A stretch of 63,925 nt of DNA from Negaprion brevirostris (lineage: Eukaryota), in NCBI GenBank assembly GCA_030324005.1, contig JARDVH010000084.1, positions 62,929,735 to 62,993,659 on the forward strand. The letters run 5' to 3'. The position numbers and the translations under genes are program-made. The first letter of the stretch is position 1; each line of letters begins with the position of its first letter. The notes under the pieces were generated by a model. It was given only the letters and a program-made list of their open reading frames with translations. It had not been told where the DNA came from and did not search any database. Below, piece after piece: positions 1-63,925 of this stretch.

Positions 1-126
1 TGGGGATATTAAGGCCTCACAAATCCCAAAACCGTAAAATCCCACTTGAAGTCAACGGACCTCCCCATTGTCTGCCCCTTGCCTGCTATGATTCTTGTAG
101 TGGGCAGGGTGGTAAAATTCTGGCCA
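1..126. mobile_element. About 125-bp MITE family A (copies also at about 35848-35972, 47861-47991 and 57753-57880; partial at 12880)
   Basis: Shared sequence gggattttac..aaaccgtaaaatccc..ggtcaatggacct..gtaaaattcyggcca. Confidence 0.75.
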
Positions 127-1565
127 TGGTCTTTGTTGTTTGTGTGGACAGTTACCTCATGTTTTGCCGTTGCGAGAGGGCACAGGATACTTGTCAATTC
201 CTATCAGCCCATTCCATATTTTACGGAACACAGTCAGTCTATCCTTCTCCATCCTTGCTGAAGTGATTCCCATTCCAAATCTCTGATCAAAGATGTGAAA
301 CTGGTGAATTTTTCATACTGTTTCATGCAGAATCGTGCAGTATATCTTTGGATCACTTAGCCTTACTTATATCTTTCGTAACACGCAGTTTGAATTGGAC
401 AGACAAATGTCTGGCAAGCTCTAACTCGTAAGATTTGTGTTACTATACCAAAGATTCCTCCTCAAAAATCGAAGAACGGTTGAGGGAGGTGCCTCCCTGT
501 TTCCCTCTGGTGCCCGAGCATCTGAACTCCCCCGGCGGTTCCAAAATAGAGGCTGGACTGCTGGGATAGCTGGTCTAGGCCTTACCCACCCCACATAATG
601 CTTGCAGGATTACAGGGAAAGGGCAGGAAGAGTGGAATTAGCTGAGCTGCTCGTACAGAGAGCTGGCACAGACATGACTGCTGAATAGTCTCTTTCTGTG
701 CTTTAATCATTCTATGATTGATTGATTCAACATTGGGATTGGGAAGAGAAGTGGGCAAGGTGTGAATTTCAGCCATGGACCTCAGGAACTGGAAGGGAAA
801 TCATGCTCCAGTGAAAGTGTCTAAGCACTAAGTGAATCATTCATTGAGAGGAGGATAAAGAGAAGATGAAAAAATTTGCACGGAAGTAATGGCAGCAAAC
901 AAGGAGGGACTTATATAAGGAAGAGAAAAAGGCCAGCGTAAAAACTAAAAGAAAATCAAATATAGTAATAAATGCTGTTGCATAAGTCTATTTTAGACTC
1001 TATAGGTTCATTTTAGCTGAGTTACTGGTTGTAAGAGAGAAAGATTTGGAGTGGAATTTTCTCAAAGAAATTCTGGCTGTAAAATGAGAGAAAATGGGTG
1101 GTTTTCTCTCCTTTTCGATAGCGAGCTAAATAATGGTAATCTACAGCACTCTGTGCAGCACAATGTGAATCTTGCCAGTAGGGATGGAGTCTCAGCTCAC
1201 CTGTGAGCCTGGCTGCTGAACTTTAGGGGTACTGCTGCGCAGGCACCCCCATTTCCTCGTACATCTTCCCTAAATTTTTCACTTCTGTAACCAGGGAATA
1301 CAAGACCTACTGCAGAAGCCCTACTGTTTTTCTAATGGAGATTGGCTAGCTCGACACGGAATGGAAGAGTTATTGGAGGATGTCTTACTACTGTCTAATT
1401 GTTACTTCTGTTAAGAGTTATAGTAGATTAGCAGGCAGTGCTTTCACTTGCCATCCTATTGGGGCCCCGTTTACCAACTCTCTGATAATCCATTTGAAAT
1501 TGACAAATCAACACCTGATAGGGACAAAATCAACACAAACTCCTCTGTGATGCATCACTGATCAA

Positions 1566-1841
1566 TTTTAAAGTTAATTTATTAGTCACAAGTAAGGCTT
1601 ACATTAACACTGTAATGAGGTTATTGTGAAAAGTCGCTAGTCACCACACTCCAGCGTCGGTTCAATGCACCTAACCAGCACGTCTTTCAGACTGTGGGAG
1701 GAAACCGGAGCACCAGAGGAAACCCACGCAAACATAGGGGGAATGTGCAGACTCCGCACTGACAATGATGCAAGCCGGGAATCAAACACAGGTCCCTGGC
1801 GCTGAGAGGCAGCAGTGCAAACTATTATGCCACTGTGCTGC
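1566..1841 (-). mobile_element. tRNA-derived HE1/V-SINE-type SINE (tail type A)
   Basis: tRNA-like head and V-like core gtttcctctggtgctccggtttcctcccacagtc. Confidence 0.85.
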
Positions 1842-4143
1842 ACATGCTACCTACACTGACAATTTATGTCAACAATGGTTACTATTGGCATTCAAAGACC
1901 ATCTTTAACAGAGCAACAGATCCTATGGTGCTTCACATTGTCCCAACTATTTGCTTTACCCCCAACATCAAAGNNNNNNNNNNNNNNNNNNNNNNNNNNN
2001 NNNNNNNNNNNNNNNNNNNNNNNNNNNNNNNNNNNNNNNNNNNNNNNNNNNNNNNNNNNNNNNNNNNNNNNNNCATCCTTATGGTCTTAGTTCCATCAGT
2101 GAGAGGAAGATAATGATGGCCATTATATCGAATCATACGACTGTCAGGACAGGTCATGTTTCCCTGTAGCCTGATTATATTCCATATTTCATTCCTCATT
2201 GTATACGTGACTTGTGAACATGTCCTACAGGTCTAAAGTTTGATGTTTGTCTCTGAGGTAATGAGGCGAAGGGATGTGCTGTTTTGAAATCCAGTCTGTG
2301 TTGAGCTAGCTAAACGGGTTGAGTATTATCAATGGCACACGTGACCTCCTGATTACTCAGCAGCACCTCACCATGGGGAGGGTGTGTGTACAGTACTGAA
2401 TGACAATAGCATTGGGTTTGGCTGTACTGTTATATCTTCCACAGTCAGGTACTGAGTGAAGGATCATTGGTAAGGTTTACCCATAGCCACTTAGTCATAG
2501 TGCCATAAGGTGGTGCTGCTCATGGAAACCTATTAAAAACCTTCAGGAGAGAAGGGAACAATGCAGAAATGTTTGACAGTCATTTTTTGGAAATAAAATA
2601 ATTTACGTATGTGTGACCTACTCTTTCTGCACGCGGGCTGCTTTTAAGTAATTTGTCATTAGGAGGTGCGGTGAGATGTAGTGTTTGCACAATGTGTCCC
2701 TGACCTCAACTTGGAAGTTATTAAATGAATCAGAGGAAGATGTGGCCCTGTACAACAAATTAGATATTGTTATTGACGGGGAGCTGAGAATAAATTCCTG
2801 ATGTGCTCTCAGCCAAACTGAGACAACAATGAGATGTTAGTGAGGTGGAGCCCTACTATGTGGTGTTAGCACATACATGTGTTGACGTGAAGGCATTCAC
2901 CTGCTTATTTCAAATCTGATTTCATCCCATAAGATCTGCTGCAGTGTATTGCACTTCACCCTCAATCTTTTCATCGCTACCATTCAGAGGAAGGAGAAAG
3001 GACTCCTTTTGGCTGTGAGAACAACAGCAGCATAGTTAATATTCAGTGACGCAGTGCAAGAGAATCGTGGTGAGGTTTTATGATCTTTTAGGTTTAGCCT
3101 CACACATTGCTTGCCTCGGTAGTTTCGCTTCTGTAATGTCTTGGAATCAAACAACAAGAAGACCACTTGACCTATTGCATAGCTTGGGCTGGCTCTTTTA
3201 AAAGAGTTATCCAATCGATCCCACTCTCTCATCATTCTTTTGAAATCATCCTGCAAGCATTTGCTTTCAAGTTATTTGAAAGTTCCTATTGAATCTGCTT
3301 ATGCCACGCTTTCAAACTGTACATTCCAGTCTTTTGGAAGTTTTCACACTGAACAGGATATTACAGAATGGACAGGATATTAATTCCAGCCATTCCAAGT
3401 TGACCTAGATTCAATGGAACACAGAGGACCGATTGGTCATTTGCATTGTTAAAGACAGGCCTTTATTCAGCGAAAGGCCTGGGCTGTAGGAGGTGATGGA
3501 TGTACTGGGGGAGGGACAAGGGCTGTTAGCGTACAAATTCTCATCAGTTTTCATTCTCTAAAGTTCTCTCCAGCCACATTGATTGCAGCTAATGACCTTA
3601 CAAGATGCGAATGTTTAAGGGAGTAATGATGATTTGTCGCACTGTCAACTCACACTGACACTGTAGGACATAAAAGCAGTGACTCTCATTGTAGTTTGTG
3701 ACCGAACAACTCAGCAGTGATTTTTCACTGTGGAGTTGAAGCATGAAATAGTTTTGTTAGATCTGTGACTTGCTGGAGTCTCACTGAAATCACAAGAAGT
3801 GAACTCAGACTTAAAAATGGCTAAAGAAAAGTCAGTATGCTTCTTTGTGTTCTAAAGCTAAACGTTCCTCGAAACAATACTCCCTCATTATCTTAAAACA
3901 GCAAAGCTTTTTTCTGTAACTGACAAGCCTCAATAAACTCCCCTGCATCTCCAAACTTTATCTAAAATGTTTAATAGCTGTAATTTCTGGAACGAGAGCA
4001 GGGCCTCCTTGACAAGTTTATTTAAAACAATACTGAACGGTTTTGTAACTAGGCAACATTTTGCGACTTATTAACTCTTTGTGAGCTGAATTGCTTCTGC
4101 AGTTTTCAAACTGTGGTGTTAATGAGCGGGGTATTCTATAGGT

Positions 4144-4506
4144 CAGGGGTCTCCGAACTAGAGCCGTATCTGGCCCGCAGCAACTTGAAAAATTTCAGTA
4201 AATAAAATGAATTAAAAAATGAACAGTCTGCTTTTCTCATCTGCAGTTAAGTGATTGATTATTTTGTCAGAGCATTTGCTAATGTTTGACGTTTTTACTC
4301 ATTTACTCAGTGTAAGCATGGCATTGTTTCTTTGTAATTGTCATATTTCTCTTTTGTTCTGAATCATATCATCTGATTACAAAAATGATCCAAATAAAAC
4401 TTCTTCATTCAATTAAATTTCATTCATTCATTTATAAAACTTTTTTTCCTTTGGCCCGCGAAAATGTGTAAAATATAGGATGTGGCCCTCGTACTGAAAA
4501 GTTAGG
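4144..4506. mobile_element. hAT/Charlie-like non-autonomous element
   Basis: CAGGGGTCTCCGAACT terminus, subterminal ggcccgc motifs at both ends, and a gtggccctc..aaaagtt right end that appears truncated. Confidence 0.65.
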
Positions 4507-4952
4507 TTGTTCCATGAGCTGCTTTTGTTTGGTTAAGACTGGTCTGAACCCTTTTTTTGAAGAAAGAAATGGAACTGAAAGAGTCAATGCTTCAGGTAGA
4601 GCCCTGGCCCCTCTCCAGGGTTTTCAGTTGCTATGTAGATAAGGATGAATCAATTGTATCAGATTGCAATTGACATTTCAAAGTTGGCATGGGGTTCAAT
4701 TTCCCTCCCTCGCATTCATAGGTGATGAATTCTAAATCCTAAGTAATTATAGTGTGCAAAGAAATTTCTTCCTGTTGGTGTTGGGTAAGTCCATGTCTGG
4801 GTTCAAGCTGATCGTGCAAGAAAGCTGATACCTATGTGTCAGTGGCCTATTAGACCGCAGAGCACTTTGAATCTAAGCCCAAGTTCTGTTCTCACACTCA
4901 CAATTCCAGCTGGAAATAATGGATAGAGGATAGTGAGCAGGAGCATTAGAGT

Positions 4953-5107
4953 TATTGGATAGCAATCTAGAGCAAGAACACTGGTGTTACTGGATAGCAA
5001 TCCAGAGTAGAAACACTAGTATTACTTGACAGCAATCCAGAATGGGAAAACTGGAGTTACTGGATAGTGATCCAGACCACGAGCACTGCTGACACTGGAT
5101 AGTGATC
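4953..5107. repeat. Diverged 35-bp minisatellite (about 4.5 copies)
   Basis: Units start at 4953, 4988, 5023, 5058 and 5093; core tactggatagcaatccag. Confidence 0.85.
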
Positions 5108-6574
5108 GCTGACTGATTATTTTCATTTCCTTTCCTAACATGGGAAATTGGAGTTTCTCATGCTGGAAAGGCTAAAATTGGTATAGTCCAGCATGGTATC
5201 AGAGGATGAACCATGGTTCAGCTACTCACTAGGTAGCTGGGGAGTTATTGGAGGATCCCTCACTACCGTCTAGTTATTACTTCTGTTAAGAGTTACAGCA
5301 GATTGGCCAGGAGTGCTTTCACTTTGGGGTGGCAAAGTGATGTGGCCCAGTTTACCAACCCGCTGATCATCCATCTGAGATTGACAAATCAACATTTGCT
5401 GAGGACTAAATCAACTCCAATTCCTCAGCGATGGATCCGTGATCGCTGTCACCAACAACTACTGCTGGCATTTATATAGCACCTTTAACATAGTAAAATA
5501 TCCCATATAAATAAATAACATAAGATGATATGGGANNNNNNNNNNNNNNNNNNNNNNNNNNNNNNNNNNNNNNNNNNNNNNNNNNNNNNNNNNNNNNNNN
5601 NNNNNNNNNNNNNNNNNNNNNNNNNNNNNNNNNNGGGGGGGGGGGTTGTGGATGTACTTGCTCACCTGGCAGGGTCAACATTTGACACACCGTGGATCAT
5701 AGCTTGAGTTCCATGTCAGGATTGCTCCCAATAAAAATTAATTGAGACAATAATGTGTGAAATGTAAATACACATGGAATGAAATCTTAAAAACCCAAGT
5801 TCTGGATTAAAATAACCTTGGATTTGGTCTTTGAGCTCACGGCTTAGAATTTTATACACTGCCCGCTCAGAAACTAGGAGGATGGCAAATCTGGATGTGC
5901 TTGTCCCAGCTGCTTGTGGATTCCCATGTTTGAGAAAGTTTTGGTGTATATGTTTTGTATAGTGTTACTCCCACAGTTTGTTCCAGACTTGTTATCTACC
6001 AGATATAGAAATCCATCGTTATAAGGTCACAAGATCGTAAAATAAAAAAGACTTCATAGCAACCATTACCGCTACCCTCTAGCAGAATTTATTTATTTTA
6101 AAATAATTCGAGTGCTTTTGTCTCCTGAGGTTTATTCCATCCATTGACCAAATGCAAATGAATCAGCTGATATCTAATTTTATTTCTTTATTACTTCGAA
6201 CTCGTGTCAACATGGATACTCTTTATGCAGCAGATTATTATAACCTGGATTGGACCGCCAGAAAGACTGATTCAATAATAACTTTCAGATAGAAATCAAC
6301 AATTGAGCAGGGAAGTGGGACAATTTTTGATAGCATAGGCATGAAGGGCCAAATGGCCATCTTCTATGCTGTGATATTCTATAAGTCAATGTCGCGGGGT
6401 TTACTACAATTCATTCGAGTTGTCACTTTCTCAAAGAAATCGAGGGAATTGGTTAGCTTAGACTTCCTTTCTGAATCCATGCTGGTTGCTGTTCCCTAGA
6501 TTGCTGTAACATACAGAATTCTCGAGTTTATTCGTGATGAAAAGTTCTATTAATTTGAAACAATGTAGCTGTCT

Positions 6575-7080
6575 GCCCTGACTGAGTTGATAGAACTCTT
6601 GCCTATGGTCAGATGGTTATGGGCTCAGGGCCCACTCTGGAGACTTGTGCACAAATCCTAGGCTGATACTCCAGTCCCAGCATTGCTGGAGGTGTTCTAT
6701 CTTGAGGGGACATCAAGCAGATGTCGTGCCTGCCCTCTCATGGAGGTACAGGATTCAAACTTGTAGCCTCGTTAATGAGCATTTATGATGTATACATTAT
6801 AATGCCAACATTCACCAGTGGCAAAGGTTACCTGCTATGCAAGTGCTGAGGGGAAGATTACACATTGTTTTCCCGCTGACAGATTTTTGACTTTTCACCT
6901 CGTTCTGCTCCTGCCCTCCACAATTCGCACTGCTAGTGTGACTGGAAAATTTCCACCCAAATATACTGCCATGATTTCTACACTGCAACAGTGACCATAC
7001 TTCAAAAGCACGTCACTGGTTGTGAAGTGCTTTGGGACATCCTGAAATCACGAAAAATACTACATAAATGCAAGCCCTCC
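6575..7080 (+). mobile_element. DeuSINE/SacSINE1-like element, interrupted
   Basis: cccactctggagacttg..ctaggctgatactccagt head/core and tgggacatcctga..ataaatgcaag tail. Confidence 0.6.
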
Positions 7081-8239
7081 TTTGTTATCAGTTGACCATG
7101 CCTCGGAAGCTATGGTACAGTCAATCCCTCTAATGTTGCCTGAACGTTTATCTGAACGAGAAGGTCTGGTTTAGTCTACTTTCATTACTGTCAGTTTCTC
7201 AGTTGGAAAAGATGGTCTTCAATTTTCCGCGATGGTGCTGATCCTGCTGGAATTATGTCTGGGCGGGGCCTCTCCTTCCTTATCTCAATGCATCACCACC
7301 CTGGCCAACCACAGACTTATCTGCATGAATGAGATTGGTGACCACCAGTGATAATTTCATGCAATTAGGCCATTGAAGATGGTACACTGTGAAATGGCCA
7401 GTGACGCTAGTTATAGGGAACAAAATGCATGTTGTCTGTACTTACTCTGAAATGCCAGTTTTGGGTGGGAGACTCTTTAAATTTCAAATCCGTTCTGCAC
7501 TGCCTCAGCATTGCTCGATGCTCAGAATGCTGTTTGGTGTTGCTAAGATGATAATGATGAGAAATACATTGGATGATGTATTCCAGGCACTGACTTTTAT
7601 TTTCATTGCTCCCACCCGAATATGTGCAGATGAACTTAGCATCCACCAGCGCTTCTGGAGAAAAGTTCTGGAACCCTCTCCCTTGGAAGGTTCGTCGATT
7701 GGAAATTATAAGACTGGGTTTGATAAAGTTTTGTAAAGGGACCAAAGGATCTGAATCAAAGACAGGTAAATGGGGCAGAAGCTCAGATCACCCAGGCATG
7801 AAAGAATGGTGGAACAACTTCGAGGGGCTGAATGGCCACCTCCTGTTCCTTTGTCCCCTGTTCCTGTAGTTCAAATGAGGTTAAAAATCCCTCTGCACAA
7901 TTTGGAGAAGAGTGGCTTGGTCAACAATCTTCCCTTCATCAACAGCTTCAAAGATTAATGAGCTGCTCAGTGTTTTTGGAGTCACTTTGATGACTCCAAA
8001 ATGAGTGCTGTTGCTTTTTTACCCATATTGTAATAATCACTCAGCTTTTCATAATATTTTAGATAATCTACTTCAGGTATTGCGGAGAGACATAAGGCAA
8101 TGCGTCTTTCATCTTTTAATGACTAGCTACAAACCAATTGCCATATTGTGTAACATGGGACTTTTTAAATGAAAAAGAGAGTAATCTGAAAGAAAACTTT
8201 TTCAAAAAAGCTACATGATAAGTTTTATTCACAGCTTAG

Positions 8240-10050
8240 GAACATAGAAGTAGGGGCCAGAGTAGCCCATCAAGCCTACTCTGCCATTTGATAAGCCAAT
8301 GGCTGAACTTCTTCATCAACTTCATGTTCTTGGCTAATCCCTAGATTCCAAATTTTGTCCAAACATCTTTTGGTCTAAGTTTTGAATATATTCCTTGATT
8401 GTGCATCCAAAGCATGCTGGTGCAGAGAATTTTAAAAATTATAATCCTTCGAGTGAAGAAATTTCTCTGCATCTCAGTTTACTTTGTTGACTAGTCTGAG
8501 ACTATACCCATCGTTCTAGACTCGCCAGTCAGGGGAAACAACCTTTCAGCATCTTCAAACCCTCTAAGAGTTTTGTGTTTTTTAATGAGGTCACTTTTCC
8601 TTCTTCCAAACCCCATTCTCCTCAACCCTATCTATCTCAGGAATCAGTGAACTGTCATTGCACTCTAAGGCAAGTATATCCTTCTTCAGAGTACTCCAGG
8701 AATGGTCTGACCAAAGCCCTACAAAATTGTGACAAGACTTCCTTACTCTTTTCCTCTGAACCTCTTGCAATAGAGGCTAACATACCAAATGCTTTCTTAA
8801 TTTCTTGCTATGCTTGCATGTTAACTTTCTGTGATCCATGTACATGGACACCAAATCCTCCTGAGCACTTACTAAGCTTTCACTTTTAAAAAACAATTGT
8901 GCCTAAAAAGGGACCAATTGCAAACTTCACCACATTGTACTCCATCTTCCATCTTCCTGTCCAACCACTTAAATTAATATGTTTTATTGCTTATTTATGT
9001 CTTCCTCACTGCTTACTTTCCTATTTAGCTTTACAATGACAACAAACCTGGATCTATAATATGCTGTCCCCTCTTCTAAGTCACTAATAGAATGTAAATA
9101 GCTGAGCTCAAGCACTTATCCTTGATGCCACTCCATTCAGGTCACTCTTCTATGTTGAAATGATCATTTATTCCTATTCTCTGTTTTCTGTTCAGTAAAC
9201 ATTGAGAAGCTGTGAGCCTTGTACCATGGGACGCAGTCTCAGGATAAGAGGCACACCATTTAAAGCTGAGAAAAAGAGGAATTTCTTCCCTCAGACAATT
9301 GTGAATCTTTGGTATTCTACATCCAAATATCAGGCTTGAGGGCTGTGGAAGATTAATCATTGAAAATGTTAAACAGACTTCAATAGATTTCTGGACAATA
9401 ATGACATTAAGGGGTATGGAGATAATGTGTGGAGGTGACATTGAAGTGGATGATCAGCTATGATCTGATTGAGTACTGGAGCAGGATTGGTGGGCCGAAT
9501 AGCCTACTCTTGCTCCTATTTTTCTAACCCCATGATACATGATCTTGTGACAGCTTCTGAATATGCAAATATACCATATCCAGTATTTTCCCTTGCTCAC
9601 CTTGCCAGTTACATCCTCAAAAGATTTTATCAAACATTATTCTCCTTTCATACAACTTGATTGACTTTGCTTATACGATATTATGATTATCCAAGTGTTG
9701 TGTTACTATGTTTTTAAGATTCTCACATTCTCCCTGTTACTGATGTCAGGCTAACTGGCCTTTTGTTCTGTGTTTCCCCTCTCCCTCCTTTCTTGAATTT
9801 CAGGATTGCAGTTACTATCTTCCAATCTGTGAGGATTGTTTCAAAATACAAGGAATTCTGGAAGATCAAAACTAATGCACCATAACTGCCTCTTTTAAAA
9901 CCCTAGGATGTAGGTCACCAGGTCCATGGGATTAGTAGGCTTTATTTGTCCTGGTGTCTTTTGTTTACTAATATTAATTACTTTAAGTTCCCCATCCTCA
10001 TTCCAGCCTGTTCCCCTCAATTTACGATATGTTTGTTGTGTCTTCTACTG
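8240..10050 (-). mobile_element. CR1 LINE 3' portion with an oppositely oriented CR1 3' fragment (about 9190-9530) inserted
   Basis: Typical CR1 3' end (aacatagaa...ccatttgataag..atggctga) and antisense RT C-terminal remnants. Confidence 0.75.
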
Positions 10051-10504
10051 GCTAAAGAAACCAGGTATTCTACATCCAAATATCAGGCTTGAGGGATGGT
10101 GAAACCTAAATCAGGGTATTAGAAAAGGAAGGATTTTCAGGTGGGAAACTCAAATGTTACATCAAAATCTGACAGCCATTCAGTACATTAGGAGTTGGGA
10201 TATCAATGGTCTTTGAACATGGAAGGAGAAATGTTGGTGTGGTCAGCACATGGCAAAAGATTTCAAGCGTCAGTGTGACTGGAAAAGCACTGAGGCACAC
10301 ACATCTGAGCGGGACTGATCCATGCACTGACAGGGGAAAGAGTTACACAGTTATCAGTTGCACAGCCTGAAAAACCTGCTCATCTGTTTTGAGTGAGGAA
10401 GGATACACAATCGCTTACTCTGTTAATGACCAGCAAGCTCATAACTGACTGCAGGGATTCAGTTCTGCTATTAATACCATCCAGTATTGAGCTGTGCTTA
10501 TTTT

Positions 10505-11178
10505 ATAGCGGTGGCTCAGTATCATTTTCCTTCTGAGTCACAAGCTGTGGGTTCATGTCTTTCTCCAGGACTTATGAGTACAGGAGTCTAGGTTGATGAC
10601 TGCATACGGGATTAGCATGCCTTTAATAGTGGATATTGTCAGTGCAGACTCGATGGGCCGAAGAACCTTTTCTGCACTCTATAATGCTCCAGTAGATGGT
10701 GCTGCATTATCTTTTGATTTTCATTTATTTATTTGTGGGACAAGGGTGCCAGCATTTATTGCCCATCCCTGGTCGCCCTTGAATTGAATGGTTTGCTAAG
10801 CCATTTCAGAGGACATTTAAGAGTGAACCACGTTGCTGTGGCTCTGGATTCTCATGTGGGCCAGAGCAGGCAAGAATGGCAGATTTCTCTTCACTACAGG
10901 ACATTAGTGAACCAGATGGGACATTAAAATGAGGTCAAGTGTACCCAGTCAGAGTGATATAAAAAAATCCTATGGCACTATTTTGAAGAACAGCAGGGAA
11001 GTTATCCCTTGTCCTGGCCAACACTTATCCTTCAATCAACATCACAGAAACAGGTTATCTGATCATTATCACAGAGCTTGCTTTGCACAAATTGACTGTC
11101 ACCTTTCTGAAACTAAAACAGTAGCGATGCTACCAGAAGTACTCTATTGGCTGTAATGTTCTTTCCAATGTCCTGAGG
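10505..11178 (+). mobile_element. DeuSINE/SacSINE1-like element with nested insertions
   Basis: aaatcctatggcactattttgaagaacagcaggga..gtcctggccaa core. Confidence 0.65.
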
Positions 11179-11430
11179 GGTATAAAATTATGAAGGGTAT
11201 AGATAGAGTGAACAGAGGTAAGCTTTTTCCTAAGTCAGAAACAAAAATCACGAGGGGCCACGGGCTTAGGGTGAGGGGGGCGAGGTATAATTCGGATGTT
11301 AGAGGGTGGTGGGGGCCTGGAATGCACTGCCAAGTAGGGTGGTGGAGGCAGGCAAGCTAGAATTGTTTAAGGCTTACTCAGGTAGGCACATGAGCAGACT
11401 AGAGATGGTGGGATACAGGAGGCTGATCTA
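11178..11430 (+). mobile_element. CR1 LINE 3' fragment
   Basis: YKIMKGIDRV...WNALP-type C-terminal ORF2 remnant. Confidence 0.75.
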
Positions 11431-11841
11431 AATAAAGATCAAGAGCCTTGGGACGTCCCTGGGAATCAATTGATCCCTATGGACCTTCCAACATATTGTA
11501 CGGCTCACTTGTCTTACTTCTGAGCTTCGTAAATGTCTGTCAAAGTTTTGCATGTTTATTGATGTCTTTTCTTTTACTTCACAGGTGATTTGGTCCGCCT
11601 TGTTGTCCAGCAAGGGGTGTACACGCGGTGGGCCGTGCGAGGGCTGCTCTTGGATGTTGCTTCGAGAGTTGCCTAGTGCTTCACATCGTTAGTGTACGCT
11701 TAAACTGGACNNNNNNNNNNNNNNNNNNNNNNNNNNNNNNNNNNNNNNNNNNNNNNNNNNNNNNNNNNNNNNNNNNNNNNNNNNNNNNNNNNNNNNNNNN
11801 NNNNNNNNNNACTATCACTGTTTGCTGTGCAGATACATGGA

Positions 11842-12092
11842 TTTGGGCCAGTGTCTGTGGGAGTTTGCACATTCTCCCTGTGATTGCGTGGGTTTTCTCC
11901 GGGTGCTCTGGTTTCCTCCCAGGCCCCAAAAACGCGCTCTTAGGCTGATTGGTGTAACAAATTATCACTAAATTAGTCTTCCCTCAATCTTCCCCAATAG
12001 GCACAGACAAAGGTCATAGGTAGAGGAGGGCACGCATAATGTTAAAATGGTGGTATGGGCTCATTGGGCCGAAGGGCCTGTTTCCTGGGCTG
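11842..12092 (+). mobile_element. HE1/V-SINE-type SINE, partial
   Basis: gagtttgcacattctccctgtgattgcgtgggttttctccgggtgctc core. Confidence 0.75.
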
Positions 12093-13375
12093 TTTTTGTT
12101 CTTTGTTTTTCGTTGTGCCTATCAAATCTTCCAGAATTGGCTTTGTTTAAATTTAGAGTTAAGATCCCACTTTGGAGTTAACCGCAGCAACCTCAAATGT
12201 AGGATGAAGTTTGATTCTGTTGTCATGACAGTATACCTTGACTGTATCATAAATTATGAAAATAGTATTTTTAAAGTTACATTTTTAAAAAGTAAGTCAA
12301 AAATGCACTCTGAGGTCAGATGACTTCCCTCGTGGATGTCAGTTGTTCTCTCTTCTCTCAGGAGGGGACAAAAGGCTGCTTTCCCTGACATGAAAGACAT
12401 TTAGAATTCAATAAATGCTTGACAAATCAACAATCTTTACTTCCTGCTAAAAATATAGAAATCTGTTCAAAGGAGGCAGAACTCCGAGACAGAACGTCAT
12501 CACGCAGGGAGAGAAAAACAAGCAGTTTTCAAACTGCTGGAATGGACCAGGCTAAACAAAAGGGCCTTATTGCAGTGACTTGAAAGAGAAATAAAGAACT
12601 TCCTCTCTCTCTGACTTCCTCATTTCAGCTTCAGGCAAACTGAAGCTGGCAGATTGCCGGCAGGTCGACTCTGGGAGCCATCACAATTGCTGCGACATCT
12701 CTGCAATTTCAAACCCCTTCATTTCAGAAAACATAACAAGGCGACTTGAAAATAACAGGCATTCATCTAAACAGAGACTGAAATCAGTTTCAGTGTTACG
12801 AGTATCACTTTTATTTTCATCTGGACCTAGTTTTGTGTGTGAGTGTGAGTGCAAAAGATTGAGTGGCGGGGGGTGGGGGTGGGATTTTATGTCCTCGCTC
12901 GACTCGAGACCAGAAAATATCTAAAGTAGCCTGTTCCCTATTTAGTTCCTTAATAAACTGTTATGGAAAACTTGCTTGAATGTCTTCCATGAACTTGTTC
13001 TCAAAGGTACTTTTGCCAACTATCTTTGCCAAGTCTATAATGAAGATTGAAGTCGCCACTATTATTACACCACCCCCTGTATGATGCTTCATTACATTTC
13101 TGATTCACATTCTGCTCAATACTATGGGCCCATAAAATCTATTTCCATCTGCACTTCCTGCCCTTTGCTATTTCTTAGCTCCCTCCATACTGATTACGCA
13201 CCCTGATTTTCTGAGATCTTTTTTCACTGCTGCCTTTATCTCGTCCTTTATTAATGTATGCCCATCACCATTACTATTTCATCTATTTGTTTGAAAAACT
13301 AAGTATTTTGGAATAATTAGTTCTTGACCTAGTCCCATGTTTCTCCCCATTTATCCCTTTTGAATCATTTACTTT

Positions 13376-14041
13376 TGGGCCTGAATTTTTTGCTCTTTGG
13401 GTGAGTGCACTTGGTGAGCCCAGAAGTGGGCGTGAAATGCACTTTGGGCAGTGTTGGGCCCTGGAACACGATTCCACAATGACTGATCAGTTAATAGGCA
13501 GCCTGTGTGAAACAGACTGGGAAAGGCTGGGGAGGTGGGCACTGATAAAAGGGAGAAGGTCCCTGTCGCTTCTAAAGTGCTCCGTCAGGAGGACAGCTGC
13601 TGTGGAGCTGTCTCAGAGTGCTGCAGATCTCTACAAAGTAAATAGTAATGGAAAAGCTGTGTGAAGACTGGCTGGGCAGCACACTCAAACACGAACCTCA
13701 ATCCCTGGACAACTTATTAAATTTTATTTTGGTTCTGACATTTCATCTCACCCTGGATTAGGAATGAAACTAAAACTGTAAAGGCTACCTGCTCAATCGA
13801 CCTGCCTGCCGACAATAAAAAGATGGAGCAAGTAAAATTGTGTTTAATTGTTCTCTCAATGGGCTAAATTGCCTGTTTCATTGCTGGCGGACATGCTTCT
13901 GACTCACACAAATGCCCACTGACTGAAATATTGCTTGAGTGCATGATGACATTGAAGTGTGTGCCCGATGTCTTCTCACAAGATCTCTCTTGTTTCCGAG
14001 CCAGGTGTGCGTCAGCTCAAGCGATGTAAAGTTTCTGGCCA
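13376..14041. mobile_element. Non-autonomous DNA transposon-like element
   Basis: tgggcctgaatttt ... aaagtttctggcca imperfect terminal inverted repeats. Confidence 0.5.
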
Positions 14042-14077
14042 CTGTTTTGTATTTTTAGATATAGTACCTATATAATA

Positions 14078-14416
14078 GTTGGCAATGGCCTTGTGGTATT
14101 ATTGCTTGACAATTAATCCAAAAACTCAGCTCATGTTCGAATCCTGCCACAGCAGCTGGTGGAACTTGAATTCAATAAAATAAGGTTTGGAATTAAGAAT
14201 CTACTGATGATCATGAAACCCATTGTCAATTGTCAGCAAAACCCATCTGGTTCACTAACGTCCTTTAGGGAAGGAAATCTGCTGCCCTTACCTGGTCTGG
14301 CGTACATGTTACTCCAGAGCCACAGTAATGTGGTTGATTGCCCTTAGGCAACTAGGGATAGGCAATAAATGCTGGCCAACCAGCAACGCCCATGTTCTGT
14401 GAATGAATAAAAAAAA
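14078..14416 (+). mobile_element. tRNA-derived SINE sharing its 3' tail with the LINE fragment at about 38075-38130
   Basis: gttcgaatcc B-box and a tagggataggcaataaatgctggcc...aatgaataaaaaaa tail. A related minus-strand head fragment lies at about 60360-60490. Confidence 0.75.
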
Positions 14417-14689
14417 TTTTCCCACAAGGTTCCTGACCAGCTATTATCATTTGTATCTCTGTAACAAATGTAACTGCCTTTTTTTATGAATGAGGATCAA
14501 ATTTAGACTTGCATGTTACAAAAGAGTTAGTTACTGACAAAGCATATTAATAGTTATGTGTCATTGAGATGGAGGCATGCACTCATGCTGCCTTCATGGT
14601 GGTCATATATGTCCATAGGAGTGACACAAATGATTGAGAAAACCAATTAGGTAAATGTAACCATTTTGCAGTAACATTTTCTTTCATCC

Positions 14690-15030
14690 AGTGTTTTGAT
14701 AGGGCAGGTAGAGAGGGACTGTTTCCACTGGCAGCAAGGTCAGTAATTCAAGGACAGACTTAAGGTGATTGGGGAAAGAGCCAGAAGGGAGAATGAGGAG
14801 AATTTATTTTATGAATTAAGTTCTTGTGATATTGAATTCATTGCCCGAAAGGCTGGAGATCGTAAGTTTAGCAGTCGCTTTCTAAAAGGAATTGGACAAA
14901 TATTTGAAAATGAAGAATGTACAGGGCTAAGGGGAAATGGGGGAGTAACAGTAATTGAACTGCATTTCCAAACACTGACACAGAAATTATGGGCTGAATG
15001 GCCTCCAATTATGTTCTGTAGCATCACACA
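14690..15030 (+). mobile_element. CR1 LINE 3' fragment
   Basis: Decayed ORF2 end followed by the atgggctgaatggcctcc tail. Confidence 0.65.
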
Positions 15031-16649
15031 ATTTAGTTCATTCTTACACCCAATGAAACTATAACTACTTTTATTAGCTTTTGGTCGCTGTCCTTTTTCT
15101 TCCAAATGCAATGCACAAATAGATGTTCAGGGGGTCCATGCAGAAGATTTGTACTTTGCTCTGTATCATCTCCCGTCATCTGAGCTGAGTTTCAATTTTC
15201 TCACGGAGTGATAGGAATGAACTTCCTCAATGACTCAGGTAATCACCCTCTGAACATGCACCTCAGCCAGCCACATGAATTACAATGAGTTGTCATCTAG
15301 TGGGCAAATGAACCGTGTTGCATAGAGCAGGAATTTTCCTTGTCTATGCCGAGTTGATGAGACTTACCTNNNNNNNNNNTGATAGGTCTCCTTGAGCTCA
15401 GAAAAGGAAAAGTCACCCAAGGATCCCACTGCTGATCTCCTTCTGAAAAGTGTGTGTGTGTGTGTCAGAGGCTGGGTGATAACAATCAATCAGGTACTGA
15501 GGACTTCTGACACTTAATTATACACCACGGGAAGTCGCCACCTTCAGGGTAGAGGGCAATAGAATAGCAGCAGTGGAAGTGGAATGGAAGAATGAAATTA
15601 GCTGTTACCAGTGGAGGAACCTCTGCTCTGTTAACCTGTAGCGTCTGCCCACATCCTTTGCCTTCAGATTTTCCCCATTCTATCTTTATTATTCATGCCA
15701 GTTGGCTCATTTTACTTAACACCTACATGCATGAGTTGGATTTTTCTCCATATTTCACATTCATTGTGAGTAGCACTCGCAGCTAAAAGCTCTTTGTTTA
15801 GGGAAGTGCATCATTTATAAAGGCAATTTGAGACCAGGGTAGGCCTGGCATCATTCACCATGAATTCCACATGCCAACTTTAAATAAAACTAACTTGAGA
15901 TGAAGTTTTATATCATATCCACTTCAGAGATGTTGCATTCCAAATGGCAAGAGGACCTATGGCCAGATTTTCTCGATTTGCACCTTCTTCATTTTGCCCA
16001 TTGTCCATTTTGTATGTTTGAGTGTGCATGCAAAACCTGGCACAGGCATAAAATGGATAGAGCATCTAATACATAGTGTAGTGCGTATTTTTAAAAATTC
16101 ATCTGTGGAACAAATGGCCAACACTTATTGCCCATCCTGAGTTGCCCTTGAACTGAGTGGCTTACTAGGCCATTTCTGAGGACAAGTGAGAGTCAATCAC
16201 ATTGCTGTGAGCTCTGGATTTGAACNNNNNNNNNNGTTTATGTATTAATGATTCAGGCTGTCACTGGACCATCACTTCCCTGATGCATGAAGCAAGGTAC
16301 ATCAGGAATGGTAGTTTTATAGTTCCTATACTGAACTGATTCTCCAGAAGTTATGAGTTTAATTCCCAGCATGGAAATTGAATTGAATTCTGATAGAAAT
16401 TCTCCTATGAAAACAAGATTAATGTCCTTAAAGAAAAGGAACTGCTTACTTGTCTGGCCTAAATGTGACTTTCATTGCATTATTCTCCCATCTGGGACTA
16501 AGTCTTGACAAAGGTGGGAATATGGTGTGTTTTCCATTACAGAGGTCAGAGGGAAGCCATGCCATAATCTTCCAGCCCCAACCTCGTTAATTATTCTTCT
16601 GTGGGTTTAATGCTGTATTCCGCAGTGGGGCAGGTATGATGGTTCTGGG

Positions 16650-17310
16650 TGTTATGTTGCAAAGGCGCCCAACATCACTGACTCACCATTGAAGAACGAA
16701 GATGGACCTCTGGAAAAAGATGATGGATCTCCAGGAGCACTCTGAGGCTGGAAGATAGACCTCCTTAGTGACACTGAAGCTGGAAGATTCACCTGACGAA
16801 TGCTTCCCTCCACCCACTGCTGTGCTGTTCCAGTGTCTAGGGTTGCTGGCAGCCTCCATCCTGAACACCAGGGGCAGCCCCAGGCATTGTACAGGCGAGT
16901 TCTGACTTCTGCATGCCTCATTGTTCCAGATGTGTTCTGGACCAGCGTGTTATCCCACTGATGCCACGGGGAATTGGGACTGCAAGGGATGATTCCTGTC
17001 AGACTTTCATCTGAAGCCCATTAGTGGGATGCAAATCACCTGGAAGGTGTCAGTGAACATAGCAAATAACATTATGCTGAAGTGGGCTGGTGCCAATATC
17101 AAGCCCTCTTTCACTCCAGTGGAGACGGGGAAGGGAGCCAAAGCCTTATTGTCGTCAAAGATGTGAGCCTGCGTACCCTTTTGGAACAGTTGAACCATCT
17201 GAACTAATTTGCCTGGGCACCCAAACGGGCTCACAATCTTCCAGAGCTCTTCACGGCTGATGGTTTTGAAAACTGTGGCTAGGTAAATAAAAGTGGTGTC
17301 CACAGCTGGT
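16650..17310 (-). mobile_element. RTE-clade LINE reverse transcriptase fragment
   Basis: ORF 17007-17303 reads FIYLATVFKTISREELWKIVSPFGCPGK...FPVSTGVKEGLILAPAHFSIM, matching RTE RT (FxDLxKAFDTVSR..LW..FGCP..GVKQGCVLAP.LF). Confidence 0.85.
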
Positions 17311-18198
17311 GAGCAGCAAACGCCACGTGAATGGTTCCCCTACCTTTCCTGAAAGCCTCTGATGCAAATAAGGAATATCTACTGAATGCTGTTATATGAA
17401 TAGAGTTTAGCTGGCAGCAGTGTAATATAAAGTTGAGGAATTTTGAGGATTATTGGCAGCAGAGGTCTACATTTTCCCTCATCTAACTGGCTGAATTCAT
17501 GTTTCCAGAATGTGCAGGATCAGATCCCCCCCTTCAATTGTGGGTTTCCAGCCTCTAAATGGCCTTAATTTGGAGAGGCTGCAGGGAGAGCAGTAAGTAG
17601 CAGGAGGTCACATAGTGACAAACACTGTCTCCAATTTGGGTGCTGGTTTATAGGGATTTATAGTCTAAAGGTGCAGAAAATCATTGAGTCATTGGGTGGA
17701 AATTTCCATGCAGTGGGTGTAATGGCAATCGAGATGGGACAATGTGGCAGGAGCTGAAACATCAGTTTCCTGTCGGTGTCCAATGACATGGGAATATGCT
17801 CGCCTGCTCATCATGGCAGGTCTCGCCATTCCCGCCAGAGACCAGCATGAATCCCTTTGCATCCCAGGGGAATCTGGTTTGGAACCGCAAAATAATTAAC
17901 AACCCCACCATGTTTGCATGCAGGACTTGTATGATTGTGTGAAACTTAAACTCATTTAAAACTGAAAACTAATGCACTTTTATTAGAAAGATGTATCATC
18001 AATGAAAGGCAATTTCACAATTTCTGAATGTAATCTGGGCTGGTAACCAAACTCAGATCATTTCAGTTAGTATTTTACCAACCACCTAGTCCTATTTGAA
18101 ACCGTGCAGTGTAAGCTATGATAGTTTCCCACCAGCAAGCAAAGGGTTTCAAACAAAACACCATTGGCAGGGTTAGTTGCAAGAATGGCAGCACTCAC

Positions 18199-18420
18199 AG
18201 AGGATGAGCAGGGTTGGGCCACTTTGGGAGCGTGTGGTGGAGAATCAGTCATCTTCGTGAGGACTGGCATTTCATCATCTGACACAGAGTTGGCAGGCTT
18301 GTCCTTGGCAGTGGTGGCCTGCTTGCTGGGCTCAGCAGGCTGAAGCTTTACAGGCACAGAGACAGGCATGATGATGGGCATGAGGTGATCCACCTCTTTA
18401 GGCTGCTTCTCTCCTTCATC
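18199..18420 (-). other. TRERF1: Isolated TRERF1-homologous exon (orphan exon or duplicated gene fragment)
   Basis: [66 protein letters not shown] matches recalled TRERF1 EEGEK...[20 protein letters not shown]...[17 protein letters not shown](VRMTLSPPHSP). Acceptor gtctgtacag| and donor |GTGAGT; 222 nt, phase 0-0. Confidence 0.8.
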
Positions 18421-20719
18421 CTGTACAGACAACCAAAGGCTTTCAGCCTCAGTTACAGAGGGGTCCTAGCAAAGCAACACACCTGAGACAGATCAGATAG
18501 GATCTAGCAGATTAATAAAGTAATATACCCTCAGTTTCTAAATGCAGTTGTATATTCAGTGAATTTTTTAAAATAGGTTGCAAGATGCTGCCATACGAAT
18601 GTACATACAAGTTAGAAATCTGTTGTACTTTGCATGATTGGCTTAGCTTCTGCAACGGTCATTTGGTTTTTATTTTCAACGTGGACATTTCTAATGGATT
18701 CCAATGTGCACTACTGATAACTAATATTCACTTTTGAGCAAATCCATGCTTTAAGTAAAAACATGCATGAAATTAAATAAACTGTGCTCACAAAGCACAG
18801 TACAGCACCAATGCATTATCCAAATATGTCAATCACACAAAATGGTTGTTCCAATAATAGTGCATCATATTTCTGTGCTCAAGGGAATTCTGAAAATGTA
18901 TTAAACCTTAAACTGGCCTTTCAGCTTCCATTCTAGTTCATTCTGGCACTTTTGGGGAGACTCTCCCCTCCTACTCCAGTTAACGTTGTCACACTTTCAA
19001 CATTCTTCCTTGGAAAGATTATGGCCCTTCTCATCATTTCTTCTGTTTCAATCTCCATCTTTCACATCCCACTGAACGAGCCTCAACATCATTCTAAACC
19101 ATGTCCTGTTGCTAATGAAAGAGAGCTCATCCATTATTTATTGTGAACAGGCACTCCTTATGAATTCCCACCTACAACATGTAACAGCAGGATTATTTCC
19201 ATTAGCCTTAGGGTTGTTGAATTAGCAGCACCAAGGGCAGGGCAGCTAGGTCCTGCTGAGTTTAATCAGAAAATGCAAACATGTTGTCAAAGNNNNNNNN
19301 NNNNNNNNNNNNNNNNNNNNNNNNNNNNNNNNNNNNNNNNNNNNNNNNNNNNNNNNNNNNNNNNNNNNNNNNNNNNNNNNNNNNNNNNNNNNATCCCATT
19401 GTCCAGAATTGTCTCCCCCTATCCAATCACCCCCACCGCCAATGGAATGTTCGGAATTTATCTGACCTATGTGACATGGGCATATTGGGACTAACATAGA
19501 AGGAAACCTGGGCAGCCCGCGAGGATTGGAAAATGGAGACCTCCAGTGACAGTGGATCCTGGAACATCACGTGGAGCAGTGGCTGGGCGGAACATCTATA
19601 ATGCGGATCTTCTGGCTGCAGGAGCTTCCATGAGGTGGATATTTTCCATCATCAGTGGATAAATTGATGTCCAGGCAGCTTTAAAATATGGCACCCATAT
19701 ATGACAGCGGGACACACATCATCCAGCCCACCCTGCCATGCAAATTGTCTGGAAACTTCCATCTGCATAATTAATTAGGCATCTCATGGTTTATTCCCAC
19801 TAGCTTCCATGCTGGGACACACTCCCAATGCCTGCCCTGCCACTGGATTTAGTCCTGGAATGGCGAGTTTAGATTCAGCAATCTTGCCTCAGTTGAAACA
19901 CAGTCTAAAAATGCAATCATGCCACCTTGGGCAAATATCTTGGGTAATACAGGATGTTGAATTTATTACCCTGTGGGTGCATTTCACAAGCGGCCTAAAA
20001 TCCTTCCATTACCAGTCACCGATAAACCATGACAGGTTGCTTTTGAAATAAAGTTGCAGTTTTCTTTATCAGAAAGGCATGATAGCCACACCATATACTT
20101 TGGAGGATGAGTCACAGTCTGTATGCACCATTCCAGTTGTGTCACCTGTACTTGATTCAGCCGACAGCATGCCAAGCTGCTGCCCATTTTTCCATTACAA
20201 TAAAGGTTATTACCTAATAGTAAAGAATGAATGGGCGTGTCTGAATTTGTCATTCTGAGTGTCGTCCTTATACCTGATTGATTAACATCTTCACTTCTGG
20301 AATGAAGAGTTACTGATTGTGTGTTGAAATCCACACATTGCTCAGTTTGTGACCACACNNNNNNNNNNNNNNNNNNNNNNNNNNNNNNNNNNNNNNNNNN
20401 NNNNNNNNNNNNNNNNNNNNNNNNNNNNNNNNNNNNNNNNNNNNNNNNNNNNNNNNNNNNNNNNNNNNNNNNNNNNNNNNNNNNNNNNNNNNNNNNNAGA
20501 TCTCCTCCCTCCACTATCTAACCCTAGATCCCCTCCCCCCACTAACTAACCCTATATACCCATCTTTCCATTCCGTTCTACTCCATGTACTTATCAGCCT
20601 TATTTTAGGTGCATCTCTGATACTTCAACTATCCTGCGTGGTAATGAAACCCACCAGCCTACTTTCACACCACCTGACTTTCTTGAATTCCTTATTTATT
20701 TGAGGTAGGACTAGGAAAT

Positions 20720-21375
20720 GCATTTGTAGAATCAGAATGATATAACCTAGAAGGAGGCCGATTGGGCCTGCAGTGAAAGCTAGCCAATTCGTCTCATTCG
20801 CACCACGTTCCCCCCCACCCCCTTCCCCCACAATCTTCTATCCAATTCCATGTTGAAAGTTCTTATTGAATCTATTCTACCCTACTTTAAGGTATGGAAG
20901 ATCACAACAACTCACTGTGTTAAAAAAAACACCTTAAAGGAGCTTCTGGTGTTTTGGTCAATCACCTTCAATTTGTGTCCCCTGCTTACTAACTGTCCTG
21001 CTCCTTAAAACAGTCTCTGCTCCTGTACCATTTATGAATTTGAACACCTCTATCAAACCTCCCTGAAATCTGCTCTGCACTATAAGGAGAACAACTTCAG
21101 TTTCTGTAGTCTGATGTAACAGGAATCTTTCATCACCAGTAACGTTCAAGTGAATCTTTACTCCATCCTCCCCAAAGCCTTGACAGACTTCCTAAAATGT
21201 GGTGCCCAAAGCGAACACCATGTCAGTGAATGATAAAGCTTGAGTATAACTTGCTTGCTTTTGTATTCTATGCCTCTATTTGTACTGCCATGGATCTAGT
21301 ATGTATAACAGTCACCTCAATTTGTTTTGTCACCTTCAAAGATTTGTTTATGGACATCCCAAATTCTTTCTGTAC
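20720..21375 (-). mobile_element. CR1 LINE 3' fragment
   Basis: GGLIEVFKFING remnant (ORF 20958-21149) and a CR1 tail. Confidence 0.65.
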
Positions 21376-21514
21376 AGCTACAGTGGGGTATACTTTCCCA
21401 TCGCAGGAAGGTCAGGAAATTTGACAGACCTCAGATGGGAATGTCTGATCTTGGGACGGCAAAGAATGGAAAATCCTATCCTGTGCCTGAAAACTGGCTA
21501 TCCAAAAGCCAGAG

Positions 21515-21841
21515 ATCACAGAATCACAGAATCCCCTCAGTGCAGAAGGATGCCATTTGGCCCATCAAGCCTGCACGAACAACAATCCCCCCAGGCCCTA
21601 TCCCCATAACCCCATGTATTTACCCTGTTAATCGCCCTGAAATTATGGGGCAATTTAGCAAGGCCAATTAACCTAACCCATAAGTCTTTGGAGTGTGGGA
21701 GGAAACCAGAATACTCAGAGGAAGCCCACGCAGACATAGGGAGAATGTGCAAACTCCACACAGTCACCCAACGTCAGAATGAAAGTCGGGCCCCTGGCAC
21801 TGTGAGGCAGCAGTGCTAACCATTATGCCACCATGCTACCC
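21515..21841 (-). mobile_element. HE1/V-SINE-type SINE (CR1-type tail)
   Basis: Full head, core and atgggccaaatggc...gattctgtgat tail. Confidence 0.88.
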
Positions 21842-22613
21842 ATGTCTGAAAACCAAACATTTTAACAAGATGCATAAATCTTAATTCTTCTGAAATGAGT
21901 AAAATTACTTACTGACACCTTTGGCCAGGTGTTGCATTGATGTGGTGATGTGACAGATTACTTATAGTCTTTTTGCATGTTCTGAGTGGTCTGAGGGACT
22001 CTTGCTCCAACTAACCTGGCTCGGCTCAATCAACCTAACCCAACCTGAACCTCATGACCCAAAAACCGGCAAGGTTTGAATTTCAGCCCAGACTTAGTCC
22101 CAAGATTGCCAGTTTTGGGACGCTGCATTGGTACCTGAGGTTCATTTAACATTGTACCTTTTAGTTCATATTGCCTCTCCACATTCTTCTAACCAAAATA
22201 ATTATTTATATAGTGCCTTCCTTAACCTAAGAGCATTTTAGAACGAATGAAGAACTTTTGAAGTGTAATTTCTATTGTACTGTAGAGAATACTGCTGCCG
22301 ATTTGCACACAGCAAGGTCCCACAAATAGCATTATGGTGGCCGAAATTCCCCGACCTGACCTGAGGCTGGAATTCTCCAGTCCCGCTGCAATGAATGGAG
22401 GAAGGGCTGAGCACCAAATTCTCCAGTTTCACTGGCGTTGGTGACTAGATAATTGCTTTTCGTGAATCAAGGACTAAATTTTTCTACGGCTTTATTATTG
22501 CTTTATCATCTGCAGTAAGTTATTGCACTGCAAGCATTGCCGAGAACTCTGCCGAAATTGACCATGAAAAGACAAAAGAATTGGCGCATCATTGAATGCA
22601 ATTCAAATAACTT

Positions 22614-22619
22614 TTTATT
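22614..22619 (-). terminator. Candidate poly(A) signal of the RGS2/13-like gene
   Basis: AATAAA on the minus strand about 1 kb after the stop. A proximal one occurs at 23574-23579. Confidence 0.45.
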
Positions 22620-23640
22620 GGTGACTTTCATTGGAACTACAGATGCAAGTTAATTGGAAAACAATTGTTCACAAAACAAACCAGAACACAATTCTGAAAA
22701 TAGCATATTTTTTTACATTTTAAATCAGATCTTTGAATCATTTAAGCCCCTCTTAAAGAAGTATTGTTTCATTCAGTATTCAGAGGGGACTTGTCCATCA
22801 TGCAGGATGGCATTGTCTTACATAAAGAAACACACAGACACACATTGCATTTTGTAGCTTATCACAGTTTAACATTGAAGTGATTGGCAGTGTTGCATGA
22901 TACAGAACCAATGTAACAAGAACTCAGGATAGTTAACCCTTTCCTTTGTAATAGCCAAGCCCCAAAACATTTTAACCTGTCAGTGGGAGTGTGCACCTGG
23001 TTAATCTTTTTAAACCTGACACCCAACTCTGTACTTAGAAGCACAAATCCAATCTTGTTAGAGATTTTAGATGCAGGTTGTACATTCTCCACTGCCAGAT
23101 AAACATGTTGCAAAATTGAGGTATTTAACTGTGTAAGTACACAAATCCTCACAATGGTGGAGGAATGGTATTCTCACGACGTTAATGCACTTTAGAGCAC
23201 CCTGCTAACAGATCCTCTCATTGCCCTCATTTCCTGTGCTCTCTGGTTCACCCTTTCTCCCAGGTCTGCTCCTCAAAGGCCCCAGTAAGTTACCACCTCA
23301 GCTGGCCAGGAGACTCTCAACCTTATTTTTTTGCCTTCTACTCTGTGGGCAGATACCTGGCCCTACTTGGCAGCCATCTGCAGTATTGCACACCAAGGCT
23401 GGAAGCTCAGCTCAGTTGAAGGCAACCGAGCCTTCTGCCTGCCATGGTTTTTGACAAGACTCTCTTGGTTCTCTCTGTCATGCTTTCTACATCCCAGGCT
23501 TGGCCTTTCTGTTCCGTGTCCTATCAGTTATGAGGACAAGCATTCTGGTGTTATTTGACATCACACCAAATACTTTATTCACAGCAGAAGATACACCTCC
23601 ATAAGAGATCAGCATCTGCTCTTGCGAAGCATAACAGCAT

Positions 23641-23826
23641 TCATGTTTCATGATGGTCATGGCTATTATTGAGTATGTTCTGGTAGATGTCTGACTGAAG
23701 GAACCTGCTGTAGCCATTGTTTTCCATCAGACCATAGATCTTCTTTTGTGCTGCTTCAAAACATGTGTAAGTTGGATGCTGCATGTTTTTAGTGACCGCG
23801 TCTTTGGTGTAGTAATCCAAATTAAT
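23641..23826 (-). CDS. R4-family RGS gene (RGS2/RGS13-like), terminal exon 5 (not in ORF track)
   Basis: Acceptor ttttcaatcag| then INLDYYTKDAVTKNMQHPTYTCFEAAQKKIYGLMENNGYSRFLQSDIYQNILNNSHDHHET*. Exons total 29+105+62+167+186=549 nt, i.e. 182 aa. Confidence 0.95.
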   Translation of the reverse strand: MNLDYYTKDAVTKNMQHPTYTCFEAAQKKIYGLMENNGYSRFLQSDIYQNILNNSHDHHET

Positions 23827-24115
23827 CTGATTGAAAAAAAATCATAGTATTCATTAGTGATTGGTTTACATCATCGAGGAACATTGAAGTATTTAATCCA
23901 CAGTAATTATTAACTATGTTTTGCAAAGAGAAGCTCAGACCAATGGTCATGTACTTATTGCCTTTGCATTGATATGAGGCTCAGTATCATGTGGCACATG
24001 CAGCCAGTATTGGCGGGCATTCGATTGGCATCGTTACTTCCTTAGACATTTAGGTTTGAACAGTTTTCTATGACGTAAGCCCCATAAAAAGTAAGGGCGA
24101 TAGGTCAGTAATTAC

Positions 24116-24282
24116 CTCTTTTGGAGACATTGGTTCAACAAAATCTGAGAAGATCTTTCTTGCTTTGCAGGCTTGTTTTGTGGGTGACTTAATTTTCTTG
24201 TAGTCCTCACAAGCTAGCCAGAACTCAATGTTCTCATCATTGTACTCTGATTTGAGGAAGGTTTTAAAAGCAATCAGGCCAT
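24116..24282 (-). CDS. R4-family RGS gene (RGS2/RGS13-like), exon 4
   Basis: 167-nt exon with AG/GTAAT boundaries. Encodes [55 protein letters not shown]. Confidence 0.97.
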
Positions 24283-24939
24283 CTAGAAAGAATAAAGGAA
24301 ACAAAGCATTAGTCACTGTTGCAACTTTATTCCTTTGTCACAGTGATTACATTACACTGAAAAACCTACACTAACAATATTAATCTATAATGTTTACCCT
24401 ATTGATTGATCCCAATATCTTTGATTATTGCTGTATTGAGTCTATACTGGGGCCAGTTAGCTCAACTGGTAGGGTACCTAGCATGGAGCTTGGTCAACAG
24501 CATGGAGTTTGATCCACTTGTAGCCTGCCTCTGTGCCCTACCCATAGTAAACAACATGGCACTTTGCCGTAGTTCAGAAAATAAACACTAAGGAAATGCT
24601 TTCACAGAGAACTCAAGAACAATTCTACGCTGTAGGCTAATGCAGCCTTTCCATTTTGTACAGGTGGCTGCAATTTTGACATATGGAACAAGATTTGCAA
24701 TGCCACATATTGCTAAGGGACGGAGAACAATGTTATTACTTATAATGAGAAATATTTTGATATTAATATCATTTTCCTTAACTTATTACCATTTCAGTGA
24801 ATCTTTGCTAAATTAAGTCATACTTTCTTCTTGAAGACCCATATTTAAGAGGCAGGGTTGTGAGGAATTGTTTATCTGTAATTATTTCATTTTAACAAGA
24901 GAGGGATAGTCTAGAAAGCTACATGTATAAGCTGCTTAC

Positions 24940-25001
24940 ATTTATGAGCCAGTAGGTTGTCCAGAGATTCAGCCCACTTCAATACTTCTTCATGGGAGGG
25001 A
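24940..25001 (-). CDS. R4-family RGS gene (RGS2/RGS13-like), exon 3
   Basis: 62-nt exon with AG/GTAAGC boundaries. Encodes (N)PSHEEVLKWAESLDNLLAHK(Y). Confidence 0.95.
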
Positions 25002-25229
25002 CTGTGGATAAAGTAGAAATAAAATAAATATTGATGCTTTTGCTTGAGAATAGATTATGANNNNNNNNNNNNNNNNNNNNNNNNNNNNNNNNNNNNNNNN
25101 NNNNNNNNNNNNNNNNNNNNNNNNNNNNNNNNNNNNNNNNNNNNNNNNNNNNNNNNNNNNAATAAATAGTTCTTACATTTTACTTAAACCTCAGAGAGCT
25201 CTGAAGTGTAGTTAATCACAGTAACTTAC

Positions 25230-25334
25230 TTCAACGTTAGTTTTGCGTCTCTCGATTTGACTGTCATTTGTTCAGAAGCATCAGTCTTCTGATGATGCAA
25301 AAGGTGCGAACATCGGTTCTTCAGCCCTTTAATG
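25230..25334 (-). CDS. R4-family RGS gene (RGS2/RGS13-like), exon 2
   Basis: Acceptor ttttcttttacag| and donor AA|GTAAGT; 105 nt, phase 2-2. Encodes IKGLKNRCSHLLHHQKTDASEQMTVKSRDAKLTL. Confidence 0.88.
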
Positions 25335-26057
25335 CTGTAAAAGAAAATCATTAACATTAAGAATAACGCAGGAAAACCACTGCAAGTGGCCTTGTATTGT
25401 ACTTGCATTAACTATGCAGCATTAGTTATCACATATCCATCTTATTCCCTTTCTAGCTCAACTTTAAGAGCAACACTTACTGATGTCCCCTCGCAAGTAA
25501 ATGAGCAAAGAAGTAAGATAAAACTCAGTGTTGTCTCCAAGAGCCACGCGACACAATATCTACCCATTTCCTCAAATTAATTTTCAGCTTAATGCTATAA
25601 GCATTGTTTTTGTACCAATCATTTTTGGTTTGCTTTTTTCTTCAAAATGTTAGCGAAGCACTGGACTAAAACTATCGTTGTGCAAGATTCTGGCAGATTA
25701 TCTTGACTGCCCTTACTTATGCACAGAAACAATGAGGGACCTTTGTGCCCCAGACAAGCCGGTTGCCTTCTGATATCTCAGCCAAGTGGCCACTAATCAC
25801 GCACACAGCTTATCACTGAGTGCCGGCAGGTAATGGCAAAATCCCAGCCAAGTTTGATCCACTGCTCACATGACACCCTGTCCAGCTAAATAGGCTGGGC
25901 AAGAGTTTTGAAAATGCAAAAATTTTTTCGCACAGCATGCACTAGAAGAACCTCAGTATCTTATGTATTTGCCAAAGTACCTGACAAATATACAAGTAAC
26001 TTTACGGAGATCTGCGCAACAACCAGTTTGAGGTTTAAAAGATTACTTATTACTTAC

Positions 26058-26086
26058 AAGCTGTTCTCCTTTATGTTAGCTGGCAT
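26058..26086 (-). CDS. R4-family RGS gene (RGS2/RGS13-like), exon 1
   Basis: aagATG MPANIKENS(F) with phase-2 donor TT|GTAAGT. A TATA-like CATAAATA lies about 180 nt upstream. Confidence 0.8.
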
Positions 26087-26239
26087 CTTGTCTTGTGATT
26101 CTCGGTTTATATGCTGCTTGGAGAAGGTTTCTGTTGCACGAGCAGGATCAGATCGCTTTGCAAGTTTTTCCTCACTGAGAACTGCAGCTCAGTTTTTACG
26201 ATTATACTCCAGCTGCTGTCTCTGCCAAGAGCTATTAGC

Positions 26240-26400
26240 TTCTGCCCTCTCTTCTTGCCTGCTTCTCTATTTATGCACTCAGGCTGACGTTGAGTCAGTG
26301 GGCGTGGATTAGCTGTACCTGTAGTGATTTGTTATTGTATAACAAGCAAGAACCAGTTCCAAGATAGGGGAACCTTATTTAGTACAGCGTTGACGTACGA
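26240..26400 (-). promoter_or_regulatory. Proximal promoter of the RGS2/13-like gene
   Basis: CATAAATA (26268-26275), TGACGT CRE half-site (26285) abutting AP-1 TGAGTCA (26291-26297), GGGCGTGG GC box (26300-26307), CArG-like CCTTATTTAG (26373) and a second TGACGT (26391). Confidence 0.65.
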
Positions 26401-26859
26401 ACCTTAGCAACTCTGTTCAGACTGCCTCAGGCAAAACAAGATTAGGATTGCATGACAACAGCAACTAAGAACACAAACCATATTTTCGGCTCATTGAGAG
26501 AAAGCAAGTATTGTGTCAATAGGCAGCCACAAGAAGTTAGATTAGAAAGCATTAACATTATGTGAATTCTTCTAAAGGTGTGACCTGTCCTGTGCTAAAT
26601 TCTTGTACATTTTCTGAACACAAACAAAGTAGGCTGCTCACCTTTAGGTATGCTAGCCATGCATCATATGATATTGCAGGTAACTTTGGTACAAACTGCA
26701 CCGCAGTTAGAAAAGGCAAGCAGTTTCTGTCCATTTAAAACTCCTTCCCTTTTTCTTTTAAGATGCAAGAACCAACTTGTCTGTGCTGCACTTTTGTTCC
26801 CCCGAGCTACTTCTTTATTTACGTGTTTTCAGGTTTTAAGAGAGTGCTAAAAAGACCAA

Positions 26860-27045
26860 ATCAAAACCCCAAAATCTCAGCCAATCTGACAGCATCTGTG
26901 AAGAGAGAACAGAGCTACCCTTCCGAGCCTGGATGACCCTTCGAGCCAACTCGAAACGTTGGCTCTATTCTCTCTCCACAGATGCTGTCAAACCGGCTGA
27001 GGTTTTCCAGCCTTTTCGATTTGTGTTTCAGATTCCAGCATCCAT
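26860..27045. mobile_element. Second Penelope-type inverted terminal remnant
   Basis: tgacagcatctgtgaagagagaacagagc ... gctctattctctctccacagatgctgtca inverted arms around atgacccttcg/ctcgaaacg. Related pieces at about 55716-55845 and 62275-62395. Confidence 0.55.
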
Positions 27046-27147
27046 CAATGTTTTACTTTCAAATCAAAATTCAAGATGGACTATTCACTACTTAAGAGCT
27101 GAATTTTTGTCAACTATGCAATGTTCAGGCATTTACCATTTGAACCT

Positions 27148-27436
27148 TAGAATCCCTACAGTACAGAAGGAGGTCATTTGGCCCATTGAGCCCACACCAA
27201 TAACAATTCCACCCTGGCCCTATTCCCATAACTCTATGCATTTACCCTACTAATCTCCCAATCCATCTAACCTATGCATCTTTGGATTGTTGGAGAAAAC
27301 GGGAGCACATGGAGAAAACCCATGCAGACACAGGGAGAATGTGCAAACTCCACAATGACAGTGACCTGACCCTGGGATTGAACCCAGGCCCCTGGCACTG
27401 TGAGGTATTAGTGCTAACCACTATGCCACCATGCTG
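27148..27436 (-). mobile_element. HE1/V-SINE-type SINE (CR1-type tail)
   Basis: Same family as 21515-21841. Confidence 0.88.
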
Positions 27437-27699
27437 CTCTTGGCTAGTACTGCATGGGATTTTGGACTGCATTGTAATTTAGGGCGGATTTTGGGATCAT
27501 TTATTATTTATGTTCTAAATTATTTTTGGACAGTAAAAGTCATTGCAAAAGCAGCAAAAAGGAAATTAAATCAGTATTCACTGAACCCATCCAGTTATTT
27601 TCGTCTATTTCCTCTTCCTTTGAACTTTTTGAATCATTTTGGTCCAAAAGTCCTCCCCACACAAAAAGCAAATGGACACTTAATTTATCCTGTGATTAT

Positions 27700-28070
27700 T
27701 GTCCACAATTTCCAGGCTTTTACCCGGTACAATACTGAGGGAGCGCTGCACTGTTGGAAGTGTTGACTTTGGGATCAGATATTAAACCTGGCCTGTCCTC
27801 TCTGATGGATATAAAATGCCCCAGGGCACTATTATAATGAAGGGCAGAGGATTTCTCCCCACTGTCCAAGCCAACCTTTATCCTTAAGCCAACAGCACTA
27901 GAACAGATTATTGAATCTTTGACTCTGATGATTGTGGGAGCTTGCTGTGCACAATTAGACTATTGCATTTCTTATGTTACAATAGCATTTACAGTTTCAT
28001 TGGCTGTGAAGCACATGGGAATGCTTTGAGGTCAAGGAAAGCAGAAGGCAGTGCATTAATGTAAGTCTTT
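27700..28070 (+). mobile_element. DeuSINE/SacSINE1-like element
   Basis: tactgagggagcgctgcactgttgga...gggagcttgctgtgc core. Confidence 0.7.
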
Positions 28071-28574
28071 CCATCTCCCCCCAATAAAATTACAGGAACA
28101 TGGAAGCTGTGTGAATGAGGTATTGTTATGATTCATTCATTTTGAGATGCGGTGGGAATTCAGACAAAAATCACAATCAATCTCATGACTTCCAGATTGG
28201 GAATACAGTGGTTTACTGTTATTGTCACTGGGTGCCTTAAACACAAGTGATATATTTTGGAACAGGTGCTTTGCACGTCAGGAAAAACCTCAATACCGAG
28301 AGAGATGTAAGAATAGAGAACTTGACACCACAAGGAGTAGTTAAAGTGAATAGTATAGGTGCATTTGGAGAAGTGAGAAAAGTGCATAAAACATGTATAT
28401 GCAACATTGTGATGACTTTGGAATAGATTCCCACTCTTAACGGTTGACGTTCAATATCCTTGTCATGATCACCTGAGAATCATAAGAACAAAATATAAAA
28501 TACACATTGGAAATTTGTCTGGAATCCAGTTATAATGGGTTTGTTGATCTACTGGGAGTGAAACATTCACATAT

Positions 28575-29405
28575 CTGAACATACAGATTACCAGGGGTTG
28601 GCTATTCAGCCCCTTGAGCCTATTTTTCCATTTGATAAGATCATGGCTGATCTAATTGTGGCCCCAACTCCACGTCCCATCTATTGTCAATGCCCTTGGA
28701 CTCCCAAGCATCCACGTCTGTCTTAGAAATATTCAATGACCTTGCCCCTTCCACTCTCTGCGGAAAGGTTCTATTGACTCACTATCCTCTGGAAGAAATA
28801 AAGTTCTCCTCATCTCTGTCTTAAACTTGAGACCCCTTATTTTTAAACTAAGTTCCCTAGTTCAAATCTCTCCTGCAAGGGGAAAAATCCTTTCAGGATC
28901 CACCCTGTCAAGTTCCCTCAGGATATTATACAGTTTACGGAACGATCATGTTTCACTCTTCTAAATACTGATAGATACAGGTCCAGCCTGTCTAATCTCG
29001 CCTCATATCATCCCCATCCCAGGAATCAGTAAGATGAACCTCGTCTGAACTGCTTCTAATGCAATTTTGTCCTTTTTCAAATAAGGAGGCTAAAACAATA
29101 GTCAAAGTGTGGGCAGGGATTCTAATGGCACTCCAAATGTTGCCACCTAACCCACACTGATGCCCATTAGTGTTGGGGCCAGAAAATCCCCCCAGCTGTA
29201 CAACTTCAGCAAAATTTCCCCAATTTTATTCCATTCCCCTCGTAATATATGCCAACATTCCATCAGCCTTCCTAATCACTTGTTGTACCTGCATACTAAC
29301 TTTTTGTGATTCCTGTTCTAGGACACCTAGATCTATCAACGTATTCCGCACTATCCCTCCATTTAGATGATACGCTGCTTTTCTGTTCTTTTGCCAAAAT
29401 GGGCA
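28575..29405 (-). mobile_element. CR1 LINE 3' portion
   Basis: YHLNG..DLGVL..SQKVSMQVQQVIRKADGMLAYITRGME plus a CR1 3' tail. Confidence 0.85.
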
Positions 29406-29694
29406 AAGTGTACCACCTTCTGCAACTATGGCTATTGGCATAAGAGGGGCAGGAATCCCAAACAGCAGTAAATTGTGTATATCAAACCAAATGTATTTCA
29501 CCAACTCGGAGAGTGCCGACTGGAACTCAAAGGTTCAATCCCTTAAAAAAAAGCACAATTAAAATAAATGATGCACTGTAAGTGAAAAAAGGAATGGATG
29601 GATATGCTGATAGTGATAGATGAGAAAGGGCAGGAGGCAGCTCAACTGCGGCGTAACGGTTGACAAACTCTGACACCAAAAAGCTCCAACTTCG

Positions 29695-29810
29695 TCCGTG
29701 CCTGGGATTCTCCAGTCCTGCTGCTGTGAATGGAGCTTTGGCTGAGCGTCAAATTCTCCATTCCCACTGGCAGTGGGGTGGGAATGAACGAGATCGGAGA
29801 ATCCCGCCCC
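29695..29810. mobile_element. MITE family B (related copy at about 22338-22440)
   Basis: gggattctcc...ggagaatcccgccc inverted ends; shared internal ctgctgtgaatggag..gctgagc..aaattctcc. Confidence 0.65.
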
Positions 29811-30130
29811 AAATGTTTCAATACCATGAACTACATGCCCCAGTGTAAGCCTGACCCCTTTACAGAGCAGAAAAATAGCATGACATTGTTTCTTTCTCTG
29901 AAAGGAATAATTCCAAATGAGAAATATTGTTGTTGCTGGGAGCCTCAGGAAAGGATTGGAGGAGAAAAGAGAAATGTAATGATGGAATGCTTTTTCGATG
30001 TATGTACCAATAGCAAATACAAATGAAACCTTTCCACTTACGTGAAGGATCAGTTGAAGCTCACTTGGCAGCATGCTGACCTCCAAGTCATGAGGGTTCT
30101 TGCTTAAGTCCCACACCAGGGTTGAGCATA

Positions 30131-30409
30131 GAGGGTCAGTACTGAAGGAGTTCTGCACTGTCAGAGGGTCAGTACTGAGAGAGTTCTGCACTGTCAGAGA
30201 GTCAGTACTGAGAGAGTTCTGCACTGTCAGAGAGTCAGTACTGAGAGAGTTCTGCACTGTCAGAGAGTCAGTACTGAGAGAGTTCTGCACTGTCAGAGAG
30301 TCAGTACTGAGAGAGTTCTGCACTGTCAGAGAGTCAGTACTGAGAGAGTTCTGCACTGTCAGAGAGTCAGTACTGAGAGAGTTCTGCACTGTCAGAGAGT
30401 CAGTACTGA
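30131..30409. repeat. 33-bp minisatellite, 8 full copies plus a partial, continuing into an 894-nt gap
   Basis: Unit gagagtcagtactgagagagttctgcactgtca; copies are near-identical. Confidence 0.98.
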
Positions 30410-31782
30410 NNNNNNNNNNNNNNNNNNNNNNNNNNNNNNNNNNNNNNNNNNNNNNNNNNNNNNNNNNNNNNNNNNNNNNNNNNNNNNNNNNNNNNNNNNN
30501 NNNNNNNNNNNNNNNNNNNNNNNNNNNNNNNNNNNNNNNNNNNNNNNNNNNNNNNNNNNNNNNNNNNNNNNNNNNNNNNNNNNNNNNNNNNNNNNNNNNN
30601 NNNNNNNNNNNNNNNNNNNNNNNNNNNNNNNNNNNNNNNNNNNNNNNNNNNNNNNNNNNNNNNNNNNNNNNNNNNNNNNNNNNNNNNNNNNNNNNNNNNN
30701 NNNNNNNNNNNNNNNNNNNNNNNNNNNNNNNNNNNNNNNNNNNNNNNNNNNNNNNNNNNNNNNNNNNNNNNNNNNNNNNNNNNNNNNNNNNNNNNNNNNN
30801 NNNNNNNNNNNNNNNNNNNNNNNNNNNNNNNNNNNNNNNNNNNNNNNNNNNNNNNNNNNNNNNNNNNNNNNNNNNNNNNNNNNNNNNNNNNNNNNNNNNN
30901 NNNNNNNNNNNNNNNNNNNNNNNNNNNNNNNNNNNNNNNNNNNNNNNNNNNNNNNNNNNNNNNNNNNNNNNNNNNNNNNNNNNNNNNNNNNNNNNNNNNN
31001 NNNNNNNNNNNNNNNNNNNNNNNNNNNNNNNNNNNNNNNNNNNNNNNNNNNNNNNNNNNNNNNNNNNNNNNNNNNNNNNNNNNNNNNNNNNNNNNNNNNN
31101 NNNNNNNNNNNNNNNNNNNNNNNNNNNNNNNNNNNNNNNNNNNNNNNNNNNNNNNNNNNNNNNNNNNNNNNNNNNNNNNNNNNNNNNNNNNNNNNNNNNN
31201 NNNNNNNNNNNNNNNNNNNNNNNNNNNNNNNNNNNNNNNNNNNNNNNNNNNNNNNNNNNNNNNNNNNNNNNNNNNNNNNNNNNNNNNNNNNNNNNNNNNN
31301 NNNCCTGCATCTGACTGATTGGCCTTCTATTTAGAAGTGCTGAGATAATGGAAGCCTCTCCTCATTTTTCATGCCACAGAAGTTAAGGGCACTACTGAAG
31401 AATGTACACAATTGAGCAACATGAATGATCACTGTGGGAATACTCAGTGTAATAATCAGTGATGGCATCTCTTGAGCAAAGAGCAAATATTAACAAATAT
31501 GTGAAATAAAAACAAGAGTTACGAGGTTACTTCAGGTTGTTATTAGAGAGGATGACAAATGACAGAATTTAAAGGTTATTGATATTTAATTCAAACCAGT
31601 AAAGTCAACACATTTTGATGAAAGAAATTTTGGGCAGATGTGTTTTTGTTTAGCCCTTTGCTAAAACGGTTTGACTACTCTTAGAGGGCCTAGCTAATGT
31701 AATATGATTTCACAAAGGGGAAACGTTTTTATAAAAAAGGTATGGCCATGTTCCACATATAGTAAGTTTTTGACTTCTCCTG

Positions 31783-31962
31783 AGAAGTCTCACAACACCG
31801 GATGAAAGTCCAGCAGGTTTATTTGGAATCACAAACTTTCAGAGTGCGGCCCCTTCATCAGGTGACATGGAAGGAAAAATAAACCTGTTGGACTTTAACC
31901 TGGTGTAGTGAGACTTCTTATCGTGCCCACCCCAGTCCAATGCCAGCATCTCCATATCATGG
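31783..31962. mobile_element. Penelope-like element terminal remnant in inverted arrangement, with hammerhead-like core
   Basis: About 42-bp inverted repeat (31783-31824 vs 31877-31918) enclosing minus-strand cacCTGATGAaggggccgcactctGAAAgtttgtg. Confidence 0.65.
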
Positions 31963-34900
31963 TTCCATAAAAGATGATACCTATAGATATGAGATATTTT
32001 TCTTTGGGGAGGGAGAATCTGATGACACATCTATCCTGACTAGCCATTATACATCTTTGGAAGAGAGCAGATAATGGAGCATGGAAGTGATAGGGAAGTC
32101 TAAAATAATGGGATGGGAGTTGGGGGGAAGGGAACACATTGAAAGTGAACGTCCATGTTCCTTTGCGAATAAGTTATATTATTGGGCAGGCCAAAGATTT
32201 ATTAGTAAAGACAAATGTTCCTAAAAGCAATAAATGCTTGCATTTATATATTACTTTTCACAACCATCAGGTATATTAGATGCTTTACAGCCAATTATCA
32301 CAATGATGTACCTTGTGCATGAGCGATATTAATTTTCAATTAATTGGCTGATCAAATATATATTGATCTATTTAAAAAGGACTTTAAAAAAGACACTGAC
32401 TTAAGATGGCTGCCACAAGTCACCTGGCAGCTGGTATCGCAAGTTGACCAGTTTCTGCAAAGTTCCAATGTGAATTATATTTCTTTATATCATGGCATGC
32501 TTCAATAGAATTTTGCACCTATTGATGTCAATAACTACTTGAAAGTATTTACTGAAGCTGCACTGGACCTCATATTTGCACTTCTGTCAGGCAAGTGAGA
32601 TCGAAAGTTGACCAGGAGAATAGGTATAAGAAAGTTGTTTTTCTATCTCTTCAAGATGTATAATGAATCATCATGGCACATTCTAGACAATGGGGCAATA
32701 GCCACAGTTGATTCAGGCATCAGCTCATTAAATACCTTCTGAAATCATTATGGAGGGAGAGGTCATGTGATTGGTGATTTTTGAAATCTCTTTATTGAAA
32801 TTATTTTAAATAGAATACAAGGCAATGCATTTGTAAATTTAAAAATAATATAAATTTGAACCATTTCCAAAGTTGCCTAAACTAATTTGTTTTGCCAATA
32901 AGGCTTCCTGCACAATATGTGGAGGGAACCCGAGAAAGACTTAGAAGTGTGTCTATATAGATGATGCTCTATATTTTCTCCAACATAGTAGGGAAAGAGA
33001 ACATGGATAAAAATTGCTAGTTGGAAAAACTTTGTTGAAAAAGAAACTGCCACAATGAAGTGAAGACTATTGATGTTGGCCACTTCAGCTTTGACCTAAT
33101 CATGACCAAGCGAAAAGGAATTCTGATTTAGTGGCCAGACGTTGCGTGCTCTGGTAGCTGAAGATCTGAAAGTGCACAGAGTGTAACAGTAAATGTCCAG
33201 CACCCCAGCTCTCTACTGAGTCTGCATCCTCCATACTCAACCTCCACAGGCTTAAAATCATGCAGTGCAACATTAATTATGTATTTATGTGAGCTTCCTG
33301 TAGTCTTTAATTTTACATCAACTATTTATTTTACCCATGTTAGTACTTTTCTTAAGATAGTACTCAGGGAAATTTCTTTCAAAAACAAATTAAATCATTC
33401 CTAATTACTAATACTGAACAGCTTGTTTTCACCCCATATGAATCTATTTATACCCCCTGGTTTTTAGTTATTATTGCAATAGAACATGATGAGATTTTCA
33501 ATATTTATGCCACTAACAAAATCAATGTTTACTTGGTTCTGAAATGTAATGGCCTTCTTTTCTTATTAGTTATTTTTAACACCAACAGCCATTTCTTCAC
33601 GGTTTTCTCTTTGTTGTCCATCTGTCCAGATGATAAATTACTCAAAACTACTTTTGAACTATTTCAGACTATCTGAAACATCTGGCTTTCCCACGAAATG
33701 TTGCGGTATTTGCTGTGCTGCCACAGGATCCATATACAGTGAAATAATATTATGTTGGCAGGAATGTCAGAATGTACCTAATTTAACAGTCATTAGCTGA
33801 TAGGTTTTGCACTGGTATGGCTTCTGCAAGGTCGAAGTGTATCGATGCCCAAATATCCACTGAAGCTACAATGTGAACAGGTTTGCGAGTTGCAACTTAC
33901 TGACTAGGGGTAACTATCAGACCCAGGCTATCTCCGCAAAACAGAGAGCTAAAGGCACAGATCTTTGATATTAAAGGGATAGTGGACAGAGGGTAGGGAT
34001 TGGTGGTGGTACGGGGGTGGTGGGGCCTGTGGGTAGTGGTACATCTACAGAAATTTTTGTCAGGCTCTTTGAACTACTTGAAAACTTTAATACCTGCCTC
34101 AGGCTAGGTCTGAAAATACCCAATACTGCCACCGTGTGGACCATACAGTGAAGTATTCAGCTTTTCAACACTAATATCCCTCATAGATTAAGCACAGAAA
34201 CACACAGAAAGGACAGGGAGGGAAGCACATGAGGTAACAGTAATTCCTCTAGTAGATAATGATGCAGTGGCAATATGGAAATGTCAGGGCAATTGGCTAC
34301 AACTCTGACATTGATGCACAGCAACACTGGGAGTTACATATCCTGATTGTAACTGATAGAAACTTGCAGCTCACAGGAGTGTGAATAGAATGGCTCATGC
34401 TAGCTTGATGATTAGAAAGGTTGATGTTACATGAATGGGGCAGATGCTTGGGCCCTGTCAAGGTTGGGAATGGCATAAGATGGGGCCTTAAAATACTGGA
34501 GCTGGGGTGCCAGCTGCCCGATACCATTCCCAGACTTCACCATTTTGGCCCAGGCAGATTTGTGGCCTGGTAAAGTTGCTCACATCCCTCAGGCAGCTTA
34601 TCAGAGCCTAGCTTAAGGGAAAGTAATGGAAGCCAACTGGTATTTTCCAATCAGATCCTAGTTTCCCCACATGAGAAAGGGGTAGGGGAGCTGGGGTGGG
34701 GTAGGACGCAGCTTAACGTCCTAGAGATGGCCATCCAGTGATAAGCCAGGGAGGTCTACGGCCTGACTCTTCCAGCCTGAACTTGGGTACAGCTAAAGGT
34801 CACCCAGTCAAGGGATTACATCCCCATCACTCTGAGGGTGGTAACCTGGCTGTCTTGTTGAAGCATCCTTTCAGTTACTTATGCTTTACTGCAGAGAGTG

Positions 34901-35530
34901 CTCATTCCCACAACCTGCCACCACAGAACCAAGTTCGAGACCCATAACTGACACTGTTTCCTGCTACCAAAGTGGAAGTTCAGCTCATGGCCTCATGGCA
35001 TTGATATTAATACAGTGTAAATAGTCTTCGACAGTAATCACTTACCTACTGCACTTATCAATATGTTGTTCGAACAATCAATGAATCCACTTGTCCCTTT
35101 CAGGAATGGGGTGTTAGTAACTTGTACAACAAGTTCTAGTTATGATTGCACCAGTCAATACACTAAGGAGTTGAGTAATCCACCCTAACTTTGCAGTTCA
35201 GGATGTTGCATTAACCGGCCAAAAGTGATGAGACACGATCTTATCATTATAACTAATCATAAGAAATGCAAAAACATTCAGCCGTGTTATTTCCTGACTA
35301 TGAATTGCTTTCATTATAATTCAGCTTGAAAAGAACACTACAAAAATTAATTTATTATGTGTGTACTTTTTATGATGAACAGTTTCCACCCTTGAGTACA
35401 GATCATTTAGAAATATATGACTATTTGACAAAACAAACACTTCTATCTTCTTCATGACCACACACCATTGCCAAATATGGTTATTGCCAACATGCTGCAA
35501 TAGTTTCTTGGTGCTTAGAGTGTCTGCAGT

Positions 35531-36430
35531 TGTGATCAGACCCAGGTGAGATTCCCCAAAGGTTGTTGGTCCTTCAATTTGTCACCATCTGGCTGGGATC
35601 CTCCCAAATTATTACAAACCCAGGTAAGGAGAGATGACTGGCTTCATGCCCTTATTCAACCCATGATGTGGAGATGACAGCGTTGAGTGAAGATGAAGGG
35701 GCAGTGTTCCAAAAGCCTGTGATTCCAAATAAACCTGTTGGATTTTAGCCTGGTATTCTGAGACCTCTTACTTTATTCAGCCCAGTCTCTGCAGGTAGAA
35801 ACCTAATAGGTCCCCTTTCCTTGGGATACATTTTCCATTCCCAGTGGGTAGGATTTTACAACTATGCTCGCTCTGAAACCAGAAAACCCCACCCGAGGCG
35901 ATGAACCTTTCAATGGTCCGGCCCTCGTTTGTTACGATTCCTGTGGCGGGCAGAATGGAAAAACTTGTCCCAGTGTTTAGAAGAGCTAATTTAACCAGGC
36001 TTTTTCGAGTTAAGATAGAGGAAGTTTATTAATTACTAAAATGATAAGGCTAAATGGTAAAAAACACATGTATCTCACATTCATATGGATTAGAATAATT
36101 GAGGCCAATTGTAAGCGGATATAAATTAAAAGTTACATAGAAAAGTCTTTGAGTTGTGAAGAATAGATGATGATGTGTTGCAATTAATGCAGGTTGATTC
36201 CAATAGTTAACTCTTTGATTGATGTGTTCTGTAGTTTGGTGGAGAGATTTCAGTTCTTTGTCCAGCTGTGATCTTTCTGTTGGCTGGATTGACATTCATA
36301 GTCAGATAGAGAGAGTGTTTTAGATGTTCCTGCAAAAAGTGGCTATTTTTGCAGGGGCCCTGCCTCAGCTACTGCTTCGTCTTCAGTGCAGCAAACTTCC
36401 AGCTGCTTTTCTCACAGCATACATACACAC
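35531..36430 (-). mobile_element. LTR-like element with nested Penelope remnant and MITE
   Basis: Minus-strand ctcacctggg..aca ends with an aatttggga PBS-like tract, resembling the end of 39404-40262. Confidence 0.35.
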
Positions 36431-36799
36431 NNNNNNNNNNNNNNNNNNNNNNNNNNNNNNNNNNNNNNNNNNNNNNNNNNNNNNNNNNNNNNNNNNNNNN
36501 NNNNNNNNNNNNNNNNNNNNNNNNNNNNNNNNNNNNNNNNNNNNNNNNNNNNNNNNNNNNNNNNNNNNNNNNNNNNNNNNNNNNNNNNNNNNNNNNNNNN
36601 NNNNNNNNNNNNNNNNNNNNNNNNNNNNNNNNNNNNNNNNNNNNNNNNNNNNNNNNNNNNNNNNNNNNNNNNNNNNNNNNNNNNNNNNNNNNNNNNNNNN
36701 NNNNNNNNNNNNNNNNNNNNNNNNNNNNNNNNNNNNNNNNNNNNNNNNNNNNNNNNNNNNNNNNNNNNNNNNNNNNNNNNNNNNNNNNNNNNNGATTTT

Positions 36800-38710
36800 T
36801 CACTCAAAGAAGTTGTTCCAATCTCACATCAACATCAGCTGCCTACCCAGATAAGAGCCAATCATTCCTGGATTGATTGATCAGGCACTCTCCAGCATTC
36901 CTACACAGAGTGCAGAATAAAACTAGAACATACTTTGAGACAGTGCCTACAATACCACGCTCTCACATATGGGAAGCAAGAGTGGAAAGGTGCTGACTGG
37001 TGTGAGGCTGACATCACCGTGATGGGGCTTATCATTGAAGCCAAGCAACCTACTCTCATTAATTACAAGAGAGACCTGAATGATTGGACTCTGAATACAC
37101 TAAGAACCGCTTGAAGTAAAGCCCAGCAGACAGACAGGTAGCGTGCTGAAGCCCACTAGTAGAAAATGTTGCCAGAATATCCAGATGCCCTTGGGCACAA
37201 AGAAAGCCAGGGGCACATATGAAGGCAGCAAAAAAGTTTACCAGCAAAAGAAAAGAAACCCTTTGAGAACAAAGGCAGGGAAAGTTATCACTGATTGCAA
37301 TGAATAATTGGAGAGATGGATGGGGCACTACCTTGGAACTCAAGGAAAAACACAGCCATGCAGAAGCTATGGTCACCATTTAGAACCGACCTGTCATTGA
37401 AGAGCTGGATATTGAATCCAAAGTGAAGGAACTTAGCAAAACTATTGACTTGCTTACCAAAGGCGAAGTTCCAGATGTTGATGCTCTATCATCTGAGCTC
37501 AACAAGCACAGGAAACTGACACATCCTTTAGCATCTGCACAAACCTCTCTATCTTTGCTGGAGGGAGAGGGGCAGTTCTCCAGGGTACGTGTGATACAAG
37601 GATTGTGACCTTGTGTGAGAACAAGGCTGACTGCAGCAATGCAACAGTTATTGAAGCATCTTCCTGCTGAACAGCACAGGAAAGGTGCTTGCCATTGTTG
37701 CCCTTGTCAGACTGTAAATCCTGACAGAGTGCATTACTCCGAAGCCCAATGTGCTTTCAGAGCTGGAATATCATCAATTAACATTAACAACTCACCAAGG
37801 TTCCTTTGAAAGCACCTTCCAAACCTGCAGTCTCTACCAACTAAGGCAAGGGCAGCTGACATATATATATTGTATATATAACTATATAGATATACTATAT
37901 ATATGTATATAGGAATACACTCCTCGCCATCCTAACTTGGAATTATAATTGGCATTCCTTCACTGTTGCTGGGCTAAAATCCTACAATTCCCTCCCGAAT
38001 AGCACTGTGGGTATTCCTGCAATTCAAGATCTGCAGTGGTTCAAGAACGTGGCTTACCACAACCTTTTCAAGCGCAGTTAGGGATGGGCAATGTAAATGT
38101 TGGCCTAGCCAGTAACACCCACATCCCATGAAAGGGTAAAGATAACCTGATCTTCTCAACCAGTTGGCTGCAAATAAAAAGCAGTGAACAAAGAAGGCAA
38201 CTATGTTTGCTTTCGTTGATCTCATAGAGGCATTCAACCATGTGAACAGAGTCAGTCTTTAAGCTGCTGGAGGAAATTGTCTGTCCTCCAATATGAGAGC
38301 TACAGTCCGAGTGAAACAGAGCTGTATTCTGTTGCTAACACTGTTGGGCATAATTGCTGCAGCTAGGTACCTTCAGTTCATCTACAAAGGCTTTCAATCT
38401 AGCTACTGGAACTGATAGAAAGCTGTTCAGCCTTGTCTGTGTGAGATCTTCAGATAAAAATGTGCCAAAGCTTTGTCAGGGAGTTGCTCTACAACTGGGA
38501 GAGAGTTGTCAATGTCTGGAGTGGCAATGAAAAGGAGAAACAGATCAGCTGATCGAAGAGAGCCCAAAGAAACCAGAGGCCAGTAATTTTGGACATTCCC
38601 AGTACTGTCTTCATCTGTGATGTTTAACAAAGAGTTGATCACCATGGGGTAAACCAACATCTCACACTGCCAGGTAAGCTGCCAAGTCACATATGGTGCC
38701 ATATGCTTCT
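36800..38710 (+). mobile_element. Decayed RTE-clade LINE, interrupted by a LINE 3' fragment at about 37790-38135
   Basis: ELSKTIDLLTKGEVP, SEAQCAFRAG, FAFVDLIEAFNHVNR..CPP and VKQSCIL remnants occur in order. Confidence 0.7.
37861..37911. repeat. Imperfect (TA)n microsatellite
   Basis: Visible directly in the sequence. Confidence 0.85.
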
Positions 38711-38899
38711 CGGCAAATGATTTTATTAATAGATATAGTTAACAGTGGTAAAAATAGACTTTAATTTCTATTTTCTTCTTAATATCACTCAACATTATCC
38801 TGACTCAGTTAATCTGCTGTTGGAGTGCTCAGACGTATCAGTGAACTTTATACTCGACTATGCCTATGTGTTCCAGGCTAGTCATTCACATTGTACCCC

Positions 38900-39380
38900 C
38901 TATAACATTGAGGTCATTCAAACCTCTGTTGATCTTGCCTTAACTCACATCACACCCTTTTCCCCTACCATCTCAGGGTTCACTGATCCACATTGGTTCT
39001 TGATCAAGCTATCTTTTGATTTTAACATTTTTATCCTTTTTCAAATCCTTCCTAGCTCTGTAATCTCCTCCAACCTCACAACCCTTTGGGATACCTATGG
39101 TCCTCTACAACTGGCCTCTTGTGCATTTCCAGTTGTAAGCATTTCTTTATTGGAGGTTGTGCCTTCAGTTGTCTAGACCCCAAGCTGTGGAATTCCCTTC
39201 TACACATCTCTGCCTTTCTACCACACTTACATCATGTAAGACACTTCTTAAAGACTCAGACATTTAACCTAATGTCCCTTTACATGATTTGATGTCATAC
39301 TTTGTTTATAATATTCTTACGGAGCTCCTTGGAATGTGTCATTTGTTAAACATGTGTAAATATAGCTTGCTGTTGTTTTG
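38900..39380 (+). mobile_element. L2 LINE 3' end
   Basis: HITP...HW...GGCAFS..PKLWNSL..FLKT remnant and a tgttgtt tail. Confidence 0.65.
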
Positions 39381-39403
39381 TAGAACACTGTGTATTGACT
39401 ACA

Positions 39404-40262
39404 TGTCACAATGATGGAGAAAAACCCTAAATTATGCATGGACATATTGAATTTTTAAATAAGATGTGTGTTTTTAAAAATGGACACACATGTCAAAGAT
39501 GGCTACGGATGTAAGTTCTGAGAATGTAAATTCAGGCACTGCCTGAATTACTCCAGTGTGGGCGATACCAAGGGAGAGATATATCCTGTAACATAAATCC
39601 TAGACCAGTTTGTGAATGTTTGCCTTCCAAGAATATACAAAACACTGAGCTAAAAAGCCACATACAAAGCTTAGATTCGTGCCGGGCATGTCAGAGAGTG
39701 TGATACAAAAACACAAAGGTAGCTGAGTCTCCTTGCTCTGGCAGGAGAAGATACAAGTCTCACTTTCTCTCTGATCGCTGAAGCAAGTCAAGTCAGCAAA
39801 GCCACAGAGATGAGGAAGCAGGACAACTTTCCAGCCAGATTGCAGAACCCTGCAATCTCAAAACCAACTATTCAACTGCAGTGGTCAGTGCTACTGGAAT
39901 CACAATCCTCGAACTGTTTCACAATCTCCCCGTCATGGACAAGTCAAAGATTGCTTTGTTTATTTTTCTTTTCCTTATTTTTGAACTCACTTCTCATTTC
40001 TAATCTATGTGCATATGTTTTATTATTTTCCTTGTGTTTAATAGCTAATACGCTCACTCTTTCTTTCACTCAGGAAAGCCTGGTTAAATTGGCTCCTATT
40101 AAAACACAAAATATTGGATCTTGGAAAATGGATCCACAAGGGAAGTGATCCATTTTGAAGTAACCTTGTTGAGATCAACCAACGGGGTTGAATAAAGAAA
40201 GGGAACAAGTTAATCCCTCCTCACCTTGGGGCATAACAATTTGGGGGTGGCCCATCCAGGAT
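39404..40262 (+). mobile_element. LTR-like element (TG...CA) followed by degenerate tRNA-Pro-like primer-binding site
   Basis: Starts tgtcaca and ends gcataaca (40238), followed by atttgggggtggcccatccaggat (compare TGGGGGCTCGTCCGGGAT). Confidence 0.5.
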
Positions 40263-40402
40263 AACAAATTGGGACTTGTGTTAAGGTAGTTTCCAGGAGG
40301 GCAACCAATTTGGGCCCCTTGCCCAGGGACCAGGCCATAGTCATAGAGCATTACATGTTACACTTTTTTATTGTTCATATGTCTCATGTGTGGGTTGATA
40401 TC

Positions 40403-40455
40403 ATAGGATTTATAATTATTATAGGATTTATAGTTATTATAGGATTTATAGTTAT
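40403..40455. repeat. 18-bp tandem repeat, 3 copies
   Basis: ataggatttata(a/g)ttatt. Confidence 0.9.
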
Positions 40456-40869
40456 TTGGAGAGTAATAAATTGATTAGAGACAGCCAGCATGGTTTTGTT
40501 GCAGGTAGGTCGTNNNNNNNNNNNNNNNNNNNNNNNNNNNNNNNNNNNNNNNNNNNNNNNNNNNNNNNNNNNNNNNNNNNNNNNNNNNNNNNNNNNNNNN
40601 NNNNNNNNNNNNNNNNNNNNNNNNNNNNNNNNNNNNNNNNNNNNNNNNNNNNNNNNNNNNNNNNNNNNNNNNNNNNNNNNNNNNNNNNNNNNNNNNNNNN
40701 NNNNNNNNNNNNNNNNNNNNNNNNNNNNNNNNNNNNNNNNNNNNNNNNNNNNNNNNNNNNNNNNNNNNNNNNNNNNNNNNNNNNNNNNNNNNNNNNNNNN
40801 NNNNNNNNNNNNNNNNNNNNNNNNNNNNNNNNNTGTAGTCTGGAGCTATGGATAGTGATGGTCGAGGTC

Positions 40870-41105
40870 ACGTACCAACTGACTCAAGAACAGCTTCTTC
40901 CCTGCTGCCGTCAGACTTTTGAATGGTCTTACCTTGCATTAAGTTGATCTTTCTCTACGCCCTAGCTACGACTGTAACACTACATTCTACACTCTCTCAT
41001 TTCCTTCTCTATGAATGGTATGTTTCATTTGTATAACGGACAAGAAACAATAATTTTCGCTGTATCTTAGTACATGTGACAATAATAAATCAACTCAAAT
41101 GAAAT
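40870..41105 (+). mobile_element. Rex1/Babar-like LINE 3' end
   Basis: LKNSFFPAAVRLLN followed by a gtgacaataataaatcaa tail. Confidence 0.65.
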
Positions 41106-41169
41106 TAAAAAAAAGCTCCAATTTTCCTCTGATCACATGGTTGACCAAGAATCTCTCCCACACTTGCCA

Positions 41170-41462
41170 TGGCATGGCGGTGGCACAGTGGTTAGCACTG
41201 TTGGCTCACAGTGCCAAGGACCCGACTTCAATTACCAGCTTGGGTCACTGTCTGTGTGGAGTTTGCACATTCTCCTCATGTCTGCATAGGTTTCCTCCGG
41301 GTGCTCCAATTTCCTCCCACTGTCTGAAAGACTGGCCATGCTAAATTCTCCGACAGTGTACCCGAACAGGCGCCGGATTGCGGCGATGAGGGGATTTTCA
41401 TAGCAATTTTATTGCAGTGTTAATGGAAGCCTACTTGTGACATTAATAAATAAACTTTAAAC
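41170..41462 (+). mobile_element. HE1/V-SINE-type SINE (tail type A)
   Basis: ggtggcacagtggttagcact head and gcctacttgtgacattaataaataaactttaa tail. Confidence 0.88.
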
Positions 41463-42041
41463 TGCTATTGGTGTATGTTGGAAGGGTTTGCAATTTAATA
41501 CTTAACCTGTTTAAGTGTGTTATGAATGCCCTTTCCTTGGCCTTCAAGTCCTGGGGTGAGACTCAAACCCAGCGCATCTGACTCAGAGGCCATTTACCTC
41601 TGCACCACTAGACGTCCAAAGGGTATTAAGCCATATTTTATACTTATTTAATATTTTACCATATAATGAATAGGGGAAAAGATAGGCAAGTAACATAAAT
41701 TATTAGCTTGTTATTTATAGCTATTATTGCACCTCATTGGCTGATTATTACTAATTCCCGTAAGTTAATTATTGCTTATAACTGAACTCATGGCCTTTGA
41801 TTATTTGGTGATCATTAGTTCTTTAGTGTGATCAGGATGACTGACCAATGAGACATCACACTGACCAACTGAGTCTGCCAACTGGGAAAAGAAAGGTCTA
41901 AAATGATATAAAATCACCGGACATGGTTTAACCTCACAGAAACATTCACTCTTTAATTGTCTGCTAAGAAAAATTAACCACGCAAGTGAGATTGGAAAAA
42001 AGAATGAATTGTCTTGTCAGTTTAATTGTAACACCAAGTAT

Positions 42042-42047
42042 TTTATT
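42042..42047 (-). terminator. Candidate poly(A) signal of the RGS1-like gene
   Basis: AATAAA on the minus strand about 1.4 kb after the stop, at the end of repeat-free 3'UTR-like sequence. Another occurs at 43341. Confidence 0.45.
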
Positions 42048-42828
42048 GCCTGTTCATGAGCATCAGCAACTAGAATGAATAAAATGCCAGGATGTACCAA
42101 AAAGTGTGCAAACAATCTATACAAAATGCCCTTTGGTAACATTGCTGGAACAGTGGTAGCTGTCTGACCTAATGGGGTGGTTGATGAGAAGGTAACAGTT
42201 ATCAGGGATATTTGGATTTTAAACCATAATCTACAATTCCCTCATCATCATGTTGCTGTGTTGTTGGCCATAGCTGGAGAGAAGTCCTTCAATAACACCA
42301 AAGACAGGTAAGGTGCGTGCAACTTTTTTCACCAAATGTTTGGTCACCTTCCTTCTTTGGCTCAGTTATAATTTTAGTCTGATTACACACCGTTGAGATG
42401 TCTTACTGTGTTAAAGAAGCTATCAAAGATATTTTTAAAGAGTCTCACATACGGAAGCTCTGCGTAGATGATTTTACATTTTGCACTTTTGTTGTTGCCA
42501 AAATCTAACTTTGTTAAAGAAATTGTAGCAACTTTCATTCTCTGCAATCAGCTTGGCACAAATGAATGAAAATGGTCTCCTGCAGAGGACTATGGTAACA
42601 ATTCAGGTATTCTTGCAGTCACCATCATTGTAATGACCCCCGGCCTTTCCAACACTCTCCTTTTCTGGTAATAAGCTCCAAGCCACACAAAACACCAAAC
42701 TATAATAATAAACTGAGGTCATGCACTGCCTTTAACTACAGCTACATAATTAGCACAGACTTTCTTATACCATCACAGTAATGCTATGCTCAGAACATTC
42801 CATTTAATATTAGAAAAAAAAATAGCTA

Positions 42829-42843
42829 TAATAAATAAATAAT
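42829..42843 (-). promoter_or_regulatory. AU-rich element in the RGS1-like 3'UTR
   Basis: Minus strand reads ATTATTTATTTATTA, with overlapping AUUUA pentamers and a UUAUUUAUU nonamer. Confidence 0.55.
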
Positions 42844-43047
42844 CTGTTCACCCAAGTTCCTTTTTTCTGCATCGGAATATGATGTAACATTAGACATGGA
42901 GCGTTCTGCAAAGCAGGCAGGATATTCAGTATTGGGAGGCTTATACTAACATCTGATAAAATGGTCTGCATAGCTTATGTTGCAACCATTAAATGAAATG
43001 TTTTCTCAGTTTATCGTTAAGATCCAGTCAGCATTAATGATAGAGCT

Positions 43048-43115
43048 CAGTTCGTTCTCAACTGTACAAAGATAATCTGCCCAGTTCATTCTCAACTGTA
43101 CAAAGATATTCTGCC
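43048..43115. repeat. 34-bp tandem duplication in the RGS1-like 3'UTR
   Basis: cagttcgttctcaactgtacaaagataatctgcc followed by cagttcattctcaactgtacaaagatattctgcc. Confidence 0.9.
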
Positions 43116-43470
43116 CCCTCTACTGCATCAAATTTGTCACAAGTTCTCCATATAATTCTTCCTCTGAAGGAAAAATAGTGGTCTTGATAATCGTGAGAAG
43201 GCTTGCAATTATACATATATGTCACATCATTGGGAATCGTTTTGGTCCTTGAAGATGGGCAGTCCTCCTTACCCTTCTTCTGTGTTACTTTAACTGTGAC
43301 ATATACTGAATCAGTGTCCATTTGATATCGAGTTTCTGGCTTTATTTTCTGTTTCTTGGCAGATCCATCGCTCTAGCTCTAAGAAGTATTGTGGTGCACT
43401 CAGGAATTGAGTGAGGCAGAATTAGAGTTCCATAACATAATTGCCTTGTTGTCAGAATAGAACTCTTCAT

Positions 43471-43659
43471 TTAACTGTTCCTGTTAGCGCCCTGTGCCTT
43501 GTTTATCAGGTTTAAGTAGGCATCTGACTTTAGGAACCTGGGGTAAGAGTCCTTCTCCATCAGGCTGAAGATAATTCTTTGAGCTGCCTCGAAACAAGCA
43601 GGGGTTGGCAGTAGAATACTTTTGCTGACTAGATCTCTTGTATTACCATCAATGTTGAC
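43471..43659 (-). CDS. RGS1: RGS1-like gene, terminal exon 5
   Basis: Acceptor tttgcag| then VNIDGNTRDLVSKSILLPTPACFEAAQRIIFSLMEKDSYPRFLKSDAYLNLINKAQGANRNS*. SDAxKQ and SDxYLNL are RGS1-like; TRDLxSKxI is also RGS21-like, so the symbol is probable rather than certain. Confidence 0.95.
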   Translation of the reverse strand, partial: VNIDGNTRDLVSKSILLPTPACFEAAQRIIFSLMEKDSYPRFLKSDAYLNLINKAQGANRNS

Positions 43660-44057
43660 CTGCAAATCAAAAGAAGAAAGGGACATTGGTTAAATGCATT
43701 GCTCTCTATTTTCCCTCTTTGCCGCATTGTGTTTTCCATAGTTCACTTTGAAATCCTGAGCAAAGCTCTCAAGGCAATTACGAGACATCATGAGAATAAG
43801 CCAAAGTCCCCAAAGTGCATCTCTCCATATCATCAAAACTGTCTTTTACTCTGAGCCGTGAGGGTTCAGTTGAGGTCTGACAGTAAGTCATTTCAGTTCT
43901 GCCAAAACAGCTAGAACAGATGGCTTGTTGTTCTGATGTGAGGACATTTTTCTGTTGAGGGTTTAAAGTTTATGCTTTTACAGTACTGCAGCACTGCCCA
44001 CTGTTCCTGCTGCCACAAACACAAGCCAAGCTAAGTCCATCCTGTACGTTCTGCTAC

Positions 44058-44177
44058 AGTAAGAAGTCTCACAACACCAGGTTTAAGTCCAACCAATTTA
44101 TTTGGTAGTAAACTCACAGGCTTTCGGAGTTTGCCCCTTCATCAGGTGAATGGAGAGTTCTGGAATGCAGAACTCTC
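44058..44177 (-). mobile_element. Penelope-like terminal remnant with hammerhead-like core in RGS1 intron 4
   Basis: Minus strand cacCTGATGAaggggcaaactccGAAAgcctgtg...gtgagacttcttact; same family as 31783, 35665 and 62215. Confidence 0.65.
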
Positions 44178-44685
44178 NNNNNNNNNNNNNNNNNNNNNNN
44201 NNNNNNNNNNNNNNNNNNNNNNNNNNNNNNNNNNNNNNNNNNNNNNNNNNNNNNNNNNNNNNNNNNNNNNNNNNNNNNNNNNNNNNNNNNNNNNNNNNNN
44301 NNNNNNNNNNNNNNNNNNNNNNNNNNNNNNNNNNNNNNNNNNNNNNNNNNNNNNNNNNNNNNNNNNNNNNNNNNNNNNNNNNNNNNNNNNNNNNNNNNNN
44401 NNNNNNNNNNNNNNNNNNNNNNNNNNNNNNNNNNNNNNNNNNNNNNNNNNNNNNNNNNNNNNNNNNNNNNNNNNNNNNNNNNNNNNNNNNNNNNNNNNNN
44501 NNNNNNNNTGTACTCATGCCAATTCTTTGGCTGGATTTAATGGTATTCAAGTAGAGTAAGGAAGGTGGAATAGAAAGTGAGTGGACCACTCGCTCCCACC
44601 ATCAGATGAATAGTAAAATAAATTGCATTGTTTCTTCTATCTTTACTGAGACCATTATGTCTATTAATAGGAAAAAGAAACTCAC

Positions 44686-44852
44686 TTGTTTTGGGGCATC
44701 ACTCTTGATGAATTCTGTATAAATATGCTGAGCCTTGGCATCCAGTTTTGCAGAAGACTTGGTTTTCTTGTAGTCCTCGCAGACCAGCCAGAAATCAATG
44801 TTCTCCTCACTAAACTCTGACTTGAGGAAAGCTCTGAATGCAGCAAGGCCAC
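44686..44852 (-). CDS. RGS1: RGS1-like gene, exon 4
   Basis: 167-nt exon with AG/GTGAGT boundaries. Encodes [55 protein letters not shown]. Confidence 0.97.
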
Positions 44853-44965
44853 CTAAAGGGAGAGAAAATAACAATTCAAATAATTATTTACTGAGCTATT
44901 TTAACAAATCCAAATGAAATCATTGGAGGCATTCGTCTAACCTTTGAGTAAGAAATGCCACTTAC

Positions 44966-45027
44966 ATGGGTCAGCCAGGAGAACATCCAAAGACTTGGAC
45001 CATTCCATTGCTTCCTCAAGAGTGAGG
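44966..45027 (-). CDS. RGS1: RGS1-like gene, exon 3
   Basis: 62-nt exon with AG/GTAAGT boundaries. Encodes LTLEEAMEWSKSLDVLLADP(C), the start of the RGS box. Confidence 0.95.
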
Positions 45028-45365
45028 CTGGAGAAAAAAAAGGAATAACTTAGAATACTTCATTCCTAACTTCAGAGTAACTTTTCATGTGTTTAAACAT
45101 TTCTTTTTATTCTTATATTGGCAAGATACTACCTAGCTTAGACAAAATTACTTTAAGAACACTGGAGTGTTCAACTTATCCATTGAAATGAACTTGATTC
45201 TGAAGTGATTATTTCTGTGACAGTATACATTTTTGTTCCTCCATTAACAAATTATGCTTTCTATATTCTCTTACATTGCAGCTCAATTTCATGTTGTTTA
45301 ACTTTAAGGCAAATGTCTGTCACAAAAAATTCAGTGCTCAAAGGGATGAATGAGAAGGCACTTAC

Positions 45366-45476
45366 CTAATGGATAAGTTCAGTTTTGCTGACATGTTGGG
45401 TACAAGACTTATAGATGGATGTTGAGAATTAGAGTTCAACAGTATGGAGAAGAGACGAGTCTTCAGGTCCTTGGCT
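45366..45476 (-). CDS. RGS1: RGS1-like gene, exon 2
   Basis: Acceptor tttttttcaatgttgctcag| and donor AG|GTAAGT; 111 nt, phase 2-2. Encodes AKDLKTRLFSILLNSNSQHPSISLVPNMSAKLNLSI, an R4-type amphipathic helix. Confidence 0.9.
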
Positions 45477-45788
45477 CTGAGCAACATTGAAAAAAAAACA
45501 AGGGTCAGTATTGTTAAAAGGCAATTAAAAACCACGTGGATAAAGAAATCATTGGGTTAAAGAAGTGTTCAATGGAATTTGCTTCTTTTAGAGTTACCCT
45601 ACTCAAATATAAAGTTCATATCCTTCTTGTTGTCAAAAATACAATTACAGTTAAAAAGCTGTAAGTTAGCAGATAGCACAAACAATTAGAAGAAAAATGC
45701 ATAAAGAAAATATAGGCTTAGGTGAAACAAAATGAAGGGACCTCTGCAGATGTGTTGTTCTAACAGTCCGAGATATTGACAGACCTAC

Positions 45789-45832
45789 GCAGGCAGACTG
45801 TGCTTTATAGATAAAGCCTCTGTGTCAGTCAT
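45789..45832 (-). CDS. RGS1-like gene, candidate alternative proximal coding exon 1 (44 nt)
   Basis: aaaATG MTDTEALSIKHSLP(A) followed by GC|GTAGGT, a phase-2 donor in frame with exon 2. Confidence 0.4.
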
Positions 45833-46301
45833 TTTAAGCTCTGCTGACGTCTAGTCTTTGTCTTCAAGTCATTTGCATTAATTTTCCATTTTAGATCTTG
45901 GGAGAGTAATATTTACATATTCTGACTTAACATAATGGACAGCAAAGCATTCATAGCAAATTATAGCTCTAATTTGCATTATAATCTACATCTACCTTTC
46001 TGCATTTTGTCACTTCTTCAACGAACAAAGAAGTTCCCAAATGTATATAAGAAATATTTGTTCAGAAACATCTCACCTGTTTTTAAATTAATGGATACAA
46101 CCATTACTCAGTTTTGCTTACAAATGTTTTTTAAGAATGAAGAGCAAATTATTAATTTTATTTGAAAACGTGGGTAGTTACAGTTGAAGTACAGTCTGGG
46201 AGAGGAAGCCAGTCAGGTTGCATAATACAAGCAGTGGAAGCCACATAGAAATGAAGTAACTTAGAGCCTTCTGTAAGTAATAGTAAATCAATAATGCTTA
46301 C

Positions 46302-46407
46302 AGGTTCTTTGCTTTCCTTTTCTCTGTCACTTCAGTTCCAGTAGTACCAAAGTTGTTGTTGGCTTCTTTCAAGTTGGTTGTTGTGTCCTGGGGGAATGCG
46401 AGTTCAG
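46302..46407 (-). CDS. RGS1: RGS1-like gene, distal coding exon 1 (5' end and ATG hidden in N gap 46408-46603)
   Basis: Open frame xELAFPQDTTTNLKEANNNFGTTGTEVTEKRKAKNL ends at a phase-2 donor CT|GTAAGC that joins exon 2 in frame. It resembles the RGS1 N-terminus (MPGMFF..LK..KRRPKTF). Confidence 0.75.
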
Positions 46408-46603
46408 NNNNNNNNNNNNNNNNNNNNNNNNNNNNNNNNNNNNNNNNNNNNNNNNNNNNNNNNNNNNNNNNNNNNNNNNNNNNNNNNNNNNNNNNNNNNN
46501 NNNNNNNNNNNNNNNNNNNNNNNNNNNNNNNNNNNNNNNNNNNNNNNNNNNNNNNNNNNNNNNNNNNNNNNNNNNNNNNNNNNNNNNNNNNNNNNNNNNN
46601 NNN

Positions 46604-46760
46604 AAAAAAGGAAGTTCTCTTTTTTTTTTGGGCCGTTGTTGACGTGATTGCTCAACCAAACAGCAGTCTCATGCGCATGCAGAACTACACTCTGGTTTCA
46701 AATTCAAATAAGTGCAAAGTCTCAAGATCATGCAAATATTGTCCATTTACGTAATTCGTG
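46604..46760 (-). promoter_or_regulatory. Probable promoter of the RGS1-like gene
   Basis: Lies just upstream of the gap that hides exon 1. Contains GGAAG, TGACGT (46640), C/EBP-like ATTGCTCAA (46647), TGCGCATGC (46672), octamer ATGCAAAT (46730) and TTACGTAA (46747). Confidence 0.55.
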
Positions 46761-47849
46761 TCAGAAATGTGTCTAGCGAACCCTGTTTTCACCGGGATGT
46801 TTTTGTTACAGTTTCAGAGTACGCACTGGGTGTACATCAATTGTGTTTTTAATGCAGTTACAATTTATAAACAGGACCTATGCTGTTGGTTATTGAGGTT
46901 GACTTCTTTTGCACATTTGATGAGAATCCGAAAGGTGGAATTCGCTACCACAGAAAGTAGTTGAGGCCAAAACGTTGTGTGGTTTCAAGAATAAATTAGA
47001 TATAGCCCTTTGGGGTTAAAGGGATCAGTGGATACTGTGGGGTGGTGGGATCAGGATATTGAATTTGATGATCAAAGTGAATGGTAGAGCAGGCTGGAAG
47101 GGTTGAATGGCCAACTCCTGTTTCTAGTTTATATGTTTCTATGACTCCAAAGCCAGTATTTGAAGCAAAACTGTTGTGTGTTTGTTGCCTGTCAGGCGGT
47201 ACGACAAAAGCTTGCCTTTATATCGCACCTTTAACATTGTTAAAATTTTCAAGGCGATACATCTGGGGGTCAACGACCTCTTCCAGAGGAGGACTGATCA
47301 TCCAGACGTAACACATTTGCTGAGTTTCCCCACCTCACCTATCACAACATCTATCTGACAACTCACCAACAGGGCAGAATGAATCTAGTTTGTGTGCACC
47401 TACATCTTGGTTACAGCTGCCTATGAAGATTGACCATTTCCTGAACCAGGCTTCCCATGTAAGAATGACATGTCAGGAAAAAACAAATCAATTGGAAGCC
47501 TTTCCGCCCATGATTGACAGGGCAAATACTAAGAAAAGATATTCTACTGTAACAGAGCAAAAGTAACTTGAAATAATTCACAAAACTCCAATTCGCTACA
47601 GAATCAAGCTAAAACATTCACATTGATTAAAAACCTTATTTAAACTGTATGGTACAGTTTATTTAACCTTAATGTCTGGTAGATAAATATTATATAAATG
47701 TACTGAAACAATTACTAAAGCGGTTATCTCAAGTTACTTTGTCCTAATCTCTAATAAGTCACATATTGTAGTCCATAACAATGTCCACAAGAATTCGTCC
47801 AAAATTGACTATGATTCTCCGATCCCAGAGATCTCACGCCAGATTTTTA

Positions 47850-48290
47850 ATAGAGTCACAGAGCGGGATTTTACGGCTTCTCTCATTCTGAAATCCACCC
47901 GAGGTCAATGGACCTTTCCATGGTCTGCCCCTCACCTGCTCTGAATCCTGTGGAAGGGTGTGGGGGCTGGGGGACAGTAAAATTTTGGCCATTGTGTCTT
48001 TCAGCACACAACGAGGCCCTTCGGCCCACCATGTCTGTTTTGGTCAACAAGCACCGATCTGTTCCAGTCCTATTCTCCAGCATTGGTCCGTAGACACGTA
48101 TGCTATGGTGTTTCAAGTACTCACCTAAATGCTTCTTAAATGCTGTGAGGGTTCCTACCACTGCCATCCTTTCAGGCAGTGAGTTCCAGATTCCCACCAC
48201 CCTCTGGGTGAAAATATCTTTCCTCAAATCCCCATTAAACCTCCTATCCCTTACCTTAAATCTATGCTCCCTGATTATTGATCACTCTAC
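47850..48290 (-). mobile_element. CR1 LINE 3' end with a MITE inside its tail
   Basis: RKDIFTQRVVGIWNSLPE..LTAFKKHL. Confidence 0.85.
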
Positions 48291-48565
48291 TAAGAGCAAA
48301 TGTGGTTGATTTAGACATTAATTCATTTAGTTCTGTAAACCTCAATAAACCTGTAACCAGAAGCTTATCAACTTCAGTTTTGAAGTTTCTAATTGTCCTA
48401 ACTTCATTCGCTTTTCAGCAGAGGAAGGTCCAGATTCCTCCTAGCCCTTTGTGCAAAAACACTGCTTCCTGATATCACTCTGAATGATTTAGCTCCAAAT
48501 TTAATCATAGGTTTATGTTCATAAACATTTGCTGGATCCTGTGTAGAGATTATCGTATAAGATCA

Positions 48566-48880
48566 GGGCGGCGTGGTGGCACAGTGGTTAGCACTGCTGC
48601 TTCACAGCTCCAGGGACCTGGGTTTGATTCCCGAATTGGGTCACTGCTGTGGGGAGTTTGCACAGTCTCCCTGTGTCTGTGTGGGTTTCCTCCAGGCGCT
48701 CTGGTTTCCTGCAACAGTCCAAAAATGTGAGGGTTAGGTTGATTGATCATGGTAAATTGCCCTTTAGTGTCCTGGAATGAGTAGGTTAGAGGGATTAAAG
48801 AGGTAAATATGTGGGGTTATGGAGATAGGGCCTAGGTGGGATTGTTGTCATGTGCAGACTTGATGGGCCAAATGCCTTTT
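48566..48880 (+). mobile_element. HE1/V-SINE-type SINE
   Basis: gggcggcgtggtggcacagtggttagcactgctgc head with a B-box-like gggtttgattccc. Confidence 0.88.
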
Positions 48881-49074
48881 GATTGATAGAAATATTTGAT
48901 GGTACAATATTTACCAGTTTCCATGAAATGGGACGATCTGCTCCCTCCCAATTCTTGTGCACAGGCATGGTGGCTTCCTTCTGAGCTCCAGCTGTACACT
49001 GAGTGGGAGGTTTGCTAACACACTGTAGTTACACTAGTTACTTAATCCACGTCAACCATAACAAAATGAAGTCT

Positions 49075-49393
49075 GGGGCAGCACAGTAGCACAGGGTTAG
49101 CATTGTTGCCTCACAGCATCAATGGTTAGATTCTGGCCTAGGATGACAATCTGTGTGGAGTTTGCATGTTCTCCCCATGTCTGCATAGGTTTCCTCCGAC
49201 TGTTCCGGTTTACTCCCACAGTCCAAAGATGTGCAGGATAAGTTGAATGGCCATGCTAATTTGATTCTTCATGTCTGGGGGATTAGCAGGGTAAACAAGT
49301 GGGGTTACAGCGATAGAACCTGGGTGGATTGTTGTCGGCACAGGCTTGATAGGCTGAATGGACTCTCAGTATTGCAGGGATTCTATGATTCTA
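49075..49393 (+). mobile_element. HE1/V-SINE-type SINE
   Basis: Same family; gattctatgattcta tail. Confidence 0.85.
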
Positions 49394-50898
49394 TACTTTT
49401 GATAGCTGCCAAGTGCAAAATTTGCTGCTGGTTGCATTGATGTAATCTGTTATTTTGCAAGAATGTTTACAAAACTTTTGATCTAAAAGGCTGACCTATA
49501 CCAATGTAAAGGGAGGGGCAATGGTCTACCCGCCCGGGGGAGTACAACTTACCACAAGCGGTCACATATATGTTATATAATGGATAGAACATTGTTCCAC
49601 TGGAGACAGGCCAAGGAAATAGTGGAGGGACATACATCTCTTCACTTTTATTATTGTTGCAGCGAATCTTTAGAAGATAGTTTACAGATATAATCTACAG
49701 AAAGCAATCGTGTTGTTAAGTATGTGGGATTTTGGCAGCTGGGGGCAAGGGTTGAGGGGAATAGAGCAGTGGGTTTTTGGTGTAGGCTGGGTGAGAAGGG
49801 AGAGATACTCATCCTGTCTTCAATGCTGCAAAGATCAACCTGACACGCAACTGGCACAAATGTCACAGCTTGTGGCAAGTTGTTTTCCCCAGTGTAGCAC
49901 AACACTGCCCCTCCCACCACAATGTTCATGCCAAAGGTCTTGACTTCAGGGTTTGTTTGAAGCCTTTCCCGGAAATCTACACAGCAGATTCAGTCTTACA
50001 AATTCTACAGTGCATCTCAATGAGGCAGGCAAGAGATTAATGCCACCAGACCCCAGCTGTACAATATGATCCAATCTGGAAAGGGTGGGATATGATTTCT
50101 GTCAATTCTGATCCAGTTTTGTTGCACCCACCCTATGAAGTGTGAGAACAAACATCGGCATCATAATATTGTGTGAATACTGTATACACTGCGATTGTTA
50201 ACAGTGTGACGATATGCAAAATTAGAGTATATTTGACTATATCAGTGTGAACACTATTCTTTAGCATTTCCCATTTGCGAGCCACTTCTTGCAAATGTTT
50301 GCTGGTTTTCCAGTTTGAGATTGGATTCAGTCAGTTTCCAATATTTTGATTCTGTTAAAATGTGGGTGAATCATTGGTTCATCTGGCACATATAACAACA
50401 TTAACTTCTGTCTCATATGATGGTGCAGTAGCTAGAATGTTGCTCGATGAGTAATAGAGTATGATTAGTTTTCTAAATTTACCATTTAAGCAAAAATAAT
50501 CGGTGACCTTTTGGATCAATGGCTTACAAAGATGTCAGTGTTGCGCGTGTAGGAATCACACAGCAGTTGAATGCTTATTTCAATGCTTATTTCATTCACA
50601 CTCAAGACATTTTTATGTTGGAGTGCTGGAAAAAGTGCTGGAGCTGTCTTGTGACAACTGAGGTAAAAATAACCTGAAGAGAGTCGTTTATTTGCTTTTT
50701 TGGGAAGAATTCAAAACAGACCGGATTGGGTTTTGTGTGTCAAACTCACTAGATGAGTAGCTGTTTGCAATTTCAGTTGTGTACAGTAATGAATTCCACC
50801 TCCCACCACCCCCCGTCCTTACAGATTCCAAAAATGAAACATAGTCATTGTTGTTAGCTTTTTGGGTCACCCATTTCACATTGACGCTCATCACATAG

Positions 50899-51546
50899 TG
50901 GCCATGATTCTCCCACCCACTGCACTATTGAATTACTGCAGCAGGCCAGGAGAATCACGTGTCAGCCAATTAATGGAGTTCTTGTGAGAGTTTGTGCCAT
51001 GCTTTCATCCCCAGGACTGGATTTCCATCTGCACTGTGTCGGAAATCAGCCGTGTGGCGGGGTCAGTGTTTAAATAGTGTTTAGCACACTATTTAAATAC
51101 TATGAGCTGGCCCGGAACTTAAGGCTCGCTAACATCCCCCATCCCGCCCATCACGCCAATGGAGTTCATACTAGCTCCCCGCTTTTGGGGAGCTAGCAGC
51201 CTGACCCCACTGAAGTGAAGGTGGGGGGAGCTATTGGGGCCACCCAAGGAGTTGGTTGTTGGCGGCTGGTGTCCCCCGGCATGGGCACCTTGGCAGTGCC
51301 AGCCTGTGACTCCTGGCACTGCCTAAGGGGGTGAATGCCCATGCCCAGGGCACACCTTGGCATAGCCATCAAGCATAGGGCAGTGCCAAGGGGGCAGGGC
51401 CTAAGTGGCAGTGGGGGATCCCACTGCCATTCTGCCACTGGGACAAAAGGGAGGTTCCAATCGGGCGGGGCAGGCTGGGTGTGGAATGTCGGGGAAAGGG
51501 GGTGTCTGCAGGGACCGGTTTGCCTGAGGGGGGGGATTCTATATTG
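50899..51546. mobile_element. GC-rich non-autonomous DNA transposon-like element (runs into gap)
   Basis: tggccatgattctcc..ggagaatcac end, tttaaatagtgt/acactatttaaa hairpin, and repeated tggcagtgcc/ggcactgcc motifs. Confidence 0.5.
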
Positions 51547-54049
51547 NNNNNNNNNNNNNNNNNNNNNNNNNNNNNNNNNNNNNNNNNNNNNNNNNNNNNN
51601 NNNNNNNNNNNNNNNNNNNNNNNNNNNNNNNNNNNNNNNNNNNNNNNNNNNNNNNNNNNNNNNNNNNNNNNNNNNNNNNNNNNNNNNNNNNNNNNNNNNN
51701 NNNNNNNNNNNNNNNNNNNNNNNNNNNNNNNNNNNNNNNNNNNNNNNNNNNNNNNNNNNNNNNNNNNNNNNNNNNNNNNNNNNNNNNNNNNNNNNNNNNN
51801 NNNNNNNNNNNNNNNNNNNNNNNNNNNNNNNNNNNNNNNNNNNNNNNNNNNNNNNNNNNNNNNNNNNNNNNNNNNNNNNNNNNNNNNNNNNNNNNNNNNN
51901 NNNNNNNNNNNNNNNNNNNNNNNNNNNNNNNNNNNNNNNNNNNNNNNNNNNNNNNNNNNNNNNNNNNNNNNNNNNNNNNNNNNNNNNNNNNNNNNNNNNN
52001 NNNNNNNNNNNNNNNNNNNNNNNNNNNNNNNNNNNNNNNNNNNNNNNNNNNNNNNNNNNNNNNNNNNNNNNNNNNNNNNNNNNNNNNNNNNNNNNNNNNN
52101 NNNNNNNNNNNNNNNNNNNNNNNNNNNNNNNNNNNNNNNNNNNNNNNNNNNNNNNNNNNNNNNNNNNNNNNNNNNNNNNNNNNNNNNNNNNNNNNNNNNN
52201 NNNNNNNNNNNNNNNNNNNNNNNNNNNNNNNNNNNNNNNNNNNNNNNNNNNNNNNNNNNNNCATTTTGTTCTTTATTCTGGTTACAAAGGACATGCGCAG
52301 AAGGGTAGGTACTGCTAATAAATGCACCCAGGCTACAAGTGATCATGTACAAAGCACTGGGATTCTTTGAAGAATAGTTTGCCTCTAATTAATGAATTGT
52401 TGAAGGTTTTCCTGACTTCAATCCAATCCAATTAGAAGTGACACAATGCTTGAAACCTGTGTTTCCTTGAATTTCATTCACAAACACTTGATGTTGCACT
52501 GAAAATGGTACAGCTGGACAACAACCCAGGGCAGTTCACGTCTGATTTTGAAATGCAGTTACATGCCAAGATTTGGATAAAGAGCAATGAAATAAATAAT
52601 CGATGAGTCTGTGTTCATTGAAGGAACACCAGGTGATGGGGGAAATAGCAAATGGTGCCTTATTAGTTGGTTGGCTGGTGGCAACAAACCATTCCATTTT
52701 GTTCCTTGTGGTGCAAAAGTTACCCATAACTCTTGGACAGTCTCACTTAGGGCCGAGGAGAAAATGGCTGTAAAGGAAAGGCCTCATCTTGCACTCTTGG
52801 ATCAGAGTTAGATATTCATTGATGGAAGCCATATTCCGAAACTGAAACAATGTTGATACTCAAGCCAAGTGTGAAGGACAGCAATGGTCTTCAAAGAATA
52901 TATTAAAGCTGAGATGTTGCTGCTCAAAGAAGACAAGGTTAGCTGCATTCTTGGTGTCCTAGCGAGCATTCCTCCCCGAATTAGGATCACCAAAACGTAT
53001 TAAGTGGTTACTCATTTCATTGCTATTTATTCACGGCACAGTAATGACACTGAAAAGTAACTTGCATGTGAAATCCTTTTGTATATTTTAGTGGTAAGTT
53101 CTTAAAGTGCAATTTTCTTTACTTACTCTTTGTTTAAACAGCAGCAGTAAGTGAACTCCTTGTTCAGGACACTGTGATGGAATGCTCTGCATTTTATTCT
53201 TTCTTTTGCCATCAATGTCTTGGTTAACTCATGTACTTGTTCAATAAGACTGGAACTGTTCTTTAGTCCATCACACTCTGCACGCCAGGAATTTCACACT
53301 ACCAGAAGCAAGCTGATTAAATGTTACTGACTTGAGTGTTTTATGAAATGGAAATGACAACAAAGTTTAAGTTAATTACAATAGAAGGGGGTTGCTGGAT
53401 TTGAAATGACTGATTTGCAATTTAGGGTCAGAGGCTATGGGTTTCTAATCTGTGAAGGGTTCTATTTTTTTATCTTGCAATCCCGTGACTGGTTAAATGC
53501 CAGCATTACACATAACTCCTGAGGCTGATTACTATACACAATTTTTACAATCAGCATTTTTACCCAACTTTTCCAACTCTGAGATAGAACTGAACTTGAA
53601 GCTGGGAACTCTCTGTGTCTTCAGAATTTGGACTTGGCCGAAACATACTTATCTCTGCAATGATTCTTGCTGGAGGTAAGGTTTTCGTACAGAGAGACGA
53701 TGAGAAAGTCGTCTTTTTCCTGTCCATCCCTTAGTGCCTGGGTATTTGGTGGTTTTGGCCTATTATACAAGGTACCTGTGGACTCCCTCAGTCAGGCAAA
53801 AGTTCTTGATGGGGTAATGACACAATGGTCTCTGGTGTGTGAACAGAGGAAGCTAATTCTCCCTGAGTTTTCTTTTCCCTTTGCAGGGAAGTATGGATCT
53901 TGCTTTCATGCCCCTTTATAGTGCCTGTTGAGATCAGCACAATATTTTCAGCTCCACTGCAGTATCCTTGTCATACCCACTATTAAATATTACTTCACCT
54001 AAATATTTCTTTCACAATATTGGATATTAAAAGTTACCTTTCAAATGCA

Positions 54050-54585
54050 GGTTTCTGTCAACATTCTTGGGTTAACCATTGACCAGAAACAACTGGGCTC
54101 ACCACTTAAACATAATGGCTACTACAGCAGCTCAGAGGCTAGGAATACTACGGTGAGTAACTCACCTCCTGTCTTCTCAGAGCTTATTCACCATTTACAA
54201 GGAACAAATCAGGAGTGTGATGGAATATTCCCCACTTGCCTGGATGGGTGCAACTCCAACAACACTCAAGAAATTTGACACCATCTAGGACAAAGCAGCT
54301 CACTTGGTTGGTATCACGTCTACAAACATTCAATTCCTTCACCACCAGCACTCAGTAACAGCAGTGTATACCATATACAGGGTGCTCTGCAGCAATTCAC
54401 CGAAGATCCTTAGACAGCACCTTCCAAACCATCGACCACTTCCATCTAGAAGGACAAGAGCAGCAGATACATGGGAACACAACACCTGCAAGTTCCCCTC
54501 CAAGCATACTCACCATCTTGACTTGGAAATATATCGCCATTTCTTCACAGTTGCTGGATCAAAATCCTAGAATTCCCTCCCAATT
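54050..54585 (+). mobile_element. CR1/L2-group LINE, RT C-terminal fragment (continues into gap)
   Basis: NILGLTIDQK..TIYK..RSVMEYSPLAW..TLKKFDTI remnants. Confidence 0.75.
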
Positions 54586-55949
54586 NNNNNNNNNNNNNNN
54601 NNNNNNNNNNNNNNNNNNNNNNNNNNNNNNNNNNNNNNNNNNNNNNNNNNNNNNNNNNNNNNNNNNNNNNNNNNNNNNNNNNNNNNNNNNNNNNNNNNNN
54701 NNNNNNNNNNNNNNNNNNNNNNNNNNNNNNNNNNNNNNNNNNNNNNNNNNNNNNNNNNNNNNNNNNNNNNNNNNNNNNNNNNNNNNNNNNNNNNNNNNNN
54801 NNNNNNNNNNNNNNNNNNNNNNNNNNNNNNNNNNNNNNNNNNNNNNNNNNNNNNNNNNNNNNNNNNNNNNNNNNNNNNNNNNNNNNNNNNNNNNNNNNNN
54901 NNNNNNNNNNNNNNNNNNNNNNNNNNNNNNNNNNNNNNNNNNNNNNNNNNNNNNNNNNNNNNNNNNNNNNNNNNNNNNNNNNNNNNNNNNNNNNNNNNNN
55001 NNNNNNNNNNNNNNNNNNNNNNNNNNNNNNNNNNNNNNNNNNNNNNNNNNNNNNNNNNNNNNNNNNNNNNNNNNNNNNNNNNNNNNNNNNNNNNNNNNNN
55101 NNNNNNNNNNNNNNNNNNNNNNNNNNNNNNNNNNNNNNNNNNNNNNNNNNNNNNNNNNNNNNNNNNNNNNNNNNNNNNNNNNNNNNNNNNNNNNNNNNNN
55201 NNNNNNNNNNNNNNNNNNNNNNNNNNNNNNNNNNNNNNNNNNNNNNNNNNNNNNNNNNNNNNNNNNNNNNNNNNNNNNNNNNNNNNNNNNNNNNNNNNNN
55301 NNNNNNNNNNNNNNNNNNNNNNNNNNNNNNNNNNNNNNNNNNNNNNNNNNNNNNNNNNNNNNNNNNNNNNNNNNNNNNNNNNNNNNNNNNNNNNNNNNNN
55401 NNNNNNNNNNNNNNNNNNNNNNNNNNNNNNNNNNNNNNNNNNNNNNNNNNNNNNNNNNNNNNNNNNNNNNNNNNNNNNNNNNNNNNNNNNNNNNNNNNNN
55501 NNNNNNNNNNNNNNNNNNNNNNNNNNTTGAAAAACACTGAACTAGCTTTCTCTGTGTTCTATACCATGGTAACTACATTCTTTGCCCACCTTTTAGTAGG
55601 GATAACACTGAATAGGAAGCTTGTTTTGATTATATAAACATTGAGCATCAATGCCTGTGCCTGCAGTTGCTTACATTGCAGGTTTTTGCTCTCAGCCAGA
55701 TTACTGGGACAGAACAAGAACAGAAAATGTTAGAAAATCTCCGCATCCAGATTTGAAACGTTAGCTCTATTCTTGCTCCATTCTGCCAGATCTGCTGAGA
55801 TTTTCTAGCATTTTCTGTTTATGTTTCAGGTTCCAACATTAGCAGTCACTGTTGTAATATTATACTGGGGAAAGAATCTGAGCAAAGATGATGCCCTTTC
55901 CCATTGAAGAGTGGGGTCAGGGGAGTTGGGGCAGAGGGGGAAGGAGTAA

Positions 55950-56830
55950 AGTGCTTTCAGCAGGAGGCTATATCCACCCAGAGGGCTCAGGGAGAAACTG
56001 TCCTCCCCAGACTTCAGTGAGGAACAACATGTGAGATGTCTCCATTTCTGAATCGAGATTTCCCAACTGAGAAATTCAAATCTGCCACTTGCTGCTACAA
56101 CCTCAGAGCAGGGCAAGGGTGGCATTGCCAGTGGCTGTGAAGATGCCCATGAACTTTTATGCATTTGGCTCCTTTCAGACTGGAGCAGACAATATTCGCA
56201 ACATCACCCAGTCTGCCATCCATGAGAGGTCACTATGAGGCTCTGTATTCCTAGGAAGCGCAATACGTTTTGTCTTTTTGCAGAGAGAAGTTGGCAGAGT
56301 GAGCCTGTGGTCTTGTGAGGATTGCTGGGTTTCCCATGGTGCAGGGTACCAATGGTAGCACAAAGGTTGGGCTTTGAATGCCAGCTTTAAGATGTACCCC
56401 AACCAAGAAGGAGTCCGTTTCATCAATGTCCAGCTGCTAAGTGACCATACATATAAAAAGCCGCACATATCAGTGCCCAGTTTCTCGCCAGTGGTCTTTA
56501 TTCTTTCATTCTGTGTCATCAGCATCTGAGCCGTCATGGCAAATCAAAGAGCAACAAGGGCTATCCACTGATGACTTGGCTCAGTGCTCCTGTGCACAGA
56601 GATGGGTGGCATGTATAAGCGAGATCCTTGCTGCTATCCAAAATATAATAGAACAGACGGACAGCCGCTATGCTGAAACAACATGTGGATTGTTTTGGAG
56701 GAATCCTGTGGAACTCAGCTGAAGGGGGCATCAAGATTTGAGTCTCCTGCACGCTGCACAATCTCACCATGTGGTGAGTAACTAAGACCCAGGAGGTGAA
56801 GGAAGAGGAAGGGAAGGAGTTCCTTCCGGG
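55950..56830 (+). pseudogene. Decayed PIF/Harbinger (HARBI1-like) DDE transposase
   Basis: Motifs in the expected order across frameshifts: RRLYPPR..SEEQ, ALPVAVK (56122), MNFYAFGSFQ (56149), FPMVQG (56330), INVQL (56422), KGYPLMTWL (56556), IEQT..MLKQ (56648), CTLHNL (56748), then an acidic tail. Confidence 0.8.
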
Positions 56831-59800
56831 TTTGACAGTCCTTGAGCAACCCATTCAACTGCAACACCAGAGAACACAATCTCAATTTTCCGTTTACCAG
56901 TGGCCCCACACAAACTCATCTTCCCTCTGTCATTCACCATCAAATAAATCACTTGGCTACAATGCCAAAATAAAAGCCAATACAAAATAAAAATTCCAGA
57001 CCAACTTTGTGGAATAAAACATGCTGTACTGCATGCAAATATCAACTAATCATCATAGTCAAGTGCATTTTCTTCATTCGTGTCTTCCATGAGTCTGCGC
57101 CTGTCCTGGTGCTCCTATACAATGTTAGCCCAGTGGTTGCAGCATGGCTGGTGGAAGGCTATGTACTGACTTTCATTAGGGGAAACTAAAGATGATCTTG
57201 CAAAATGACCCCAAACAGCTCTGGGCCAAGAAAGCCTGTCTTTGAACTGAACCACCTTGTATGATGGCAACAGTCTGGGTTGGCTGGCTGACTGGCAATG
57301 TGAAAGGCATTGGTGGAGTGCTAGTGGGGAGAGGGCACGTACAATTCTCCCCAGACGGGACAACAGGCACCTGCTCCATGGAGTCACTGCCAGTGACCTG
57401 GGGCAGCCCCTCAACAATCCCAGTAACCTTGCAGAGGACAGATTGCTAGAATGCCGCAAGGCTCTTGGAACAGTCATGTCCATGGGTATGGTGGCAGCAA
57501 TCTGAAACTATATGGCTAACTTAGCATGGTATCAGTCTGAGTTTCCACTCTAGCACTCAGGGATTGCGTGGCTTCTGTCTGTGCTGCAATGGAAGCTAAG
57601 ATATTGGCTGTCACATTGCTCCATCATTCATAGTCTACTAAAGTTGGCCACCATTTCCAGACTGGAAAGGATGAGTTCCAAGTTCTGTACTGAGTTCTGT
57701 GTAAAAGTGGTGCAGAGTTAACACCAAGCTCCTTCACAGTCAGAGAGTCAAAGAGCGGGATTTTACAGCCTCGATCATCCTAAAACCGTAAAATCCCAGC
57801 TGAGGTCAATGGAACTTTCATGGTCCACCCCTTGCCTGCTCTGATTCCTATGATGGGCAAGCCAGTAAAATTCCAGCCATGGTGTCATACAGCACAGAAA
57901 GAAGCCCTTCGGCCCATTTGTGTCTGCACCAGCCACAAGCACCTATCTATTGTAATTCCACTTTCCAGCCTTGTATAGTATAGTGTTCCAGTTGGGCATG
58001 TGACACACAGTCTTGAGTTCACCTTGAGCTGCTTTGAGTGCTTCAGCACCTCAATTCACTGTCAGTGTAAGAACCTTAGTCAACTATCCCAGTTTGACAT
58101 GTTCAAGTGCAGCAAAATAATCAAATGCCTGCAAGCTATCCCATAGCAACATTAAATTTGTTTGTATCACATTACAAGCATGTCCCAACTGAATTACAAA
58201 GGACTGAACGTGAGCTCCCAGTTCGTTGGTGGATCAGAAACTTTGACGTGGCAAGTATTGGCTACCACAGCAATTGAAGAACCACATGAGGTCATGTTGG
58301 GTTTTGGAATGCAAATATTTAGCTTGACATGGTCATGTGATCTCTGCTGTGAAAGTTTCCATCTTATATTCAGTTCACTAAATTCACTGCGCTGGAAAGT
58401 CAGCAGTGGTTGAGTTTGTAACAGAGTCCCTTATATCTTGCTAATAACGCACCATTTGATACAATGTCCTTCCTGTGAATCCCTAAAATTAGTTGCTGCT
58501 TATTGAGAAATATAGCTAGAAGAGGAAGGAAGACCAGTGCCATAGGAGAGGTGAAGGGGGACTCACATAAGTGAACAGATGAGGTAAATTGATCTGTAGC
58601 TGGAAGGCATGGATTATATGGAGGGAGGCTAAGGCAGAGGGAGGGAAGTGGAGGAGTTTAATGGACCCCATCCCTCTGGGGACTGACAGGATTGGGGTCA
58701 ATGCTGATTTATGTTGTATCCAATTGTACTCTGTACTGAATTCAGTGGAGGGTGATATTAGGTGTGGATTCACATCTGATGCTGTACTTGATTCCTGGGC
58801 TTCCTGCCTGGCACGTTCAGTTAAAATAGTTCCCACAGAGTTCCATTATTTTGAGGTCCTTGGAAAAGAATGGATCAAAGCATGTGATGTTGCAACAACT
58901 CTTGACTTGAACGGTGTTGGGAAAATAAGTGGAATATTTTCCTAAGGGTTAGGTGAGGGCATCATCCTCTCGTGGCTGTGACTGGGACTTTGTTGGTGGC
59001 AATTTAAGAAATCAAGAGGTTAGAGAATGGCCAATCATTGTGTACTAATCATTAAGAACAGTGCTTTCACACCACTTTCAGCAAATAATGAACCATTTAA
59101 TAGGAATTAAACATTGAAAATGTGGTTCATGCAGATGTGGAATGTCCAAAACTAAATATTGAAAAATTGGGCAAAATGTGCCAAAATCAAAGCCAAATTT
59201 AATGCAGATTGCTGTATTCCGCAACTTTCTACTCAGANNNNNNNNNNCTTTTGGACAAGTCCTCACTTTCCCCTCATCAAGGGCAATGGTAAACAGGATG
59301 GCTTAATCTGAATTTGCTGAAGTTTCAGCCTGAATTTGTCCAATTGAAAATGTGCCATTCACAGCATTTCTACACCACCTCACTGCTGCAGGGAAGCTGT
59401 GGGGAGTCTGTGCAAATAGGACCATTGCAGAAACATCCCAAACACATCACAGTGAATATGAAAGAGCCGGGTGAATTCTTAGAAAGAAATGTCAATCCAA
59501 CTGCAATACGATGATCTTCAACTCTGAAACAAATGTGCTCTTTCACTTGGAAACCCTGCAACATTGAACTCTTCTGTACTAATTGCTGGGATAGCCCTTC
59601 CAGTTAAAGCTACTCTTGTAAGGAAACAGGACTGAAGTCAAGATCTGAGTGGGGCTAGTTGCTATTTTAGGAGCTGCTGTTGACCGATGTCACTGGTGTC
59701 ATGACCTTGCACACTGAGCACATGGTGCTCAGTACGTTATGTTTTAAGCGTGCAGATATCAGCCTCCGGTTGAGTAATCAGGCGCAGTTGAGGTAAGCCG

Positions 59801-61344
59801 TTACTAAGTCAGAAAGGGAAGCGAAACCAGTGCTTAAACAATAACCAGGGGAATAAAAGACTAGCTGAAAGAAAAGTCCATGAATTAGATACTGAAATGG
59901 AGAGGGTGGGGGAGGAGCTGAGTTTTACAGTGTAGTATGGCTCCTTGGCAAAACAGCTAAAACTGAAATCTGAAAGGGAAATTTTGCTCAGGGGTTTTTC
60001 CAGAAAATGAATAATCCGTTTATGAGACACTTGAAGGCACCTCAGATTTTGTGTCATGTCTGAATGTCATGCAGCTGACAATCCAATTAGCTGTCTGAGC
60101 TCAGCACGGGGAAATTTGAAGGGAAATCTGTGGAGAGCACATTCTCCTTGGTTTGGAACCAGAAGGCTTATGTTGTATTCATACCAAGAGCAGTAAATAC
60201 TCAGCAGGTCTGGCAGCATCTGGGGAGGGAGAATCAGAGACCAAGATTTCATGTTTTCCCTGAGGATGGGTAACCAGGTTGGAGCTGGAGGGGATCGGGA
60301 ATGCAGGGGTCATAAATTTGAGTGCAATGATAGTGGGATTTGCCTGTCATCCCAATCCTCCAAATATTTATTTTTATTGAATCAAATTCCACCATCTGCC
60401 ATGATGGGACTTAAACCCAGGCCTCCAGAATGTTAGTTGAGTTTCTGGATTAATAGTCCAGTGATAATACCACTAGGCCATTGCCTCCTCAAGACCCCAA
60501 TTCTCCACACTGGTGTTTTATCCACATAAGGGATAGACTAATCTGTGGGCAGATTGAGGCCCTTAAATGGTCATTAATAGTCACCTAAGGGTGTCCTCCC
60601 ACCACCACTGAGAATTTCGCTGCTGACGGAGGTAGGCCATCACTAACTGTGGCTAGGAAAAGGAGGGGGTGCCTCTGGTTCGAGTACCACTTGCCCAATG
60701 GAGGTAAGCCCCCCAACTCAGCCCCCCCCCTTCAAGGTATTCCTCTGTAAGCCCACAACATTTCCCCTCTCCCTGGCATGTTGACTTGATCCCACAACCT
60801 CCCTCATGGCCTGGCCCTAGTGAGATCCTGATGTCGCTGTGAGCTCCTCTTGTGTGGGGACTGTCTGCAGGCCTAGGAGACCTGTTCTTGGTACCGGGGA
60901 TTAACCAGCAGCTGTCAATGGGGATGGAAGGCCTATGTCAAACTAATTAATGGCCCAGCCTGGTAAGGGCTGCAATATGGGAGTGAAGTTGCTCTCAACT
61001 TTGATATCAGGAATCAAGCTCCCACATAAAATTCTGGCCAGTTAACATTACAGGTCAATGACCTTTCAGTGGAATTCTGCAATTTCCTTTGAACAAACCA
61101 TGATGTCAAGTTTGGCACAATGGATGGCATTGAGTCAAAGAATCTTATAATAACAGATCGGTGGGAAGGTATTGAATTAGACTTAGCAGCCAAGACATTT
61201 GGAGTGTGGGCCAGAAATCATGCCAAGTCAGACAGCAGGGTTTGATTTTAAAAGCATTTCTGTGTTTCCCAATCACAGCCAATCAAATTGAAAACTGCCT
61301 GCCTATCAGTGGATAAACCCCAAAGCTGAGGATGTGGCATCAGG

Positions 61345-61615
61345 AATGAGTAAATCATTTGGGCTAAGTAACAGGGGGGGATAAGTCATTCGGGATAAGT
61401 AATTAGGAGAGGGTAAGTCATTACGGCTAAGTCATTAGGGGTAAATCATTAAGGGTAAATTATTAGGAGCGGTAATGCATAAGCGGGGAGGAGTAAGTCA
61501 TTGGGGTAAATCATTAGGAGGGGTAAGTNNNNNNNNNNNNNNNNNNNNNNNNNNNNNNGTAAGTAATTAGGAGGAATTTAGTCATTTGGAGGGGGTAAAT
61601 CATTAGGAAGGGGGT
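61345..61615. repeat. Degenerate roughly 20-bp tandem repeat
   Basis: Recurring gggtaa(g/a)tcattagg. Confidence 0.8.
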
Positions 61616-62054
61616 AGTATTCAGGTGATCGGATCATAGTTGATGAGGGGGATGTCAGAAAATTTGTGGGAGAGAAGAGTCATAATCAAGGGGGCAGTTG
61701 GTTAGATTGTGGATGGGAGTTGTTTGTCCAGATGTTGCTGGGGATTAGTCAAGTTACAGGATGGGTGGGTGGTGGGTTGGAAAGACTAGCCAGGGTGGAG
61801 GGAATGGAGGATTTCCTGTCCCTCCTGGCCCACAAAAAGATGCTTACTTCGTGGAGCCATCCTTCTAGTTCCACTTCAGCTACAATGCTTCCCTAATCTG
61901 GCGAAACTTGACCTGCAAGTATTTCAAAAAAAGTGACACAAAAATATTAAGCCTTTTCAAAACATTTAAAAGATAGGCTCACCTCCTGAGAACCTGTTGG
62001 TTCTGTTGATTTGTGCACCTTATTCATTTTTAACACGTGTTCTTCAATTACTGG

Positions 62055-62600
62055 CATTATATCAGAAGGTCAGGGGTTCAAATCCCACTCCAGAGGTTTA
62101 AGCACAAAACCTAGACTGACTCATCTGGATGACTGAGGGAGTGCTGCATTTTGGAGGCAATATTAAACTGAACCACCATCTGTAAAAGATCTCCTTGGCA
62201 CTATTCAATGAGAATAGTAAGAAGTCTCACAGTAGCAGGTTAAAGTCCTGAGTGCTGCTCCTTCATCACCTGATGTTGACGTTTTGAGTCTCAGCTGGCT
62301 CTGACAAAGGATCATCTGCATTTGAAACATCAGCTCTTTTCTCTCCTTACAGATGCTGCCAGACCTGTGGAGATTTTCCAGCATTTTCTCTTTTGGAGTT
62401 ATCCCTAGTACGAGATTTGACCAAGATTTATTTCTCAACCAATACCTAGAACTGAGGATCTGGTCATTATGTCATCGTTTCTTGTGGGAGCTTGCTGTAC
62501 ACAAATCAGTTGTCTTGTTTTCTACATTACAAAAGTGACCGAACTTCTAAAGTTCTTTAATGGATGTTAAAACACCTTGAGGCATCCAATAGCAACTAAA
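62055..62600 (+). mobile_element. DeuSINE/SacSINE1-like element split by Penelope-type termini (about 62215-62395)
   Basis: gggttcaaatcccactccagag head and actgagggagtgctgc core, which resumes after 62395. Confidence 0.7.
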
Positions 62601-63679
62601 GGTTTGTGATAAGGACAAGAGGCACTTTCTTTATATAATGCTTGCTGTTACTGAATTACTATAGAGATACTTGCTCACTGTAGAGACACTTGTGACAAGT
62701 ATGCTTCGTGATCCACGTTAAAAATGAACTGGTTGCTGCTTCAGACTTGCCGATCACAAAATTCAGCGAAATATTTCAGGCACCTTCAAAAGGCCTAGTT
62801 AATGGCACTATGTTGTTTGTCTTCATAGGACAGGTATTGACAGTGTTCATTGCTATGGGCATGCACACACCCTTCTGATCCATATTGGATAAACAAAGCT
62901 GGGAAGGTAGCACCAGTTGGAATAGTGCCAGCTGCAACCACAATAGAACCAGGTCAGATAGGAAGCATTGTTTCCATGGTGTGAAAGGATGTACAGAATA
63001 GGAACTAGGATTTGATCTCTGGATCAAAAACCATGGGTGGTGGATAATAGCAAGTTAGGGTTGAATTCAGAATAGATAGGGCTGAACTGGGAAAGCAATG
63101 TCTGCCTGTGAATACAATGCATTGTCAAGATCTAGACCCCAACTGCTGCTCATTCAGTGCTAGTTTAGTTCCATGTTTGTCAGTTGATTATCTATGGCTG
63201 TACAGTGTAAATACCCGGCTCTCGAGAATGAACTACATGCACCATGTTAGTGAGTTAAACATAGTTATCGTTTACAAATTAAGACAATTTGCACAAACAT
63301 GGACAGAGTTGGCTTGTGGCCCCAAAACATGATGTAATCGTGTTCAAGCACAGTGTCTAAAACGAAAACAATATTTGACAAACCAGAACCTGGAAATAAC
63401 TATTGCAGAACTATTTTGATTACTTGAATAAAAACAATGTGCAGGGATAAGGGGAAAAGGTAAGGGGATGACAATAAGCCATAATGTTCATTTGGAGAGT
63501 TGGTGCAGACACAATGAGCCAAATGGCCTCCTTCTGTGCTGTAACAATTCAGTGTTCTGTGAAGCAATGAGTACCAAGTCTGCTTCACTGCAATGCACTG
63601 CTCAACATCAATCGGATGCTGGACCTGGTTGGATCTTTGGAATCTGCCAAAGTGTGCTGACCAACTGACCAACACCATG

Positions 63680-63925
63680 AGGAGGTACAGTTTAGAATAA
63701 GGGGCAGGAGATTCAGAGGGATTCAGATTTGGTAAAAGGAAAATTCACTCAGACATTGGTGGGAATTTGAAATGCACTGTCTGGGAAAGTAGTGGACTCC
63801 TGAAATCTTACAAACCTTTGAAAAATATTTGGATGAGTCCTTGAAATATCACAGCATTCAAGGATATGGGACAAGTGCAGACAAATAGGATGGGCGTGCT
63901 TTTAGTGGGAGTTCTTGTTAGTGCA
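63680..63925 (+). mobile_element. CR1 LINE 3' fragment
   Basis: FTQTLVGI*NALSGKVV remnant. Confidence 0.7.

Follow-up and report, generated by a model that had tools for sequence, protein, structure and literature searches.

Introduction

Isolated exons that keep their intron flanks and stand at a non-syntenic site are known from transposon-captured fragments and segmental duplications (Pack-MULE, Helitron capture, LINE transduction). A similar picture may be produced by genome scaffolding. Spacers of exactly 100 N are written into assemblies by various other tools besides proximity-ligation scaffolders. For proximity-ligation (Dovetail/HiRise) assemblies, passages in PMC5545040, PMC5982815 and PMC5411772 describe joins written as unsized 100-N gaps, with scaffolds as small as 4.8 kb being incorporated (PMC5545040), while sections of PMC4772016 and PMC12505867 describe, respectively, scaffolds inserted into gaps, with misjoins counted, and four misplaced contigs relocated by hand. 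Small scaffolds misplaced in HiRise-type Chicago/Hi-C assemblies are few-kilobase pieces between exact 100-N gaps, bearing sequence from a gene whose position in relatives is a different one.

In the human 1q31 cluster, the R4 RGS genes follow the order RGS18, RGS21, RGS1, RGS13, RGS2. A table in PMC6585022 places these five genes at 1q31. TRERF1 (TReP-132) is, according to a passage of PMC7288346, a co-repressor of the ELM2-SANT type and a relative of MIDEAS and ZNF541. Here we describe a window (the whole stretch of shark DNA that was analysed, 63,925 nt) in which one TRERF1 exon stands beside two R4 RGS genes; our literature search found no account of this locus.

Results and discussion

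A single intact exon of TRERF1

The exon lies on the minus strand at 18199-18420, after the part of TRERF1 that encodes the first zinc finger. It is free of stops, 222 nt long and thus divisible by three (74 residues, phase 0-0), and is bordered by an acceptor ending in tttggttgtctgtacag and by a gtgagt donor (18193-18198, minus strand), all in agreement with the first-pass annotation. When its 74-residue peptide was compared with 5.8 billion proteins, the best match was TRERF1, with an E value of 1.2e-36 that is far beyond chance, and 52 of 61 candidate proteins matched. About 49 of them are named TRERF1/TREF1 or are hypothetical proteins that share its ELM2/zinc-finger Pfam set, and one turtle entry bears an unrelated name; the names ZNF541 and MIDEAS do not occur among the 52, nor does any of these proteins contain an RGS domain.

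In a comparison with 13 chondrichthyan TRERF1 proteins, the exon showed no difference over 74 residues from Cetorhinus (P0002) and Mustelus (P0003), 1-3 differences from six other sharks and 7-9 from a chimaera and rays, its residue state being that of galeomorph sharks. Cetorhinus and Mustelus belong to two shark orders, and their full TRERF1 proteins are 92.9% identical. The ends of the exon coincide with peptide boundaries in the aligned relatives (SPKQ before DEGEK at one end, PCSSS before E at the other), and the match to TRERF1 begins and ends at the splice sites, an agreement in boundaries and phase which is based on protein alignment and splice signals, not on the relatives' genomic DNA. 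As the peptide is identical and the match stops where the splice sites are, the exon is, judging by sequence, TRERF1 itself, the identity already proposed in the first-pass annotation.

The kinship of TRERF1 with ZNF541 and MIDEAS (PMC7288346) might recommend an ancient paralogue, be it one of these two or a relic of genome duplication, but the complete identity to TRERF1 orthologues and the names of the matches place the exon closer to TRERF1 than to either of them, and we dismiss this reading. A processed retrocopy, which was also rejected in the first-pass annotation, would carry joined exons, lost introns and a poly(A) tail, while here intron sequence and splice sites are found on both sides of an exon joined to no other. 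Foreign DNA is contradicted by the galeomorph state of both the exon and the neighbouring RGS genes. Taken together, these origins are extremely improbable.

A second acceptor extends the exon by 15 residues

The span originally assigned to this feature does contain the exon, but the conserved unit is longer, as a second, intact acceptor at 18465, 45 nt upstream of the first, falls outside it. This acceptor consists of a pyrimidine-rich tract with tag at its end (18466-18490, minus strand) and precedes a 45-nt in-frame extension (18421-18465, minus strand), the 3' end of which doubles as the short-form acceptor. The frame is open throughout, and choice of the upstream alternative acceptor would give an exon of 267 nt, encoding 89 residues. 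This long form is identical at 89/89 residues to Cetorhinus maximus isoform X2 (P0002) in tblastn. The 15 extra residues are matched at 15/15 in P0002 and in Heptranchias (P0006) and at 13/15 in Mobula (P0014), and they occur in a diverged form in the lizard Podarcis (P0051). Although the extension was found in only 4 of the 52 proteins, each match was represented by one isoform, and its absence from the other 48 is therefore uninformative.

Given the match of the extension and the intact sites, the exon piece has kept both acceptors, the donor and all residues. These similarities suggest that the alternative 3' splice site is an old, conserved splice choice of TRERF1. Alternative splice sites of human TRERF1, which may concern other exons, are mentioned in a section of 10.1101/2024.05.20.595048.

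Other TRERF1 exons are missing from the readable window

The TRERF1 proteins of Cetorhinus (P0002) and Mustelus asterias (P0003) share the exon peptide and its boundaries, and the former also shares the upstream acceptor; in contrast to a TRERF1 gene, the window holds this one exon, without a zinc-finger, ELM2 or SANT exon. A profile built from 13 chondrichthyan TRERF1 proteins matched 1 of 3,636 readable stop-free segments of at least 10 residues, namely the exon, and tblastn with 14 and then with 52 TRERF1 proteins returned this exon alone; both searches cover the readable sequence within the 63,925 nt, 4,458 of which are N. The collinear zinc-finger, ELM2 and SANT exons of a complete gene were thus not found nearby in readable sequence, and the profile and tblastn searches both bear out the earlier statement that the adjacent exons are missing. 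A near-identical short or fused protein was likewise not found in a 50%-identity library, where one of nine matches exceeded 70% and was a full-length TRERF1, although this is weak evidence.

Two RGS genes lie to the right of the exon

The nearest gene is an intact R4 RGS gene of five exons encoding 182 residues, RGS2-like, at 23641-26086 on the minus strand (exons 26086-26058, 25334-25230, 25001-24940, 24282-24116 and 23826-23641; Pfam RGS). Its best PDB match is RGS2 by a small margin, and a tree groups it with the Pristiophorus RGS2-like protein. A second R4 RGS gene of five exons, RGS1-like by exon map and tree, occupies 43471-46405 on the same strand (Pfam RGS), the start of its exon 1 probably lying inside a 196-N gap; for its last exon the best PDB match is RGS1 (E 8e-20, as compared with 7e-14 for the next best). 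Both genes are placed among galeomorphs in the tree. Since public annotations mostly call both of them 'RGS21-like', the names used here are provisional. At 26058-26238 (minus strand) the RGS2-like gene is without the upstream start of its relatives: TTG stands where they have ATG, and the frame changes ahead of the following ATG, so that the N-terminus is shorter, like that of P0058.

The TRERF1 exon is located about 5.2 kb past the stop of the RGS2-like gene, on the same strand. With 67 RGS proteins as queries, no RGS exon was detected to the left of 23,500, and no gene of note was recognised left of the TRERF1 exon, where the sole informative Pfam match is a reverse-transcriptase fragment. 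The exon had been described as lying inside the RGS cluster; the foreign neighbourhood stands, but with both RGS genes to its right, the exon is beside the visible cluster. If the order RGS18-21-1-13-2 holds here, as we assume, the exon would be at the edge of the cluster. The window resembles the human cluster in having an RGS1-like and then an RGS2-like gene on one strand, and differs from it in the TRERF1 exon beyond the RGS2-like gene and in having no separate RGS13-like gene between the two (26400-43400, readable sequence interrupted by gaps of 894, 363 and 320 N).

It may be asked whether the two genes could be spliced together. Exons 1-4 of the RGS2-like gene total 363 nt, so that the exon-4 donor is in phase 0, as are both TRERF1 acceptors, and at the start of the downstream intron (17979-18198, minus strand) the frame stays open to a TAA at 18067-18069, followed by AATAAA at 17984-17979. 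In principle, the RGS exon-4 donor could thus be joined in frame to either TRERF1 acceptor, with read-through of the TRERF1 donor to the stop and polyadenylation signal. On one hand, the placement might then be real, and a young copy of the TRERF1 exon would be used in an RGS2-TRERF1 chimera in one shark lineage. On the other hand, the RGS2-like gene has its own AATAAA at 23579-23574, 65 nt past the stop codon, and hexamers of this kind occur often, the one at 17984-17979 being 1 of 12 on the minus strand in 16236-23643 (about 7.4 kb). We regard the chimera as highly unlikely. The stop and the hexamer are also compatible with a predicted intronic polyadenylation form of TRERF1, which is possible, or with chance.

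TRERF1 and RGS genes are mostly on different chromosomes in relatives

As a proxy for linkage, we compared the lengths of the sequences encoding the TRERF1 and the RGS orthologues of each species, equal lengths being taken as the same chromosome. The lengths differ in six of the seven sharks and rays that could be compared: Cetorhinus (TRERF1 116,078,346, RGS 105,773,345), Heptranchias (92,458,575 and 89,404,954), Heterodontus (120,885,548 and 137,194,213), Chiloscyllium plagiosum (105,880,166 and 94,731,289), Narcine (321,486,706 and 257,710,454) and Rhinoraja (70,679,918 and 60,992,755), all three galeomorphs scored being among them. As a control, the two RGS orthologues share one length in all four species for which both lengths are available. 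Six of the 13 chondrichthyan TRERF1 entries do not enter the count: for Mustelus and Scyliorhinus, two carcharhiniforms and possibly the closest relatives, an RGS orthologue is not listed; in Pristiophorus and Callorhinchus the length for TRERF1 is missing; for Mobula the two genes come from two different species; and for Chiloscyllium punctatum the RGS match is on a 2-Mb scaffold. Linkage of TRERF1 with RGS1/RGS2 is therefore not conserved among these species, and the first-pass view that TRERF1 is foreign to the RGS neighbourhood finds support here.

The one shared case is Pristis pectinata, where TRERF1 and both RGS orthologues (P0013, P0061, P0127) are on a sequence of 144,684,616, unlike in the six others. 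This may reflect a sawfish fusion, and it says nothing on the distance between the genes.

These data bear on the idea of a true rearrangement or of a nested gene, in which the left part of the window would be the TRERF1 locus itself, brought here by a lineage-specific breakpoint, or the RGS genes would reside in a TRERF1 intron. The 100-N gaps may hide any length, the other exons might be in gaps or beyond the window, and no other gene is recognised left of the exon; the shared chromosome of Pristis, together with the fusions of catshark chromosomes described in a section of PMC11979771, is in keeping with such a history. Nesting, however, demands a downstream intron of more than 18 kb without a readable exon and an upstream intron of more than 45 kb containing two same-strand RGS genes, a breakpoint at this place would split TRERF1 in two, and in six of the seven species the genes are on different chromosomes. 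We thus consider this explanation very unlikely.

The readable flanks of the exon show no mobile-element ends

A search for terminal inverted repeats or target-site duplications over 11811-20358 gave only short matches of 70-90%, at chance level, though element ends could fall inside gaps. No transposase or helicase Pfam domain was found in 321 of 321 ORFs of at least 55 residues (whole window), nor in 188 of 189 ORFs of 36-54 residues in 1-20400, 36 residues being the lower size limit and one ORF at a gap edge being omitted. Terminal repeats, a target-site duplication and coding remnants of an element, as expected of a transposon-captured fragment, are thus lacking in the sequence scanned. 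Rfam gave no match, and composition does not distinguish the exon unit (GC 0.425, CpG 0.25) from the RGS side (0.417 and 0.24).

The flank had been called non-repetitive. Self-BLAST, which detects only repeats with a second copy in the window, indeed found none between 16221 and 21515, but the downstream intron contains a decayed LINE reverse-transcriptase fragment at 17010-17339 on the minus strand (Pfam RVT_1, E 8.2e-6, under the curated cut-off), which is interrupted by stops and frame changes to either side. In sequence terms it reads as an ordinary intron resident. Being broken, it is much more ancient than a copy could be that is recent enough to have stayed pristine.

Repeats are present elsewhere in the window. 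Tandem arrays lie at 30130-30409 (period 33, 98% matches, running into the 894-N gap), 4935-5102 (period 35) and 61339-61467 (period about 14-32 nt). A dispersed SINE-like family, putatively HE1, occurs in both orientations, 66-85% alike, at 1662-1849, 11840-11951, 21520-21847, 27142-27445, 41168-41333 and 48564-49392. The adjacent contig ends 1367-1926 and 5242-5506, which precede 100- and 99-N gaps, are 72-86% alike and constitute an old local repeat.

DNA-level duplication or transposon capture was the explanation preferred in the first-pass annotation. In a recent event of this kind, 3-7 kb of TRERF1, comprising one exon and intron sequence, would have been copied beside the RGS2-like gene, too recently for decay. 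Intron flanks are kept and the neighbouring TRERF1 exons are absent, both as expected from such an event, and a nearby 100-N join of the same type is correct. Time is no obstacle either. With 206 non-synonymous sites, an intact copy allows a neutral divergence of up to about 1.5% at 95%, which is a weak clock; at the shark mutation rate of 7e-10 per base per generation reported in a section of PMC10587355, this amounts to about 2e7 generations. A near-identical copy and its parent may even have been collapsed by a short-read assembler into this one contig. Nevertheless, unlike known captured fragments, the locus shows neither element ends nor a target-site duplication nor signs of decay, and a pristine exon is found next to an old LINE fragment; there is no amino-acid change, two acceptors are intact, unsized gaps stand at both limits of the unit, and a separate near-identical protein is missing from the library searched. 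A recent duplication therefore seems unlikely, although it retains some probability because sharks mutate slowly.

The exon unit is bracketed by 100-N gaps

A further feature, omitted from the first-pass account of the locus, is its gap structure. The window consists of 18 contigs of 0.8-6.1 kb separated by 17 gaps. Five gaps are of 99-100 N (at 1974, 5536, 11711, 19293 and 25061), all of them within the leftmost 25.2 kb; each of the gaps from 25161 on has a size of its own. The exon is on a contig of 3,057 nt (16236-19292), which, together with two other contigs and two 10-N gaps, forms a 7.5-kb unit (11811-19292) between the 100-N gaps 11711-11810 and 19293-19392. The latter, our suspect join, is 827 nt upstream of the long-form acceptor. 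No gap between 11711 and 25160, the two limits of the unit included, has a repeat match on each of its sides; at the 10-N gap at 16226 a resemblance across was seen by eye and was not confirmed by BLAST. The 100-N gap at 25061-25160, which interrupts the second intron of the RGS2-like gene, is a join of the same type with correct order and orientation, and a 100-N gap alone is thus no sign of error. Reading 100 N as an unsized long-range join follows a convention of other genomes' assemblies, which may not be that of this one.

An apparently foreign piece bounded on both sides by presumably unsized joins is what a scaffolding misjoin would look like. We infer that the 7.5-kb unit, or a stretch that could extend left of 11811, is a misplaced piece, comparable to those of HiRise-type assemblies. 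In the scenario that we favor, short-read assembly would have split TRERF1 into pieces of a few kilobases, and unit 11811-19292 would have been an input scaffold positioned on long-range signal alone, the scaffolding having put it (or a longer leftward block) next to the RGS2-like gene and added 100-N spacers of arbitrary size. In the genome itself, splicing would connect the exon with the first-zinc-finger exon on one side and the RHRPEP exon on the other, by way of either of the acceptors 45 nt apart.

The evidence is indirect throughout. What speaks for misplacement is the 0/74 difference and 89/89 identity, the intact splice sites, the bracketing 100-N gaps, the different chromosomes in relatives and the lack of mobile-element ends; what speaks against it is the correct 100-N join at 25061-25160, the shared chromosome of Pristis and a composition equal to that of the RGS side. 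On balance, we consider it very probable that this is an ordinary, working TRERF1 exon misplaced next to the RGS2-like gene by scaffolding. As a normal exon on a fragment that was likely joined to the wrong genes, it would represent an assembly error and not new biology. Misassembly, mentioned in the first-pass annotation as a fallback, is the account that best fits a unit of 7.5 kb with a 100-N join at each end, in a 64-kb region of 18 contigs.

Conclusions

If the unit is misjoined, the TRERF1 model of this assembly probably lacks one exon, and the finding serves only to warn against taking single intact exons beside 100-N gaps in this assembly for duplications. A real and young copy, in turn, would be a rare case of exon shuffling that can be dated, in a vertebrate lineage that evolves slowly, and a true chimera would show exon shuffling at its very beginning, with a truncated RGS2 acquiring a TRERF1 tail. 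Wherever the exon belongs, its sequence supports the existence of an alternative TRERF1 acceptor common to sharks, a ray and a lizard.
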